Of a stretch of 64,000 nt of DNA, positions 1-64,000 are shown piece after piece; position 1 is the first letter of the stretch, and the number at the start of each line of letters is the position of its first letter. This DNA is from Patescibacteria group bacterium (GTDB lineage: Bacteria > Patescibacteriota > Minisyncoccia > Minisyncoccales > Staskawiczbacteraceae). Both the position numbers and the translations under genes were made by a program. The DNA is taken from positions 35,693-99,692 of the forward strand of contig JBBTQL010000004.1 in NCBI GenBank assembly GCA_038065715.1, in the 5' to 3' direction. A model generated the notes under the pieces. That model saw only the letters and a list, made by a program, of their open reading frames with translations. It was not told the origin of the DNA and made no database searches.

Positions 1-1
1 A

Positions 2-364
2 CCTAAAAAATTTAAAACGCAGGTTATACTAAAAAGAGATGAGTTTTTAAACCAAATTAAAACAGCATCTCTATTTTCTGGAAAAATCAACGAAGTAAAA
101 ATTACCATAAATGTTGAAAAAAAAGAAATAGAAATATTTGCTCAAAGCCCGGATCTTGGCGAAAATAAATCTATTATTATAGGAAAAATAGACGGAGAAT
201 CAATAGAAGCTTCTTTTAATCACAGGTTTTTAACAGATGGTCTATTAAATATAAAAAGCTCAGAAGTAATGTTTAATTTAAGCAAAGAAGAGGGGGCGTG
301 CATTTTAAGGCCGGTCGGCGACGCGAGTTATATTTATGTGGTAATGCCAATTAAATCAACATAG
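2..364 (+). CDS. dnaN: DNA polymerase III beta sliding clamp, C-terminal fragment (5' end cut by window edge)
   Basis: Open frame from window start to TAG 362-364; translation ...FNHRFLTDGLLNIKSSEVMFNLSKEEGACILRPVGDASYIYVVMPIKST resembles DnaN domain III C-terminus. Confidence 0.6.
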   Translation, partial: PKKFKTQVILKRDEFLNQIKTASLFSGKINEVKITINVEKKEIEIFAQSPDLGENKSIIIGKIDGESIEASFNHRFLTDGLLNIKSSEVMFNLSKEEGACILRPVGDASYIYVVMPIKST

Positions 365-367
365 GTT

Positions 368-2497
368 TTATCTTCCGGCAGCCAGCCAATTATTAATTCC
401 TTGTTGCCAATAATTATATTGCGCGTCTGTGTTTGGATTTTGTGGAGGAGGGCCCAAAGGATCATCTTTATTTATATAATATAAAATAGTGTTAGTGTCA
501 TTAGAATTTAACTGGCCCAATAAAACAGGGCTTTTATTTATTATATTGTCTGGCGGATTAAAATTTTCAACAGCATGATTTTTAATTATTTTTTCTATAA
601 CTTTTCTCCATATTGGAGCCGCTAATCCAACGCCAACATCTTTTGTTGGAGAATTATCGCTGTTTCCAACCCACACCCCCACAACCGTGAAGGGAGAATA
701 TCCCATTGTCCAGCCGTCTTTTAAATTTGATGTCGTTCCTGTTTTAGCCGCAACCTGATAGTCTGGAAAATAAAGAGCGGAATTTGCGCCGAAAACAGGC
801 GCCCTTAAATTATTGTCTGATAAAATATTATTTATTTGCCTTGCGGTCTGCGTGTCTAAAACCTTAGTAGATTGTTTGTTTTTTTGTTCAATAATATTGC
901 CGCCGCTGTCTTCTATTTTTAATATACTAGACGGAGAGGTCAGTAAACCTTCTGTCGCAAAAACACCATAAGCAGAGGTTAATTCTAATAAATTTACTTC
1001 TCCTCCGCCCAACACCAAGGATAAGCCATAACGATCCGGATTATTTAAAGTTGTCATTCCAAAATCTTGCGCTGTTTTTAAAGCGTCTTTAAGCCCCGAC
1101 AAATATAATAATTTTACCGATGGAAGGTTTAAAGATTGCGCTAAAGATTGCCTTATAGTAACCTTTCCTCTATAAGCGCCGTCATAATTTTGAGGATGAT
1201 AACATTCTAACCCATACATGTCTTTTTGCTGGCCTCCGTTAGGGCTGCAATTAGGGTTAAATTCAGTTTTTGCGTCCCATAACACTGTATCTGGGGTAAA
1301 ACCTTTTTTAAGCGCTGTAGCATAAACAAATGGCTTAAACGATGATCCTGGCTGTCTTTGCCCCATAGTTGCCACATCATATTTTGGATCAAATAAACAA
1401 CTTCCTGCGGGCTTTTCATCACATCCTGAAGGATAGGGTTTTTCAAAATAATTTTTTGATCCAATTAGCGCTAAAATTTCGCCGGTTTTTGGGTCAAGAA
1501 CCACCACGGCTGCATTATTCGCCCCGCGGCTTTTATTTGTTTTTTCTGCGTCTTTTAAAATTTTCTCTGCATATTGCTGAATATCCCAGTCTATCGTTGT
1601 ATAAACCCTTAATCCTTTTTCCTTTAAAAAATCTTCGCCGTATTTTTTATTTAAATATTTTTGTACATACATTACAAAATGCGGAGCTTTTATATTTGTT
1701 CTGTCTTCTGAAAAAACTATTTTTTCTGCCTTTGATTTTTCCATTTGGTCTTTTGTTATATACCCCGCTTTCTGTACTTTTTCTAAAACATAATCTTTTC
1801 TTTTTAAAAGTTCGTTTTTATTAGAACCGTATGGAGAAAGATAACTTGGAGCCGGAAGCAGCGCCGTTAAAGTTGCGGCCTCTGCCACAGAAATATCAGA
1901 CGCCGGCTTATTAAAATATGTTTGGCTGGCAGACTCAACCCCATAAGTATTTTGTCCGAAAGGAACTGCGTTTAAATACCAATTAAAAATTTGGTCTTTT
2001 GAATATTTTCTTTCTAATTCTATGCTTAAAACAATTTCCCTGACTTTTCTTGATATGCTTTTTTGGCCAGTTAAATAAACAGACCTTATTAGTTGCTGGG
2101 TTATTGTAGATCCGCCCTGGCTGGCAGATTGCAGTTTTAAGTCAATTAGTATGGCTCTGAATATTCCTTCAAAATCTATTCCGCCATGCTGGTAAAACCT
2201 TGCATCCTCTGAAGCTAAAACGGCATGTTTTAAATTATCTGAGATTTTATCAAACGCAACAATTTCCCTTTTTTCTTCGCCATAAATATCATATAAAAGA
2301 ACCTTTCCTGTCCTGTCATAAATTTTAGTGGATTGTATAAATGGAGTTTCAGTGAATTTTTCGGGCTGGGGCAGATTATAAGTGTAATAAAAAAACAGCA
2401 ATAAAATAAAACCTAAGAAAGCCAAAAACAAATAAGACAGGTATTCCCCTATCTTAATTACTATTTTTAATCTTTTATCTTTAATATTTTTAAACAT
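368..2497 (-). CDS. class A penicillin-binding protein (glycosyltransferase GT51 + transpeptidase)
   Basis: 709 aa ORF; N-terminal TM helix; GT51 motifs EDARFYQHGGID and QGGSTITQQL; transpeptidase SSFKPF (SxxK) and KTGT. Confidence 0.85.
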   Translation of the reverse strand: MFKNIKDKRLKIVIKIGEYLSYLFLAFLGFILLLFFYYTYNLPQPEKFTETPFIQSTKIYDRTGKVLLYDIYGEEKREIVAFDKISDNLKHAVLASEDARFYQHGGIDFEGIFRAILIDLKLQSASQGGSTITQQLIRSVYLTGQKSISRKVREIVLSIELERKYSKDQIFNWYLNAVPFGQNTYGVESASQTYFNKPASDISVAEAATLTALLPAPSYLSPYGSNKNELLKRKDYVLEKVQKAGYITKDQMEKSKAEKIVFSEDRTNIKAPHFVMYVQKYLNKKYGEDFLKEKGLRVYTTIDWDIQQYAEKILKDAEKTNKSRGANNAAVVVLDPKTGEILALIGSKNYFEKPYPSGCDEKPAGSCLFDPKYDVATMGQRQPGSSFKPFVYATALKKGFTPDTVLWDAKTEFNPNCSPNGGQQKDMYGLECYHPQNYDGAYRGKVTIRQSLAQSLNLPSVKLLYLSGLKDALKTAQDFGMTTLNNPDRYGLSLVLGGGEVNLLELTSAYGVFATEGLLTSPSSILKIEDSGGNIIEQKNKQSTKVLDTQTARQINNILSDNNLRAPVFGANSALYFPDYQVAAKTGTTSNLKDGWTMGYSPFTVVGVWVGNSDNSPTKDVGVGLAAPIWRKVIEKIIKNHAVENFNPPDNIINKSPVLLGQLNSNDTNTILYYINKDDPLGPPPQNPNTDAQYNYWQQGINNWLAAGR

Positions 2498-2556
2498 ATA
2501 TTTTTGAATATAATTTAAGAATATAATACCACAAAACCCCTATTTTTACAAAAAAC

Positions 2557-2590
2557 AAAAACTCCGCTTAAATTCCACGGAGTTTTTGTT
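2557..2590. terminator. bidirectional intrinsic terminator hairpin
   Basis: AAAAACTCCG-loop-CGGAGTTTTT perfect 10-bp stem flanked by A/T runs on both sides, between two minus-strand genes. Confidence 0.6.
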
Positions 2591-2602
2591 TTGTTGTTGT
2601 TA

Positions 2603-2788
2603 TTATTCTTCTTCCTCTACCATTGTATCATCATCGTCGTCAACCACTTCTTCGGCTTTTTCATCGTCGCCGTCATCATCCCAATTATCTTCATCAAAGT
2701 CATCTTCTTGATTTATAAGCCTATTTAAAAATTCTTCTTCCATTTTTTTTATTTTTTTAATTCTATTGTCCTTATTATATTTTTTCAT
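2603..2788 (-). CDS. small acidic protein (D/E-rich tail), function unknown
   Basis: 61 aa ORF followed by the terminator; very acidic C-terminus; no recognisable family. Confidence 0.4.
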   Translation of the reverse strand: MKKYNKDNRIKKIKKMEEEFLNRLINQEDDFDEDNWDDDGDDEKAEEVVDDDDDTMVEEEE

Positions 2789-2833
2789 AAACTATTGTCA
2801 ACCCCGTTAAAAGCCTACTCTGTGGAAAACTTT

Positions 2834-3331
2834 TTAAGTCCAATAATTTTTTAACGAAGCGCAAATAGCCAGCCCCAAAGCATCAAAAGCATCGTCCTTT
2901 TTTCTATTGTTTTTTTTAAAATCAAACCCGTTTAAATCCAATGTTTTTTTTAGCATCTCTTGCATTTGTTTTTTTTCTGCCCTGCCATACCCAGTGATAG
3001 CCATTTTCACTTGCAAAGGAGTAAATTCTACAACTGGCAATTTTTTTTCTTCAGCCGCAAGCAGTATTACTCCCTTTGTTTGGCTTACGGGAATTGCTGT
3101 TTTTAAATTTTTAAAGAAAAATAAATTTTCAACAGCCATTATTTCAGGTTTATGCTTTGCAATCAGTTTTTCTGTTTCTTTGTATATTTTTTTTAATCTT
3201 TCTCCAGTGGTTGCAAACTGCTCTGTTATTATGCATCCAAAATCAATAACCTCAACGCGGCAGTCTTTATGCTTTTTGATAATAGAATAGCCAACCACCA
3301 CAGACCCCGGATCTATGCCTAAGATTATCAT
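2834..3331 (-). CDS. ruvC: crossover junction endodeoxyribonuclease RuvC
   Basis: MIILGIDPGSVVVGYSII N-terminus typical of RuvC; 165 aa. Confidence 0.9.
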   Translation of the reverse strand: MIILGIDPGSVVVGYSIIKKHKDCRVEVIDFGCIITEQFATTGERLKKIYKETEKLIAKHKPEIMAVENLFFFKNLKTAIPVSQTKGVILLAAEEKKLPVVEFTPLQVKMAITGYGRAEKKQMQEMLKKTLDLNGFDFKKNNRKKDDAFDALGLAICASLKNYWT

Positions 3332-4057
3332 TTAGTTTTTTAGGTTAGAGTAAATATCGTTTACTGCATCGTTTTCGTCTAAGGCTTCAAAGAGTTTTTG
3401 CGCTTGTTGTTTTTCTTTTTCTGAAATTTCAACTTCTTCTTTAGCAACATAATCCAAAGACGCAGATTCAATTTTAATCCCCTTTTCTTCTAAGGATTTT
3501 TTTACGCTATCTAAATCTTCTATTTTTGTATAAATTTCAAGTTCGTCTCCGCGCCACTTTACATCATCTGCGCCAGCTTCTATGGCTAAAAGCTCCAGTT
3601 CTTCTTTTGTTTTATTGTTTCCGCTAACAGATATAGCTCCTTTTCTCTCAAACATCCATCTCACAGCTCCTTCGCCTGCCATTTTTCCGTTATTTTGGTT
3701 TAAAATAGATTTTATTTCTCCCAAAGTCCTGTTTGTATTGTCTGTAATGCCGTTAATTATTAAAGCGATTCCTCCTGGCCCAAATCCCTCAAAAGACACC
3801 TCTTCTAAAGTTTCTCCTGCCAATTCTCCGGTACCTTTTTTAATTGCCCGTTCAATATTTTCTTTGGGCATATTCATATTTTTAGCCTGTTCTATCACAG
3901 CCTTAAGTTTGGCGTTTTTAAATGGGTCTCCCGATCCCCCTCCTTCTTTGACGGCTATTGTAATTAACCGGCCATATTTAGAATATATTTTTCCTTTTTT
4001 GGCATCATTGGCCATCTTTGTGGCCATAATTGTTTTTGCATGACTATGTCCCGACAT
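3332..4057 (-). CDS. YebC/PmpR family DNA-binding transcriptional regulator
   Basis: 241 aa; MSGHSHAKTIMATK...KYGRLITIAVKEGGGSGDPFKNAKLKAVIEQAK matches YebC family; abuts ruvC as in many bacteria. Confidence 0.9.
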   Translation of the reverse strand: MSGHSHAKTIMATKMANDAKKGKIYSKYGRLITIAVKEGGGSGDPFKNAKLKAVIEQAKNMNMPKENIERAIKKGTGELAGETLEEVSFEGFGPGGIALIINGITDNTNRTLGEIKSILNQNNGKMAGEGAVRWMFERKGAISVSGNNKTKEELELLAIEAGADDVKWRGDELEIYTKIEDLDSVKKSLEEKGIKIESASLDYVAKEEVEISEKEKQQAQKLFEALDENDAVNDIYSNLKN

Positions 4058-5057
4058 ATTTTTTAAAAAGTTTTAATTTAATTAATAATACAATTGCGGC
4101 TGAAATTATAGTTATAATTAAGGCTGTTAAAAATAAAAACCAAGGATTTGCCCCGCTAAAACTTTCGTTGGCAGTTTGGCTTATTGCGTCATTAATGCTT
4201 GCTGTTTTTAAATTTTCATCAACTTTATTACTATTACCAGATTTTTTAGAATTAGACAATATCTCTAAAACAATAATATTTGCAGTTCCCGGGGTAAGGG
4301 TCTTACTCCATTGCCAGCCTGCCTGCGCGGGCAGGCCATTATTCGTTTTATTGTAAGATTGGCCGAGAGGCGCCTTTGTGAGAGAAACTAAATCAATGGT
4401 TTTGCCATCGGGAGTTAACAAATTTAAGCCGTCCCCATCATTGTTCAGTATTATTTTAGTGTCTTGTCTTTTAAAAACTAAATATCCATTGGCAGATATT
4501 TTTACCTGCCTGCCTTCAGGCAGGTATTTAGAAATTGTAAAAGCCGTAATTGTGCCTGCTGTATCTTTTATTTGCCAGTTTGATAAATCAACTTCAAAGT
4601 TATTTGCGTTATATAATTCAATCCATTCGTTTGTTTCGTCTGCGCCTTCTGGTGAAGGCAAAATCTCATTTATAAAAATTCCGCTCGGATAAATTATCGC
4701 GCGTGTTGCCTCTGTCGTGTTTTGTGTATTTAAATTTTGAGAATTAGGATTTGTTTCGGATTTAGAATTTTGAATTTCGGATTTTTCGCCTACATAGGCG
4801 AGCCCCTGGTCTTTTATTTTTTGTAAAGTTTTTTCTCCTATTCCTTTAACTTTTATCAAATCGTCAACAGATAAAAATGGTCTTGCCTCTATTATTCTTT
4901 GCGCCAATACCGGCCCTATGCCAATTATCTCATCTAATTGCGCCAATGAGGCGGTATTTATTTCCACCTTATCTGCCCGCGCAGACAGGTCTGCCGCCAA
5001 AATAAGAGGCGGGCAAAAAGAAAAAACTAATAAAAAAATAATAAATATATTTTTCAC
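4044..5057 (-). CDS. secreted ComEA-like helix-hairpin-helix DNA-binding protein fused to lamin-tail (LTD) domain
   Basis: Signal/TM N-terminus; HhH segment VEINTASLAQLDEIIGIGPVLAQRIIEARPF; C-terminal INEILPSPEGADETNEWIELYNANNFEVDLSNWQIKD resembles LTD. Confidence 0.55.
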   Translation of the reverse strand: MKNIFIIFLLVFSFCPPLILAADLSARADKVEINTASLAQLDEIIGIGPVLAQRIIEARPFLSVDDLIKVKGIGEKTLQKIKDQGLAYVGEKSEIQNSKSETNPNSQNLNTQNTTEATRAIIYPSGIFINEILPSPEGADETNEWIELYNANNFEVDLSNWQIKDTAGTITAFTISKYLPEGRQVKISANGYLVFKRQDTKIILNNDGDGLNLLTPDGKTIDLVSLTKAPLGQSYNKTNNGLPAQAGWQWSKTLTPGTANIIVLEILSNSKKSGNSNKVDENLKTASINDAISQTANESFSGANPWFLFLTALIITIISAAIVLLIKLKLFKKYVGT

Positions 5058-5070
5058 AATTCAGGCATGC

Positions 5071-6084
5071 TTAAATTAATGGACTTTGATTGTTCTTTGG
5101 TTTAAGCCCAAAATGTTCATAGGCAAGTTTTGAGGCGACTCTGCCCTTTGGAGTTCTTTCAATAAAACCGCATTGCATCAAATAGGGTTCGTAAATATCT
5201 AAAATAGAATCTTCTTCTTCCATGGCAGCAGCCGACAAAGATTGAAGCCCCACTGGACCGCCGTTAAATTTTTCTATCAAAGCTTTTAATATAGATCTGT
5301 CGCTGGAATCTAACCCCATTTTATCCACTTCTAAAGAATTTAGCGCATCATTTGCAATTTCTTTTGTGATAAATCCATCACTTTTAACTTCTGCAAAATC
5401 TCTAACTCTTTTAAAAAGTCGGTTGGCAACCCTTGGAGTAAAACGAGACCTCTTTGCTATAATTTTTACGGCTTCTGGCTCAATCCCCACATTTAAAATT
5501 TTTCCTGACCTTTCAATTATTTTTTCAATATCTTCATTTGAGTAAAAATTTAATTGAAAAGTCGCGCCAAAGCGATTTCTTAAGGGCGAGGACAAAAGCC
5601 CGGGCCTTGTTGTGGCTCCAATCATTGTAAAATGAGGCAACTTTAATTCCATTGTTCTTGCCATAGGTCCTTTGCCTAAAATTAAATTAAGCTTGTACTC
5701 TTCCATGGCAGGATATAAATATTCTTCAACCGTTTTATTTATTCTATGTATTTCATCTAAAAACAAAACATCGCCTTCTGATAAATTAGTTAGAATTGCC
5801 GCCAAATCTCCGGCTCTTTCTACGGCAGGGCCCGAAGTCACCCTAATGGACTTGCCCATTTCATTGGCAACTAAATATGCCAGCGTGGTTTTTCCTAATC
5901 CAGAGTTCCCATAAAATAATAAATGGTCAGGCGACTGGCTTCTTTTTTTTGCCGCTGTTATTATTATCCTGATATTTTCTTTGATTTTTTCCTGGCCCAC
6001 ATACTCTTGCCAGTTTTTTGGTCGCAAAGCAGAATCCAGCGCGTTATCGTCATTGTTTATTTTTTCTGGTAAAACTCTTGACAT
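5071..6084 (-). CDS. ruvB: Holliday junction branch migration helicase RuvB
   Basis: 337 aa; Walker A GNSGLGKTTLA, DEIHRINKTVEE (Walker B), typical RuvB length and C-terminal winged helix. Confidence 0.95.
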   Translation of the reverse strand: MSRVLPEKINNDDNALDSALRPKNWQEYVGQEKIKENIRIIITAAKKRSQSPDHLLFYGNSGLGKTTLAYLVANEMGKSIRVTSGPAVERAGDLAAILTNLSEGDVLFLDEIHRINKTVEEYLYPAMEEYKLNLILGKGPMARTMELKLPHFTMIGATTRPGLLSSPLRNRFGATFQLNFYSNEDIEKIIERSGKILNVGIEPEAVKIIAKRSRFTPRVANRLFKRVRDFAEVKSDGFITKEIANDALNSLEVDKMGLDSSDRSILKALIEKFNGGPVGLQSLSAAAMEEEDSILDIYEPYLMQCGFIERTPKGRVASKLAYEHFGLKPKNNQSPLI

Positions 6085-6169
6085 AAGCTTTATAAGGTGA
6101 TATAATTAAATTTATTGACGCCTACAATTTATTATAACAAATTTGTTCGTATTATTTATAGGTTTTGCT

Positions 6170-6304
6170 AAAACAGCTCTGGAGTTGGAGGTTTTATATG
6201 GGTTTGTCTCAGTTTCCGGGTAATCTTGCTCCGGCTCGATTATTCCTCAGACAAACTTTTACTTATGTCCCAGACATAAAGACACCTCCAACTCCAGAGC
6301 TGTT
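6170..6304. repeat. perfect 23-bp inverted repeat enclosing nested stems (structured element, ncRNA or MITE-like)
   Basis: AAAACAGCTCTGGAGTTGGAGGT at 6170-6192 is exact reverse complement of 6282-6304; inner GTTTGTCT/AGACAAAC stem; local GC above background. Confidence 0.5.
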
Positions 6305-6344
6305 TTCCCCCGTTTCTAGTTCTTTGTTTTTAGGAGAAACGCCA

Positions 6345-6521
6345 TGAGAAAAATATGTATTATCGGGCATTCCATTTCCTGGGTGGCAGTTGTTCTATAT
6401 ATACTTGCTTGCACTTTTGCACCAGAGTTGGCCGGAAAGCACAACTGGGCAGCAATACTGTCTTTCGCCGCTCTTGGGATGTTCTCTTTTCTCCACTTCT
6501 CAGTTGTTGATGCTAAATAAA
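6345..6521 (+). CDS. small hydrophobic protein (58 aa), hypothetical
   Basis: AGGAG RBS 6-8 nt upstream of ATG 6345; two predicted TM segments; below 60 aa ORF-track cutoff; GC ~45%. Confidence 0.3.
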
Positions 6522-6537
6522 CATTCAACAACCTCAC

Positions 6538-6579
6538 AAAAGTCCTAGTAGGCTTCGCCCAACGGACTTTATTTTTTTA
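6538..6579. terminator. intrinsic terminator between convergent genes
   Basis: AAAGTCC...GGACTTT stem followed by ATTTTTTT. Confidence 0.5.
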
Positions 6580-6581
6580 AA

Positions 6582-7913
6582 CTAACCAGCTGGCTGCTCT
6601 TCGTCTTCCTCGACAACCCTCAAAACTTCTTCTAATGTTGTATCTCCTAAAACAACATCAATTAAACCCGACTGGTACATTGTGACCATCCCCTTTTTGA
6701 TGGCTAATTCCCTAATTGATGAAACTGGAGGATTAGTTAAAATAAATTTTTCCATTTGCGAGTCTACTAAAAATACTTCAAATAATCCCTGCCTTCCTTT
6801 ATATCCTGTAAAGTTGCAAGCCTCGCACCCTTTTTCTTTTGTTTTTGCAATTTGTATTTTATTTAAATCAGGAAGGATAATATCGTTGGGCAGATTTTTT
6901 AACCCTTTTTTTATTTCAGATAATTCGCTTGCAGTCGGCTTTGCAAGGGTTGAGCATTTTTTGCATACTTTTCTTACCAATCTTTGGGCTACTGTCATTT
7001 TTAATCCTGATGCGATTGATGACGGTTCTGTGCCTAGGTCCACAAGCCTTGGAATGGTGCCAGCAGCGTCATTAGTATGTAAAGTTGATAATACCAAGTG
7101 GCCAGTTAAAGCCGCTTGCAGGGCTATTTTAGCGGTTTCAAGGTCTCTAATTTCACCAACCAATATAACATCGGGGTCTTGCCTTACTATTGACCTTAGC
7201 CCGTCTGAAAAGTCATATCCTTTTTCTGGAGCCACTTGTGTTTGAGAAACGCCTTTTAAGTGATATTCAATCGGGTCCTCAATTGTGATAATTTTAATTT
7301 CTGGATTTTGAATCTTCATTAAAAAAGCGTAAAGAGTAGTTGTTTTTCCAGAACCCGTAGGACCTGTAACAATTATCATTCCATTGGGCTTTTCAATTTC
7401 TTTTTGAAAAATTTTATATAAATCTTTTCTTAATCCTAAAGAATCTAACCCAATTAAATTTTTTGGATTTAAAATTCTCATTACAATTGATTCGCCATAT
7501 TCAGCCGGCAGGCTGGAAGTTCTTATTTCTATTAATGAGTCCTCAATTTCTATGGTAAACCTTCCGTCTTGCGGCTTATCTGTGATATTTAATTTAAGCC
7601 TAGAGAGAAGCTTTAATCTGGAAATTAAGCTGTGATATATTTTTTCGTCAAAAAAAACAACGTCCTGTAAGACGCCGTCTAACCTTATTCTTAACCTTGA
7701 GTTATTTTCCTGCGGCTCTATATGTATATCAGAAGTATCAAGCGCTATGGCTCCAAACAAAATAACATCTAAAAGATTTGTGGTATTTTGCGTTATGTAT
7801 TCTTCTATCTTTGCTTTAAAATTGGAAATACTTTTAACATCTTTTTTTACTTCAACTATAACATCTTTTGAAATAGCTACGGTTCCTAATAATTTTTTCT
7901 TTGTTTCATTCAT
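6582..7913 (-). CDS. type II secretion/type IV pilus assembly ATPase (GspE/PilB family)
   Basis: 443 aa; Walker A VTGPTGSGKTTTLYA; GspE-type N-terminal region; Cys-rich C-terminal zinc-binding CxxC...CxxC. Confidence 0.8.
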   Translation of the reverse strand: MNETKKKLLGTVAISKDVIVEVKKDVKSISNFKAKIEEYITQNTTNLLDVILFGAIALDTSDIHIEPQENNSRLRIRLDGVLQDVVFFDEKIYHSLISRLKLLSRLKLNITDKPQDGRFTIEIEDSLIEIRTSSLPAEYGESIVMRILNPKNLIGLDSLGLRKDLYKIFQKEIEKPNGMIIVTGPTGSGKTTTLYAFLMKIQNPEIKIITIEDPIEYHLKGVSQTQVAPEKGYDFSDGLRSIVRQDPDVILVGEIRDLETAKIALQAALTGHLVLSTLHTNDAAGTIPRLVDLGTEPSSIASGLKMTVAQRLVRKVCKKCSTLAKPTASELSEIKKGLKNLPNDIILPDLNKIQIAKTKEKGCEACNFTGYKGRQGLFEVFLVDSQMEKFILTNPPVSSIRELAIKKGMVTMYQSGLIDVVLGDTTLEEVLRVVEEDEEQPAG

Positions 7914-8748
7914 TTTTATTAAAAATATTATTTTTTATTTCTTTTAAGTCGGCTCCCGTTTTCATTAAAAGCCCGGCAGTTTCAAAAATTTCCTGCGTTG
8001 TTTTTGAATTTCCAAAATTTTCTGTGTAAATTGCCAGTCCTGCCAAAAAGCAGTTGGCAGCCTGTTTTTTTACCCCGTTAGAAAGCCCATCTTTTGAGGG
8101 TTCCTTATTGGATGGGTCGTATGGCCCCGGTTGCTCAAGCTTTCTATCGGGGTTTACAAGATTTAACGCCATCTCTGACAAAGAATAATCTCTTATTATG
8201 TTTATTCTACCAAAGTTTTGGTTTTTTGTCCCGACTTCGTCGAGGATGCTCGATGGCGAAGCCATCGGCACACTTTCACTATCTATATTTAAAATAAGAG
8301 AATCCAGTAAAAACCCATAAGAGTTAAGCTTGCCAGCCAATTCAGTTTTAAAATCTTTTATTCCTAAAGTTATTGTAAGGTCTGGTTTTGTTTCTGAAAA
8401 ATAAAATAAGAGGTTTTCTTTTTTTATATTTCCCCTGTCAATCATTAAATGAATTTTTAATCCTTCTTCATTTTTTTCGTAGTAAACCTGCGAGATTTCA
8501 GCTGTTTTTTGAGGAATTGAAATCACAAAGTTTTTTGGATATGAAATATGGCCTAAGCTAGGCAATAAAAATCGAAATTTTTCTGGAAATTCTTCTATTA
8601 TTAAGTTTACATTTTTATTTAATTCTTTTAAAGTATAAAAAAGAGCCAAAGCAACTGGAATGCTTTCGCCATTTGGGTTATCATTTGGAATAATGCAGAT
8701 ATTTTTTGCTTCAGAAATTAATTGCTTTGCTTCTTGCGGTATTTCCAT
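7906..8748 (-). CDS. DHH/NrnA-like phosphoesterase homolog with degenerate catalytic motif
   Basis: 280 aa; N-terminus ICIIPNDNPNGESIPVALALFYTLKE parallels NrnA HRNPDGDAIGSxLAL but His/Asp replaced; overlaps upstream ATPase gene by 8 nt; contains GC-rich hairpin insert at 8229-8268. Confidence 0.45.
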   Translation of the reverse strand: MEIPQEAKQLISEAKNICIIPNDNPNGESIPVALALFYTLKELNKNVNLIIEEFPEKFRFLLPSLGHISYPKNFVISIPQKTAEISQVYYEKNEEGLKIHLMIDRGNIKKENLLFYFSETKPDLTITLGIKDFKTELAGKLNSYGFLLDSLILNIDSESVPMASPSSILDEVGTKNQNFGRINIIRDYSLSEMALNLVNPDRKLEQPGPYDPSNKEPSKDGLSNGVKKQAANCFLAGLAIYTENFGNSKTTQEIFETAGLLMKTGADLKEIKNNIFNKNE

Positions 8749-8796
8749 AAAATTTAAGATTTAATATACCCTATTCGATTTTAAAAAATAAGTCAA

Positions 8797-9312
8797 TTGT
8801 GGATTATGAGAAATAAAATTATAACAAAAAGTTTTAAAGAAACTCAAAAAATTGGCGAGAAATTGGCAGATGAAATTTTGAAATTACTGCCGCAAAAAAG
8901 CGCAATAATTTTAGGTTTGAACGGAAACCTTGGGGGAGGCAAAACAACCTTCTTGCAAGGTTTTGCAAAAGGGCTGGGAATTAAAGAAAAAATATTAAGC
9001 CCCACCTTTGTAATTTACAAAAAGTTTATTATTTCACCAATACTTATAAATAAGCGTACGCAGAATTTGGAGTATCGCCAATTTTATCACTTTGATTGCT
9101 ATCGCATAAAAAATTACAAAGACTTTTTGGCGATAGGATTTTCCGCCCAAGGCGGACCAGCCTCGGGCTGGAAAGAAATAATTTCAAACCCAAAAAATAT
9201 TGTGGCAATTGAATGGCCAGAAAAAATTAAAAAGATTTTTCCAAAAACTGCCGTAAAGATAAATTTTAAATTTATCAACGAAAGCGCAAGAGAGTTGACA
9301 ATTAATAAATAA
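8797..9312 (+). CDS. tsaE: tRNA threonylcarbamoyladenosine biosynthesis protein TsaE
   Basis: P-loop LGLNGNLGGGKTTFLQGFAKGLGI typical of TsaE/YjeE; ~170 aa. Confidence 0.75.
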   Translation: MWIMRNKIITKSFKETQKIGEKLADEILKLLPQKSAIILGLNGNLGGGKTTFLQGFAKGLGIKEKILSPTFVIYKKFIISPILINKRTQNLEYRQFYHFDCYRIKNYKDFLAIGFSAQGGPASGWKEIISNPKNIVAIEWPEKIKKIFPKTAVKINFKFINESARELTINK

Positions 9313-9350
9313 TATGATAAACTCTAAATTAGTTCCTGAAAAAACGTTTA

Positions 9351-9530
9351 GTTAGCGGCAAGGCGCCTTTTTTACCAACGGGGAAAGATGGAGCAATACC
9401 CATCTGAAAGCGCGTTGGATTGCTGAGATAATCTTTGTCACCCTGACACAAAGAAACGATTTTTGGCAAAGAGGCGCGCTGGAAAAGAAATGCCAGCCGA
9501 ATCTATTGGAGTCGATTCGGCGCCGCTAAC
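9351..9530 (+). ncRNA. candidate structured small RNA (identity unknown; 6S-like closing stem)
   Basis: 5' GTTAGCGGC..GGCGCC pairs with 3' GGCGCC..GCCGCTAAC; several internal hairpins; GC above background; followed directly by strong intrinsic terminator; no ORF with RBS. Confidence 0.3.
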
Positions 9531-9535
9531 CTTAA

Positions 9536-9578
9536 AGCCCCTTGTTTTGCAACTCGCAGAACAAGGGGCTGATTTTTT
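9536..9578 (+). terminator. rho-independent terminator
   Basis: AGCCCCTTGTT-loop-AACAAGGGGCT followed by GATTTTTT. Confidence 0.6.
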
Positions 9579-9632
9579 GAATAATTTGACATTATTATTA
9601 GTATAATAGTATTATAAATAATAATTAAATAT

Positions 9633-9845
9633 ATGTCTAAAAAAGTAATTTTATTAAAATCAACAGTAAGAAGGGAAAAAGGCGTGGTGGTTTTACCTTT
9701 GGAAAAATGGCAGAAACTGGAAAAAGAAAAATATGAACTTAAAGAGGTGGTAAAAGCGGTTTTAGAGGGAGAATTAGCGCTGAGGTCAGGGAAAACCAGG
9801 TCTTTTAGAGATTTTATAAAAGACAAATATGCCAAAGATTTTTAA
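9633..9845 (+). CDS. type II antitoxin (Phd/RelB-like)
   Basis: 70 aa; overlaps downstream RelE/ParE-like ORF by 17 nt; typical TA layout. Confidence 0.5.
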   Translation: MSKKVILLKSTVRREKGVVVLPLEKWQKLEKEKYELKEVVKAVLEGELALRSGKTRSFRDFIKDKYAKDF

Positions 9846-10101
9846 ATCGCATTCTACCCCTCATTTTGAAAGCAAATTTGATAAACTTCCGGAAGATATT
9901 AAAAAAATCGCGCTTAGAAAAATTTTACTTTTTGAAAGTAATTTTCTTCATCCCAGCTTAAATACGCACAAATTAAAAGGGCCCCTTTCTAACTTTTGGG
10001 CTTTTTATATTACTAAAAACTATAGAGTTCTTTTTCAGTTTTTAAAGAATAAAGAAGTCATCTATTATGATATTGATACCCACGATATTTATAAAAAATA
10101 A
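9829..10101 (+). CDS. RelE/ParE family toxin
   Basis: 90 aa; HKLKGPLSNFWAFYITKNYRVLFQF matches RelE/ParE core; paralog at 42414-42671. Confidence 0.65.
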   Translation: MPKIFKSHSTPHFESKFDKLPEDIKKIALRKILLFESNFLHPSLNTHKLKGPLSNFWAFYITKNYRVLFQFLKNKEVIYYDIDTHDIYKK

Positions 10102-10998
10102 ATGGAAACAAAACGGCTTATAATAATTGATTCTAATGCCCTGTTACATAGGGCATTTCATGCTTTGCCGCCTTTAACCAATAAAAAAGGCGAACCAACT
10201 GGAGCTGTTTACGGGTATCTGCTGATTTTATTTAAGGCAATAAAAGATTTAAAAGCAAATTACGTGGTTGCCTGTTTTGACACAAAGGCAAAAACTTTCC
10301 GCCACGAAGAATTTAAAGAATATAAGGCGCATAGAGTTGCCACGCCAGACGGCATAATCTCGCAAATACCAATAGCAAAAAAAGTCCTTCAGGCTTTCAG
10401 GATTCCTGTTTTTGCAAAAGATGGATTTGAAGCAGACGATTTAATTGCAACCATTGCTACAGAAGTCGCTAAAAAAGATAACTTAGAAGTTTATATTTTA
10501 AGCGGCGACTTAGATAATTTACAGCTTGTTTCAAATAATATAAAGGTTTATACTTTAGGTAAGGGCATAAAAGATACCGTGGTTTATGACAAAAATAAAG
10601 TTGTAGAACGTTTTGGAGTGGAGCCTTTGCAGATGAATGATTTTAAAGCGTTAACAGGAGACGCTTCAGATAATATTCCTGGGGTTCCCGGCATTGGCAA
10701 AACAACAGCGGCAGATTTAATACAAAGATACGGCAATATAAAAAATATTTATGACGAGCTTTCAACAGACACAGCTGTTTTAAAACCAAAAATAAAAGAA
10801 GCTTTGAAAAACAATAAAGAGTCAGCTTTTCTTTCTCTCAAGCTAGTAGAAACAAAAAAAAATGTTGATATAGATTTTAAAATTGATGATTGCGAGTTTG
10901 GCAAATTTGATTTTAAAGAAGTTGAAAATATTTTTAGAGAATTAGATTTTAATACTTTAATTGATCGTTTAAAATCAATAACAAACAGTAATTATTAA
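10102..10998 (+). CDS. 5'-3' exonuclease (Pol I N-terminal domain-like, stand-alone)
   Basis: LIIIDSNALLHRAFHALPPL..GEPTGAVYGY and FEADDLIAT motifs of FEN/5'-3' exonuclease family; HhH region. Confidence 0.8.
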   Translation: METKRLIIIDSNALLHRAFHALPPLTNKKGEPTGAVYGYLLILFKAIKDLKANYVVACFDTKAKTFRHEEFKEYKAHRVATPDGIISQIPIAKKVLQAFRIPVFAKDGFEADDLIATIATEVAKKDNLEVYILSGDLDNLQLVSNNIKVYTLGKGIKDTVVYDKNKVVERFGVEPLQMNDFKALTGDASDNIPGVPGIGKTTAADLIQRYGNIKNIYDELSTDTAVLKPKIKEALKNNKESAFLSLKLVETKKNVDIDFKIDDCEFGKFDFKEVENIFRELDFNTLIDRLKSITNSNY

Positions 10999-11013
10999 TT
11001 ACATAAATAAATT

Positions 11014-11610
11014 ATGATGAAAATTACATCAAGGATAGCTTTGCCAATAATACTTGCAGGATTATTTGCGATTGTCTCTTTGATAGCCATAGAATACGAT
11101 AGATTAGATACTAGTTTTTATATAGTATTTTTATTTCTTGCAATATATTTGTTTTTATTTGGTTTTGCTATAGGAGAAAGGGTTTCTCTTCCCGTAAAAA
11201 AAATATTACAAAGGGCAACTGAATTAAGCAAAGGAGATTTAAAATCAAGAATTTATTTAGGGGATAAAGACGAGCTTGGCGAGCTTGCAAAAGTTTTTAA
11301 TAAAATAGCAGAAGAACTTGAAAATAGCCGCCTTGAAGCTGGAAAAACAGAAAATTCGGTTAATATAAAAGTGAAAGCCAGAACAGAATCTTTAGAAGAA
11401 ACAATAAAAGCGTTAGAACAAAAAGTCGGGAATAGGGCTTTAGAGCTTGATAAAATAATAAATGAATCTAAAAAAATGCAGGAGATAGCGGCTAAAAAAG
11501 AGATGGAGGCTTTAGAATTAAAAAATGAGCTTTTATTTTTAAAAGAAAAAGCAAAAAGATATAAATCTAAGAAATGTCCGGTTCCGGTAAATGAGGATAA
11601 CGGACAATAA
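11014..11610 (+). CDS. membrane protein with HAMP domain and coiled coil
   Basis: Two N-terminal TM helices then HAMP-like LPVKKILQRATELSKGDLKSRIYLGDKDELGELAKVFNKIAEEL, coiled-coil tail. Confidence 0.5.
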   Translation: MMKITSRIALPIILAGLFAIVSLIAIEYDRLDTSFYIVFLFLAIYLFLFGFAIGERVSLPVKKILQRATELSKGDLKSRIYLGDKDELGELAKVFNKIAEELENSRLEAGKTENSVNIKVKARTESLEETIKALEQKVGNRALELDKIINESKKMQEIAAKKEMEALELKNELLFLKEKAKRYKSKKCPVPVNEDNGQ

Positions 11611-11619
11611 TAAAAAAAG

Positions 11620-12513
11620 ATGCCAGAGCTTCCAGAAGTAGAAACAACGGTGCGCGGTTTAAATTCAAAGGTCCTAAAAAGGGCCTTTGTTGATGTGTGG
11701 TCAGATTGGGAAAGAATAATTAAAAAACCAGACAATTTTGAAGTTTTTAAAAAAAATATAAAAGGTAAAAAAATAGAAAAAATATGGCGCCGCGCTAAAA
11801 ATATTATTTTTGATTTATCTGAAGAAAGTTCTCTTTTAATCCACCAAAAAATGACAGGCCATCTTTTGCATGGAACATGGAACATAAAACATGAAACATG
11901 GACGCCGGCTGAAAAAGGTCCATTGAATGACCCGATGAATCGTTTTATTCATTTAATATTTTTTTTAGACAATGGAAAAATGCTCGCTTTGTCTGATGCA
12001 AGAAAATTTGCCAAAGTTGAATTATGGAAAACAGAAGAATTATTAAAAGAATTTGATAATTTAGGGCCAGAACCGCTGGACAAAAATTTTACTTTTGAAA
12101 AGTTTAAAGAAAGATTGTTGCGGCAAAACCCGCCTTCGCCAAGGCTTCGGCGGGGCAAAGTAAAACAGGTTTTAATGAATCCAGAAATAATTGCAGGCAT
12201 TGGAAATATTTATTCTTCAGAGGCATTGTGGCATGCAAAAATACATCCAGAAAAAGAAATCCAAAAATTAAATGGCAAAGAACTAAAAAATATTTATAAT
12301 TCTATTAAAAAAGTTTTAGAGTTGGGGGTGAAATTGGGAGGAGAAAGTTTCTCAGACTACAGAAAACCAGACGGCAGCAAAGGAAATTTTGACACAGAAA
12401 GAAGGGCTTATAAAAGGGAGGGGCAAAAATGCCATAGATGCGGGACAAAAATAAAAAGAATAAAATTTGGCGGCAGAAGCGCATTTTTTTGCCCCCACTG
12501 CCAAAAACTATGA
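11620..12513 (+). CDS. mutM: formamidopyrimidine-DNA glycosylase (Fpg/MutM)
   Basis: MPELPEVETTVRGL N-terminus; C-terminal zinc finger CHRCGTKIKRIKFGGRSAFFCPHCQ; carries GC-rich in-frame insert at 12130-12155. Confidence 0.9.
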   Translation: MPELPEVETTVRGLNSKVLKRAFVDVWSDWERIIKKPDNFEVFKKNIKGKKIEKIWRRAKNIIFDLSEESSLLIHQKMTGHLLHGTWNIKHETWTPAEKGPLNDPMNRFIHLIFFLDNGKMLALSDARKFAKVELWKTEELLKEFDNLGPEPLDKNFTFEKFKERLLRQNPPSPRLRRGKVKQVLMNPEIIAGIGNIYSSEALWHAKIHPEKEIQKLNGKELKNIYNSIKKVLELGVKLGGESFSDYRKPDGSKGNFDTERRAYKREGQKCHRCGTKIKRIKFGGRSAFFCPHCQKL

Positions 12514-12526
12514 TAAAAGCAAAAAA

Positions 12527-13331
12527 TAGAGACCCGATCTCGCACAACTCACACAAAAAAATACTATGCCATATAGAAAAGAACAATTTGTGAACGGAGA
12601 TATTTATCACATTACCAATAGAGCAATTGATGATAACTTAATTTTTAAAGATAAAAACGATTATTATCGCGGTATTTTTTCTATTTATGAATTTAATAAT
12701 GAAAAACCTGTGAATATATCTAATAGAAGACGAGATCGGATTGTCGAAAAAGAAAGAGAAAAACCGTGTGAGACCGGGTCTCATGCGAAGCTTTCTTCGG
12801 ATGAAAGGGAAAAGTTGGTGGATATTTTTGCATTTTGTTTTATGCCAAATCATATTCATCTTTTGGTAAAACAGCTGGAAGATAATGGAATAACTAATTT
12901 TATGAAAAAAGTCGGCATAGGATATGGAGGTTATTTTAATAGAAAATATCAGCGCAAAGGTTATGTTTTCCAAAACAGATTTAAATCAGTTCACATAGAG
13001 AATGACAATCAATTTATGGTGGTTGTGCCGTACATATTTACAAATCCCACCGCATTAATAGAGCCAGGGTGGAAAGGACAGGGGATCAAAAATCACTCCA
13101 CCAAAGAGGTGCTTAAATTTTTAGAAGAATACAAGTGGTCAAGTTATCAAGATTGTATTGGAATTAAGAATTTTGATTCTGTCACACAAAGAGATTTTTT
13201 ATTAGAAATGATGGCAGGCAAACAAGGTTGTAAAGACGCAGTTGAAAATTGGATAAAAAATAAAGTCGAAATTGGACAGCACGCAAATATTTTATTAGAT
13301 TAAAAACCGTGTGAGATCGGGTCTCACACAG
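12527..13331 (+). mobile_element. RAYT/IS200-like HuH transposase unit flanked by REP-like hairpins
   Basis: GAGACCCGATCTC.. at 12529-12554 is inverted copy of ..GTGTGAGATCGGGTCTCACAC at 13306-13330; third near-identical copy inside the ORF at 12761-12788. Confidence 0.5.
12566..13303 (+). CDS. Y1 HuH tyrosine transposase (IS200/IS605 TnpA-like / REP-associated tyrosine transposase)
   Basis: 245 aa; HuH motif FMPNHIHLLV; C-terminal GGYFNRKYQRKGYVFQNRF resembles catalytic-Tyr/GxLWQxRF region of Y1 transposases. Confidence 0.7.
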   Translation: MPYRKEQFVNGDIYHITNRAIDDNLIFKDKNDYYRGIFSIYEFNNEKPVNISNRRRDRIVEKEREKPCETGSHAKLSSDEREKLVDIFAFCFMPNHIHLLVKQLEDNGITNFMKKVGIGYGGYFNRKYQRKGYVFQNRFKSVHIENDNQFMVVVPYIFTNPTALIEPGWKGQGIKNHSTKEVLKFLEEYKWSSYQDCIGIKNFDSVTQRDFLLEMMAGKQGCKDAVENWIKNKVEIGQHANILLD

Positions 13332-13332
13332 C

Positions 13333-14316
13333 TTGCTAAAAATGATTTATTTTATTTACGGGGAAGATTCTTACAGGTCAAAAAAGAAATTAGAAGAGAT
13401 AATTTTAGGTTACAAAAAAGTCCATAAATCAGGATTAAATTTGGTTTATGTTGATGCTGGTAAAACAGACTTTAATGATTTTTACAGCAATTTTAAAATT
13501 ACCTCAATGTTTGCTGAAAAAAAACTGATAGTTTTAAAAAATGTTTTTTCTCGCCCTGAACGCGCCGAAGGGCCAAGTCAAAAGTTTCAGGAGGAGTTTT
13601 TAGAAAATTTTAAAAATTTAGAAAAAATTGAAGATATAATTATTGTTTTTGAATATGATGCGGTTGATGAAAGAAAAAAGCTTTTTAAAATTTTAAAAAA
13701 AGAAACAAAATGCCAGGAGCTCTCTTTTCTTTTTGGGCTAAGCCTAAAAAAATGGGCAAAAGAGGAGTTCGAAAAAAACAAAACAAAAATTAATCCTGAC
13801 GCAGAAGACTTGCTTTTGGCTTTTACGGGAAACGATCTCTGGCAATTAGCAAATGAGATAAATAAATTATCAAATTATAAAAGAGAGGGGTACTCGCTGC
13901 CAGGTCTTATAAAAAAAGAAGATGTTGAGCTTTTAGTAAGGCCTAAGTTAGAAAATGATATTTTTAAAACAATTGAAGCCATGGCTCAAAAAAATAAAAA
14001 AGAAGCTTTTTCTTTATTGCATAAGCATATTGAAAATGGAGACAACGCCCTTTATCTGCTTTCAATGATTGCCTACCAGTTTAAAAATCTTTTAATAATA
14101 AAAGAACTTATTGAAAAACGCCTGCCCTATGCTGTTGTTTCAAAAAACAGCGGGCTTCACCCGTTTGTTGTTAAAAAAACATATTATTTGTGCGGCCAGT
14201 TTTCATTTAACGAACTAAAAAAAATCTACCAAAAAATTTTTCAGGCAGATTTAGATATTAAAACAGGTAAGATTGATCCAGAACTCACCTTAGATTTATT
14301 AGTTTCAGAAGTATAG
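13333..14316 (+). CDS. holA: DNA polymerase III delta subunit
   Basis: N-terminus (M)IYFIYGEDSYRSKKKLEEII and FAEKKLIVLKN typical of HolA; ~325 aa. Confidence 0.65.
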   Translation: MLKMIYFIYGEDSYRSKKKLEEIILGYKKVHKSGLNLVYVDAGKTDFNDFYSNFKITSMFAEKKLIVLKNVFSRPERAEGPSQKFQEEFLENFKNLEKIEDIIIVFEYDAVDERKKLFKILKKETKCQELSFLFGLSLKKWAKEEFEKNKTKINPDAEDLLLAFTGNDLWQLANEINKLSNYKREGYSLPGLIKKEDVELLVRPKLENDIFKTIEAMAQKNKKEAFSLLHKHIENGDNALYLLSMIAYQFKNLLIIKELIEKRLPYAVVSKNSGLHPFVVKKTYYLCGQFSFNELKKIYQKIFQADLDIKTGKIDPELTLDLLVSEV

Positions 14317-14322
14317 TTATTT

Positions 14323-14583
14323 TTATTTTTTTTCTATCAATCTTGTTAATCTGGATTTTTTTCTTGACGCGGCATTCTTTTTTATAACCCCCTTTTTTGC
14401 CGCTTTATCTAAAATAGAATAAACCTCTGATAATAGTTTTTTTACTTCAACAGATTTTTTTTCTAAAACCAAACTGCGGGCCTCTTTAATGAGGCTTTTC
14501 ATTTTGTTTTTATAAACAAGATTTTGCTCTTTTCGCCTTGCGTTTTGGCGAATAGCTTTTTTAGCTGATTTTGTTATAGCCAT
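14323..14583 (-). CDS. rpsT: 30S ribosomal protein S20
   Basis: MAITKSAKKAIRQNARRKEQN...; 86 aa basic protein. Confidence 0.9.
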   Translation of the reverse strand: MAITKSAKKAIRQNARRKEQNLVYKNKMKSLIKEARSLVLEKKSVEVKKLLSEVYSILDKAAKKGVIKKNAASRKKSRLTRLIEKK

Positions 14584-14629
14584 AATTTTTTATTTTATAT
14601 AAAAAAAGCATATCACATAATTATTATTT

Positions 14630-14658
14630 TTGCAATAGTTGAAGCTTTGTGCTATATT
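14630..14658 (+). promoter_or_regulatory. sigma70-like promoter (TTGCAA-17-TATATT)
   Basis: Hexamers with 17-bp spacer ~65 nt upstream of radical SAM gene; followed by leader hairpin and AAGGGAG RBS. Confidence 0.4.
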
Positions 14659-14724
14659 GTAAAAACAGTTTTTTACTTGCCCGTGTGGGCAGGTTTCGCA
14701 CATTGACATTAAGGGAGCTCAGAA

Positions 14725-16302
14725 ATGATTAGCAAACAAAAAAACAACGATTGGCGGTTGATAAGGATTATTGTTCCTGCGTCTAAGAGAGAAACTATAT
14801 ATAGCAGACCATTAAAGATTACTACATCTTTGGCGGCTGTGATTTTAGCAACTATTATCAATAAGATTTGGGGATGGAGGGTTGAGATAATAGATGAAAA
14901 CAATTTTAGGAGCGGTCCTTTAGATAAAAACGGTTTGCCAGACCATGCAGTTTTGCAAAGAGAAAATCCAGCTGTATTGGTTGGATTTTACTGCGGTTTA
15001 AGCAGCCAGATTGACAGAGTTTGGGATTTGGCCAAACTTTATAAAGAACAAGGAGTGGCCACTGTAGCAGGCTCTTGGCATTCTCACTATTTGCCAGAAG
15101 AAACCTTACGCCACGATATTGATTTAGTTGTGCACGGCGATGGAGAACCTGTGATAAAAAGAATTATCTCTAACTTCAGCGACGGAAAGCCTTTGTGGCA
15201 ATCTGTTCCAGGAGTTTCTTTTTTGAGAGATGGTAAAGTTTATCACAACTCTTTAAGCTTGCAAGAAATTCAAGGTATTCCAGATGAAGATGAATTTTTG
15301 AATGGCTTAATGAATAAGGCTTTTGACTTAAGCGACCAGCCCTATCCAGACTTTGGTTTAGTAAAACTTGCAAAAATCAAAATATACCCGATAGGTCGCA
15401 TTAGGGGGTGCAGTTTTAGATGCGAGTTTTGCAGTGTTAGGGGTTCTGCTAGATGGGCAAGCCCAGAATATTTATTTGGAACAGTTAATTGGCTGGTTCA
15501 AACAAGAAAAGCAAAAGAGTTTTTTATTGTTGACGACAGGCTTGAAGAAGATATTGAAGGCACAATAAGGTTTTTTGAAATGATTGCTAAAAAGTACGGC
15601 AACAAACTCAGTTTTATTGTGCAAGTTCGTCTTGGAGCCGCAGAAAATACAAGGCTCTTAGAGGTAATGGAAAAAGCAGGAGTTAGAGTTGTTTGTATTG
15701 GGTATGAATCTCCGATTCAAGAAGAATTGAAGGCAATGCGCAAAGGAGTGGCGGCAGAGAAAATGCTTGAACTAACTAGAATCTGGCGGAAACATTTTAG
15801 GATTCACGGAATGTTTATAGTTGGTTTTCCTCTGCAAGACAACCAACCGTCTCCGCCAGCAAAGAAAATTTACAAAGTCTACAAGGATTTTGTAAGAAAA
15901 GCTGGCATAGACAGCGTTCAGTTTCTTGTGGCAGGGCCGGTGCCGGGGTCTGACCTTAAAAAAAGGTTGAAAAAAGATCAAAGACTGCCCTTTTCTGACC
16001 AAGAAATGTCGTTGGCTGGCGATGGAAATTTTGTTTTGTTCAAACCAATTGGCATAACTGCAACAGAGCTTCAAAATACTACCATGCGGCTAATGAGATG
16101 GTTTTACGGGCCTCTGAACATTCCCAGATTTGTTTTTAGGCTCTTGTCTTTTCCATTTGATTGGCTGATAAGAGGATGGCAAAATTGGTACAAAGACTGG
16201 TGTAGAGACAAAATAAAACTTGGAGGCCATTATTTGTTAAGAAAATGGCAAAGAAGAAAAGAAGTAGCAGAGCTTTTGGAAGAGATTAAAAAGCGATGCT
16301 AA
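14725..16302 (+). CDS. B12-binding domain radical SAM protein
   Basis: 525 aa; Cx3Cx2C motif RIRGCSFRCEFCSV; N-terminal B12-binding-like region. Confidence 0.7.
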   Translation: MISKQKNNDWRLIRIIVPASKRETIYSRPLKITTSLAAVILATIINKIWGWRVEIIDENNFRSGPLDKNGLPDHAVLQRENPAVLVGFYCGLSSQIDRVWDLAKLYKEQGVATVAGSWHSHYLPEETLRHDIDLVVHGDGEPVIKRIISNFSDGKPLWQSVPGVSFLRDGKVYHNSLSLQEIQGIPDEDEFLNGLMNKAFDLSDQPYPDFGLVKLAKIKIYPIGRIRGCSFRCEFCSVRGSARWASPEYLFGTVNWLVQTRKAKEFFIVDDRLEEDIEGTIRFFEMIAKKYGNKLSFIVQVRLGAAENTRLLEVMEKAGVRVVCIGYESPIQEELKAMRKGVAAEKMLELTRIWRKHFRIHGMFIVGFPLQDNQPSPPAKKIYKVYKDFVRKAGIDSVQFLVAGPVPGSDLKKRLKKDQRLPFSDQEMSLAGDGNFVLFKPIGITATELQNTTMRLMRWFYGPLNIPRFVFRLLSFPFDWLIRGWQNWYKDWCRDKIKLGGHYLLRKWQRRKEVAELLEEIKKRC

Positions 16303-16310
16303 TAATTGCA

Positions 16311-16337
16311 GACGAACGAAAGTTCGTCTTTTTTTTG
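16311..16337 (+). terminator. rho-independent terminator
   Basis: GACGAAC-GAAA-GTTCGTC followed by TTTTTTTTT. Confidence 0.6.
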
Positions 16338-16354
16338 AGTGGCTTGTTAGAAGT

Positions 16355-16383
16355 TTGACGTAATATGTGGCAAGTGGTAAAAT
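16355..16383 (+). promoter_or_regulatory. sigma70-like promoter (TTGACG-17-TAAAAT)
   Basis: Consensus-like hexamers with 17-bp spacer, 36 nt upstream of 16420 ORF. Confidence 0.45.
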
Positions 16384-16419
16384 TAAGTAAACTTTTTAAA
16401 AATAAAAAATAAAAAAAAT

Positions 16420-18360
16420 ATGGGAGAAAAACCAAACAGAGGAGAAAATGCCAAAAATATACAAATGGTAAAAAATATGGCCGAACAAGCCAAAGCACTT
16501 GAAGATAGTCAAGCTTCAACTAATCCAGAAATAACTCCACCGCAACTTCCACCAAAACCAGACGGAAGTCCAATACCTCCAGAAATTTTTGCTGGAGGTT
16601 TAAAAGGAGTAAAAGCGCCAGCGGAAGAGCTTGTTGGACAGGGAAAATTAGAAAATGTAATTAAACCCAACGAGTCTTTTATCGAAAGTGAAAAAAAATA
16701 TTTTCAAACAAAAGCATATTTTGAAAGATTGATAGAAGCTACTAATGACAAATTAGAAGAATTAAGTTTTAATTTGAAAGAAGGAAAAGGCGCGAAAGAA
16801 GACACAAAAAATGAAATAGCCGATGTAAAAAAAGATTATAAAAAAGTCTCGGATTTGCTTCACGATTTAGAAAACGGAAAAACCGAACAAGTAAAGGTAT
16901 TTATTGCCGACAGGCTGGAATTGGCAAAAAAACAAATTGAGATAGGAGAAATAAAAGAAGATGACGATAAATATACTCATCTTTTAGAGCTTGCTGAAGA
17001 GCTTGGTATACAGAAGGAGGCAGAAAAAGAAAATAAACCTCAAGTTACAGAAAAATTAATTCAGCCAAATGGAAATATAGAAGATGACAGCACAAAAAAA
17101 GTTTTAGATGCGGCAAAAGAAAAATTAGAAAAACAAAGACAAATTTTAGAGTCAGCTTATGGTTCTGGAGATAACACAATAGATGTTGGTGCAGAAGCGA
17201 AGCTAATTGTCAGCCAATTTGAAACGCCCCTGCTAGAGGAAATACCAGTTCCAAAAACAGAGGTTGAGCCGCTTGTTACAGAATCAAGTTTAGAAGAAGA
17301 AAAAGAACAGGGAGAAGCTGTTGTTAGTCCTGATGGCAAATTTATTTACATTAATGGAGAAAAAGAAAAGCCAGCCGTAGAAGAAAAGGTTAGAGTGGAA
17401 TCTGAAGAAGACAGAGAAAAAAGAGAAAAAGCAGAAGCACAGCTGGCTGAAGAAATGCGCTTGCAAAAAATCAAAGAAGCAAAAGAAGAATTAATAAAAA
17501 CAGCAGAGCAGATAAAAACTGCAGTTGCAGAAAAAAATAAAAGCAGTGAGGCGTTGTTATTAGAATCTGCCAAGGGGCCTTTTGAAACAGCAACTGGAGA
17601 AAATTTAGAAAGAAAGAGCGGTGAAAGAGCAGAATTGGTGGCTAAAGAAACAATGAATTGTAAAAGAGTAACTGTGGCAGAATATCTGCAAGAAAATACA
17701 AAAAAAGAAACAGGCATTGCTGAACAAAAACAGAGATTTAAAGCATTAAAAAAATATTGGGCTAATTTATCTAAGGAAGAACAAATACAATATGTTCATG
17801 ACGGTAAAGTTGATGCAAATAAAGTCGCTGTAGATTTGGATAAAAAAATAAATGATAAAAAAGCGGAGTTAGGTAAAAAAGGAATAGAACTTTCTACAAA
17901 TGCATTTTATGCAATGATTGATAATGGATTAAGGCCAGAAGAAATCAAGATATATAAACCATGGTATTCCTCCGTGTTTAAAATAGAAATTCCGCGTTTG
18001 TCTAAAAGAGATAAAAGCGGACCGGCTAAATATTCAGAAAAAGATTTTGCGGAGGAAATTAAAGAGATAGAGGGTGTTTTTAATAAATCAATTAGAAGCG
18101 ATGCAAGAGCCCAACTCGAAAGAAAAATTATATCAGGCAAGAATATATGGAAACAAATAAAGCAAAAGTGCATGAGAAATATAATTGAAGAAACAGCTGA
18201 TGAATATAAAAAACAACAAGAGAATCTGCAGGAAGAACAGGCCGAAAACGCCACAAATAATGTTGCGCCAGAAGTTAAAGTCAGGCGAAGAAAAAATCGA
18301 TTTACTGCGCCAAAAGCTGAGGGTAGACATAAAATAATAAAGAAAAAAAGTAAAAAATAA
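16420..18360 (+). CDS. large E/K-rich coiled-coil protein, function unknown
   Basis: 646 aa uninterrupted ORF; low-complexity charged repeats; own promoter and terminators. Confidence 0.5.
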   Translation: MGEKPNRGENAKNIQMVKNMAEQAKALEDSQASTNPEITPPQLPPKPDGSPIPPEIFAGGLKGVKAPAEELVGQGKLENVIKPNESFIESEKKYFQTKAYFERLIEATNDKLEELSFNLKEGKGAKEDTKNEIADVKKDYKKVSDLLHDLENGKTEQVKVFIADRLELAKKQIEIGEIKEDDDKYTHLLELAEELGIQKEAEKENKPQVTEKLIQPNGNIEDDSTKKVLDAAKEKLEKQRQILESAYGSGDNTIDVGAEAKLIVSQFETPLLEEIPVPKTEVEPLVTESSLEEEKEQGEAVVSPDGKFIYINGEKEKPAVEEKVRVESEEDREKREKAEAQLAEEMRLQKIKEAKEELIKTAEQIKTAVAEKNKSSEALLLESAKGPFETATGENLERKSGERAELVAKETMNCKRVTVAEYLQENTKKETGIAEQKQRFKALKKYWANLSKEEQIQYVHDGKVDANKVAVDLDKKINDKKAELGKKGIELSTNAFYAMIDNGLRPEEIKIYKPWYSSVFKIEIPRLSKRDKSGPAKYSEKDFAEEIKEIEGVFNKSIRSDARAQLERKIISGKNIWKQIKQKCMRNIIEETADEYKKQQENLQEEQAENATNNVAPEVKVRRRKNRFTAPKAEGRHKIIKKKSKK

Positions 18361-18371
18361 TATAAAAAAAG

Positions 18372-18412
18372 AGAGCTGAGGCCAATAAATTGGCTTCAGC
18401 TCTTTGCGTTTT
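18372..18412. terminator. bidirectional intrinsic terminator
   Basis: AGAGCTGAGGCC...GGCTTCAGCTCT stem then T-rich tract, between convergent genes. Confidence 0.5.
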
Positions 18413-18439
18413 CCCTATTCCCGATGATTCGGAGAACTG

Positions 18440-18904
18440 CTACTTGTTGGTTTTAGCCGGCTCTTTTGGCGCTGGGAAAAGCTCCACAAACTTTTCCTTT
18501 GCCATTACTGGCACTTCTCTGATGCCCAGAGGCTGGGAAACCTTGGCGTAGAAAACTTTGCCCGAGCTGTCTTCAACAAGCAATAAGGTTTTCTTGTCTT
18601 TTGTCTGGCCCTCCCACATCACGTGGTAGATGTCCTCTTCTTTCGGGGTGGCATCAGAGGCAGTTGTTGGCGACTTTGCAGGAGGTGCTAATCCCTTTTG
18701 CACCAACAAAAACCCCGCAAAAGCGAACATGAAACAGAAAACAACAAACACTCCCAACAGCCATGGCCGTATTTCCCATTTGATGCCGTAGCTAAACGAC
18801 ATCAAAACGAAAAACCCAGCCACGATTATTACCGTCAGGCCAAAACAAATCTGAAGCACGTCCATTTTCAGACTCCCTATAGTAGGAACTTTTTGACGCA
18901 ACAT
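18440..18904 (-). CDS. membrane-anchored protein, GC-atypical (~48% GC), function unknown
   Basis: 154 aa; two N-terminal TM helices then soluble domain; strongly elevated GC versus neighbours. Confidence 0.5.
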   Translation of the reverse strand: MLRQKVPTIGSLKMDVLQICFGLTVIIVAGFFVLMSFSYGIKWEIRPWLLGVFVVFCFMFAFAGFLLVQKGLAPPAKSPTTASDATPKEEDIYHVMWEGQTKDKKTLLLVEDSSGKVFYAKVSQPLGIREVPVMAKEKFVELFPAPKEPAKTNK

Positions 18905-19034
18905 AGTGTCGCGTTCTTTATTTATAGTATCATATTATATAATGGTTGTCAACCCTTCACCTTTCCGTCAATACTTGTTCCTAAAAATATTCAAAATTAT
19001 AAGACTTCTATACGGCTTTTAAAAATTTGATTTC

Positions 19035-21083
19035 TTAAGGTGAAGGGTCAATAGCTGGTGGATTATTTATTAAATCTCTAATTTCTGCCGCTCTTTCAAA
19101 GTCTAAATTTTTAACGGCTATTTTCATTTCTTTTTCCAGTAATTTCCTGTCGTGTACTGCCCAAAATTCTTCTGAAACAACTTCTTTTTTTGAAAAACCC
19201 CAATCGCGTATGTCTTTTATTATTGCTTTTGGATTTATTTTATTTTTTTTATTGTAAGCTATTTGTATTTTTCTTCTTCTGTTTATTTCGTCAATGGCTG
19301 ACTGCATAGAAAAAGTAGTTTTGTCTGCATATAAAATAACGCGCCCCTGAAGGTGCCTTGCGGCCCTGCCCATTGTTTGTATTAAGGTTGTTTTATTTCT
19401 TAAAAAACCTTCTTTGTCAGCGTCTAAAATTGCAACCAATGAAACTTCGGGCAGATCAATCCCCTCTCTTAGAAGATTTATTCCAACTAAAACATCGTAT
19501 TTTCCCTCTCTTAAATCTTTTAAAATTTTAGGCCTTTCCATTGTTTTTATTTCAGAATGCAGATATTGGGTTTTGATTCCTCTTTCAATTAAATAATCAG
19601 AAATTTCTTCTGCCAATCTTTTTGTTAAAGTTACAACTAAAACCCTATGTTTTTTAGCAGTTTCTTTTTTAATTTCTTTTATTAAGTCTTTAATTTGATT
19701 CTCGGTTTTTTTGATTTCAATTGATGGTTCTAATAATCCGGTTGGCCTTATAAGCTGTTCAACAATATTTTTGCCTGATTTGTGTTTTTCATAATCGGCT
19801 GGAGTTGCTGAAACATAAATTGTCTGCCCGCCTGCAACGGCTATGCCGTAGGCATTGCGGGCAGGCTTTTGCCTTTTTTCAAATTCTGCAAAAGTTAAAG
19901 GCCTGTTATCAACTGCAGAGGGCAAACGAAATCCAAAATCAATTAAAGTTTCTTTTCTTATTTTATCTTGAACCGACATAGCGCGAATTTGCGGAATTGA
20001 AATATGCGACTCATCAATAAAAATTAACGACCCTTTAGGATTGAAGTAATTAAAATAATCAACCAAAGAAAATGGAGCTTCGCCATGTTTTCTAAATTCC
20101 AAATGCCTTGAATAGTTTTCTATTCCATGGCAAAAGCCAACCTCTTGCATCATCTCTACGTCATAATTTGTTCTTTGCCCTAATCTTTCTGCTTCCAGTA
20201 ATTTTTTTTGTTCATTTAATTTTTTTAGCTGTTCGTGCAATTCTAATTTTATATTTTCTATGGCTATATTTATTTTGTCTTTTGGAGCCACCCAAAAAGT
20301 TGCGGGGAATAGACATAAATTTGAAATTTGAAATTTGAAATTTGAAATTTCGATATTTTTATCGTTAGTTTTTTTTCTGTAAATTTTTTTTATAATATCA
20401 TTGCCAAATTCAATTCTAATAATTTCTTCGCCTGTTACTAAAAATATATCTATAATATCTCCCCTGACACGAAAAGTGGCTGGCTTAAAATCCCAGCCCG
20501 CATTGCTACGCGAAGCGTTGCTGGCGGGAATATCATTTCTTTTATATTGCAAAGCTATAAGATGTGAAATAAATTCTTTGCGTTTTATTTTTTGCCCGGG
20601 GTTTATATCCAAAGAAACATTTTGATAGTTTTCAGGCGAGCCAATATTATAAATGCACGACACAGAAGCCACTACAATTACATCTTTACGCGACAGAACA
20701 TCTTGAACTGCCGAATGCCTTAACCTGTCAATTTCTTCATTTATTTTTGCATCCTTTTCTATATATGTGTCTGATTGCGGGATATAGGCTTCGGGCTGGT
20801 AATAATCATAATAAGAAACAAAGTAATGCACGGCGTTGTTTGGAAAAAATTCTTTAAATTCCTGGTAGAGCTGGGCAGCTAAAGTTTTGTTTGGAGAAAT
20901 AACTAAAGTAGGTTTTTGGATTTTTTGTATAACATTAGCTAATGTGAAAGTTTTGCCCGAGCCAGTAACGCCTAAAAGCACCTGGTCTTTTACGCCATGT
21001 TTGAGATTATTAGTCAGTTCTCTTATTGCTCGTGGCTGATCTCCGGTAGCTGAGAATTTAGATTTTAATTTAAAGTTGGTCAT
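19035..21083 (-). CDS. uvrB: excinuclease ABC subunit B
   Basis: 682 aa; Walker A GVTGSGKTFT, helicase motifs, C-terminal UVR domain; contains (AAATTTG)5 heptamer array at 20317-20351 in frame. Confidence 0.95.
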   Translation of the reverse strand: MTNFKLKSKFSATGDQPRAIRELTNNLKHGVKDQVLLGVTGSGKTFTLANVIQKIQKPTLVISPNKTLAAQLYQEFKEFFPNNAVHYFVSYYDYYQPEAYIPQSDTYIEKDAKINEEIDRLRHSAVQDVLSRKDVIVVASVSCIYNIGSPENYQNVSLDINPGQKIKRKEFISHLIALQYKRNDIPASNASRSNAGWDFKPATFRVRGDIIDIFLVTGEEIIRIEFGNDIIKKIYRKKTNDKNIEISNFKFQISNLCLFPATFWVAPKDKINIAIENIKLELHEQLKKLNEQKKLLEAERLGQRTNYDVEMMQEVGFCHGIENYSRHLEFRKHGEAPFSLVDYFNYFNPKGSLIFIDESHISIPQIRAMSVQDKIRKETLIDFGFRLPSAVDNRPLTFAEFEKRQKPARNAYGIAVAGGQTIYVSATPADYEKHKSGKNIVEQLIRPTGLLEPSIEIKKTENQIKDLIKEIKKETAKKHRVLVVTLTKRLAEEISDYLIERGIKTQYLHSEIKTMERPKILKDLREGKYDVLVGINLLREGIDLPEVSLVAILDADKEGFLRNKTTLIQTMGRAARHLQGRVILYADKTTFSMQSAIDEINRRRKIQIAYNKKNKINPKAIIKDIRDWGFSKKEVVSEEFWAVHDRKLLEKEMKIAVKNLDFERAAEIRDLINNPPAIDPSP

Positions 21084-21181
21084 GTTTTTGGCTGGCCTTG
21101 CCCATCCGAAGCTTTAGCGGAGGAGGGTCGCCTGTTGGTTTAAATTTTGATTTTAATTTGAATTTCATATATTATTATTTA

Positions 21182-21787
21182 ATGATAGCATTTTTATCGG
21201 GTAAAATTTTATTAAAAAAGGACAAGTTTATCATTCTTGAAGCAGCTGGCGTTGGCTACAAAGTTTTTTTAAATCAGCAAACCCTATCCCGACTCGATCG
21301 AGGATCCTCGACGACTTCGTCGTCGGGATTAAAATTATCAGAAATAGGGCAGGATGTAAAGCTATTTTGCTTCCAAAATATAAAAGAAGATGCTTCGGAT
21401 TTATATGGGTTTTTAAGTTATGACGAGCTTGATTTTTTTGAGGTGCTAAACGATATTCATGGCGTAGGGCCAAAAGCTGCTTTGGAAATTTCTGTGTTAG
21501 GCCCCTTAGAAAAAATTAAGGACAGAATTTTAGCGCAGGACGAAAAAATATTTGAAGGAATTCCCGGAATTGGTTCAAAAAGGGCGTCGTCAATTATTTT
21601 AGAATTGACCGGAAAAATAATGGCGAAGTCCGCCTTTGCTAAAGCTTCGCCAGACGAAGCAGAAACCGCTTTAACCCAGCTTGGTTTTTCAAAACAGCAA
21701 GCAAAGGATGCCCTGGCTCGCGTGCCTGTTGCTGTTAAAAATTCTGAAGACAGAATAAAATTAGCGCTTAAAAATTTAGGAAAATAA
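21182..21787 (+). CDS. ruvA: Holliday junction branch migration protein RuvA
   Basis: MIAFLSGKILLKKDKFIILEAAGVGYKVF N-terminus, HhH GVGPKAALEI, C-terminal domain III; true start ATG 21182 (ORF-track start 21098 lies in GC-rich non-coding element); in-frame GC hairpin insert 21286-21329. Confidence 0.85.
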   Translation: MIAFLSGKILLKKDKFIILEAAGVGYKVFLNQQTLSRLDRGSSTTSSSGLKLSEIGQDVKLFCFQNIKEDASDLYGFLSYDELDFFEVLNDIHGVGPKAALEISVLGPLEKIKDRILAQDEKIFEGIPGIGSKRASSIILELTGKIMAKSAFAKASPDEAETALTQLGFSKQQAKDALARVPVAVKNSEDRIKLALKNLGK

Positions 21788-21791
21788 AAAT

Positions 21792-22097
21792 ATGAAAGAA
21801 ATTTATTTGTTATTAATAGGATTATTATTAGGCATAGTTTTAACATGGGTGTTTGAGTTGATTTTAAAAACTAATAAAAAATTGCGGGAGAAATATTATA
21901 GGCGCCATAAGCTTTTTTGGGGTTACCATATACACCACAGCACTTTTGGATTAGTGTTTATTGCGCTTAATGTGGTTTTATTTTTAATGGATAAAAAACC
22001 AACAGATTTAATTTATACAGCAATAGGCGTAGGAATTATTATTATGCACACTATTTCAGACGGCAGGTTTGTTTTTATAGAAAAACAAAGAAATTGA
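21792..22097 (+). CDS. small membrane protein, hypothetical
   Basis: 101 aa; three predicted TM helices. Confidence 0.45.
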   Translation: MKEIYLLLIGLLLGIVLTWVFELILKTNKKLREKYYRRHKLFWGYHIHHSTFGLVFIALNVVLFLMDKKPTDLIYTAIGVGIIIMHTISDGRFVFIEKQRN

Positions 22098-22304
22098 AAT
22101 TTGACTTATTTTTTTGTATTTGCTATATATAAATATATGAACTTCCGAACAGCGGAAAACATAATTATTCTTAGTATTATTAACCTCTCTTAGAGAAGGA
22201 GCATTTTGGGAAATTAAAAAATTAGAAAACCAAGAAATTAAAAATGCCTCTTCTCAAAAAGAGGTTTTTGTTTTTTAGGGCACGGAAAGCTCTAAAATCT
22301 TTTT

Positions 22305-22562
22305 TTGAAGTTCGTTGACAATCTATCGGGAAAGGAAAACACTATGTGTGATTTGAATGAGGCTCACGAAATAGCCAAGGTTGCATGGAAAAATTCTCCT
22401 ATGAAAAGTTCTTTGTCAAGAAAAAAATGCCCAAGATGTTTTGATAATTGGCAAAGAAATGGCTGCAAGGCAGAACAAAAGCCTCCCTATTTTCCTGCCG
22501 ATTATGAGGAAAATTGTCCTGTCTGTAAAAGCGAACTTTCTAGGCCAGGCATTCCTTTCTAA
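22305..22562 (+). CDS. small Cys-rich (zinc-ribbon-like) protein, hypothetical
   Basis: CPRC...CPVC pairs; probable real start ATG 22344 after GGAAAGGAAA RBS; followed by terminator. Confidence 0.4.
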   Translation: MKFVDNLSGKENTMCDLNEAHEIAKVAWKNSPMKSSLSRKKCPRCFDNWQRNGCKAEQKPPYFPADYEENCPVCKSELSRPGIPF

Positions 22563-22568
22563 AATTAA

Positions 22569-22600
22569 GCCCGCCGGCTTGTATATAGCCGGCTTTTTAT
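22569..22600 (+). terminator. rho-independent terminator
   Basis: GC-rich palindrome GCCCGCCGGC...GCCGGC followed by TTTTTATTTT. Confidence 0.55.
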
Positions 22601-22635
22601 TTTGCTTCATTCTTAAAAATAAATAAAAGCAAAAT

Positions 22636-22748
22636 AACCCCTCGCCAATTTTACCAATATAGCTTGAACTGCCATAAAGGCCGGCGTAGCCGATTCGCCT
22701 TTCTGTATAAATATATTTAAGAAAAGTCGTTGAAATTGGCGACGGGGT
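22636..22748. repeat. 16-bp inverted repeat enclosing GC-rich core upstream of Mur ligase
   Basis: AACCCCTCGCCAATTT vs AAATTGGCGACGGGGTT (1 indel) separated by ~80 bp containing GGCCGGCGTAGCCGATTCGCC. Confidence 0.4.
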
Positions 22749-22788
22749 TGCTACCATTATTTAAAACTTTGTGTTAGATTGGGTAAAT

Positions 22789-24039
22789 ATGAGGATAAAA
22801 GAAGCAGTTAAAAAAATATTAGGCAGAAATTTGTTGGGTTTTTATCATTATGGCATGGCTTTTTTGGGAGCTGTGATTTTTGGTTTTCCATCTAAAAATT
22901 TAACTGTTATAGGGGTTACAGGCACCAGCGGTAAATCAACTACTTCTGATTTTATCACAAGAATTTTAGAAGAACCCTTCGACGGGGCCCAGGGCAGGTC
23001 TGGCAATAAGGTGGCTTCAATTTCAACAATAAGATTTAAAATTGCAGAAAAAGAATGGGAAAATAAATATAAAATGACAATGCCCGGCCGTTTTGTTATT
23101 CAAAAGTTTTTAAGGCAGGCAAAAAAAGCAGGATGCAAATTTGTGGTTTTAGAAGTTACTTCGCAAGGCATTGAACAATATCGCCATAAATTTATAAATT
23201 TTGATACAGCTGTTTTTACTAATTTGTCGCCAGAGCATATTGAAAGCCATGGCAGTTTTGAAAATTACAGAAACGCAAAACTAAAACTATTTCGAGCAAC
23301 AAAAAACATCCATATTATAAATACTGATGACGCAAATTCAAAATATTTTTGGAATATTCCGGCAAAACAAAAAATTGGATTTTCAGCCAAAGATGCGCAA
23401 AACGCTAATTTAAAATTAAATTTAATTGGAGACTTTAATATTTTAAACGCCTTAGCGGCAATTTCTGCGGCAAAGGCATATGGCATTGATTTTAGCATTT
23501 GTAAAAGGGCGCTGGAAAAGGCCAAAGGAATTTCTGGCAGAATGGAAGTGATTCAAAAAGAGCCATTCAAAGTTATTGTTGACTATGCTCATACTCCAGA
23601 ACAACTCGAAAGTGTCTATAAGGCACTTTCTCAAAACCCAAAACCTCAAACTCCAAACCCCAAACTTATTTGTGTGCTTGGAAGTTGCGGCGGGGGAAGG
23701 GATAAATGGAAAAGGACTGTTTTAGGAGAAATTGCAAATAAATATTGCGACAAAATATTTATAACCAATGAAGATCCATATGATGAAAACCCCAACCAGA
23801 TTTTATCTGAAATAAAATCTGGAATTATCAATTCTCAATTTCCAATTTCCAATTTATATGAAATTTTAGACCGTAAAGAGGCAATTAAAACTGCAATAAA
23901 ATTAGCAAAATCAGATGATATTGTTATAATCACTGGCAAGGGTTCAGAATCCTGGATGTGCATAGCAAACGGTAAAAAAATCCCCTGGGACGACAGGCAA
24001 ATCGCTAAAGATGCGTTGGGGCTCCAAACCTTGACATAG
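22789..24039 (+). CDS. Mur ligase family protein (MurE/MurF-like UDP-N-acetylmuramoyl peptide ligase)
   Basis: P-loop GVTGTSGKSTT; Mur ligase middle and C-terminal domains; in-frame inserts at 22977-22994 (GC hairpin) and 23828-23855 (heptamer repeat). Confidence 0.75.
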   Translation: MRIKEAVKKILGRNLLGFYHYGMAFLGAVIFGFPSKNLTVIGVTGTSGKSTTSDFITRILEEPFDGAQGRSGNKVASISTIRFKIAEKEWENKYKMTMPGRFVIQKFLRQAKKAGCKFVVLEVTSQGIEQYRHKFINFDTAVFTNLSPEHIESHGSFENYRNAKLKLFRATKNIHIINTDDANSKYFWNIPAKQKIGFSAKDAQNANLKLNLIGDFNILNALAAISAAKAYGIDFSICKRALEKAKGISGRMEVIQKEPFKVIVDYAHTPEQLESVYKALSQNPKPQTPNPKLICVLGSCGGGRDKWKRTVLGEIANKYCDKIFITNEDPYDENPNQILSEIKSGIINSQFPISNLYEILDRKEAIKTAIKLAKSDDIVIITGKGSESWMCIANGKKIPWDDRQIAKDALGLQTLT

Positions 24040-24218
24040 ATGCTTTAATATGATATGATTAATAATATAGCTCTTTTTTATTGTTACTTGCGAAATTGGC
24101 AGTTATAGCCAAAAGCTACTGAATTATATCGGTATCTTCTGGCTATGACTGCTATGTCGGTACGTCAAGCAGAAACCAGCCTGTCATAATTGGCGGGCAA
24201 AACAGAAAGGAGATTGTC

Positions 24219-24878
24219 ATGGCTGTGCAAGTCATTGGCGATCTATATGTGGAGTTGGATGGGAAGTTGGCGGAGATTAAGCGGCAAATGAGGCAGCAGG
24301 GAGGCTATCCGTTTGACCCGGAGAAATTAAACAAGTTTCTCCAACTAGCTGTCGAGGGCAGGTTCAACGACAACCGGTGCTGGTGCGAGAAGGAAGGAGT
24401 GATCTACTTTGAGGTCACCTCTGACGGCACGACTGGACCCCAATGGATTGAGCGTCTGGAGAAGAAGGGTATCCAGCTCTCCAAGTGGGCCAAGGACGTC
24501 CTGCTGTCTCCGGACTTCAAGCCGACCAACGGCGTGACCACCGAGATCGCTGTCCTCAAGGGCGCGCTTTTTATGGACAATGATCGCATCACGTCTAAGA
24601 TCCGCGCTGAGGCCGACAAGCGCAAGCTCGTCAAGCCCGAAGCCGAACTCGGTTGCCTTATCCGCGACACGTTCACGGACGAGGAAATCGAAGCCATGGG
24701 TCTTGTGTGGATCGTGGCGTTCCACGAGCCCATCAAGGACTCTGACGGCGATCCGACGTTGCTCGGTGCGCGTCGCCTTGGCGATGGCCGTTGGCTGCGC
24801 GCGTGCTGCGGCCTGCCCGACCGCAGGTGGCTTCGCGACCGTGGCTTTGCCTTCGCCGTCTCGCAAGTATCTTCGTAA
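24219..24878 (+). CDS. DGR target protein (variable C-terminus, probable C-type lectin-like fold)
   Basis: 219 aa; ~60% GC in 33% GC genome; AAAGGAG RBS; C-terminal ...GARRLGDGRWLRACCGLPDRRWLRDRGFAFAVSQVSS encoded by VR. Confidence 0.7.
   Translation: MAVQVIGDLYVELDGKLAEIKRQMRQQGGYPFDPEKLNKFLQLAVEGRFNDNRCWCEKEGVIYFEVTSDGTTGPQWIERLEKKGIQLSKWAKDVLLSPDFKPTNGVTTEIAVLKGALFMDNDRITSKIRAEADKRKLVKPEAELGCLIRDTFTDEEIEAMGLVWIVAFHEPIKDSDGDPTLLGARRLGDGRWLRACCGLPDRRWLRDRGFAFAVSQVSS
24741..24866 (+). other. DGR variable region VR1
   Basis: 126 nt aligning 1:1 with TR1 25208-25333; 22 of 23 mismatches fall at TR adenines. Confidence 0.8.
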
Positions 24879-25207
24879 GTCCTTTGGGCTTGAGCCTTTG
24901 CTCTAGCCCTTGGATCCTCTGCCCTTTGCATTTCCTCACGGACTTGCACTGGGCAGATTTTTTTTGCTAAAATATAAATGGTAATAGGTGAATCTTGCGG
25001 GAGATCAAGGTTTCCCGCGGCCGAATCCAGTATTCGTATGCTGAGAGCGTTTGCGATTAAGGTTGCAAACGGAGGGCATACGAATTACTTTCAAAAAAGA
25101 AGATACTTGGCGTGGGAAACTAGGGCATTACGATGCCGAATTCGATACAGCCCTGTGATCGTAAAACTACTTCAAGGGGCAGTGGCATAGATGGTTTCTT
25201 GCGTATT

Positions 25208-25333
25208 TCTGACGGCGATCCGAACTTGCTCAGTGCGAATCGCAATGACGATGGCCATTGGCTGAACGCGTACTACGACAAGCCCGACAACAGGTGGAAT
25301 CGCGACAATGGCTTTGCCTTCGCCGTCTCGCAA
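25208..25333 (+). other. DGR template repeat TR1 (non-coding)
   Basis: Adenine-rich (AAC-rich) near-copy of VR1; followed by diverged IMH-like end; preceded by conserved CAAGGGGCAGTGGCATAGATGG element shared with DGR-2. Confidence 0.8.
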
Positions 25334-25339
25334 CTCTCT

Positions 25340-25699
25340 TCATTTCTCTCCTTGCTTAGGAGAGTTTTGTTTAATAATTTGTCCCGACCAACCACCGAGC
25401 ATTTTGCCAATTTCATCTAGTTTCAATGATAGAGCAATATATTTTTTGTTATCCAATGATTTTGTTTCCCAAAGAATCATTAAAAATATTTTTAACGTAT
25501 CGACCTTTCTAATTGCTAAACGTACATAGGACAATTTTTCTGATTGCCCAAGAAAACTTGCAGTCACTATTGCCTCTATTGCTTCAACAAAAAGTTTATC
25601 AATTTTTTCACCAAGAGAATATTTATGTATTTTTGGTATAATTAAATAGTGTTGGTACCAAAAAAGATAAGCTTCTTTCAACTTTTGCAAAACAGGCAA
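25340..25699 (-). CDS. Avd-like accessory variability determinant (four-helix-bundle family)
   Basis: ~120 aa from TTG 25699; paralog of 63274-63642; C-terminal ...KLDEIGKMLGGW motif; antisense to TR and RT. Confidence 0.55.
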   Translation of the reverse strand: MPVLQKLKEAYLFWYQHYLIIPKIHKYSLGEKIDKLFVEAIEAIVTASFLGQSEKLSYVRLAIRKVDTLKIFLMILWETKSLDNKKYIALSLKLDEIGKMLGGWSGQIIKQNSPKQGEK

Positions 25700-25739
25700 C
25701 AGTCTGGGGGGGGGGATTAAAAGCTGAGTTATTTTGATT

Positions 25740-26726
25740 ATGAAAATTACTTTGCAACATAAATACGAAGACATCATAAGCGTTGAGAATATTTTGGAAG
25801 CATGGCAAGAGTTTCTTCTCGGCAAAAGAAACAAGCCCGATGTTCAAGAATTTTCTCTCTGTCTGATGAATAATGTTTTTAATTTGCACAACGACTTATC
25901 CAATCATACCTACAAACACGGAGGCTATCAACAATTTAAAATTAACGACCCAAAGCCAAGAACAATCCACAAAGCCAGCGTAAAAGACAGATTATTGCAC
26001 CACGCAGTATATCGTATATTATACCCGTTTTTTGATAAAAAGTTTATTGCAGACTCTTTCTCTTGCAGAAACAACAAAGGCACTCATAAAGCATTAAACA
26101 AATTCAGGGAGTTCAGCTATATTGTTTCCAAAAACAACACAAACACCTGCTGGATTTTAAAATGCGACATAAAAAAGTTTTTTGCCAGCGTTGATCAGCA
26201 GATACTAATTAAAATTTTAGAAAAATATATTTCAGAAAAAGATATTATCAACTTTCTAAAAGAAATAATTTTTGGTTTTAAACCCAATGGTTTGCCTCTC
26301 GGTAATTTGACTTCCCAGTTGTTCGCAAATGTTTATCTGAATGAATTTGACCAGTTTGTAAAACACAAATTGAAAGTAAAATACTATATTAGGTATGCCG
26401 ATGACTTCGTAATTTTATCAGAGAACAAAAATTATTTAAAAAACATAATTCCAGAGCTAAAATATTATTTAAAAAACAATTTAAAACTGGAAATTCATCC
26501 AAATAAAATTTTTATTAAAACATTGAATTCTGGCGTTGATTTTTTAGGCTGGATTAATTTTACAGATCATAGAGTTTTAAGGACAAAAACTAAAAACAGA
26601 ATATTAAAGAGAATAAAAAATAATTCAAGTATTGAAACATTAAATTCTTATTCGGGTTTGTTAAAACATGGAAATATGAACAAAATGATTAAGAAATTAT
26701 TTAAGGAAACGGAGATTGCTTTTTAA
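25740..26726 (+). CDS. DGR reverse transcriptase
   Basis: RT motifs incl. YADD and DGR-diagnostic LGNLTSQLFANVYL (IGxxxSQ); ~328 aa. Confidence 0.85.
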   Translation: MKITLQHKYEDIISVENILEAWQEFLLGKRNKPDVQEFSLCLMNNVFNLHNDLSNHTYKHGGYQQFKINDPKPRTIHKASVKDRLLHHAVYRILYPFFDKKFIADSFSCRNNKGTHKALNKFREFSYIVSKNNTNTCWILKCDIKKFFASVDQQILIKILEKYISEKDIINFLKEIIFGFKPNGLPLGNLTSQLFANVYLNEFDQFVKHKLKVKYYIRYADDFVILSENKNYLKNIIPELKYYLKNNLKLEIHPNKIFIKTLNSGVDFLGWINFTDHRVLRTKTKNRILKRIKNNSSIETLNSYSGLLKHGNMNKMIKKLFKETEIAF

Positions 26727-26752
26727 TCTATTTTGTGTTAGAATTAAAAATC

Positions 26753-27031
26753 ATGAAAAATTCAAAATCTGTTAAGAAATTTATTAGGACGCAAAAGGCG
26801 CAGATTAGGCGCCAGTTTTTTGATGTGAAAAAACAAGAAGCTGAAATAGCAGAGTTATATAAAAAAGTGGCAGGAACTGTGGTGGCGAAATCCTTCGACG
26901 CGGCTCAGGACGATGCTTCTACATTGAAAGCAGAAGTTAAAAAACCTGCCCGCAATGCTTCGCATAGCGATGCAGGCGGGGAGAAATCGAGAAAAGAAAT
27001 AAAGAAACAAAAGCTAAAAGTTAAATCTTAA
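26753..27031 (+). CDS. small basic protein, hypothetical
   Basis: K/R-rich; contains in-frame CCTTCGACGCGGCTCAGG hairpin element at 26891-26912. Confidence 0.35.
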   Translation: MKNSKSVKKFIRTQKAQIRRQFFDVKKQEAEIAELYKKVAGTVVAKSFDAAQDDASTLKAEVKKPARNASHSDAGGEKSRKEIKKQKLKVKS

Positions 27032-27038
27032 AAATAAG

Positions 27039-27983
27039 ATGAAAGTTATTGATATTCAAAATTTATTTATTAAGCTTGGAATGGAAGCCGATTTTCGCGG
27101 CAAAGACGGAGTGCAGAGTTTTTTGGATAACAAAAAGAAAAAGTTTGAAAAATTATCTTTACAGGAAAAAGAAGAATTTGATAAAGACGCTTTAGAAAAT
27201 CCTTATTTGGATTCAGGCATTTATAATATTTCAGACGATAAAGAAATAAAAAAAGTTTTAGTTGGGATTGATATTTCGCCCGCAGAAATTTTAATAGCAA
27301 AAGAGCTTGGCGGCATTGATTTAATTATCGCCCACCATCCAATAGGCAAGGGTTTGGCGCAGTTGGCAGATGTTATGAGCCTGCAGTGCGATGTTTTAAG
27401 TTATTACGGAGTTCCAATAAATATATCAGAAGGCTTAATGAAAGAAAGAATTTCAGAAGTGGCGCGAGGAGTTAATGCTTCAAACCACCAAAGAACAGTT
27501 GACGCGGCGAAACTTATGAATGTTAATTTAATGAATTCCCATACTCCAGCCGATAATTCTGCGGCAAAATTTTTAAGGGGTTTAATTGAAAACAAAAAAA
27601 TAGACAGGGTTTCAGACCTGATAAATATATTAAAAGAAATACCAGAATATAAAGAAGCTATGAAAATTGGAGTTGGCCCTAAAATTTTTGTGGGCACGCC
27701 CGAAAATCATTGCGGAAAAATTGCTTTATCTGAAATAACAGGAGGCACTGAAGGCTCTCCAAAGCTTTATGAAAAAATGGCCCAGGCTGGCATTGGAACT
27801 GTTGTTGGAATGCATATTTCAGAAGAGCATAAGAAAGAAGCAGAAAACGCCCACATTAATATTGTGATAGCTGGCCACATTTCTTCAGATTCGCTTGGCA
27901 TGAATTTATTAATGGACGAGCTGGAAAAACAGGGAATTGAAATTGTGCCTTGCTCTGGGTTCGCAAGATTTTCAAGAGTTTAA
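27039..27983 (+). CDS. Nif3-like dinuclear metal center protein
   Basis: IDLIIAHHPIGKG motif and length consistent with NIF3/YqfO family. Confidence 0.6.
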   Translation: MKVIDIQNLFIKLGMEADFRGKDGVQSFLDNKKKKFEKLSLQEKEEFDKDALENPYLDSGIYNISDDKEIKKVLVGIDISPAEILIAKELGGIDLIIAHHPIGKGLAQLADVMSLQCDVLSYYGVPINISEGLMKERISEVARGVNASNHQRTVDAAKLMNVNLMNSHTPADNSAAKFLRGLIENKKIDRVSDLINILKEIPEYKEAMKIGVGPKIFVGTPENHCGKIALSEITGGTEGSPKLYEKMAQAGIGTVVGMHISEEHKKEAENAHINIVIAGHISSDSLGMNLLMDELEKQGIEIVPCSGFARFSRV

Positions 27984-27990
27984 AAATTAC

Positions 27991-28018
27991 TTGACATTTG
28001 TTTTTTTGGGATTAAAAT
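27991..28018 (+). promoter_or_regulatory. sigma70-like promoter (TTGACA-16-TAAAAT)
   Basis: Perfect -35, good -10, immediately after Nif3 stop, drives 28025-28199 transcript. Confidence 0.45.
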
Positions 28019-28024
28019 GCAAAG

Positions 28025-28199
28025 TGAGGGGGTGAGAGATTTATTCTCAAGGACAGAATAGTTCTTAATGAAGGAGGTTTATGCATATGCCTAGCTTCAC
28101 ATTGTCCGAATCTAGTTTAAACAACAGGCCAAGAGCGTTGAGAATTATATACCCCCTCATCAAAAAAACCATCCTTCGATAAACTCAGGATGGTTTTTT
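28025..28199 (+). ncRNA. candidate small RNA / sORF-bearing transcript (33-aa ORF 28081-28182)
   Basis: Promoter and terminator ~175 nt apart; 5' GAGGGGGT pairs with 3' ACCCCCTC; internal strong SD AAGGAGGT then ATG; stop lies inside terminator stem. Confidence 0.35.
28169..28199 (+). terminator. rho-independent terminator (CCTTCGATAA-loop hairpin family)
   Basis: CCATCCT-TCGATAAACTC-AGGATGG then TTTTTT; near-identical hairpin at 36926-36955. Confidence 0.6.
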
Positions 28200-28282
28200 C
28201 GATTGATAAGGCGCATCTTTTTTGTTAATATACAAATAAAGGTCGTAACTTATTTTAGCTTTAAATTATTCAAATTTATTTT

Positions 28283-28561
28283 ATGCCAAAAGAAGAAAAA
28301 GCCCTGCCTGCCGTCAGGCAGGCAATTGGCAAAATTACTCACTATTTTTCTAATATAGGCGTGGCGGTTATTGATATTTCTGGTGTTTTAAAAGAAGGCG
28401 ATAGCATTAGAATTACAGGCGGAGAGAATACAGACTTTGAGCAAGAAGTTGATTCTATGCAGGTTGACCACAAGGAAGTAAAAACTGCCAAAAAAGGAGA
28501 TTCTGTGGGATTAAAAGTAAAAGAAAAAGTCAGAGAGGGATATAGCGTTTATAAAATTTAA
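28283..28561 (+). CDS. small beta-rich protein, hypothetical
   Basis: 92 aa ORF with A/T-rich upstream; no confident family assignment. Confidence 0.45.
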   Translation: MPKEEKALPAVRQAIGKITHYFSNIGVAVIDISGVLKEGDSIRITGGENTDFEQEVDSMQVDHKEVKTAKKGDSVGLKVKEKVREGYSVYKI

Positions 28562-28653
28562 AATTAAATTTTATAAACGAATTTTTAATTTTTAATTTAT
28601 AATTTTTAATTATAGTATCGCATAAATCGCGATAATGTTTATTTTATTTTAAA

Positions 28654-29085
28654 ATGGCAGAAAATATACAAGAAAAGATAGAAAATAAAATTATTGATTT
28701 AATAGCATTGGGAGCAGGAGGAAGGCTTATAGTTTTTAAGCCCCAAAATTCCTTCGGGCGTAGCTCGCAGCCGTTAGCTTACGAGCGAGGCCCAACGGGC
28801 GAGCCAACGGGCGAGGCGGATAAAGATTTGGTTGTAGAAAAAAAGGGCGATTATAAAAAAAAGCCGATTTTTTTAAAAATTTACGATAAAAAACTTTTTG
28901 ATAAAGTTTTAGCAGATAAGGATAAGGATAAAAACTTTTATTTAATTTTTGCGCGTTTTGACATCGTAAAGCAAGATATTGAAGACGAAATTTTTATTGT
29001 TTCATCCGTTGATTCAAAAAAGATTATAATGAGTAAAAAAGATTTTGTCAGATTTCTATTAGAAAAATTTGAAAAAAGAGAATAA
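28654..29085 (+). CDS. hypothetical protein with in-frame GC-rich tandem insert
   Basis: 143 aa; 28751-28815 GC-rich segment with CCAACGGGCGAG x2 tandem encoding PTGEPTGE. Confidence 0.45.
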   Translation: MAENIQEKIENKIIDLIALGAGGRLIVFKPQNSFGRSSQPLAYERGPTGEPTGEADKDLVVEKKGDYKKKPIFLKIYDKKLFDKVLADKDKDKNFYLIFARFDIVKQDIEDEIFIVSSVDSKKIIMSKKDFVRFLLEKFEKRE

Positions 29086-29087
29086 TT

Positions 29088-30386
29088 ATGAAGTTTGCAG
29101 CTGATTTTCATATACACTCAAAATATTCAAGAGCCACTTCCCCTTCAATGGACTTGGAAAATTTAGATAAATGGGCAAAAATTAAAGGCATTAAGGTTTT
29201 AGGAACAGGAGATTTTACTCATCCTGGTTGGCTTAAGAATTTAAAAGAAAAATTGAGCCCCGCTGAGCGGGGTCTTTTTTGCGCCCAAGGCGCATCCGCC
29301 TTGGGCGCAAAGCTTAATGATAATTTTGCTACTAGGTTTTTACTTACAGCTGAGATTAGCTGTATATATTCTAAGGCTGGTAAAGTTAGAAAAATCCATA
29401 TTATAATTTTTGCCCCCTCATTTGAGGCAGTAGAAAAAATTAATTTAAAACTGGGCCAAATTGGAAATTTAAAAGCAGATGGCAGGCCTATTTTAGGCCT
29501 TGATGCAAAAGAATTGGCTAAAATTATTTTTGACGCAGATGAAAATTGCATGGTTGCGCCGGCTCATATGTGGACGCCATGGTTTTCTGTTTTCGGTTCA
29601 AAATCAGGCTTTAATTCAATGGAAGAGTGTTTTGAAGAATATTCAAAATATATTTACGCTGGCGAAACTGGTTTGTCTTCTGACCCGGCAATGAACTGGC
29701 GGCTTTCACAATTAGATAAAATTACCTTGATTTCTAATAGCGACGCCCATTCCCCCAGTAAAATCGGTAGAGAAGCGAATTTTTTTGATACAGAAATGAG
29801 TTATATTGGGATAATAGACATAATAAAAAACCCCATTAGAAAGCCTTCGGCTTCTAACGGGGCAAGGTTTTTGTATACAATAGAATTTTTTCCAGAAGAA
29901 GGAAAGTATCATTATGACGGCCATAGGTCGTGCGACATAAGATTATCTCCGCAAGAATCAAAAAGATATAACAATATTTGCCCAAAATGCCAAAAACCTC
30001 TTGTTATTGGAGTTTTAAACAGAGTTGAGGAGCTGGCTGATAGGCCTGAAGGATTCCAGCCAGAAAATGCTGTACCTTTTAAAAGCTTAATTCCATTAGA
30101 AGAAATAATCGCTGAATCTATCGGCGTTACGACTGCGTCAAAACAAGTCGCTAAATTTTATAATAATTTAATAAAAAATATAGGCAGCGAGTTTAAAATT
30201 TTGTTAGAAGCAGATAAAGAAGAAATTAAAAAAATAAGTTTGCCTGCCATTGCAGAAGGTATTATAAAAGTTAGGGAAGGGAAAATTTATATTGAGCCGG
30301 GTTACGATGGAGTCTATGGAAAAATAAAAATTTTTGCAAAACCAGAGGAAAAAAAATTTTTATTTTCACAAAAAACATTATTTTAA
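29088..30386 (+). CDS. PHP (polymerase and histidinol phosphatase) domain protein
   Basis: DFHIHSKYSRATS N-terminal His motif of PHP family; 432 aa; terminator-like hairpin pair inserted in frame at 29257-29308. Confidence 0.75.
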   Translation: MKFAADFHIHSKYSRATSPSMDLENLDKWAKIKGIKVLGTGDFTHPGWLKNLKEKLSPAERGLFCAQGASALGAKLNDNFATRFLLTAEISCIYSKAGKVRKIHIIIFAPSFEAVEKINLKLGQIGNLKADGRPILGLDAKELAKIIFDADENCMVAPAHMWTPWFSVFGSKSGFNSMEECFEEYSKYIYAGETGLSSDPAMNWRLSQLDKITLISNSDAHSPSKIGREANFFDTEMSYIGIIDIIKNPIRKPSASNGARFLYTIEFFPEEGKYHYDGHRSCDIRLSPQESKRYNNICPKCQKPLVIGVLNRVEELADRPEGFQPENAVPFKSLIPLEEIIAESIGVTTASKQVAKFYNNLIKNIGSEFKILLEADKEEIKKISLPAIAEGIIKVREGKIYIEPGYDGVYGKIKIFAKPEEKKFLFSQKTLF

Positions 30387-30486
30387 TAAAGTTATTAACC
30401 CTTGCGCTATTATGTTTGCTATTATAAAATTATTCAACGGTGTTTTTTTAGTTCATTGAAAATCAGTAGAACAAGGAGGTTTTAAT

Positions 30487-30708
30487 ATGTCTGCCTGTGC
30501 GAAAACAGAACATAAAAAAGAATTGAAGAAGAAGCTAATTTATAGCGTAATATTTGAAAACGATGGAGAAGAATCATCAAACATGACAGAAATATTTGCA
30601 TTAATAGAAGAAAAAATAAACACCGCTGAAAGGCAGGGCAAGAGAGTTAAATTGTGTATATGTTTTGTTGATGATGTAATATTAAAAATATATCCTTTTT
30701 GTGTTTAA
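30487..30708 (+). CDS. small hypothetical protein
   Basis: 73 aa; strong RBS ACAAGGAGGT upstream. Confidence 0.4.
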   Translation: MSACAKTEHKKELKKKLIYSVIFENDGEESSNMTEIFALIEEKINTAERQGKRVKLCICFVDDVILKIYPFCV

Positions 30709-30845
30709 TATAAATATGGGTTATCATTGCGATAGCCTTTTTTTATTATAAAAACAGCTCCGAAAATTGAGGGGTTGACATTTTTAAGAAAATAAATAAG
30801 ATTAAAGAACCCTAAGGGAAAGAAAATTAAGTTTGAAGAGAAATC

Positions 30846-31322
30846 ATGGACGAAAAGAAATTTTATTTAACTAAACAAAAATTAGCAGAATTGGAAAAAG
30901 AGCATAAAAAAATGCTTGCTTTTGAAAAAAATAAGGCAACAGGAGAAGAAGCGCCCAAAATTTTTGAATCCGAGGATATAAATCCAGAATTTATCAGTTT
31001 TCAAGAGGACATGATTTTTTTGAGGTCCAGAATTAAAGAATTAGAAAATATTTTAGCCAACTATGAATTGATTAAAAATCCTACGAAAGAAAATAAAAAC
31101 ATCGTTAATTTAGGGGCTAAAGTTTTGCTGGAAATAGACGGACAAAAAGACCAATTTATAATCACTGGCACCCTTGAGGCTAATCCGTCTTTAGGGAAAA
31201 TAAGCAACGAATCTCCTGTAGGAAAGGCGCTTATGGGGCATAAAATTGGAGACGAGGTCGTTGTTTCTTCCCCTATTAAGACAACATATAAAATAAAAAA
31301 CATAAAATACGAAATTAGCTAA
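30846..31322 (+). CDS. greA: transcription elongation factor GreA
   Basis: N-terminal coiled coil; C-terminal FKBP-like ...GKALMGHKIGDEVVVSSP... Confidence 0.85.
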   Translation: MDEKKFYLTKQKLAELEKEHKKMLAFEKNKATGEEAPKIFESEDINPEFISFQEDMIFLRSRIKELENILANYELIKNPTKENKNIVNLGAKVLLEIDGQKDQFIITGTLEANPSLGKISNESPVGKALMGHKIGDEVVVSSPIKTTYKIKNIKYEIS

Positions 31323-31326
31323 GCAT

Positions 31327-31962
31327 ATGAAAGATTTGGTTAATTTTTTTCATCAAGTCGGCAAGCTAAAAGATATGCCGAGGCGCGGCTGGGTGATAAA
31401 TGATATTAAAAATCCAGAAAGCATTGCTGAGCATATTTTTCGAGCCTCTTTAATGGTTTGGATTTTGGGCAGTAAAAAGAAGCTTAATATAGAAAGAGTT
31501 TTAAAGATGGCTTTGATCCATGATTTGTGTGAGATATATGCTGGCGACACAACTCCCTATGATTCTATTTTGCCAAAAAATCACAAAAAAAGAAAAGAGT
31601 TTATGAAGACCTGGCCAAGGTTTTCAGATAAAGAAAAAAAGAGGTTAAGCGAAAAAAAGCATAAAAAAGAAAAAATTGCTTTAGAAAAACTTCTTAAAAA
31701 TTTACCAAGAGAATTAAGCAGTGAAATTAAACATTTGTGGTATGATTATGAAAAAGGTTTGACCAAAGAGGGAAGATTTTTTAAACAAACAGATCGTCTC
31801 GAAAATTTTTTACAGGCAATGGAATATTGGAAAAAGTATAAAAAGCCGCCGCAAGGGCCTTGGTGGGAATGGGCAAGAGAATTTTTTGACGACCCCGTCT
31901 CACTTGAGTTTGTTGAAGAAATGGCTAAAAAGTTTCACCATAAAATTAAACCAAGAGCCTAA
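31327..31962 (+). CDS. HD domain hydrolase (YfbR-like)
   Basis: IAEHIFRASLMVWIL ... ALIHDLCEIYAGDTTPYD HD motif. Confidence 0.7.
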   Translation: MKDLVNFFHQVGKLKDMPRRGWVINDIKNPESIAEHIFRASLMVWILGSKKKLNIERVLKMALIHDLCEIYAGDTTPYDSILPKNHKKRKEFMKTWPRFSDKEKKRLSEKKHKKEKIALEKLLKNLPRELSSEIKHLWYDYEKGLTKEGRFFKQTDRLENFLQAMEYWKKYKKPPQGPWWEWAREFFDDPVSLEFVEEMAKKFHHKIKPRA

Positions 31963-32048
31963 AAAAAACAAAACTCCAAAATGGGGTTTTTTGTTTTTAG
32001 TTTAATAACAGGATATAATAAATATATAATTAAAAATATTCTATTAAA

Positions 32049-32690
32049 ATGCCAAAACTTATAAACAAGATTATTAAAGTATTAATAACAAGCGATTTCT
32101 TTTTGAATTTAGGCTGGGGTCTTTTGTCGCCTATTTTTGCCTTATTTATTTTAGAAAAAATAACAATTGGAAACCCAGCGAAGGCTGCGGAGGTGGCTGG
32201 ATTTGCTGCATTATTTTATTGGATATCAAAATCATCTATAGAAATACCCATAGGCAGATTTTTAGATAAAAATAAAGGGGAAAAAGATGATTTTTGGTTT
32301 ATGGTCAGCGGACTTTTTATAGTGGGATTAGTGCCTATTGGATATTTATTTTCCACATCTCCTTGGCAAATTTATTTTTTTCAGATAATTCATGCTGTTG
32401 GCATGGCAATGACTTTGCCTTCTTGGCTGGCAATTTTTACCCGCCATATAGATAAAGGCAAGGAAGCATTTGAATGGAGTATGGAAACCACATCTATGGG
32501 AGCTGGAGCCGGAATAGCTGGAGGATTGGGGGGTATTATAGCCTCGGTTTTTGGCTTTAAAATACTTTTTATTTTTGTAAGCTCTCTTACAATATTTTCT
32601 GCATTTTTGTTATTGTTTGTAAAAAACGATATTTCTGCAAAACCAGCTGGCGTTAAAATATATGCAGAAAAACCAGTAGTAGAACCATAG
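32049..32690 (+). CDS. membrane protein (MFS-like, six TM)
   Basis: 213 aa; multiple TM helices; G-rich TM motifs. Confidence 0.5.
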   Translation: MPKLINKIIKVLITSDFFLNLGWGLLSPIFALFILEKITIGNPAKAAEVAGFAALFYWISKSSIEIPIGRFLDKNKGEKDDFWFMVSGLFIVGLVPIGYLFSTSPWQIYFFQIIHAVGMAMTLPSWLAIFTRHIDKGKEAFEWSMETTSMGAGAGIAGGLGGIIASVFGFKILFIFVSSLTIFSAFLLLFVKNDISAKPAGVKIYAEKPVVEP

Positions 32691-32697
32691 TATAGTT

Positions 32698-34527
32698 ATG
32701 AAGAACAAGGAAATTGCTAAAATATTTTATGAAATAGCGAAATTTTTAGAAATAGAAAGAGTGGCTTTTAAGCCCTATGCTTATGAAAGGGCTGGTAATT
32801 CCTTAGAAGCATTGAAAGAAGATGTGGGCGATATTTATAGAAAAGGCGGGGCAAAGGCTTTGCAGGAAATTTCAGGAGTCGGCAAAAATATTGCAGGGCA
32901 TATTGAAGAGTATTTAAAAAATGGAAAGGTAAAAATCTACGAACAGCTTAAAAAGAAATTGCCCCTTAAAATAGATGAGTTGATTAAAGTAGAAGGTTTG
33001 GGCCCAAGAAAAATAAAAATTCTTTATCAAAAATTAGGCGTTAAAAATTTGAAAGATTTGGAAAAGATGGCTAAGGCGCATAAAATAGCCCCGCTTTTCG
33101 GTTTTGGAGAAAAAACAGAAAATAATATTTTAGAAGGCATTGAATTTTTAAAAAGAAGCAAAGGCCGGTCTCGTTTGGGAGACATAATGCCAATAGTAGA
33201 AGAAATTTTTGAAAATTTAAAAAATTTAAAAGAGGTTGAAAAAATCAGTTTAGCTGGCTCTTTAAGAAGAAGAAAAGAAACTATTGGAGATGTTGATATT
33301 TTAGTGGTTTCCCGCCCAGCAGGGCGAGGCTCGCCTGGTGAGGCGGCTAATAAAGTAATGGATTTTTTTGTTTCTCAAGAGGGCGTAGAAAAAGTATGGG
33401 GCAAAGGAGGAACAAAAGCATCGGTTCATATGAAATATGGATTTGATATGGATTTAAGAATTGTTCCCGAAAAAAGTTATGGCTCTGCTTTGCAATACTT
33501 TACCGGGTCAAAAGACCACAATATTGTTACAAGAAAAATTGCCATAGAAAAAGGCCTAAAATTAAGCGAGTACGGAGTTTTTAAAGGAAAAAAACAGATT
33601 GCCGGTAAAACAGAAGAAGATGTTTATAAAGCAATTGGTTTGCCATTTATAGAACCAGAATTAAGAGAAAACGAAGGCGAAATTGAGGCGGCTCTTCGAC
33701 AAGCTCAGGGTAAACTTCCGGGATTGCCAAAAATAGTTGAGTTAAAAGATATAAGGGGGGACTTACATTGCCATTCAAAACCCGATGGAGTCGCCCATTT
33801 GAATGTCGGAGAAAAATCGATTGAAGAAATGGCTAAAGTGGCAATGGCTATGGGTTACGAATATATTGGAATTTCTGATCATACAAAATTTTTAAAAATT
33901 GATGATGGTTTAGACGAGAAACAATTATTAAAACAAAATGAAGCAATAAAAAAAATAAATACCCGCCTCCGCCAACCTGCGCTTCGCCAAAGGCTTCGGC
34001 AAGGCGAGGGCTTCGGCGGGCAAGAAAAATTTCGCATACTTCACGGATGCGAGGCAAATATTCTACCGGACGGTTCAATAGATATTAAAGACGAAGTTTT
34101 GGCTCAATTAGATTATGTTATAGCTGGCGTTCACAATGCTTTAAAACAAGAAAAACTAAAAATGACAGAAAGGTTAATAAGAGCAATGAAAAATCCGAAT
34201 GTTGATATTATTTCGCATCCAACGGGCAGATTAATAGGCAGCAGAGACGAATATCAAATTGATTTTGATAAAATTTTAGAAATAGCAAAAGAAACCGGAA
34301 CAATTTTGGAAATTAATTCGTCTCCTTACAGATTAGATTTAAAAGACTTATATGTCAGAAGAGCAAAAAATGAAGGCGTGAAAATGATTATAAATACCGA
34401 CAGCCACCAAAAAGAGCAATTAAATCTTATGGAATATGGAGTTTCGCAAGCCAGAAGAGGTTGGGCGGAGAGAGAGGATATTATAAACACAAATTCATTA
34501 GACGGATTATTAAAATATTTTAAATGA
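32698..34527 (+). CDS. polX: DNA polymerase X family protein with C-terminal PHP domain
   Basis: HhH GVGKNIAGHIEEYL; Pol beta nucleotidyltransferase GSLRRRKETIGDVDILV; PHP DLHCHSKPDG; in-frame GC insert 33964-34023. Confidence 0.85.
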   Translation: MKNKEIAKIFYEIAKFLEIERVAFKPYAYERAGNSLEALKEDVGDIYRKGGAKALQEISGVGKNIAGHIEEYLKNGKVKIYEQLKKKLPLKIDELIKVEGLGPRKIKILYQKLGVKNLKDLEKMAKAHKIAPLFGFGEKTENNILEGIEFLKRSKGRSRLGDIMPIVEEIFENLKNLKEVEKISLAGSLRRRKETIGDVDILVVSRPAGRGSPGEAANKVMDFFVSQEGVEKVWGKGGTKASVHMKYGFDMDLRIVPEKSYGSALQYFTGSKDHNIVTRKIAIEKGLKLSEYGVFKGKKQIAGKTEEDVYKAIGLPFIEPELRENEGEIEAALRQAQGKLPGLPKIVELKDIRGDLHCHSKPDGVAHLNVGEKSIEEMAKVAMAMGYEYIGISDHTKFLKIDDGLDEKQLLKQNEAIKKINTRLRQPALRQRLRQGEGFGGQEKFRILHGCEANILPDGSIDIKDEVLAQLDYVIAGVHNALKQEKLKMTERLIRAMKNPNVDIISHPTGRLIGSRDEYQIDFDKILEIAKETGTILEINSSPYRLDLKDLYVRRAKNEGVKMIINTDSHQKEQLNLMEYGVSQARRGWAEREDIINTNSLDGLLKYFK

Positions 34528-34664
34528 AATTTAAAAATTTGACACAGAGTTGAGGGGGGGGTATTATAAGATAATATCAAAAATATCAAATTTTTAGTTT
34601 TTAATTTCTAATTTTTTAAATAATTTTTCAATTTTAGAATTTTAAAATTAAAATTTAATAGCAT

Positions 34665-36359
34665 ATGAGAATAAAATATTTTTTAATAACAGCTGTTTTA
34701 GCAACATCAATTTTAGGTTCTGGCGGTTTTGTGAAAGCGCAAACCACAGACAATTCAGCGTTAATTGCCCAACTTCAAGCGCAAATTCAGGCAATTCTGC
34801 AACAAATAGCGCAACTGCAAGCTCAGCAAGATACAAACGCGGTCCAAAACTCTGCGTCAGAAAATGCTAATTCAGACAGTTCAAAAGCAAACTGGTGCTA
34901 TAATTTCAAACAAAACTTGTGGATTGGTAAAAATGGCAGGCCTGTTGAGGCTTTACAGATTGCTTTGTCTAAAGAAGGTTTGTTTGACGCCAGTTTAATT
35001 AAGAATCCATGGAGATTTGGCCCCTCTACCTTATTGGCAGTAATCAAGTTTCAGAATAAATATAGCATAAAACCAACAGGATATGTGGGCTTCGCCACAA
35101 ACAAAAAACTAAACGAACTCTACGGCTGCAAAACCACCGAGTCATCAGTTACAGTTACTTCGCCCAACGGCGGAGAGGAGTGGGTGCGAGGGTCAACTCA
35201 TAATGTTACGTGGACGTCTCAAAATGTGGAAAGAGATGTTTATCTTACAATTAAAAACTTTGACACAAACGTCATAAAGAGCATTTCTTTAGCGCCTGTT
35301 TCGCCGGTCAGCGATTCTGCTTCTTTTAATATTCCGTCTGATTTGGCCGTGGGAAACAAATATAAGGTTAGAGTGGGAAATAGCGATGTTTCAGATTACA
35401 GCGACAATTATTTTAGCATTCTTGATACAACAACTTCTTCAAATGCGTCTATTACCGTCACTTCGCCCAACGGCGGAGAAACATGGCAAGTCGGCGGAAC
35501 GCATAATATCACATGGTTCAGTCAGGGTGCAAATGCTATAAATTATAATGTTCAAATCGGAATTATTGATAATCGCTATAGTACGGAATCAGGAGATAGA
35601 TCCGAAAAAATTATAGTAAATTCTATTCCTAATACTGGCAGTTATTCTTGGACGGTGCCTCAATCTATTGGAACAATGAATCTGAATGATACTATCCAAC
35701 CGGTTTATAAAATTGTTGTACATTCTCGAAGTGATGCGGTTACAGGAGTGGCTCTTGGAGACTCGAGCGATAATCCTTTCAGTATTGTGGCGCCGACGGT
35801 TGCCTGTACGTCATTTACCTATTCAGCTTGGGGGGCTTGCCAGTCAAACAATACCCAAACAAGAACAGTTGTATCATCCTCGCCAACTGGATGCGCAGGA
35901 GGCAGCCCAATATTATCGCAATCTTGCGGAGTAGTAAAGACTGTATTCAGCAATAGCCAAATTTATCTTGACGCCAATAGCAAAGTAGCGCCCTTGTCTT
36001 GCACTAATTATAAGTGTAACGGCTCTTTTGGCTATTGCTCTGCTTCTTGCGGAGGAGGATATTATCCAGATAATTTAACAGCCCAGAAATTGTGCCAGAA
36101 AAAAGGTTACGATGCAGCTTCAAGTTTCACCATAAAAAATGGTTTTTATGCATCTTGCAGCGATAACTATATGTGGAAATGGAATGGGGTTAGCGCTGAA
36201 TATGTTTGGTCTTGCGTTAAAAATAGCGGTATAGACACTGTCACTTGCTCAAAAACTGTTGGGACTACGGCAAGCATTGATTCTCAAGATCAATTAGCGT
36301 CTATTTCTAGCGCAATACAAAGAATAGCTCAACAAATTCAAGCATTATTTGAAAGGTAA
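34665..36359 (+). CDS. secreted protein: Q-rich coiled coil, peptidoglycan-binding-like domain, Ser/Thr-rich SPNGGE-W repeats, Cys-rich C-terminus
   Basis: Signal peptide; PG_binding-like ...ALQIALSKEGLF...GPSTLLAVIKFQ; two TVTSPNGGE(E/T)W..G..HN.TW repeats. Confidence 0.55.
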   Translation: MRIKYFLITAVLATSILGSGGFVKAQTTDNSALIAQLQAQIQAILQQIAQLQAQQDTNAVQNSASENANSDSSKANWCYNFKQNLWIGKNGRPVEALQIALSKEGLFDASLIKNPWRFGPSTLLAVIKFQNKYSIKPTGYVGFATNKKLNELYGCKTTESSVTVTSPNGGEEWVRGSTHNVTWTSQNVERDVYLTIKNFDTNVIKSISLAPVSPVSDSASFNIPSDLAVGNKYKVRVGNSDVSDYSDNYFSILDTTTSSNASITVTSPNGGETWQVGGTHNITWFSQGANAINYNVQIGIIDNRYSTESGDRSEKIIVNSIPNTGSYSWTVPQSIGTMNLNDTIQPVYKIVVHSRSDAVTGVALGDSSDNPFSIVAPTVACTSFTYSAWGACQSNNTQTRTVVSSSPTGCAGGSPILSQSCGVVKTVFSNSQIYLDANSKVAPLSCTNYKCNGSFGYCSASCGGGYYPDNLTAQKLCQKKGYDAASSFTIKNGFYASCSDNYMWKWNGVSAEYVWSCVKNSGIDTVTCSKTVGTTASIDSQDQLASISSAIQRIAQQIQALFER

Positions 36360-36424
36360 TCAATTAGAGAATGAAACCAGCCCAATGGGCTGGTTTTGTT
36401 TTTAATAGTTGATATAATAATCCA

Positions 36425-36916
36425 ATGCCAAAAGAAAAGTCAGCTGGAGTTATAATTTTTAGACGGGAACCCTTCGACCCGGCTCAGGGTAAAAAATCTG
36501 ATATTTTTTACCTGCTTTTGCATTATGCTCCGTCTGAGCCGGGAAAACATGGACACTGGGGGTTTGCAAAAGGGCATATTGAAAAAGGCGAAACAGACGA
36601 AGAAACAGCTAAAAGAGAAGTCGCTGAAGAAACTGGCATTAAAGACCTAAAAATAATTTCTGGATTTAAAGAATTAGAAAAATATTTTTTTAGGCAGGTT
36701 TACGGGCTAAAGGGCGAAGCAAGAAAAAAAGCGCCGTGGGTTTTCAAATCAGTTGTATTTTTTTTAGCTGAAACAAAAATTAAAGATGTTAAAATTTCAG
36801 AAGAACACGCTGGTTTTTTGTGGCTGGCTTACGGAGATGCTGTTAGAAAAATAAGTTTTAAAAACTCAAAAGAGCTATTAAAAAAAGCAAATGAATTTTT
36901 AGAAGAAAACAAGTAA
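36425..36916 (+). CDS. NUDIX hydrolase
   Basis: Nudix box GHWGFAKGHIEKGETDEETAKREVAEETGI; in-frame CCTTCGACCCGGCTCAGG insert 36471-36490. Confidence 0.85.
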   Translation: MPKEKSAGVIIFRREPFDPAQGKKSDIFYLLLHYAPSEPGKHGHWGFAKGHIEKGETDEETAKREVAEETGIKDLKIISGFKELEKYFFRQVYGLKGEARKKAPWVFKSVVFFLAETKIKDVKISEEHAGFLWLAYGDAVRKISFKNSKELLKKANEFLEENK

Positions 36917-36925
36917 AATAAAAAA

Positions 36926-36955
36926 CCGTCCTTCGATAATCTTGGGACGGTTTTT
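36926..36955 (+). terminator. rho-independent terminator (same hairpin family as 28169-28199)
   Basis: CCGTCC-TTCGATAATCTTG-GGACGG then TTTTTCGTTTTT. Confidence 0.6.
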
Positions 36956-36968
36956 CGTTTTTAAATAA

Positions 36969-37319
36969 TTATTTTGATTTGACTTTTTCTATTATTTTCA
37001 CAAAAATTTCAGGATGCTTTTTTGCCAATTCAGACAAAATTTTTCTATCAAGCTCAATTTTATTTTCTTTTAATCCGTGAATGAGCCTGCTGTAATTTAT
37101 GCCGTTTTCTCTAGCTAAAGCATTAATTTGCAATTGCCAAAGCTGCCTGAAGTCTCTTTTTTTAATTTTTCTGTCGCGATACGAATAAGTCCACGCATGC
37201 CTTAAAGCATCTTTTGCCAGCTTATATTTTGATTTTCTGCCCCACTTAAAACCTTTCGCATGTTTTAATGTGTTTTTTCTATGTTTTCTGGCTGATACTG
37301 CTCTTTTTACTCTTGCCAT
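36969..37319 (-). CDS. rplT: 50S ribosomal protein L20
   Basis: MARVKRAVSARKHRKNTLKHAKGF...; 116 aa. Confidence 0.95.
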   Translation of the reverse strand: MARVKRAVSARKHRKNTLKHAKGFKWGRKSKYKLAKDALRHAWTYSYRDRKIKKRDFRQLWQLQINALARENGINYSRLIHGLKENKIELDRKILSELAKKHPEIFVKIIEKVKSK

Positions 37320-37331
37320 ATTTTTGGATTT

Positions 37332-37523
37332 TTATATATGTAAAAATCTTTTAATTTTTTTAGTTTCGGATTTGGAAACTTGAATCCATTTACGGCCTTT
37401 TCTTTTCCTTGCGCCTGATTTTTTAGCTTGAAGATGGTTTTGCCCGGAAAGCCTTCTTAAAATTTTTCCGGTTTTTGTTATTTTAAACCTTTTTACTAAT
37501 GCTTTTTTTGTTTTATTCATATT
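37332..37523 (-). CDS. rpmI: 50S ribosomal protein L35
   Basis: MNKTKKALVKRFKITKTGKILRR...; between infC and rplT. Confidence 0.85.
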   Translation of the reverse strand, partial: NMNKTKKALVKRFKITKTGKILRRLSGQNHLQAKKSGARKRKGRKWIQVSKSETKKIKRFLHI

Positions 37524-37530
37524 TTTATTT

Positions 37531-38037
37531 TTATTCTTTTGAAACAATTACTGTGAATCCCTTTGGCTCTCTTTTCAATTCTCTTTCAACCTTTATTGGC
37601 ATTAATTTATCTATATTTTCTAAAAACATCAGCACTTTTTTCTTTGCAAAATCTCCCAATGCCTTTTCTCTTCCTCTTAATACCATAGACAATTTAACTT
37701 TGTCTCCGCCTTTTAAAAATTTTTCTGCCTGTTTTGCCCTAATATCCATATCATGCGGCGAAATATTAAAGGTAAGCCTTATTTCTTTTAATTCTCCGCC
37801 CTTAGGATGCGCTACTTTTTTTTCTTTCTTTTGCAAAGAGTAAAGATATTTTCCATAGTCTCCAATTCTGCAAACCGGCGGTTCAACTTTTTCTGTAACC
37901 TGGATTAAATCCAAACTCTTAGATTTTGCCAAATCAATAGCCTCAAATATACCCATTACCCCGAGCTGGTTTCCAGCCTCGTCTATAATTCTTACCTCTT
38001 TTGCCCTTATATAATTGTTTATTAAAACTTTATTCAA
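37531..38037 (-). CDS. infC: translation initiation factor IF-3
   Basis: N- and C-domain IF3 signatures; infC-rpmI-rplT order. Confidence 0.9.
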   Translation of the reverse strand: MNKVLINNYIRAKEVRIIDEAGNQLGVMGIFEAIDLAKSKSLDLIQVTEKVEPPVCRIGDYGKYLYSLQKKEKKVAHPKGGELKEIRLTFNISPHDMDIRAKQAEKFLKGGDKVKLSMVLRGREKALGDFAKKKVLMFLENIDKLMPIKVERELKREPKGFTVIVSKE

Positions 38038-38045
38038 TTGTATTT

Positions 38046-38403
38046 ATTATTTTAGTGGAAGCGCCGGGGTCGAACCCGGGTCCAGAAATTTTTTAAAAAT
38101 AAATCTACAAATTTATCTTGCTTTGTTGTTTGGATATTAAATAAGAAGCAAGAAAAATGTTTAATATCCTAATTCTCGTAAATCTCGACAGTTCCCCGAG
38201 AAATAAAACTGCCTATCCTGAAAATATAACACCCTCGGTCCATTTATCAGGAGTCAATGGCGAGGATGCAGCATTAAGCTAAAGCTAGTGCTGGTTGCCT
38301 ATTAAATAAATTAGCAATTATGTTTTTTCTATAAGTTTAACCAGGTTATAGAAAACTGGATTTGCATATTTTTAATGAAACATCTGTCAAAACTTACGCT
38401 CCC
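38046..38403 (-). ncRNA. ssrA: tmRNA (SsrA)
   Basis: Minus-strand 5' GGGAGCG pairs with 3' CGCUUCC-A; tRNA-like T arm GGTTCGACCCC; internal tag frame GCT AAT TTA TTT AAT AGG CAA CCA GCA CTA GCT TTA GCT TAA (ANLFNRQPALALA*); starts 2 nt after smpB stop. Confidence 0.75.
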
Positions 38404-38404
38404 A

Positions 38405-38848
38405 TTATCCTCTTAATTCGCGATTAACCTCGCGCTCTGTGTCTCTTTTCTTTATTTCCTCTTTTTTGTTGTATTTTTTCTTTCCCTTAGCCAATCCGAA
38501 TTCAAGTTTTATCCTACCATTTTTCTCGTAAACTTTCAAGGGTATCAGCGAAAAACCCTTCATATTTGACTTTCCTGCAAGAAAATTTATCTCTTTTTTG
38601 TTCAAAAGCAGTTTTCTTTGCCTTTCTGGATTATATCCCTCTGGCGCGTTTTTTGGCTGATAAGCTGGAATTTTAGCTCCTATTAAAAATACCTCTTCAT
38701 TTCTTAAAACAACATAAGAAGCAGTTAGAGTAATATGCCCGCCCCGAATTGATTTTACTTCTGTGCCAATCAAAACAAGCCCCGCTTCAAACTTGTCGAG
38801 TATTTCATAATCATAGTAGGCCTTTTTGTTTTCACTGAAAATTTTCAT
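38405..38848 (-). CDS. smpB: SsrA-binding protein SmpB
   Basis: MKIFSENKKAYYDYEILDKFEAGLVLIGTEVKSIR... SmpB family; natural start at Met21 of listed ORF. Confidence 0.9.
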   Translation of the reverse strand: MKIFSENKKAYYDYEILDKFEAGLVLIGTEVKSIRGGHITLTASYVVLRNEEVFLIGAKIPAYQPKNAPEGYNPERQRKLLLNKKEINFLAGKSNMKGFSLIPLKVYEKNGRIKLEFGLAKGKKKYNKKEEIKKRDTEREVNRELRG

Positions 38849-38892
38849 ATTTTTCTTTAAGCTTAGCAGTTGTTTTATATTACCACAACTAT

Positions 38893-38921
38893 TGACAAAT
38901 GTAAACAATGGGTGTATAATT
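38893..38921 (+). promoter_or_regulatory. consensus sigma70 promoter TTGACA-17-TATAAT
   Basis: Perfect hexamers and spacing; points into hairpin cluster and the 39153 gene. Confidence 0.4.
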
Positions 38922-38949
38922 AATATAATATGATCTGTTGATTTATTTC

Positions 38950-39085
38950 TCTGCCGTCCCCGGTCAGATTCGTCTGATCGAGGGCTTTTTTATTGTTTTT
39001 TTGTCCGTGTGCGGCTTTTTCACTCGAGTGAAAAAGCCGCACCTTTTGAAAATTAGAAACCCGCTTCGCCCGCGAAGCGAGGCGA
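38950..39085. repeat. cluster of GC-rich hairpins incl. perfect 34-nt palindrome
   Basis: TCAGA-TTCG-TCTGA then GAGGGCTTTTTT; GTGCGGCTTTTTCACTC|GAGTGAAAAAGCCGCAC (39009-39042); CGCTTCGCCCGCGAAGCG (39062-39079). Confidence 0.55.
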
Positions 39086-39152
39086 GTTGAAAATTGAAAA
39101 TTAGCCCATGAGCCCTTTAAATTTTAGCTAAAATAAGGTAGACTAAGAAATA

Positions 39153-39830
39153 ATGAATAAGGAAACTATAATAATTTCACTGGGTGGGTCGCTTGTAGCG
39201 CCGGGGGAAATTGATATTGGATTTTTGAAGAATTTTAAGCACGCTTTGTTAAAATACTTAAAGTTAAAGCGTTTTTTTATTATTGTAGGCGGAGGCAAAA
39301 TTTGCAGAAATTACCAAAAAACATTATCAGAATTTGGCGCAAAAGATGTTGATAAGGACTGGATAGGAATAAATGTTTCAAAATTAAACGCAGAAGTTGT
39401 AAAACAGGTTTTTTCTAAGTTTTCTTTTTCTGAAATTATTACAAACCCTACAAAAGAAATAACAACTAAAAAAGATATTGTTGTAGCGTCTGGCTGGAAA
39501 CCTGGCCGCTCTACTGATTACTGCTCCGTTGTGATGGCAAAAAAAGCCGGTATTAAGACGATTATAAACTTAACAAATATTGATTATGTTTACGATAAAG
39601 ACCCAAAACAGTTTCCTGGAGCTAAAGCCATAAAAGAAATAAGCTGGAAAGATTTTAGAAAAATTATTGGTGATAAATGGAGCCCTGGATTGTCAGCTCC
39701 CTTTGACCCTGAGGCTTCAAAAATTGCAGAAAAATTAAAATTAAAGGTGGCAATGATTAACGGCAAAAATTTAGAACGCCTTGAAGATTTTTTAAACAGT
39801 AAGCCATTTATTGGAACTATTATTCAATGA
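39153..39830 (+). CDS. amino-acid kinase family protein, putative UMP kinase
   Basis: IIISLGGSLVAPGE ... VGGGKICR signatures of the AAK fold; 225 aa. Confidence 0.55.
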   Translation: MNKETIIISLGGSLVAPGEIDIGFLKNFKHALLKYLKLKRFFIIVGGGKICRNYQKTLSEFGAKDVDKDWIGINVSKLNAEVVKQVFSKFSFSEIITNPTKEITTKKDIVVASGWKPGRSTDYCSVVMAKKAGIKTIINLTNIDYVYDKDPKQFPGAKAIKEISWKDFRKIIGDKWSPGLSAPFDPEASKIAEKLKLKVAMINGKNLERLEDFLNSKPFIGTIIQ

Positions 39831-41482
39831 TAAAAGAAGAAATAAAAAAAATAGTGGAAAACTCAATTAAAAACCTGCAAAAACAGGGCGCATTTTTAAA
39901 ATTAAAAATGCCAGAAATTTTAATTGAGCGGCCTAAAGAAAAAATACGCGGTGACTATTCAACCAACATTGCCTTTGTAATTGGAAAAGATGTTTTGAAA
40001 AATCCATTTGAAACGGCATTGCTTTTGAAAACAGAAATTGTCTCGCTTTGCGAGATCTCGCGCAGCGAGAAAAAACAAAAATCTGTAATAGAAAAAGTTG
40101 AGGTAGTGGGAGGGTTTATTAATTTTTTTGTTGCTGACGATTATTTTAAAAATCAGCTGCAAATTATTTTAAAACAAAAAAACAAATTTGGAGATTTAAA
40201 ACTTGGTAAAAGTCAAAAAGTAAACATAGAATTTATTTCTGCAAATCCAACAGGGCCGTTAACTTTAGGAAACGGCAGAGGAGGATTTTGTGGCGATGTT
40301 TTGGCTAATGTTTTAGAAAAAGCAGGATATAAAGTTGAAAGAGAATATTATATTAACAATACCGGAGCTCAAATTAAAAAACTTGGGCATTCTGTAATTG
40401 GAGATGCAGAAGCTGTTTACAAAGGAAAATATATTATTGATTTAAGAAACAAAGTTAAGGGAGATGACCCCGAGAAAGTTGGAGAAAAATCGGCAAAAAT
40501 TATTTTAGAAAAAATGATAAAGCCGTCTGTAAAAAAAATGGGAATTAAATTTGACACATGGTTTTCAGAAAAAACTCTCTATAAAAATAAAGAAGTAGAT
40601 AAAACAATACAAGAATTGGCTAAAAAAGGGTTCACCTATGAAAGCGAAGACGCTGTGTGGTTTAAATCTAAAGAATTGGGCGATGACAAAGACAGGGTTT
40701 TGGTGAGAGCCGACGGAATTAAAACATATTTTGCTTCAGATATTGCTTATTTTAAAAATAAATTTAAAAGAGGGTTTGGTAAACTTATTATGTTTTTGGG
40801 AGCCGACCACTATGGATATGTTCCGAGGCTAAAAGCTGCCTCGCTTGCTTTTGGTTTTAAAAAAGACAGTATTGATGCTATTGTTATGCAGTTGGTGCGG
40901 CTTTATGAAAAAGGCAAAGAAGTAAGAATGGCAAAAAGGACTGGTATTTATGTAACAATAGATGAGTTAATTGGCGAGGTTAGTTTGGATGTTGCCAGAT
41001 TTTTCTTTTTAATGATAAGCCCTAATACCCACATGAATTTTAATTTGGATTTAGCAAAAGAAAAATCAGAGAAAAATCCGGTTTTTAAAGTGCAATATGC
41101 GCATGCCCGAATTTGCTCAATTTTCCGAAAATTTGGAAATTTCAAATTTTCCCGATTTCATCGAGGATCCTCAATGGCAAAGCCATCGGGACAAATTTCA
41201 AATTTAAAATTATTAAATGAGCCGAGCGAGTTAGGGTTAATTAGAGAATTAATTAAACTTCCAGAAATTATTGAAGAGATAGCTAAAGATTATCAAGTTC
41301 AAAGACTACCGCAATACGCAATGGATTTAACTGATGCATTCCATAGATTTTATGAAAACTGTAAAGTCCTGAGCGAAGTCGAAGGATTGCGTGATGCCCG
41401 CTTGTCTCTTGTTATGGCAACAAAAATTGTTTTAAAAAATACATTAGACTTAATGGGAATATCTGCTCCTGAAAAAATGTGA
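39827..41482 (+). CDS. argS: arginine--tRNA ligase
   Basis: SANPTGPLTLGNGRGG class I motif; C-terminal DALK-type anticodon-binding domain; in-frame AAATTT-type repeat plus GC hairpin insert 41108-41190. Confidence 0.9.
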   Translation: MIKEEIKKIVENSIKNLQKQGAFLKLKMPEILIERPKEKIRGDYSTNIAFVIGKDVLKNPFETALLLKTEIVSLCEISRSEKKQKSVIEKVEVVGGFINFFVADDYFKNQLQIILKQKNKFGDLKLGKSQKVNIEFISANPTGPLTLGNGRGGFCGDVLANVLEKAGYKVEREYYINNTGAQIKKLGHSVIGDAEAVYKGKYIIDLRNKVKGDDPEKVGEKSAKIILEKMIKPSVKKMGIKFDTWFSEKTLYKNKEVDKTIQELAKKGFTYESEDAVWFKSKELGDDKDRVLVRADGIKTYFASDIAYFKNKFKRGFGKLIMFLGADHYGYVPRLKAASLAFGFKKDSIDAIVMQLVRLYEKGKEVRMAKRTGIYVTIDELIGEVSLDVARFFFLMISPNTHMNFNLDLAKEKSEKNPVFKVQYAHARICSIFRKFGNFKFSRFHRGSSMAKPSGQISNLKLLNEPSELGLIRELIKLPEIIEEIAKDYQVQRLPQYAMDLTDAFHRFYENCKVLSEVEGLRDARLSLVMATKIVLKNTLDLMGISAPEKM

Positions 41483-41536
41483 AATTTAGCTATGCTGAAT
41501 TTCATCCTGAGCTATTGCGAAGGATAAATTATTACT

Positions 41537-42106
41537 ATGAAACTAAATAATAAATACTATGTTTTACGCCATGGGGAGGCTTTGTCTAATGTTAAAAATA
41601 TTGTTTCTTGCTGGCCTGAAAAATTTGAAAATTCATTAACAAAAAATGGAATATCGCAGATTAAAATAGTTGCGCAAGAGTTAAGGAATAAAAATATAAA
41701 TTTAGTATTAGCTTCAGATTTATTAAGAACTAAACAAACAGCAGAAATCAGCGGCAATATTTTGGGAATAAAGCCGGAATATGATAAAAGGCTAAGAGAA
41801 ATTGATTTTGGGATCCTTAACGGGGGTTTGGCATCAGATTTCGAAAAATATTTTAAAAATTATTTAGAAAGAATAGACAAGGCCACGCCAGAGGGAGAAA
41901 ACTATAAAGATGTTTTTAAAAGAGTTGCTGATTTTTTTAAAGAAATAAATAATAAATATAAAGATAAAAATATCTTGATAATTAGCCACCAGGCCCCGCT
42001 TTTTCTACTGGAAGGATATATGAGGGGTTTTTCGATTGAACAAACTATCGAAAATTTTCCAGAAGAAAAAATGCTTCGCAACGGAGAATTAAGAGGATTA
42101 AATTAG
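41537..42106 (+). CDS. histidine phosphatase family protein (phosphoglycerate mutase-like)
   Basis: YYVLRHGEALSN RHG motif; second His region near C-terminus. Confidence 0.7.
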   Translation: MKLNNKYYVLRHGEALSNVKNIVSCWPEKFENSLTKNGISQIKIVAQELRNKNINLVLASDLLRTKQTAEISGNILGIKPEYDKRLREIDFGILNGGLASDFEKYFKNYLERIDKATPEGENYKDVFKRVADFFKEINNKYKDKNILIISHQAPLFLLEGYMRGFSIEQTIENFPEEKMLRNGELRGLN

Positions 42107-42187
42107 AAGTATTGACAGATTTTTTAAAAAAGATAAAATGAATATGTAATACAAATTATTACATATTATAATTAATATTTTAATTTT

Positions 42188-42406
42188 ATGCGCTCAATTG
42201 TTAATATATCATTATCAAAAGAACTTGTTTCTGATTTGAATAAGGCGGTAAAAAAGGGAAAATATTCAAGCAAAAGCGAATTTTTGAGAGAACTTATAAG
42301 AGAAAGAATTGAACAGGAAGATTTGTTGAGGAGGGTAAGGATAAGTCAAAAAGAAATAAAACAAGGTAAAGGAAAAATTCTTAAGTCATTAAAAGATTTA
42401 AGGTAA
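42188..42406 (+). CDS. type II antitoxin (ribbon-helix-helix-like)
   Basis: 72 aa upstream of and 7 nt from RelE/ParE toxin ORF. Confidence 0.5.
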   Translation: MRSIVNISLSKELVSDLNKAVKKGKYSSKSEFLRELIRERIEQEDLLRRVRISQKEIKQGKGKILKSLKDLR

Positions 42407-42413
42407 TTTTATC

Positions 42414-42671
42414 ATGCAGATTATTTATTCTCCGCAATTTGTAAAAGATTACAAAAAAATAAACGAGCAGACAAAGAGAAAAGCGGAGGCGAAAGAAAAT
42501 ATTCTTCGCAATAATCCTTTCGACAGCCGTTTAAAAACCCATAAATTAAGCGGTAAGTTTTATGATTTTTGGTCGTTTTCCGTTGATTATAATTGCAGAA
42601 TAATTTTTGAGTTTAAAAATGAAAAAATTGTTATATTCCATGCAATTGGTAGCCATTCTATTTATAAATGA
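42414..42671 (+). CDS. RelE/ParE family toxin
   Basis: THKLSGKFYDFWSFSVDYNCRIIFEF; paralog of 9829-10101. Confidence 0.65.
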   Translation: MQIIYSPQFVKDYKKINEQTKRKAEAKENILRNNPFDSRLKTHKLSGKFYDFWSFSVDYNCRIIFEFKNEKIVIFHAIGSHSIYK

Positions 42672-42728
42672 TGTAAAAAAAGAATTCACAAAGCAGAAAG
42701 AAGAGAATCAAATTAAATTTTAATAAAT

Positions 42729-43355
42729 ATGCTAAAAGAAAATATTTCAGAAATTGTAGAAGGACTTTTAAAACTTCAAAAAAAATATTCTTCTACTCCC
42801 AGATCTATAGTGACCTACGATAGGAATAAAAATATTATTGAATCGGGTTTATTAAAAGAATATAATTATGACTCTGAAATAATTCGCGAGCCGCTAATTG
42901 AACATGTTGGGCATCTGCCGATTATTGCATCTTATTTGCACCAATTTATTGAACATAAAAATAAAGTTGATTTAGGAAAGTCATTAATTATTTTATCAGT
43001 GCATGATATTGGGGAAACAGAAGTCGGAGACATGATAACTTATTCAAAAACAAAATCGCACGAAAAAGCAGAAGAGAAAGCCGCTTTTAAAATCCTGCCT
43101 GATTATTTGTATAAATATTTTATAGAATATGATGAGGCAAAAACCATAGATGCCAAGTTTGCCAAGTCGGTTGATTCTTTGGCGCCATTATTACACGAAT
43201 TAACATTGCCAAAAATTACAGCCGAAAGATTTAAATATCATAATTTCAGCGTTGATAAAATTGTTGTAAAGAAAAAAGTATATTTTAAATGGGATAATGT
43301 TTTATCTAAAATATTTGATTATGTGACAGACGAATTAAGAAAAATAGAAAAATAA
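42729..43355 (+). CDS. HD domain protein
   Basis: LIEHVGHLP...ILSVHDIGETEVGD HD motif. Confidence 0.6.
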   Translation: MLKENISEIVEGLLKLQKKYSSTPRSIVTYDRNKNIIESGLLKEYNYDSEIIREPLIEHVGHLPIIASYLHQFIEHKNKVDLGKSLIILSVHDIGETEVGDMITYSKTKSHEKAEEKAAFKILPDYLYKYFIEYDEAKTIDAKFAKSVDSLAPLLHELTLPKITAERFKYHNFSVDKIVVKKKVYFKWDNVLSKIFDYVTDELRKIEK

Positions 43356-43364
43356 TTTTTAAAT

Positions 43365-46313
43365 ATGTATAATTTTCCAGAAGCAGAAAATAAAATCTTA
43401 AAGTTTTGGCAGGATAACAAAATTTTTGAAAAGTTAAGACAAAAAAATAAAAAGGGAAAACCATGGTCTTTTTTAGACGGGCCTATAACTGCAAACAATC
43501 CGATGGGCGCGCATCATGCATGGGGCAGAAGTTATAAAGATATTTTTCAGAGATATAAGGCGATGCAAGGTTATGACCAGCGATATCAAAATGGTTTTGA
43601 TTGCCAGGGATTGTGGGTTGAAGTTGAAGTTGAAAAAGAGCTGGGCTTTAAAAATAAAAAAGATATTGAAAAATATGGAATTGATAAATTTGTTGAAAAA
43701 TGCAAAGAAAGAGTTGAAAAATATTCAACCATACAGACGCAGCAGTCAATAAGATTGGGCCAATGGATGGATTGGGAAAATTCTTATTACACAATGTCTG
43801 ATGAAAACAATTATGCTATTTGGCATTTTTTAAAAAAATGTTGGCAAGAGGGCTATTTATATAAAGGCAGGGATTCGGTTCCTTGGTGTCCAAGATGCGG
43901 AACTGCAATTTCTCAGCATGAAATTTTAACAGAAGAATATAAAGAAATAACGCACAAAGCCATATATTTTAAGTTACCCGTGATAGAGGGCAAACTAAAA
44001 GGCAAAAAGTTTTTGGTTTGGACGACTACTCCATGGACAATTCCAGCTAACGTTGCTTTGGTCGTAAACCCAGATTTTGATTACGGAATTTATAAAAAAG
44101 ATAACGAAGAATTAATTTTATTGAAATCTTTAGCCGAAAAAGTTTTACATGCCCGCGAAGGCGGGGGTAAAGATTATATTTTAGAAAAGAAAATTAAAGG
44201 CAAAGATTTAAAGGGCATAAAATATGAAGGGCCGTTTGACAGCCTACCTAGAGTTAAAAAAATAAAAGAAGAAAAAATAGACACATTTCATACGGTTGTT
44301 TTAGATAAAGATTTAGTGACAGAAACAGAGGGAACGGGAATTGTGCACTGTGCGCCGGGCGCCGGCGAAGAAGATTTTAAAATAAGCCAAAGAGAGGGCT
44401 TAGCGGTAATTGATGTGATTGATGAAGCAGCAGTGTATTTGCCGGAAATGGAAGAATTTTCTGGAAAAAATGCAAAAAAAATTCCAGATATTATTTTTGA
44501 TTATTTAAAATCCAGTGAAAATGGAAAATTCTTTTTTAAGATAGAAGATTATACGCACCGCTATCCTACTTGCTGGAGATGTAAAACAGAATTAGTTTGG
44601 AGGGTTGTTGACGAGTGGTATATTTCTATGGATAAGTTAAGAAAAAATTTAGAAAAAATTACAAAAAAAATAAATTGGATTCCATCTTTTGGCAAAGAGC
44701 GTGAGCTTGACTGGTTAAAAAATATGCATGACTGGCTGATTTCTAAAAAAAGGTATTGGGGTTTGGCTTTGCCTATTTTTGAATGCGAATGCGGAAATTT
44801 TGAGGTTATTGGCTCAAAAGAAGAGCTAAAAAAGAGAGCGATAGAAGGTTGGGATAAATTTGAAAATAATTCTCCTCATAGGCCGTGGATAGACAATGTA
44901 AAAATAAAATGCAAAAAATGCAAAAAAATAGTTTCAAGAATTAAAGATGTGGGCAGCCCTTGGTTAGATGCTGGAATTGTTTCTTTTTCCACAATGAAAT
45001 ATTTTTCAGATAAGTCATATTGGAAAAAATGGTTTCCTATAGAATTAGTTTGTGAATCATTTCCCGGGCAATTTAAAAATTGGTTTTATAGTTTGTTAGT
45101 GATGTCAGTTGTTTTAGAAGATACAAATCCAATAAAAACAATTTTTGGTTATGCCTTAGTCCGCGATGAAAAAGGAGAGGAAATGCACAAATCAAAAGGT
45201 AATGCCATTTGGTTTGACGAGGCCGTAGAAAAAATTGGGGCTGATCCAATGCGCTGGATGTATTCAAAACAAAATCCAGCAGAAAATCTTAATTTTGGTT
45301 ATAATACAGCCGATGAAGTAAAAAGAAGACTGTTAACACTTTATAATGTTTATGCTTTTTTCAATACCTATGTTAAAAAAGAAGAATTTGAAAATATAGA
45401 TTTGAATCCAAAGCCGAAAAGTGTTTTAGATAAATGGATTTTGTCAAAAATAGACCATTTAATTGGCGCTTGTGAATTTAATCTTGAAAAATACGATGTT
45501 GCTAAAGTAGTTTTAGCCATAGAAGATTTTTTCATAAATGATTTGTCTTTATGGTATATAAGAAGGTCAAGGAAAAGATTTCATCCTTCGGCGGACTCGG
45601 GGCAAGTCAATGATAGCCAAGATAGGTCAGAGGCGATGTCAGCTCTTTATTATGCGCTTTTGAATATTACAAAGCTAATAAGTCCGATAATGCCATTTTT
45701 TGCAGAAGAAATGTATCAAAATTTAAAAACAAACAATATGCTAGAATCGGTTCATTTGTGTAGTTGGCCTCAATTAAAAAAAGAAGGTTATGTTGATTTA
45801 GAACTTGAAGGCAAAATGGACGAAGCCCGCAATATTGTTAATTTGGCCTTAGCAGAAAGGGCCGAAAAAGTAATCAAAGTAAGACAGCCAATTGCTTTGA
45901 TTAAAATAAAAAATAAGAAATTAAAAATTGAGGGCGATAAAGAAATATTAGAATTGATAAAAGACGAGGTTAATACAAAAAAAATTGTTTTTGATGTCAA
46001 AATTAAAAATGAGATAGAGCTTGATACAAAAATTACGCAAGAGTTAAAAGAAGAAGGAATGGTCAGGGAAATAATTAGGTATATTCAAAATATGAGGAAA
46101 GAGGCGGGCTTAATACCAGAAAACAAAATTTTGGTTTTCTTTTTTGGCGGACTCGGAATAAACAAGGTTTTGGAGAAAAATAAAGAGTTTTTATTGAAAG
46201 AAATTAATGCAAAAGATTTTTATTTAGATAAAAAATCAGGCCCAGCTTGCGATATGGAAAAAGAATTTTTAATTGATAACCAAAAAATATTATTAAAAAT
46301 AAAAAAAATATAA
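43365..46313 (+). CDS. ileS: isoleucine--tRNA ligase
   Basis: 982 aa class I aaRS; HIGH-like AHHAWG; KMSKS-like MHKSKGN; WTTTPWTIPAN editing domain; zinc-binding Cys pairs; GC insert 45584-45650. Confidence 0.85.
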   Translation: MYNFPEAENKILKFWQDNKIFEKLRQKNKKGKPWSFLDGPITANNPMGAHHAWGRSYKDIFQRYKAMQGYDQRYQNGFDCQGLWVEVEVEKELGFKNKKDIEKYGIDKFVEKCKERVEKYSTIQTQQSIRLGQWMDWENSYYTMSDENNYAIWHFLKKCWQEGYLYKGRDSVPWCPRCGTAISQHEILTEEYKEITHKAIYFKLPVIEGKLKGKKFLVWTTTPWTIPANVALVVNPDFDYGIYKKDNEELILLKSLAEKVLHAREGGGKDYILEKKIKGKDLKGIKYEGPFDSLPRVKKIKEEKIDTFHTVVLDKDLVTETEGTGIVHCAPGAGEEDFKISQREGLAVIDVIDEAAVYLPEMEEFSGKNAKKIPDIIFDYLKSSENGKFFFKIEDYTHRYPTCWRCKTELVWRVVDEWYISMDKLRKNLEKITKKINWIPSFGKERELDWLKNMHDWLISKKRYWGLALPIFECECGNFEVIGSKEELKKRAIEGWDKFENNSPHRPWIDNVKIKCKKCKKIVSRIKDVGSPWLDAGIVSFSTMKYFSDKSYWKKWFPIELVCESFPGQFKNWFYSLLVMSVVLEDTNPIKTIFGYALVRDEKGEEMHKSKGNAIWFDEAVEKIGADPMRWMYSKQNPAENLNFGYNTADEVKRRLLTLYNVYAFFNTYVKKEEFENIDLNPKPKSVLDKWILSKIDHLIGACEFNLEKYDVAKVVLAIEDFFINDLSLWYIRRSRKRFHPSADSGQVNDSQDRSEAMSALYYALLNITKLISPIMPFFAEEMYQNLKTNNMLESVHLCSWPQLKKEGYVDLELEGKMDEARNIVNLALAERAEKVIKVRQPIALIKIKNKKLKIEGDKEILELIKDEVNTKKIVFDVKIKNEIELDTKITQELKEEGMVREIIRYIQNMRKEAGLIPENKILVFFFGGLGINKVLEKNKEFLLKEINAKDFYLDKKSGPACDMEKEFLIDNQKILLKIKKI

Positions 46314-46314
46314 A

Positions 46315-46614
46315 ATGTCATTATTTGATAAAAAAGGGCAATTACCGAGAAAAGAATTTAGGGATATACTTAAAAGAAGCGATATAAAAACAGGACCAAC
46401 AAAGGGGCTGAATATTAAAGAAAGACTTAAAATAGAAGAAGATGTTTTTCCTAAAAAACACGGTGAAATAATATCAAAAAGTATCTTTGACAGGGGGCTT
46501 AATAATCTTAAAAAGAAAGGCGCATGGGAAGTTGATCTTATAAAGAAATCGAAAATACATAAAAAAATAAAATACTTAAAAAAATTAGAAGAAACAGGAG
46601 GCACAGATAAATAA
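46315..46614 (+). CDS. small basic hypothetical protein
   Basis: 99 aa K-rich ORF tightly packed between ileS and recO. Confidence 0.4.
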   Translation: MSLFDKKGQLPRKEFRDILKRSDIKTGPTKGLNIKERLKIEEDVFPKKHGEIISKSIFDRGLNNLKKKGAWEVDLIKKSKIHKKIKYLKKLEETGGTDK

Positions 46615-46615
46615 T

Positions 46616-47371
46616 ATGGCAGTTCATTATAGAACCAAAGGTTTAATCTTTAAAGAAAATAACTGGGCTGAGGCAGATAAAGTTTTTTCTATTTTTACTT
46701 GTGATTTTGGAAGGCTTGAAGTTTTTGCTAAGGCCATAAGAAAAATTACTTCAAAATTAAGAGGAGGAATTGAAATTTTTTCTTTATCTGAAATCGAGTT
46801 TATACAAGGCAAAAACCGCAAAACCTTAACCGACGCAGTTTTTATAAACAATTTTAACAATATAGCGCATGATTTGGAAAAATTAAGAATTGCCAGCAAA
46901 GTTATCCAAGCTTTAGACAACTTTGTTAAAGGCCAAGAGAAAGATGAAAAAATTTGGAATTTGATAATTGATATTTTTGAAAAAATAAATAGCCCATTAT
47001 TATCTCAAGAAAAATATCAATTAACTTATTATTATTTTATTTGGAATTTTTTTTCTATATTGGGATATAAGCCCGAAGTTTCAAAGTGCGCTATATGCCA
47101 GAAAAAGTTAAATCCCTATAATTTATATTTTTGCAATCAAGAAGGAGGAATTATTTGCAAAAATTGTTTTTCAAAAAAAAGAGATGTTAAAAAAATAAAC
47201 TCCAGTATTGTTAAAGTTTTAAGGCTGTTTTTTAAAAAAGACTGGCAAACTATACAAAAATTAAAAATTGAGTTTTCTTTAATAAATCTTTTGAAAGAAG
47301 TTTCTGAAGATTATTATCTTTATCTTTTATCATCGCATTCTTTTAAAGACAGCATAAATGATGTAATATAA
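46616..47371 (+). CDS. recO: DNA repair protein RecO
   Basis: N-terminal OB fold KGLIFKENNWAEADKVFSIFT..GRLEVFAKA; zinc finger CAICQKK...CKNC. Confidence 0.8.
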   Translation: MAVHYRTKGLIFKENNWAEADKVFSIFTCDFGRLEVFAKAIRKITSKLRGGIEIFSLSEIEFIQGKNRKTLTDAVFINNFNNIAHDLEKLRIASKVIQALDNFVKGQEKDEKIWNLIIDIFEKINSPLLSQEKYQLTYYYFIWNFFSILGYKPEVSKCAICQKKLNPYNLYFCNQEGGIICKNCFSKKRDVKKINSSIVKVLRLFFKKDWQTIQKLKIEFSLINLLKEVSEDYYLYLLSSHSFKDSINDVI

Positions 47372-47376
47372 AAAAT

Positions 47377-49041
47377 ATGAACAAAAAAGCAACTTTTATA
47401 TTGTTATTTATCGTTATTATGTTAGGTTTTTTAGGATTTTGGTATTACAGAAATACGATTTTTTCAAAAGAAATTTTAAAATTAGAAATCCTTGGACTTG
47501 ATTCTGCTAAAATGGGAGATGAAATTAAGTACACTGTAAAATATAAAAATAACGGCAATTTTGTTTTAGAGCAGCCAAAGCTGATTTTTGAGCTTCCTGA
47601 TAATTCTTTAACCGAGGACGGAAAAACAAGATTTGAAAAGGACCTAAAAGATATTTATCCTGGAGTTGAAGAAATTGTGCAATTTAACGGCAGGCTTCTC
47701 GGAAAAGAGGGCGACTTAAAAGTAGCCAAAGCCTCTCTTTCTTATATTCCAAAAAACATAACAGCCCGCTATGAATCAAGCACTACATTTACCACAAAAA
47801 TTGATGCTGTTGCCATAACTTTAGATTTTGATTTGCCTTCAAAAATAGAAAAAGGCAAGGAAATTTCTTATTCTCTTAATTATTTTTCTAACATAGATTA
47901 TCCTTTAGAAAATCTAAGCATGAAAATTGATTCTGTAAACGGTTTTAACTTTGAGTCGGCAACTCCCTCTTCATTAGATAATTCTGAATGGAAATTACAA
48001 ACATTAAACAAGGCCCAAGGTGGCAGGATAAATGTTAAGGGAGCAATTACGGCCTCTGCTAATAGCCGCATAATATTTGGCGCAACGCTTGGCGTATGGC
48101 AAAACGGAGCATTTATCGCAATAAAACAAACCAACGCAGATATTGAGGTTATTGATCCTTTATTATTTATATCGCAGCAAATAAACGGATCTTCTAATCA
48201 CATTGCTTCTCCCGGTGAAAAGCTGCATTATAAAATATTTTTTAGAAATATCGGCTCCAGTTCTTTTGATAATTTATTTATGATAGTAAGGTTAGACGGT
48301 TTAGCTTTTGATTTGTCTACGCTTCAGTCACAGCAAGGGCAAGCAAGGCCAAATGACAATTTAATTGTTTTTGATTCAAAACAAGTTTCAGAATTAACTC
48401 ATTTAAACCCCCAACAAGAAAACAAAGTTGAATTTGATGTTAAGTTAAAAGACAGCTGGCCTCCTGTTCCAGCTGAAAAAAACAATACAGTTATAAAAAG
48501 CAAGGTTAATATTTCTGATATCAGCCAGGAATTTGATACTAAAGTTAATTCAAGATTAGAAGTTTCTCAAAAAGCATATTACTCAAATCAAGGGAATGTA
48601 GAAAATTCAGGGCCTGTCCCTCCAGAGGTTGGCAAAGCTACCACATATACTATAGTTTGGCAGATTAAAAATTATTTTAACGATGTTAAGAATGTAAAGG
48701 TAAGAGCTGTTTTGCCCCAAGGCGTTGTTTTAACCGGGAAAATACTGCCAGACAATCAAATAGCCAATTTTTCTATGGATAATGGCAGCAGGGAAATTGT
48801 TTGGTCTGCTGGAGATATTTCAGCTGGCGCAGGAATTTCAAGTTCTGGGCCGTCATTATTTTTTCAGGTTTCTTCAACTCCAAGTTCTTTCCAAAAAGGA
48901 GGGACAGCGAGCCTTATTGGCCAGGCAACAATTTTTGGCGAAGACCAATTTACTAATTCCACTGCTCAAAGCAATGCGCCAGCGGCAGATACTAATTTGC
49001 CAGATGACCAAAATAATTCTGGCGGCGGAATCGTGCAGTAA
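47377..49041 (+). CDS. membrane-anchored surface protein with DUF11-like repeat domains
   Basis: N-terminal TM; repeated beta-rich modules; G-rich C-terminus. Confidence 0.5.
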   Translation: MNKKATFILLFIVIMLGFLGFWYYRNTIFSKEILKLEILGLDSAKMGDEIKYTVKYKNNGNFVLEQPKLIFELPDNSLTEDGKTRFEKDLKDIYPGVEEIVQFNGRLLGKEGDLKVAKASLSYIPKNITARYESSTTFTTKIDAVAITLDFDLPSKIEKGKEISYSLNYFSNIDYPLENLSMKIDSVNGFNFESATPSSLDNSEWKLQTLNKAQGGRINVKGAITASANSRIIFGATLGVWQNGAFIAIKQTNADIEVIDPLLFISQQINGSSNHIASPGEKLHYKIFFRNIGSSSFDNLFMIVRLDGLAFDLSTLQSQQGQARPNDNLIVFDSKQVSELTHLNPQQENKVEFDVKLKDSWPPVPAEKNNTVIKSKVNISDISQEFDTKVNSRLEVSQKAYYSNQGNVENSGPVPPEVGKATTYTIVWQIKNYFNDVKNVKVRAVLPQGVVLTGKILPDNQIANFSMDNGSREIVWSAGDISAGAGISSSGPSLFFQVSSTPSSFQKGGTASLIGQATIFGEDQFTNSTAQSNAPAADTNLPDDQNNSGGGIVQ

Positions 49042-49058
49042 TTAAAAAAGAAAAAATT

Positions 49059-50369
49059 ATGAAAAAAGAAGAAAATAATTTAATGGAAAAAATAGTGTCT
49101 TTATGTAAAAGAAGAGGGTTTGTATTTCCTGGTTCTGAAATTTATGGAGGCATGGCAAACAGTTATGATTACGGCCCTTTGGGCGCCGAAGTTTTTAATA
49201 ATATACGTAATTTATGGTGGAAAAAATTTGTGCATGAAAGAGACGACATGGTGGGTGTAAGGGGACCCATTATAATGAATTCAAAAGTTTGGGAAGCTTC
49301 CGGACATATTAAAAATTTTACAGACCCCTTGGTTGAATGCAAAATTTGCCATACAAGATTACGTTCAGATAAGACAATGGAAATTAAAGAACATGAAAAA
49401 TCGCATAAAGAAAAAGTTGAGTGGGCAGATCCTAAAAATTTTAATTTGCTATTTAAAACGTTTATAGGGGCAACAGAAGATAAAACATCCGAAGTTTATT
49501 TACGCGGAGAAACTGCGCAAACCATGTTTACAGATTTTAAGCTTGTTATGGATTCTATGAGGCGCAAACTTCCCTTTGGAATTGCGCAAATAGGCAGGTC
49601 GTTTAGAAATGAAATTACCACTGGAAATTTCATTTTCAGAATGAAAGAGTTTACCATTGCCGAATTTGAATATTTCGTAAAACCAGAAAGTGATGATAAA
49701 TCTTTTTCTGAACTTTTAGATTATCAGCAAGATTTTTTTATAAATAGTTTAGGCATTAAAAAGGAAAACATAAAAACTGTTGAGTTGTCAAAAGACGAAT
49801 TAGCTCATTATTCAAAACGAACAGTTGATACGTATTTTAATTTTCCTTTTGGATGGGACGAGGTTGCTGGAATAGCAAATCGCGTAGATTACGATTTAAA
49901 AAATCATATTGCGTTATCTGGCGAAAATCTTTCATATAAAGATGAAGAAACAAAAGAGGAATTCGTTCCCTATGTGATAGAGCCGACTTTTGGTTTAGAC
50001 AGATTATTGCTAGCCGTATTAACTGATGCATATAAAGAAGAAGCAAACAGGGTTGTTTTGAAATTAAAGCCGAGTTTGGCGCCATATAAGGCTGCTGTGT
50101 TTCCGCTTTTAAAAAACAAGCCAGAGTTAGTTAAAAAAGCAAAAGAAATTTACAACGTATTAAGAAAGGAATTTAATATTGCTTTTGACGACAGGGGAAA
50201 TATAGGCAAGCGTTATTATAGCCAAGACGAAATTGGCACGCCCTATTGCATTACTATTGATTTTGACACATTAAAAGATGATACAGTAACCGTCCGCGAC
50301 CGCGACACAATGAAACAAGAAAGAGTAAAAATTCCCGATTTAATAAAAAAAATATCAGAATTTTTATAA
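49059..50369 (+). CDS. glyQS: glycine--tRNA ligase (dimeric type)
   Basis: RRGFVFPGSEIYGGMANSYDYGPLG N-terminus; class II motifs; C-terminal anticodon-binding domain. Confidence 0.9.
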   Translation: MKKEENNLMEKIVSLCKRRGFVFPGSEIYGGMANSYDYGPLGAEVFNNIRNLWWKKFVHERDDMVGVRGPIIMNSKVWEASGHIKNFTDPLVECKICHTRLRSDKTMEIKEHEKSHKEKVEWADPKNFNLLFKTFIGATEDKTSEVYLRGETAQTMFTDFKLVMDSMRRKLPFGIAQIGRSFRNEITTGNFIFRMKEFTIAEFEYFVKPESDDKSFSELLDYQQDFFINSLGIKKENIKTVELSKDELAHYSKRTVDTYFNFPFGWDEVAGIANRVDYDLKNHIALSGENLSYKDEETKEEFVPYVIEPTFGLDRLLLAVLTDAYKEEANRVVLKLKPSLAPYKAAVFPLLKNKPELVKKAKEIYNVLRKEFNIAFDDRGNIGKRYYSQDEIGTPYCITIDFDTLKDDTVTVRDRDTMKQERVKIPDLIKKISEFL

Positions 50370-50374
50370 AAATA

Positions 50375-51361
50375 ATGGAAGGAGAAAAAAGAGAATCAGA
50401 AAAAATACCAGAACAAAAAATTAATATTCCTCAAAATGAGGGTAAAATTTTAGGAATTAACTCAGAAACCACAAAAGAAAGGGAGGCTGAAGAACAAGTG
50501 GAAATTAAAGAATTAAAAAAAGAAATTGAGAAATCATTTACTGACGAAAATCCTAATACAACAGAAAAATCGGTCAATTCTCCAGAAAAAGAATTTGAAG
50601 AAAAATCAGCGCAAGGAAAGAATGAAAGTATTGCTAAAAAATTTGGCGTCTTCATTGGGAAATCATTGAGCTGGATGTTCGGTTCATTAGAAAGCAGAGT
50701 TAAAAATTTTGATGTTGAACTTTCAGGGTCTGAAAATTTAAGAGAGTTAGAGGGTAGACCGTATATATTAGCGGCTAACCATATTAAACCAAAAAACATT
50801 CTAATGCAGGCAATAGGGTTGTCTCCCGATTCTTTTGTAATTAGAAGAGTCGTTCAGGAAGAAACCCAGCGGATGCCCCATGTCATTGCAAATGTATCAA
50901 GCAAGATAAGAAAAATTCCGATTTTTGGGCAAATAGATAAGATATGGTCTCCATTTCGAGAGGGAATAATGCAGGGAGCAGGTTTTATCCCTGTAAAAAT
51001 GAGGAGAGGAGGAGAATCGACAGGATTTAATCGTAATTTCATCGAAAGGTTTCGAGAGGTAGTAGACAAAAAAGAACCGGTTATTATTTTTCCTCAAGGC
51101 CATTGGGATAAAGATTTTAATCCCGAGAGAGAATTTGAAACTGGGACAGCTACGCTTGCTAGGAACTATGGCTTGCCGATAGCACCGGTTTACATTCAAG
51201 GATGTCAATCATGGTCACCAAAGGGAAGAGCGTCGGTTAGTATTGGTCAAATTATTGATCCTGCTGAAAAAAATAAAGAAGAGATAACGGATGAAATTAA
51301 AAAAAGCATAATCTGCATGAAAGAAGTTAAAGCAGGCAGTAATGACACAACAAAAAAATGA
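50375..51361 (+). CDS. acyltransferase family protein (PlsC-like), putative
   Basis: E/K-rich N-terminus; LAANHIKPKN and FPQGHW segments reminiscent of lysophospholipid acyltransferases. Confidence 0.45.
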   Translation: MEGEKRESEKIPEQKINIPQNEGKILGINSETTKEREAEEQVEIKELKKEIEKSFTDENPNTTEKSVNSPEKEFEEKSAQGKNESIAKKFGVFIGKSLSWMFGSLESRVKNFDVELSGSENLRELEGRPYILAANHIKPKNILMQAIGLSPDSFVIRRVVQEETQRMPHVIANVSSKIRKIPIFGQIDKIWSPFREGIMQGAGFIPVKMRRGGESTGFNRNFIERFREVVDKKEPVIIFPQGHWDKDFNPEREFETGTATLARNYGLPIAPVYIQGCQSWSPKGRASVSIGQIIDPAEKNKEEITDEIKKSIICMKEVKAGSNDTTKK

Positions 51362-51921
51362 GCAGGTTTTTTAGAAACATAATACACAAAATAAAAAATA
51401 AAGGAGCAAAAGATAGGATTAAAAAGATTAGGCCATATTTAAACAAAAAAGATAAAATTTTAGATATTGGGGCCGGTTCTTGCATTGTTTGCGAAGCACT
51501 GCGAGAAGAAGGTTATCATATTACGCCGATCGATATTAAAAACTCGAGTTTTGCTAAGGATATCAAGCCGATTATATATGGCGGTGTAAAAATACCGTTT
51601 AAGAGAGATGAATTTAATACAGCTTTAATTTTAACGGTTTTGCATCATACGCCTTCTCCCAGAAAAATTTTAGAAGAAGCTAAAAGAATATCAAGGGTAA
51701 TTATTATTATAGAAGATATTTATACAAATATATTTAATAAGTATATGACCTATTTTATTGACAACCTGCTTAATTTAGAATTTATTGGTTGTTATCATAC
51801 AAATAAAAATGACAGAGAATGGAAAAAAATATTCGATAAAATGAATTTGAAATTGCTTGACACTAAATACTATAAATCCTTTTTCAGAGTTAAGCGTGCG
51901 GTATATTATCTTAAAAAATAA
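51358..51921 (+). CDS. class I SAM-dependent methyltransferase
   Basis: Motif I ILDIGAGSCIV; ~187 aa. Confidence 0.65.
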   Translation: MSRFFRNIIHKIKNKGAKDRIKKIRPYLNKKDKILDIGAGSCIVCEALREEGYHITPIDIKNSSFAKDIKPIIYGGVKIPFKRDEFNTALILTVLHHTPSPRKILEEAKRISRVIIIIEDIYTNIFNKYMTYFIDNLLNLEFIGCYHTNKNDREWKKIFDKMNLKLLDTKYYKSFFRVKRAVYYLKK

Positions 51922-51951
51922 TCTTTTACAGGAAAATAACGACATCGGCTA

Positions 51952-52821
51952 ATGAAATTTTTGATAAATCTTTTCAAGCTTACAAGACCACTAAGCAATG
52001 TAAAAAACATTGCAATAGTTGTCCTAGCTTTTTATTTTTCAAAAAAGGGATTTGATTTATGGCTGTTTTCAGGTTCTCTGATTTCTTTATCGTTGGTCTG
52101 CTCGGCTTTTTATGCCTATAACACTTTATCTGACTTTGATTTAGATAAAGATAATAAAAATAAAAAGCATTATCTGGAGGCGGTTAATTATTTTGGAAAA
52201 AATAAAAGTTTTATTATTTTTATAACTCTTTTAATTGCGGGGCTGTTCATCGGATATTTTATAAATTTATACTTTTTTATATTTTTATTGCTTTTAGCTT
52301 TAACCGATTTTTCATACTCTTTTAAGTATACTCGGTTTAAAGAAAAATTTATTTTAGATATATTGTTTGGCGCTTCTTTTACTTTTTTATTCAGATTTCT
52401 TGCTTTTTGGTTTGTTTTTTCGTCTGCCTTTCCGCCATTGTTGGTTGTGGCAGGATTGGTTTTTGCCAAAAGCGGAGGATATTTTTTGTATAAATCATTG
52501 GATTATCAGTATTTACTAAAAGAAAACATAAAAAATTCAATAACAATTTTAAATCAAAAAACAAAAATTATTGTTTCTATTTTATTTTGGGTTATTGCCC
52601 TCATTTCTTTTATATTTTTGTGCTTTAATTCTTATTTTAAAATCGGATTGATTGGAGAGCTTCCTTTTAAGTTTTTGTTTTTAGGGCTACTTGCAGTTCC
52701 TCCACTTGCTGTAATTTATCTTTCAGTTTTCGGAAAGATTAAAATAAAAATTAAAAATTTAAGAACTGCAGGATACATTTATTGGGCGGCAGTTTTGGCC
52801 ACTACCTTAACTTTTATATGA
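51952..52821 (+). CDS. UbiA family prenyltransferase
   Basis: N-terminal LTRPLSNVKN; Asp-rich NTLSDFDLDKDNK; multi-TM. Confidence 0.55.
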   Translation: MKFLINLFKLTRPLSNVKNIAIVVLAFYFSKKGFDLWLFSGSLISLSLVCSAFYAYNTLSDFDLDKDNKNKKHYLEAVNYFGKNKSFIIFITLLIAGLFIGYFINLYFFIFLLLLALTDFSYSFKYTRFKEKFILDILFGASFTFLFRFLAFWFVFSSAFPPLLVVAGLVFAKSGGYFLYKSLDYQYLLKENIKNSITILNQKTKIIVSILFWVIALISFIFLCFNSYFKIGLIGELPFKFLFLGLLAVPPLAVIYLSVFGKIKIKIKNLRTAGYIYWAAVLATTLTFI

Positions 52822-53330
52822 AAAAAGGATTTATTAGAAATTTATTGCCTGACCATAGGTTTGAAAAAATTATAGATATTATGTCGGATTTTTTTTCAGG
52901 CAGTCAGCTTGTTATTTTTGATTTGGATAATACGCTGGTTTTTTCTGAAAAAACAGAATCGACAAAAGAAATTATTAATTGGATAGCTTCTATTAAAAAC
53001 AGATACAAGTGCGTATGTATATCCAACAGCAGAACTGCCAAAGATAGAGCTCAGAAAATTTCAAAAGCGCTTGACATTGATATTTTTTTAAGCAAAGAAA
53101 AAAAGCCATCAAAAAAGTTATTTGAGGAAATCAAAAAAAAATATAATTTAGGAAATGGCAAAATATTTGTTGTTGGCGACAGAGTTTTTACAGATATTTT
53201 GTTTGGCAATTTAAATGGGGCGGCAACTGTCTTAATAAAACCTTTAAGCAGGAAAGAAAATATTTTAATTAAAATTATAAGGAAAATTGAAAACGCAATT
53301 CTTTTTTTAGTCAATTTAATATATACTTAA
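52818..53330 (+). CDS. HAD family phosphatase (YqeG-like)
   Basis: LVIFDLDNTLV motif I and VVGDRVFTDIL motif III. Confidence 0.7.
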   Translation: MKKGFIRNLLPDHRFEKIIDIMSDFFSGSQLVIFDLDNTLVFSEKTESTKEIINWIASIKNRYKCVCISNSRTAKDRAQKISKALDIDIFLSKEKKPSKKLFEEIKKKYNLGNGKIFVVGDRVFTDILFGNLNGAATVLIKPLSRKENILIKIIRKIENAILFLVNLIYT

Positions 53331-53335
53331 AATAT

Positions 53336-54607
53336 ATGTATAAAAAAACAACATTAAAAAACGGATTAAGGGTGATAACAATTCCAATGGAAAACGCCAA
53401 TAGTGTTACTGTTTTAATCTTGGTTGGCACAGGTTCAAAATATGAAACAAAAGACATAAACGGCATTTCTCATTTTTTAGAACATATGTTTTTTAAAGGC
53501 ACTGAAAAAAGGCCAACCACTTTAAAAATTGCCGAAACCTTAGATATGGTTGGCGGCGAATATAATGCTTTCACATCAAAAGAAATTACTGGATTTTGGG
53601 CTAAAGTAGATAAAAAACACACAGATGTTGCTTTAGACTGGATATCTGATATGTTTTTAAATTCTAAATTTGACGAAAAAGAAATAGAAAGAGAAAAAGG
53701 AGTAATAATAGAAGAGGTAAATATGTATTTAGACACCCCAATGGCCTATGTTGGAGAATTATGGGAAGATTTGCTTTACAAAGACCAGCCGGCCGGCTGG
53801 CGGGTTATAGGCGAAAAAGAAAACATACTGAACTTTAACAGAAAAAAAATTATAAATTATTATAAAAATCATTATTCGCCAAAAAATACAATAATTTGCG
53901 TGTCGGGAGGCATTGAGCAAGATAAAATTGCATCAAAAATACAGAGTTATTTTTCCCCCTTCGGGGGATCCGCCGTAGGCGGAAAAGTTAAAGTAAAAGA
54001 ATACCAAAAAGAGCCTGAAATATTGTTTCACCATAAAAAAACAGACCAGACCCATTTTTGTTTAGGGGTAAGGGCATACGATATGTTTCATCAGCAAAAA
54101 TATGCTTTGGTTTTACTGGCTATTATTTTGGGGGGAAACATGAGCTCGCGTCTTTTTATTAAAGTAAGGGAAAGAAGCGGTTTGGCTTATTCTATTCACA
54201 CATCTGTTGACGCTTCTACTGACACCGGATATTTGGTCACGCAAGCTGGAATTGACCATAAAAATTTAGAAAAATCAGTAAAGCTTATTTTACAGGAATA
54301 TAAAAACATTAAAGATACAAAAATTACAGAAAGAGAATTGCAAAAGGCAAAAGATTATTTAAAGGGAACTATGTCTTTGTCTTTAGATTCGTCAGACAGC
54401 CAAGCTTCTTTTTATGCCGTGCAAGAATTGCTTGAAAAGGAAGTTTTATCTCCTGAAGAAAAGTTTAAAAAAATTGACACAGTTTCTGTAAATGATATAA
54501 AAAAGGTAGCAGAGGATATATTTTTACCAGAAAAGTTGAATTTGGCAGTTATCGGCCCGTTTGAAGAAAATAAAAAAGAAGAGTTTAAAAAAATACTAAA
54601 AATATGA
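53336..54607 (+). CDS. M16 family zinc peptidase
   Basis: HFLEHMFFKGT (HxxEH) zinc-binding motif; 423 aa; in-frame double UUCG-type hairpin insert 53955-53982. Confidence 0.85.
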   Translation: MYKKTTLKNGLRVITIPMENANSVTVLILVGTGSKYETKDINGISHFLEHMFFKGTEKRPTTLKIAETLDMVGGEYNAFTSKEITGFWAKVDKKHTDVALDWISDMFLNSKFDEKEIEREKGVIIEEVNMYLDTPMAYVGELWEDLLYKDQPAGWRVIGEKENILNFNRKKIINYYKNHYSPKNTIICVSGGIEQDKIASKIQSYFSPFGGSAVGGKVKVKEYQKEPEILFHHKKTDQTHFCLGVRAYDMFHQQKYALVLLAIILGGNMSSRLFIKVRERSGLAYSIHTSVDASTDTGYLVTQAGIDHKNLEKSVKLILQEYKNIKDTKITERELQKAKDYLKGTMSLSLDSSDSQASFYAVQELLEKEVLSPEEKFKKIDTVSVNDIKKVAEDIFLPEKLNLAVIGPFEENKKEEFKKILKI

Positions 54608-55635
54608 GCCAAAGCCAAACATTGGACATTTCTTGGGAAGCTATAATAAAAATATTTATAGCAATTTTTGTTTTATATATGATTTATTTGGCGCGGAATA
54701 TCGTCCTTTGGTTTTTCTTTGGGCTGGCAATATCTGTTTTATTGGATCCTGCAATTAATTTTTTAAGAAAGCTATGGATACCTAAAATGCTGGCAATAGT
54801 TGTGATTTATTTTTCTATTTTTGGATTATTAGGAATTTTAATTTATTTAATGGCGCCTCTTTTTATAAGCGAGTTAAAGCAATTTTCCAGTTATTTGCCT
54901 GATTATTTTAATCAAATAAATCCGGTTTTGCAAAAATTCGGGATAGATGCCGCCCAAAGCTTTAACGAATTTATCGGTTCGCTGGTAGGCGGGTTAGAGC
55001 AAAGTTCAAGGGGAGTGATGGACGCATTATTCACATTCTTTGGAGGGTTATCTTCAACTGTTATTATTTTAACAATAGCCTTTTTTCTATCGCTGGAAGA
55101 CAGGGGCCCAGAAAAGTTTTTGGCGCTGGTTTCGCCTAAAAAATACCAGGATAAAATTGTTTTATTTTTTGAAAAAGCCCAGACTAAGGTTGCAGGATGG
55201 TTTGGCGCAAGGATAATTGCCTGTCTTTTTGTGGGAGCAGCATCTTTTATAGTATTTTATATTTTTAACATAAAATACGCCTTTTTATTGGCATTAATTG
55301 CCGGTATTTTTAATTTTGTTCCATATATAGGACCGTTAATAACCGCTATTTTGCTGATTGTATTTGTTTTTGTTTCTGCCGGATCTTGGCTTATTACAAT
55401 GTATATTTTGCTGGCTATTTGGGTTGTTCAGATAATAGAAAATAATATTTTAACTCCTTTTTTAATGAAAAAAATGATAGACATTCCGCCAGTTTTAGTT
55501 TTAATATCTTTGCTGTTTGGAGCCAAAGTTTTTGGTTTTTTGGGGACTATATTTGTAGTGCCAGTTTTTGGAATTATATATGAATTTACAAAAGAGATGC
55601 TGGAAAAGAGAAAAGAAGAAACGTTTTCTGATTAA
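54604..55635 (+). CDS. AI-2E family transporter (PerM/YhhT-like permease)
   Basis: 343 aa, eight TM helices, family-typical topology. Confidence 0.7.
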   Translation: MSQSQTLDISWEAIIKIFIAIFVLYMIYLARNIVLWFFFGLAISVLLDPAINFLRKLWIPKMLAIVVIYFSIFGLLGILIYLMAPLFISELKQFSSYLPDYFNQINPVLQKFGIDAAQSFNEFIGSLVGGLEQSSRGVMDALFTFFGGLSSTVIILTIAFFLSLEDRGPEKFLALVSPKKYQDKIVLFFEKAQTKVAGWFGARIIACLFVGAASFIVFYIFNIKYAFLLALIAGIFNFVPYIGPLITAILLIVFVFVSAGSWLITMYILLAIWVVQIIENNILTPFLMKKMIDIPPVLVLISLLFGAKVFGFLGTIFVVPVFGIIYEFTKEMLEKRKEETFSD

Positions 55636-56078
55636 AATTTTAATAAAATAACAGAAATAATAATTATTATAATCTGGCTTGAAATTCTCCATAAGTTGGA
55701 GATTTTTTTGTGTTTTAGAAAATGGTTTTTTTCGTGAAAATTACTATGAATTTGCAATAATCTGTTTCTAAAAATCATATTTAAAATATTAAGTATGTCG
55801 GGCAGGACGGCAAAAAAAGCCACTATAAAAATTATTGGCTGGCTGTTTGAAAATATTAAAATAAGAAGTATTCCAAGAGAAAAATCCAGGAATACTCTTA
55901 AAAAATCCGGGAAAGCTTTAAGCCATTGCCTATTTTTAATATTTTCAATAGGATATTCAATATGGGGAATAGCATCTAAAATATAATGGCTTAAAAAGCT
56001 TAAAGTTATTGATAGTGGAATATATTTTATTTTAGAAGCAATAACAGCCCCTAAAAGCAGGTGCGCAATTAAAATCAT
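55632..56078 (-). CDS. membrane protein, hypothetical (boundaries uncertain)
   Basis: 148 aa hydrophobic ORF; 3' part reads through AT-rich region containing a hairpin, so C-terminus doubtful. Confidence 0.3.
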   Translation of the reverse strand: MILIAHLLLGAVIASKIKYIPLSITLSFLSHYILDAIPHIEYPIENIKNRQWLKAFPDFLRVFLDFSLGILLILIFSNSQPIIFIVAFFAVLPDILNILNMIFRNRLLQIHSNFHEKNHFLKHKKISNLWRISSQIIIIIISVILLKF

Positions 56079-56135
56079 ATGAAATTTAATAAAAAAATGA
56101 TAAAATCAACTTAAACCAATTAGACCTATTATACT

Positions 56136-57569
56136 ATGTTTGGCAAAAAGAAAAAGTTTTATATAACGACAACTTTGCCCTATGTTAATGCCGACCCGCA
56201 TCTCGGCCATATTTTAGAATTTGCGCAAGCAGATGTGGCTGCGCGATATCATAAGTTATTAGGCTATGATGTATTTTTTAATACAGGCGTTGACGAGCAC
56301 GGATTAAAAATTTATCAAAAAGCGCAGGAAAGAAAATTAGATCCGCAGGAATATTGCGATATTTATGCTAAAAAATTTGATAATTTAAAAAGCGCGTTTA
56401 ATCTAAGCTATAATAGTTTTATTAGAACCACAGACGAACATCACATTAAAGCCGCGCAAGAATTTTGGCGACGATGCCAAAAGAACGGGGATATTTATAA
56501 AAAAATATATAAAATAAAATATTGCATCGGCTGCGAATTAGGAAAAACTGAATCAGAAATAGTTGGCGGCAAATGCCCCATACACCCAAATTTAGAAATA
56601 GAAATTATTGAAGAAGAAAATTATTTTTTTAAGTATTCAAAATATCAAAAATCACTTTTAAATTTTTATAAAAAAAATGCAGATTTTGTTGTTCCAGAAT
56701 CAAGATTTAACGAAATAAAAGAATTTACTAAAAGAGGTTTGGAAGATTTTAGCATATCCAGACTAAAAGAAAAAATGCCATGGGGCGTTCCAGTTCCCGA
56801 TGATAACAATCATATTATGTATGTTTGGTTTGATGCCCTTGTAAATTATATTTCTGCTTTAGGCTGGCCTGAAAATTCAAAACAATTTAAAGATTTCTGG
56901 CCAGGACTCCAAATAGCAGGAAAAGACAATCTTCGCCAGCAGTCTTCAATGTGGCAAGCTATGCTTATGTCTGCTGGACTGCCAAATTCAAAACAGATTT
57001 TTATTCATGGATTCATTACGGTAAATGGGCAAAAAATGTCAAAGAGCTTGGGAAATGTAATTGACCCGTTTGAGTTAGTAAAAAAATATGGAACAGATGC
57101 CGCGCGTTATTATTTATTGAGAGAGATTTCTCCAACAGAAGACGGCGATTTTACTTATGAAAAATTTGAGCGAAGATATAATTCAGATTTAGCTGGAGGA
57201 ATAGGAAATTTAGTTGCAAGAACAATGGCTCTGTTTTTAAAACTGAATATAAAGACAAAAAAACCAAGCTTGTTTATAAAAAAGGCAGTAGAAAAGGCCA
57301 ATAAAGATTGTTTTGGCTTTTTAGAAAATTACAAATTCAGCGATTCATTAAAATCAATTTGGGAGCTTATTTCTTTTTGCGACAAATATATAAATAATGA
57401 AAAGCCGTGGGAAAACAATGGCAGTTCTTTGCAAGTTATTTCAGATGTAATTTTTGCTTTGGAAAATATTGTAGAATTATTGAGTCCATTTTTGCCAGAA
57501 ACATCAGAGAAGATTAAAAAAATAATTAAAGCCGGAAAAAATTCAGAAATTCTATTTCTAAGGATTTAA
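56136..57569 (+). CDS. metG: methionine--tRNA ligase
   Basis: HIGH motif PYVNADPHLGH; KMSKS as KMSKSLGN; zinc knuckle CIGC...CPIH. Confidence 0.9.
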   Translation: MFGKKKKFYITTTLPYVNADPHLGHILEFAQADVAARYHKLLGYDVFFNTGVDEHGLKIYQKAQERKLDPQEYCDIYAKKFDNLKSAFNLSYNSFIRTTDEHHIKAAQEFWRRCQKNGDIYKKIYKIKYCIGCELGKTESEIVGGKCPIHPNLEIEIIEEENYFFKYSKYQKSLLNFYKKNADFVVPESRFNEIKEFTKRGLEDFSISRLKEKMPWGVPVPDDNNHIMYVWFDALVNYISALGWPENSKQFKDFWPGLQIAGKDNLRQQSSMWQAMLMSAGLPNSKQIFIHGFITVNGQKMSKSLGNVIDPFELVKKYGTDAARYYLLREISPTEDGDFTYEKFERRYNSDLAGGIGNLVARTMALFLKLNIKTKKPSLFIKKAVEKANKDCFGFLENYKFSDSLKSIWELISFCDKYINNEKPWENNGSSLQVISDVIFALENIVELLSPFLPETSEKIKKIIKAGKNSEILFLRI

Positions 57570-57600
57570 AGGTGTTTTTTAGTTGTACTTGTTGACGCTA

Positions 57601-57629
57601 TTGACTTTATTTTAGCATTATGATATCAT
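57601..57629 (+). promoter_or_regulatory. sigma70-like promoter (TTGACT-17-TATCAT) with leader hairpin
   Basis: Good hexamers, 17-bp spacer; 5' UTR hairpin AACTCTTT...AAAGAGTT; RBS AAAGGAGAG before csrA. Confidence 0.45.
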
Positions 57630-57698
57630 AAAAGTAACTCTTTATTTCAGTCAAGATGACCGAAAAGAGTTAGACCCCCCCAGAAAGGAGAGTGCAAG

Positions 57699-57953
57699 AT
57701 GCTGGTTTTGTCCCGCAAGAAGAACGAGAGCATTGTCATCAACGACGATATCACGATTGTCGTGATAGAAATCCGCGGCGACAAGGTTCGCCTCGGCATT
57801 GATGCGCCAAAAGAGGTGCCTGTCCACCGGCGCGAAGTGTTTGACGCGATACGTCGCGATGATGCTTCAGCAGCTAGTACGGGGATTAAAACCTCCGAGA
57901 CCCCCGATAATCTGGAGGATCCCGCCGAGGAAAGCCCTCAAGACCCAGGTTAA
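57699..57953 (+). CDS. csrA: carbon storage regulator CsrA (GC-atypical, extended acidic tail)
   Basis: MLVLSRKKNESIVINDDITIVVIEIRGDKVRLGIDAPKEVPVHRREVF matches CsrA; ~55% GC; 30-aa Pro/Asp/Glu tail. Confidence 0.8.
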   Translation: MLVLSRKKNESIVINDDITIVVIEIRGDKVRLGIDAPKEVPVHRREVFDAIRRDDASAASTGIKTSETPDNLEDPAEESPQDPG

Positions 57954-57990
57954 TTCTTGGGAACACAGCACAAGGCGCGAAAGCGCATAA

Positions 57991-58018
57991 CGGATAACCG
58001 CTGGTTATCCGTTTTTTT
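57991..58018 (+). terminator. rho-independent terminator
   Basis: CGGATAACC-GCT-GGTTATCCG then TTTTTTT. Confidence 0.6.
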
Positions 58019-58036
58019 ATTTGTTATTATAAAAAC

Positions 58037-58945
58037 ATGATTATTGATACACATTCTCATTTAAGTTTTAAGGCATATGATAGCGATAGAGATGAGGTTA
58101 TAAAACGCACTCAAAAAGAGGGTGTTGTTTGTATTGATGTTGGCACAAAATATGAAACAAGCAAAAGGGCAGTTGAATTAGCAGAAAAATATGAAAATAT
58201 ATATGCAGCCGTTGGAATGCATCCAATTCATATAAAAACAGATTTATTAAAATTAAAATTAGACAAAGAAGAGGGCGCATTTGCTCCGCTTGGCGAAGAG
58301 TTTGATAAAGCGAAATACAGAGAACTTGTTATAAATAGTGAAAAAAAAGCCGAAGGTCCTAACTCGAGAAGGACCGAAGGCTCTGAGGAGCTAAAGCGAC
58401 GAAGAGTGGTAGCGGTTGGTGAAATTGGATTAGACTATTATTATAAGCCAAAAGGAACAGCTAAAAAAGAACAATTTAAAGAAAAACAAAAACAAGTTTT
58501 TTTACAGCAATTAGAATTGGCAGAAGAATTAAATTTACCGGTAATTGTTCATTGCAGAATGGCGCATCAGGATGTTATAGAAATTTTGAAAAATAAAAAT
58601 GTTGAAGGAGTTATTCATTGTTTCACAGGAAATTGGGAAGAAGCGCAAAAATATATAGATTTAGGATTTTATATTGGCTTAAACGGAATTATTTTTTCTG
58701 CCCTAGGCAGACCCGCCTCGGGCGGGAAATTACCGCTAGATGATGTTGTTACGCAGTGTCCCCTAGATAAAATTTTAACAGAAACAGATTGCCCATATTT
58801 AACACCCTTGCAGGAAAACGGAAAAAGAAACGAACCGATTTTTGTAAAACACGTTATTCAAAAAATCGCTGACTTAAAAAGTGTTAGTTTCGCCGAAGTT
58901 GCCGACAAAACTACCCAAAACGCCAAAAAATTATTTAATATTTAA
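58037..58945 (+). CDS. tatD: TatD family deoxyribonuclease/hydrolase
   Basis: MIIDTHSHLSF; metal-binding His/Glu/Asp pattern; in-frame GC hairpin insert ~58348-58400. Confidence 0.85.
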   Translation: MIIDTHSHLSFKAYDSDRDEVIKRTQKEGVVCIDVGTKYETSKRAVELAEKYENIYAAVGMHPIHIKTDLLKLKLDKEEGAFAPLGEEFDKAKYRELVINSEKKAEGPNSRRTEGSEELKRRRVVAVGEIGLDYYYKPKGTAKKEQFKEKQKQVFLQQLELAEELNLPVIVHCRMAHQDVIEILKNKNVEGVIHCFTGNWEEAQKYIDLGFYIGLNGIIFSALGRPASGGKLPLDDVVTQCPLDKILTETDCPYLTPLQENGKRNEPIFVKHVIQKIADLKSVSFAEVADKTTQNAKKLFNI

Positions 58946-58956
58946 AACAAAAAAAG

Positions 58957-58989
58957 ACCGCCCTTAGACTTTGCTCAAGGCGGTTTTTG
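58957..58989. terminator. bidirectional terminator
   Basis: ACCGCC...GGCGGT stem then TTTTT; between convergent tatD and 58999 gene. Confidence 0.5.
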
Positions 58990-58998
58990 ATTCGGAGA

Positions 58999-59337
58999 TC
59001 AACGGTCCACAATGCGCGTAACACACCATTCTTTCAAAACATCTTCTGACACACTATAAACAATGGTGTATACCGTTTTTCCGTGTTCATCTTTTGATGT
59101 TAGCACGGCCATGTTTTTTTTGAAGTCGGCGAAGTATAAGTTGTATGTTACACCTGCTTTGATCATCTCGCCTTCGGAAACAGGATTTTGAGATTTGACC
59201 ATTTCCATGATTGTCAAAGAAAGTTGGTCAATTTGACGCTGTTGGTCAATAAATTGTCCCATAAGAGTGACATAAACAATCGTCACAGTTACAAGAAAAA
59301 CACCAAAATGTGTTGGGGCAGTAAGAATTCTTTTCAT
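58999..59337 (-). CDS. membrane-anchored hypothetical protein
   Basis: 112 aa; N-terminal TM; GGAGG RBS on minus strand; moderately elevated GC. Confidence 0.45.
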   Translation of the reverse strand: MKRILTAPTHFGVFLVTVTIVYVTLMGQFIDQQRQIDQLSLTIMEMVKSQNPVSEGEMIKAGVTYNLYFADFKKNMAVLTSKDEHGKTVYTIVYSVSEDVLKEWCVTRIVDR

Positions 59338-59467
59338 TTCACACCTCCGATGGTTGAAAACCTTGTTTAAAGAGGCGAAATGCCTCTTTGTTTGTGCTGG
59401 TTGAAGATTATCATATTATTATATTAATGTCAAGATTTACCAGATCAAATAATTCTGTTATTATTAT

Positions 59468-62014
59468 ATGAATATGGCAAAATATAATCCTCAAAAAATT
59501 GAGAAGAAATGGCAAGAGGCTTGGTATAAATCAAGCATTTTTAAAGCTAAAAACGGGTCTAAAAATAAGAAATTTTACCTTTTAGTGGAGTTTCCTTATC
59601 CTTCGGGAGACGGGCTTCATGTCGGCCATTGCCGAAGCTATACTGCCTTAGATATTATTGCCAGAAAAAAAAGAATGCAGGGATTTAATGTTTTATTCCC
59701 AATGGGCTGGGACGCTTTTGGATTGCCAACTGAAAATTATGCCATAAAAAAGGGAGTACACCCGTCTGTTGTGACAAAAAAGAATACAGATAACTTTAGG
59801 CGGCAGATGAAAAGTTTGGGGCTTTCTTTTGACTGGAGCCGAGAAATAAATACCACAGACCCAAAATATTATAAATGGACGCAGTGGATTTTTTTGCAGT
59901 TATTTAAAAATAACTTGGCTTATAAAGATAAAATTGCAATCAACTGGTGCCCTAAAGATAAAATTGGATTGGCAAATGAAGAAGTGATAAATGGCAAATG
60001 CGAAAGATGCGGCGCAAAAGTTGAAAAAAGAGATAAAGAGCAATGGATGATAAAAATTACAAAATATGCCGACAGATTAATTGAAGATTTAAATTTAGTT
60101 GATTATTTAGAAAAAATAAAAATACAGCAGAAAGATTGGATAGGCGAGTCACATGGAGCGTTGATAAAATTTTCGTTAGAAGGAAGCGAAGAATTCATAG
60201 AAGTTTTTACAACCAGAATAGACACAATATTTTCTGGCACGTTTTTAATTTTATCTCCAGGACACAATTTTATAGATAAATATAAAAATAAAATTGAAAA
60301 CATTGATGAAGTTTTAAAATATAGAGAAACCGCAAAAAATACTTCTGATATAGATAGAACTAATCAAGATAAAGATATTACAGGAGTGGAATTAAAAGGA
60401 ATTACAGTAAAAAATCCTGCCACAAATGAAGAAATGCCAGTTTGGACAGCTGATTTTGTTTTAGAGCAATACGGAACAGGAGTCGTTTTTGCTGATGCCC
60501 ATGATAAAAGAGATTTTAAAATGGCAAAAAAATATGGGATACCTTTGCGAACTTCAATAAAACCAGAAAATGAACTATCGGCGCAAAAAGCAAAAAATTT
60601 GGAAGAATGTTTTGAGGGCGAAGGCGCTCTTTATAATTCTATGCATTTTGACGGCTTAACTTCTTCTGAAGCCCGACCTAAAATAATTTCTTGGTTAAGG
60701 GAAAAAGGATATGCGGAAAACAAAATAAGCTATAAGCTTCGAGATTGGGTTTTTTCGCGCCAGCATTATTGGGGCGAGCCAATACCAATGATTTTTTGCG
60801 TAAAATGCGGTTGGCAGGCTGTTTTAGAAAAAAATCTGCCCGTTGAATTGCCTAAGGTAAAAAAATATCAGCCAACAGATACAGGCGAATCTCCTCTTTC
60901 TGCTATTGAAAAATGGGTAAATGTAAAATGTCCAAAATGCAAAGGACCGGCAAAAAGAGAAACAGACACAATGCCTAATTGGGCAGGTTCAAACTGGTAT
61001 TACTTGGCATATACTATGCCAAAAATTTCAAATTTCAAATTTCAAATTTCAAATTCTGCGAAAGAATTTTCGCAGTGGATGCCAGTTGACTGGTATAATG
61101 GCGGAATGGAGCACACAACTTTGCATTTATTGTATTCAAGATTTATTTTTAAATTTTTATGGGATATTGGAGCTGTTCCAAAAATAATTGGGGCAGAACC
61201 ATATAAAAAAAGAACTTCGCATGGAATGATTTTAGGCGAAGGGGGAATTAAAATGTCAAAGTCAAAGGGAAATGTAATAAATCCAGATTCAGTTGTGAAA
61301 CAATATGGAGCCGACACCTTAAGAGTTTACGAAATGTTTATCGGGCCTTTTGAGCAAATGATTCCTTGGGATATAAAGGGGGTTGTTGGTTCGCGCAGGT
61401 TTTTAGAAAAAATTTACAACTTAGTTTTGAAGAAGGCAATTCCGGCAAAAATCCCGACGGTCTCGCCGTCGAGGACCCGCGACGAAGTCGGGGCAGAAGA
61501 AAATTTTAAAAAACTTTTGCATAAAACAATAAAAAAGGTTGGTGACGATATTGAGGCAATGAAATTTAACACAGCAGTGAGCTCTTTAATGGAATTTGTA
61601 AATGCATGGAGCATTGCTGAAAATAGTTTAGATAAACCAGCCTCCGATAAAGGCTACGGCTTGGCGAAGAAAGATTTGCAAGAATTTTTAAAGATTTTGT
61701 CGCCTTTTGCCCCGCATTTGTCAGAAGAGCTTTGGCAAAGAGCTGGATTTAAAGGTTTGTGCTGCGCTCAAAAATGGCCTAAGTATGACGAAAAATTAAT
61801 TGAAGAAAAAAACATATTGCTTATTGTGCAAATTAACGGTAAAGTTAGAGATAAAATAGAAGTTAACGCAGGCATTACTCAAAAACAAGCTGAAGAAATA
61901 GTTTTAAAATTAGAAAAAATTAAAAACCGTATAACTAATATTAAAGAAGTGGAAAAAGTTGTTTTTGTGCCAGGTAAGTTAATAAATTTTGTGACTATTG
62001 ACAAGGATAAGTAA
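59468..62014 (+). CDS. leuS: leucine--tRNA ligase
   Basis: HVGHCRSY (HIGH), KMSKSKGN; 848 aa; in-frame (AAATTTC)4 array 61023-61057 and GC hairpin insert 61453-61494. Confidence 0.9.
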   Translation: MNMAKYNPQKIEKKWQEAWYKSSIFKAKNGSKNKKFYLLVEFPYPSGDGLHVGHCRSYTALDIIARKKRMQGFNVLFPMGWDAFGLPTENYAIKKGVHPSVVTKKNTDNFRRQMKSLGLSFDWSREINTTDPKYYKWTQWIFLQLFKNNLAYKDKIAINWCPKDKIGLANEEVINGKCERCGAKVEKRDKEQWMIKITKYADRLIEDLNLVDYLEKIKIQQKDWIGESHGALIKFSLEGSEEFIEVFTTRIDTIFSGTFLILSPGHNFIDKYKNKIENIDEVLKYRETAKNTSDIDRTNQDKDITGVELKGITVKNPATNEEMPVWTADFVLEQYGTGVVFADAHDKRDFKMAKKYGIPLRTSIKPENELSAQKAKNLEECFEGEGALYNSMHFDGLTSSEARPKIISWLREKGYAENKISYKLRDWVFSRQHYWGEPIPMIFCVKCGWQAVLEKNLPVELPKVKKYQPTDTGESPLSAIEKWVNVKCPKCKGPAKRETDTMPNWAGSNWYYLAYTMPKISNFKFQISNSAKEFSQWMPVDWYNGGMEHTTLHLLYSRFIFKFLWDIGAVPKIIGAEPYKKRTSHGMILGEGGIKMSKSKGNVINPDSVVKQYGADTLRVYEMFIGPFEQMIPWDIKGVVGSRRFLEKIYNLVLKKAIPAKIPTVSPSRTRDEVGAEENFKKLLHKTIKKVGDDIEAMKFNTAVSSLMEFVNAWSIAENSLDKPASDKGYGLAKKDLQEFLKILSPFAPHLSEELWQRAGFKGLCCAQKWPKYDEKLIEEKNILLIVQINGKVRDKIEVNAGITQKQAEEIVLKLEKIKNRITNIKEVEKVVFVPGKLINFVTIDKDK

Positions 62015-62201
62015 ATATGCTATGATTAATAATACAGCTCTTTTTAAGTGAAAATACTTGCAAAAACAGCGGTTATAGCCAAAAGCGACCGAAGGTCGTC
62101 CTGAGCAGAGCCGAAGGACAACAAATCGGTATTTTCTGGCTATGACTGCTATGGTAGTAGTCAAGCGAAATGGTGAAACCCTAAAGAAAGGAAAAAGCAC
62201 C

Positions 62202-62822
62202 ATGTCGTACGACAAGCAGACAGCCGAGTTCATCGCCACTGTGGTGCAGAACATCCCCAAAATGTCAGGCGATGTTATGCAGGGTTGGATTGGGAATCCA
62301 AAAGCGCTACAGAAGCTCCTCTTGGGTCTATGCCCTTCTGTCAATGAGCCCAAGGAAGTCTCGTTGCTCCGCAAGCTCGCCAGCGTTCAGGTGGAGGGCG
62401 TTGCAAGATTCGTCGTTGACGACGATACCCTGCAGGCGGCCAACATCGGCTGGACTGGCGACAACTTCAAAAAGTTTTTCGCCAAGAAGGTTGAGGAGGA
62501 TGTTCCCGCCTGCGCTATCGCTGTTCACCGGCTGGAACGCGCGTCTTCGGATGCGCCCATTCTCACCGAACTCGGTGACCGCGCCGAAATCAGCCTCGCG
62601 CACCTGTTCGAGCTGATCAAAAAGCAGTCCAAGGGCGAAACTGGCCAGTTGTTGGTTAATGGTTATGCGAATGTCGCATATGTCCGTGGAACCGATGGCA
62701 ACCTCTGGGCTGTGCTTGCGGCCTGGCGCTCTTACTGCGGTTGCTGGGGTGTCGAGGCTGACTCGGTTGAGGATCCGGACGGGTGGCGCGGTAGCCGCCG
62801 GATTCTCTCCCGCGATTCTTGA
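62202..62822 (+). CDS. DGR target protein 2 (variable C-terminus)
   Basis: ~206 aa from ATG 62202 after AAAGGAAAAAG RBS (the 62142 start lies in conserved leader); ~58% GC; C-terminal ...LWAVLAAWRSYCGCWGVEADSVEDPDGWRGSRRILSRDS in VR. Confidence 0.7.
   Translation: MSYDKQTAEFIATVVQNIPKMSGDVMQGWIGNPKALQKLLLGLCPSVNEPKEVSLLRKLASVQVEGVARFVVDDDTLQAANIGWTGDNFKKFFAKKVEEDVPACAIAVHRLERASSDAPILTELGDRAEISLAHLFELIKKQSKGETGQLLVNGYANVAYVRGTDGNLWAVLAAWRSYCGCWGVEADSVEDPDGWRGSRRILSRDS
62704..62813 (+). other. DGR variable region VR2
   Basis: 110 nt aligning with TR2; 21 mismatches, all at TR adenines. Confidence 0.8.
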
Positions 62823-63164
62823 AACTTAATCCTTTTGGGATTTTGGATCTTGAATCCTTTGAATCTATGGCTCTCTGAAACTTTGAAAAAAGTAGTAAGA
62901 GAGCCTTTTTGTTTTGTGAAAAAGTAATGTAGAATAAATCTAAGGAATGCTAAGTATGAAGGCTACGGCTTTCATAAAGCGCTCCGAAAATGTATATTGC
63001 AGAATTATTGCGGATACGTCTTCAATAAGAGTTGATATACATATTTCAAAAAAAGAAAAGAATCGGTGTGGCGTGCTGGCGGACTTTGAGGTCCCAAATA
63101 AGATACAGCCCCTAGAGTATTCAAAGGGCAGTGGCATTGATGGCGCGTTGCATATTAATTAGGG

Positions 63165-63274
63165 TCTGGGCTGTGAATGCGAACTGGAACTCTAACTACG
63201 GTTACTGGAATGTCGAGGCTAACTCGGTTGAGAATCCGAACAGGTGGAACGATAGCAACCAGATTCTCTCCCGC
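63165..63274 (+). other. DGR template repeat TR2 (non-coding)
   Basis: A-rich near-copy of VR2; upstream CAAAGGGCAGTGGCATTGATGG element conserved with DGR-1. Confidence 0.8.
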
Positions 63275-63642
63275 TACTGTTTTCTTTCTTCCGCTTTTAT
63301 CGCGGAAGTTTTGCTTATTATTCCTTTTTTCCAGCCACCGATTATCTTACCAATGCCTTCTATCTCAGCGCCAAGCGAGATATATTGTTTATTAGAAACG
63401 AGTTTTGTTTCCCATAAAAGCTGAAAGAAAAAACGCAACGAATCAATTTTGTCCGATGTCGCTTCAAGCAAAACAAGTTTTTTATTTATTGGCGTATACG
63501 TAGCTTTTCTTAATAACTCAAGAAGATCTAAAAATAAAATATCTACTTTAGTCCCGATTCCGAACCGCGCGATTCGTTCAATATTGCGATGCACTTCCAT
63601 CCACTGTTTATATATCAATTTGGATTTTTGCAAAACTGGCAA
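63274..63642 (-). CDS. Avd-like accessory variability determinant
   Basis: 122 aa; TTG start; paralog of 25340-25699; ...EIEGIGKIIGGW motif. Confidence 0.6.
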   Translation of the reverse strand: MPVLQKSKLIYKQWMEVHRNIERIARFGIGTKVDILFLDLLELLRKATYTPINKKLVLLEATSDKIDSLRFFFQLLWETKLVSNKQYISLGAEIEGIGKIIGGWKKGIISKTSAIKAEERKQ

Positions 63643-63685
63643 CAGTCTGGGGGGGATTAGAAGAATAACTATTTATATTTTGATT

Positions 63686-64000
63686 ATGAAAATTGTTTTG
63701 AAACATAAATATGAATATTTAATTAGCGTTAATAATTTATTGGAAGCGTGGACAGAATTTATCAAGGGGAAGCGCAACAAAAGCGATGTTCAGATTTTTT
63801 CATTTCATTTAATGGATAATATTTTACAACTTCATTGTGATTTAAAAAATGGCACATATAAGCATGGAGGCTATCAACAATTTAAAATCAACGACCCAAA
63901 ACCAAGGATAATTCACAAAGCCAGCGTAAAAGACAGATTATTGCACCACGCAGTATATCGTATATTATACCCGTTTTTTGATAAAAAGTTCATTGCAGAC
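63686..64000 (+). CDS. DGR reverse transcriptase, N-terminal part (3' end beyond window)
   Basis: MKIVLKHKYEYLISVNNLLEAW...KINDPKPRIIHKASVKDRLLHHAVYRILYPFFDKKFIAD nearly identical to RT at 25740. Confidence 0.8.
   Translation, partial: MKIVLKHKYEYLISVNNLLEAWTEFIKGKRNKSDVQIFSFHLMDNILQLHCDLKNGTYKHGGYQQFKINDPKPRIIHKASVKDRLLHHAVYRILYPFFDKKFIAD

Follow-up and report, generated by a model that had tools for sequence, protein, structure and literature searches.

A second DGR of the CPR type in a Patescibacteria genome and the covarying RNA around its template repeat

The DGR-2 locus

The right-hand end of the window (the whole 64,000-nt stretch of Patescibacteria DNA that was analysed) holds the cassette DGR-2, whose paralog DGR-1 is found 38 kb further upstream. 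Its target gene is preceded by a promoter at 61998–62026 on the forward strand (TTGACA, 17 nt, TATGAT, with TG upstream; 11/12 matches) that is conserved with the DGR-1 counterpart at 24031–24059, and nearly all sister loci likewise have a near-consensus promoter ahead of the target. The 5'-UTR leader contains a hairpin at 62068–62150 (forward strand; arms 62068–62092 and 62126–62150), whose apical loop carries a 27-nt insert (62094–62120) that is a copy of a dispersed CCTTCG...CTCAGG element. The earlier note had placed this element in the leader, and it was found there at 62100–62117 in minus orientation, as one of six copies in the window where 0.01 would be expected by chance. The DGR-1 leader has the same hairpin with a loop of 6 nt (the two leaders agree at 81% over 53 nt, in addition to the common hairpin), and long 5'-UTR hairpins are common among sister loci.

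The Target-2 gene itself (62202–62822, forward strand; MEK7658413.1, locus tag AAB352_00930) encodes 206 aa and is followed by an intrinsic terminator at 62869–62912 on the same strand (GGCTCTCT...AGAGAGCC and then TTTTT), with strong terminators at the equivalent position in sister loci. Some gene callers prefer an in-frame ATG at 62142; the sole exact match of the resulting 226-aa form is a 980-nt contig. The gene has a GC content of 54% and a GC3 of 0.68, and across the clade the DGR target genes are GC-rich islands (GC3 ~0.7 vs ~0.3). This jump in GC3 is systematic and unexplained. Target-2 has 84 homologs, all unannotated, and a comparison of 58 homologs shows conserved VR framework residues with variable positions between, on the scaffold LWAVxAxWxSxxxxWxVxAxSVExPxxWxxxxxILSR. 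Searches of Target-2 for a Pfam FGE-sulfatase match, a recognisable domain or a membrane anchor were negative, as was a sequence-profile search for a PDB match. In the structural model, the C-terminal two-thirds are predicted to form a divergent version of the C-type-lectin fold that ends in the VR; a Foldseek search with this model gave no PDB match, and the model matches include the DGR variable protein TvpA.

The variable repeat VR2 (62704–62813, forward strand) encodes the ~37 last residues of Target-2 and ends 9 nt before the stop codon, and the template repeat TR2 lies at 63165–63274 on the same strand. An ungapped comparison of the two bore out the earlier claim that they differ only at template adenines: all 21 mismatches fall on TR adenines (hypergeometric P=2.3e-16, TR2 having 29 A in 110 nt), with 14 A->G, five A->C and two A->T substitutions. 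Every one of the 29 TR2 adenines occupies codon position 1 or 2, and AAY codons make up 10/36 of the total. Homology between the repeats ends on both flanks. The final substituted position of VR2 is 62800, after which a 13-nt invariant GC-rich tail leads to the end of homology and makes an IMH-like boundary. Directly 3' of VR2, an interrupted palindrome of CTTGG/CTTTG-type units (62814–62856, forward strand) spans the stop codon at 62820–62822. It is absent after TR2, and analogous structures in sister loci likewise follow the VR only. Since it follows the VR but not the TR, the palindrome may be a hairpin or cruciform by which the target is recognised, in analogy to the Bordetella DGR, where an inverted repeat lies downstream of the IMH (PMC5758913).

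On the opposite strand, avd-2 (63274–63642) encodes 122 aa from a TTG at 63642; gene callers choose an internal ATG, giving 106–108 aa. Its matches to NCBIfam DivGenRetAVD (E=1.4e-15, 57 bits, below the curated cut-off of 80) and Pfam bAvd (E=2.9e-9, 37.8 bits, below the curated cut-off of 40) are both sub-threshold, and the protein is assigned as Avd because the profiles are covered over their full length and the synteny is conserved in 74 loci. It has its N-terminus, MPVLQK, in common with Avd-1, and an exact-protein look-up gave no match. The divergent junction between avd and RT (63643–63685, 43 nt) contains the conserved motif GGCAACAGTCTGGGGGGG, whose G-run lies at 63649–63655. The motif is confined to DGR-2, DGR-1 and eight close relatives, and an exact 51-nt scan of metagenome contigs for the junction returned nothing.

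RT-2 starts at 63686 on the forward strand and is cut by the window end at 64000. The full gene (326 aa, window-equivalent end 64666) was reached through the 90% protein cluster of Target-2, which led to an independent 139.5-kb contig, L083, that is 100% identical to the last 11.8 kb of the window (52202–64000). The complete RT-2 matches RVT_1 (E=2.1e-24) and contains the motifs IRYADDFVIL (YADD) and LPLGNLTSQ (LGNLTSQ), so that the RT continues past the window as had been anticipated, and is followed by housekeeping genes. On L083, LeuRS lies upstream of DGR-2 and pyruvate:ferredoxin oxidoreductase genes lie downstream; DGR-2 is therefore chromosomal. The module order proposed earlier was recovered in full, with a DGR-1-like leader, a GC-rich target, TR2, a minus-strand Avd at 63274–63642 and an RT from 63686.

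More than 551 RT relatives occur in Patescibacteria genomes. Among the best 80 obtained with RT-1 as query, identities are 54–74%, and nearly all come under titles of Patescibacteria/CPR MAGs or of unclassified bacteria; a few of these 80 have odd bin labels. Every related locus that could be checked has its RT beside a TR/VR pair. Both the TR-(avd)-RT order and the divergence of avd from RT hold in 74/74 sister loci with upstream sequence, and in about 60 related loci the VR and TR are spaced by 360–560 nt and the TR abuts the 3' end of avd. The sister-locus VR/TR pairs were collected by an adenine-tolerant diagonal scan, whose scoring favours A mismatches and so biases the adenine fractions upward. 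An unbiased seed-based finder, which misses heavily mutated pairs including the window's own, recovered about 40 real sister pairs with mismatches almost exclusively at A sites.

An assembly artefact, or an ordinary duplication that diverged at random, would be another source of the likeness between VR2 and TR2, given that the window ends in an RT-2 stretch 98% identical to RT-1 and that several short assemblies break beside the VR. This reading is next to impossible and was refuted by the adenine specificity of the differences, for which the probability is given above, together with the 139.5-kb contig, which matches the whole cassette and runs through RT-2 into the housekeeping genes. The same layout in the ~60 loci of other genomes and the identity of the pair in several independent assemblies likewise argue against duplication during assembly.

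A folded RNA around the template repeat

TR2 is set in a structured RNA on the forward strand. Its 5' domain (63006–63164) is supported by covariation and is matched by a covariance model at 63008–63166 with 136 bits. It comprises P0, a hairpin with a UACG loop (63006–63029), an A-rich strand (63051–63059), the 12-bp helix P1 (63066–63077 with 63142–63153), and the short helices P2 (63081–63084 with 63091–63094) and P3 (63108–63111 with 63126–63129). The A-rich strand is the 5' strand of a long-range duplex, S, whose 3' strand lies at 63280–63288, and by this pairing S brackets TR2. Directly after TR2, hairpin T (CTTCCGC...GCGGAAG) and its U-tract occupy 63288–63318 of the forward strand, within the antisense of the avd-2 C-terminal tail. 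By its sequence hairpin T looks like an intrinsic terminator of the TR-RNA, and it could also be an Avd-binding stem-loop.

Comparison of the sister loci supports this fold at several levels. In helix S, which was recovered by an unbiased helix scan, 7/9 pairs show changes in both partners, with pairing in 85% of cells; all seven pairs of hairpin T covary. Over the 37 pairs of the structure, 90% are paired against 72% in shuffles, and the covariation score is 0.62 against 0.26 in shuffled alignments (0/500 reach 0.62) and 0.11–0.21 in slid controls. RNAalifold reports compensatory changes in 20/22 pairs. Within the window the covariance model hits the two pre-TR sites and nothing else, and each of 10 held-out loci gives a single hit; the model can locate TRs in fragmentary CPR assemblies. 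Neither the TR flanks nor the leader match an Rfam family, a gathering score being reached only by a tmRNA elsewhere in the window, and an Rfam E-value scan of 61950–63750 gave chance-level matches only.

The conserved element between target and TR could instead be a small protein-coding gene, since ORFs of 70–71 aa overlap it in both cassettes and a 68-aa gene is called at this position in L083–L085. This is very improbable. Despite conservation of the DNA, BLASTP fails to align the two ORFs even at E<=100, a stop-free frame is present in only 18/60 loci and in inconsistent frames, loop indels are not multiples of three, and the variation tracks base-pairing rather than codons. The small ORF over the 5' domain was rejected as a gene on the grounds of covariation, absent BLASTP alignment and frames that are not kept, and the element does not code for protein.

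A consensus promoter search for the TR-RNA performed no better than on shuffled sequence, and the candidate at 62971–62998 is doubtful, as it overlaps a possible outer stem of P0. In a helix search of the TR 3' end against its flanks none was found, and no primer:template duplex or priming adenosine was identified. No description of a conserved folded TR-RNA was met in the part of the CPR DGR literature that was covered.

Two paralogous cassettes and the VR2 allele

The relationship of the two cassettes differs from module to module. The earlier note had put RT-1 and RT-2 at ~85% identity at the N-terminus; the likeness is real and the figure slightly high, with 80% amino acid identity over the first 105 residues, 78% between the full RT-2 and RT-1, and 78% nucleotide identity over 300 nt. 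At the nucleotide level this identity is a mosaic, varying from 60 to 94% per 90 nt and reaching 91–98% over 63866–64000 and 98% over 63911–64000. Avd-1 and Avd-2 are only ~40% identical. The two targets had been described as unrelated outside the VR scaffold, and they indeed have no sequence similarity, which extends further than was claimed, as none is detectable even in the VR scaffold. From the models, Target-1 and Target-2 probably share the C-type-lectin fold. Each VR matches its own TR only. The two targets may diversify independently, but no VR variant was found in any assembly or in the 90% protein clusters.

The similarity of the RNA 5' domains and proteins raises the proposal that the cassettes are not independent, with the RT/Avd pairs cross-reacting on each other's TR-RNAs and gene conversion homogenising the paralogs. 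Both 5' RNA domains fit one covariance model with 117–136 bits, and the mosaic identity of the RTs is suggestive of conversion. Nevertheless, the two cassettes have different sequences in duplex S and P1 (AAAGAAAA/UUUUCUUU vs AAAUGAAGA/UCUUCAUUU), and both the low identity of the Avds and the strict pairing of each VR with its own TR point the other way, making such exchange distinctly unlikely. DGR-1 and DGR-2 are a clean paralogous pair in one small genome, directed at two unrelated target families, and so offer a natural system for studying how the specificities of RT, Avd and RNA are kept apart.

With high confidence, DGR-2 is read as a complete chromosomal DGR of the CPR lineage, of type B3, with its TR in a covarying RNA and with mutagenic homing that is presumed to be Bordetella-like. 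By analogy with the Bordetella system, a ~310-nt plus-strand TR-RNA would be bound through its structured flanks by a complex of RT-2 and Avd-2, with the bracketing duplex S possibly acting as the 'cPRT Stop' duplex does there. RT-2 would then copy TR2 into cDNA, misincorporating opposite adenines, and this cDNA would replace VR2, with recipient and donor presumably told apart by the VR-only palindrome and the invariant GC-rich 3' boundary. As a result, up to ~16 codons for the ligand-binding face of Target-2, which would be an intracellular or unanchored 206-aa protein, would be expected to vary.

The alleles that have been sequenced allow another possibility, that DGR-2 is intact but silent or rarely active and that mutagenic homing in the past has left VR2 as an effectively fixed allele. 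At least six independent assemblies agree in VR2, as do all assemblies that carry it (L001, L082–L086 and the window), and the differences between assemblies carrying DGR-2 are all in LeuRS. The 90%-identity protein cluster of Target-2 contains start-codon variants only, a database of 15 billion proteins holds no near-identical VR2 variant, and VR variants are also absent for Target-1 and for a Target-2 homolog present on nine contigs. Silence of the element is possible on these data but somewhat unlikely. No assembly shows a VR2 variant, but these are consensus sequences, mostly from one aquifer well, in which minority variants are invisible, and the RT motifs, Avd, codon placement of TR adenines and RNA helices are all intact. 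Moreover, L001, L082 and L086 break 53–119 nt past VR2, and breaks at this point can reflect the VR/TR repeat or heterogeneity among reads. A complete, intact element remains the preferred reading, and it may be active at present.

DGR-2 among known systems

DGRs are enriched in CPR bacteria. Wu et al. 2018 (PMC5758913) define the B3 type by the order TR-(avd)-RT, in which avd is encoded on the reverse strand, and assign 90% of CPR DGRs to it; DGR-2 has this organisation, with TR2, a reverse-strand avd and the RT in that order and the target upstream. In the same source (PMC5758913), the antisense Avd appears as a trait of B3 DGRs in general, and it is hence not peculiar to the window. DGR-2 further resembles CPR B3 DGRs in its small RT (~326–330 aa), its chromosomal location and its relatives in Patescibacteria. 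Elements of this type are already common in ultra-small groundwater bacteria, so that the element itself is ordinary; nothing essential separates it from the CPR B3 DGRs and it is therefore filed as a member. DGR-2 is confirmed as a genuine DGR and a further example of a well-documented CPR type. For DGR clade 2, which is restricted to Patescibacteria, Roux et al. 2021 (PMC8144416) report targets in which neither a domain nor a membrane anchor is recognisable, and the short Target-2 is alike in both respects. RT-2 may fall in this clade, for which the titles of its 80 best relatives, nearly all Patescibacteria/CPR or unclassified, give indirect support. The genome differs in carrying two such cassettes, 38 kb apart and with targets of different families; according to Wu et al. 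2018 (PMC5758913), most DGR-bearing complete genomes have a single DGR, a figure of ~10% being reported for the minority with more.

In comparison with the prototype, the DGR of Bordetella phage BPP-1 (mtd-avd-TR-brt), DGR-2 has the same adenine-specific transfer from TR to VR, the same Avd accessory protein, a VR at the C-terminus of a protein with a C-type-lectin fold (a modelled fold in DGR-2), an invariant GC-rich 3' boundary of the VR and an inverted repeat that follows the VR but not the TR. However, avd lies upstream of the TR and on the same strand in BPP-1, whereas in DGR-2 it lies between TR and RT on the opposite strand. DGR-2 is also chromosomal in a cellular genome of ~33% GC, and its target is a 206-aa non-phage protein encoded in a GC-rich gene island.

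The Bordetella DGR RNA consists of 20 nt upstream, the TR and a 140-nt Spacer (Handa et al., bioRxiv 10.1101/2023.10.23.563531). In both systems the TR is flanked by structured RNA with a duplex between upstream and downstream strands (the 'cPRT Stop' in Bordetella, helix S in DGR-2) and a stem-loop just 3' of the TR (Avd-binding in Bordetella, hairpin T in DGR-2); both also have a hairpin with a UNCG-type tetraloop and A-rich segments that are conserved and single-stranded. The large structured domain, in contrast, lies 3' of the TR in Bordetella and 5' of it in DGR-2 (~160 nt), which gives the impression of a permuted layout. Duplex S has its upstream strand ~115 nt ahead of the TR, beyond the 40 nt surveyed by Handa et al. 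(bioRxiv 10.1101/2023.10.23.563531). The 3' flank of the DGR-2 RNA is only ~45 nt long and ends in a terminator-like U-tract, with no large downstream spacer domain as in Bordetella, where that spacer carries the priming adenosine; none was identified for DGR-2.

The chances are about even that the TR of CPR B3-type DGRs is in general carried by a compact ~310-nt noncoding RNA, permuted relative to that of Bordetella, in which a 5' P0–P3 domain replaces the 3' Spacer, a duplex clamps the TR and a terminator-like hairpin sits inside the avd antisense, and which would be a new family if undescribed. What is offered is a covariation-backed structure of a CPR DGR RNA with its structured domain 5' of the TR, whereas the only experimentally solved DGR RNA has it 3', and this structure bears on how general the Bordetella priming and stop mechanism is. 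If the general reading is true, either the priming site would be placed differently or the RT-Avd-RNA particle would be assembled in another way, and, if also undescribed, the RNA would be a new structured-RNA family with hundreds of Patescibacteria genomes carrying it. As judged from the part of the literature covered, a second property of the clade that would then be undescribed is the GC-rich, codon-atypical make-up of the target genes.

With regard to the variable protein, the nearest known counterpart is TvpA of Treponema denticola, which has a C-type-lectin / FGE-sulfatase fold and is among the matches of the Target-2 model. Unlike TvpA and other such DGR variable proteins, between which and Target-2 there is no sequence similarity, Target-2 has a smaller domain and a different VR scaffold.

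Architecture and repeat divergence of the second cassette

The second diversity-generating retroelement (DGR-2) begins with a near-consensus promoter (TTGACA-17-TATGAT with TG, 61998-62026, forward strand) and a 5'-UTR hairpin (62068-62150, forward) common to its paralog DGR-1 (24099-24152). These are followed by the Target-2 ORF (62202-62822, forward), which carries the variable repeat VR2 (62704-62813, forward), with an interrupted palindrome and then a strong terminator on the 3' side of VR2. A spacer of about 250 nt separates this terminator from the template repeat TR2 (63165-63274, forward), beyond which lie antisense avd (63274-63642, reverse; Pfam bAvd E=2.9e-9, NCBIfam DivGenRetAVD E=1.4e-15) and the reverse transcriptase gene RT-2 (from 63686, forward). 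The module order of leader, GC-rich target, TR, antisense avd and RT is thus as an earlier note had described it from the sequence, and its reading of the locus as a second DGR paralogous to DGR-1 is correct. A 43-nt junction (63643-63685) separates the divergent avd TTG and RT ATG. The TTG is apparently the avd start, without an obvious ribosome-binding site, and the avd/RT junction bears a motif, GGCAACAGTCTGGGGGGG, with a 7-10-nt G-run that occurs only in DGR-1 (25703-25739), DGR-2 (63643-63685) and their eight closest relatives.

A repeat finder returned a direct repeat of 117 nt at 79% identity (62704-62820 versus 63165-63281). Over the 110 nt aligned in the earlier note, VR2 and TR2 differ at 21 positions, every one a TR adenine, as had been claimed, and similarity collapses on both sides of the repeat. 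With 29 adenines among the 110 nt of TR2, the chance of 21 random mismatches all falling on A is 2.3e-16. All 29 occupy codon position 1 or 2 in the VR reading frame, and 10 of the 36 TR2 codons are AAY. Of the 21 TR2 adenines that are substituted, 14 read G in VR2, 5 read C and 2 read T, and the 3' end of VR2 is a 13-nt invariant GC-rich tail after the last substituted position. DGR-1 behaves in the same way (VR 24741-24866, TR 25208-25333), with 21 of 22 mismatches at adenines. VR2 was therefore written by past homing, with 21 of its 29 template adenines changed.

Duplication during assembly does not account for the VR/TR similarity, as the locus recurs at 100% identity to window 52202-64000 in L083, which is taken from a 139.5-kb ENA contig of groundwater from Hainich (well H43). 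This sequence extends past the window end, where RT-2 continues to a full length of 326 aa (RVT_1 E=2.1e-24) with a YADD box (IRYADDFVIL) and an LPLGNLTSQ motif, followed downstream by pyruvate:ferredoxin oxidoreductase genes and other housekeeping genes. RT-2 and RT-1 share 78% amino-acid identity. When the full RTs are compared (L083 11485-12465), their nucleotide identity is a mosaic along the gene, ranging from 60 to 94% per 90 nt and reaching 98% over the window's last 90 nt; it is 53-80% in the first 180 nt and 91-98% in the next 135 nt (63866-64000 versus 25920-26054). This mosaic pattern suggests gene conversion between the two paralogs, and is a likely reason for breaks in assemblies. 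L001, L082 and L086, three short assemblies obtained independently for the same population, end 53-119 nt after VR2 (window 62875-62932), and appear to be broken by DGR repeats or VR heterogeneity. Owing to such breaks, DGR targets may be undercounted on short contigs.

A search for Target-2 homologs returned a 100% identical protein, in a cluster that includes MEK7658413.1 on a 271,864-nt MAG contig. Activity was judged from consensus alleles in assemblies. The VR2 allele is identical in every assembly carrying the gene, the few between-assembly differences being located in LeuRS, and the 90% cluster of Target-2 contains start-codon variants only. Single alleles were likewise found for Target-1 and for a 61%-identical Target-2 homolog present on nine contigs. 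The allele data show past homing and not present turnover, so that an element that is intact but currently quiet is a live alternative, favoured by the single VR2 allele.

Target leaders, proteins and base composition

The apical loop of the DGR-2 leader hairpin carries an insert of 27 nt that is absent from DGR-1. The inserted nucleotides are one copy of the dispersed element CCTTCG-N-CTCAGG, and the copy that the earlier note had placed in the leader is present at 62100-62117 on the reverse strand. The element, a short GC-rich hairpin of the form (A)TCCTTCG-N(5-6)-CTCAGGA, has six copies in the window versus 0.01 expected, the others lying at 26892-26909, 28173-28189 and 36471-36488 (forward) and at 41368-41385 and 41506-41523 (reverse). 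At least one copy falls within an ORF (26735-27031), where it encodes ...SFDAAQD.... A second GC-rich palindromic repeat family, TCCCGAnnnnATCGAGGATnCTC...TCGGGA (D7 and D12 of the repeat finder; 8226-8300, 21284-21333 and 41147-41221), is unrelated to DGRs. In many loci (for example L009, L018, L043, L044, L048, L054, L067, L068 and L072), the stretch from a near-consensus promoter to the target start codon contains a long 5'-UTR hairpin of 15-26 bp. The stem sequence differs between loci, and small repeat elements are inserted in some of the apical loops (L002, L054 and the window's DGR-2). ATG 62202 was taken as the Target-2 start because an AAAGGA motif lies upstream, because the NCBI annotation MEK7658413.1 (206 aa) uses the same ATG, and because the in-frame ATG 62142 falls within the 3' arm of the leader hairpin and its DGR-1 equivalent opens an ORF of only 14 codons.

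Target-2 has no match in Pfam or NCBIfam. Its 84 homologs are all unannotated proteins of about 190-240 aa, and the source, where one is named for a few of them, is Patescibacteria or unclassified bacteria. When aligned, the homologs have a variable N-terminal region of about 60 residues, then a conserved core, then the VR scaffold, LWAVxAxWxSxxRxWxVxAxSVExPxxWxxGxQVLSRD, in which framework residues are fixed and the intervening positions vary among homologs. The Target-1 family is far larger (>1,647 proteins). The two targets had been described as unrelated outside the VR scaffold. The absence of sequence homology outside it stands; however, no similarity is detectable in the scaffold either, by BLASTP (E=5.2) or profile-profile comparison (probability 1.6%). 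A low-confidence model of Target-1 (pLDDT 68) retrieves the same set of C-type-lectin structures as Target-2, including TvpA and Mtd, and the two proteins, while lacking detectable homology anywhere, therefore probably belong to the same fold class.

The two target genes have a GC content of 48-58%, against a window average of about 33%, and a GC3 of 0.68 (Target-2) and 0.75 (Target-1) versus 0.24-0.34 for avd, RT, LeuRS and a MurE-like gene. Across 53 loci (window 62202-62703 and 24219-24740 plus 51 sister loci, L002-L080), mean GC is 54% in the target outside VR, compared with 39% for avd and RT and 43% for the upstream flank, and target GC exceeds that of avd and RT by more than 8 points in 49 of them. 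Both A and T are depleted in the target genes, which excludes simple adenine erosion as the source of the excess. The target genes of DGRs in this CPR clade form GC-rich islands, a second clade-wide by-product beside the RNA that carries TR.

A structured RNA around the template repeat

A conserved block lies just 5' of TR in both cassettes, and at a fixed offset in sister loci. In a 60-locus alignment of this block, a 12-bp helix (P1) encloses two hairpins (P2 and P3), with compensatory double changes in 20 of the 22 predicted pairs. On the 5' side of P1 are P0, a hairpin with a UACG-type loop, and then an A-rich strand. In every locus TR is followed on its 3' side by a conserved linker, then by a GC-rich hairpin of 7-11 bp with a stem sequence that differs among loci, and finally by a U-tract, the hairpin being located inside the antisense of the poorly conserved C-terminal tail of avd. 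The A-rich strand and the linker are complementary (AAAUGAAGA/UCUUCAUUU in most loci, AAAGAAAA/UUUUCUUU in DGR-2).

The resulting five-helix structure (37 pairs) was scored on a 48-sequence alignment of the joined TR flanks. Paired cells amount to 90% versus 72% in column shuffles, and the covariation score is 0.62, a value that 0 of 500 shuffles reach, versus 0.26 in shuffles; controls with partners slid by 1-3 columns score 0.11-0.21. Pairs with changes on both sides number 7 of 9 for the long-range duplex and 10 of 12 for P1, and they include every pair of P2 (5), P3 (4) and the 3' hairpin (7). When five-pair helices were sought by an unbiased scan, the same five came out and no other had comparable support. 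A covariance model of the 5' domain matches the window only at 63008-63166 and 25051-25217, and in each of ten held-out loci it finds one site (E 1e-13 to 6e-34), on the RT strand upstream of avd.

No Rfam 15 family matches the element; a tmRNA gene (38053-38403, reverse; RF00023, 112 bits) is the sole family in the window to reach its gathering score. Gene calls of 68-71-aa hypothetical proteins cover the 5' domain (62947-63162, 24978-25190 and L083 10755-10961). They share no similarity between the two cassettes, and most sister loci carry stop codons in all frames; the calls are probably spurious, since they are not conserved as protein. No consensus promoter for the RNA was found in the VR-TR spacer, its best scores (6-10 of 12) resembling shuffled sequence, whereas target promoters score 10-12 of 12. 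The RNA may therefore be transcribed from a promoter that has only a -10 element, or be produced when transcription reads through the target terminator.

Comparison with known DGRs

RT-1 has more than 551 relatives on GTDB contigs (one genome per species), and the best 80 of these are almost all from Patescibacteria MAGs. Among these 80, avd is on the opposite strand to RT in all 74 loci having sequence upstream of RT, 15-155 nt from the RT start, except for one locus where the matches overlap by 2 nt. A VR/TR pair was detected in 58 of the 74 and in both window cassettes, with TR ending 3-120 nt before the avd 3' end and a VR-to-TR spacing of 360-560 nt (682 nt in one locus). This order corresponds to architecture B3, 'TR-(avd)-RT', which makes up 90% of the CPR set of Wu et al. 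2018 and is nearly absent elsewhere (PMC5758913). DGR-2 also fits the description of DGR clade 2 of Roux et al. 2021, which is restricted to Patescibacteria and has targets usually without a recognisable or transmembrane domain (PMC8144416). Antisense avd is hence not unusual in this lineage, and DGR-2 is a real DGR, ordinary for its lineage and of a kind already known.

No description of the TR-RNA was found in the literature searched, which did not cover the primary CPR DGR paper. In the Bordetella phage DGR, the 'cPRT Stop' duplex forms between 20 nt upstream of TR and the 140-nt Spacer downstream of it, and the same Spacer contains the adenosine used for priming, the elements that bind RT, a UNCG stem-loop and, directly after TR, a stem-loop bound by Avd (bioRxiv 10.1101/2023.10.23.563531). 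The survey of other DGRs in the same paper covered the 40 nt before TR and the 100 nt after it, and the examples shown are from Bacillota, Cyanobacteriota and Pseudomonadota (10.1101/2023.10.23.563531). Like the Bordetella RNA, the CPR RNA has its TR clamped by a duplex between the flanks and a stem-loop directly after TR; the helix search placed no primer:template duplex in it. However, it carries its large domain 5' of TR, about 115 nt separate TR from the upstream strand of its clamp, and its short 3' flank has a terminator-like end. The clade-wide by-product is thus a covariation-supported DGR RNA laid out unlike the one solved example.
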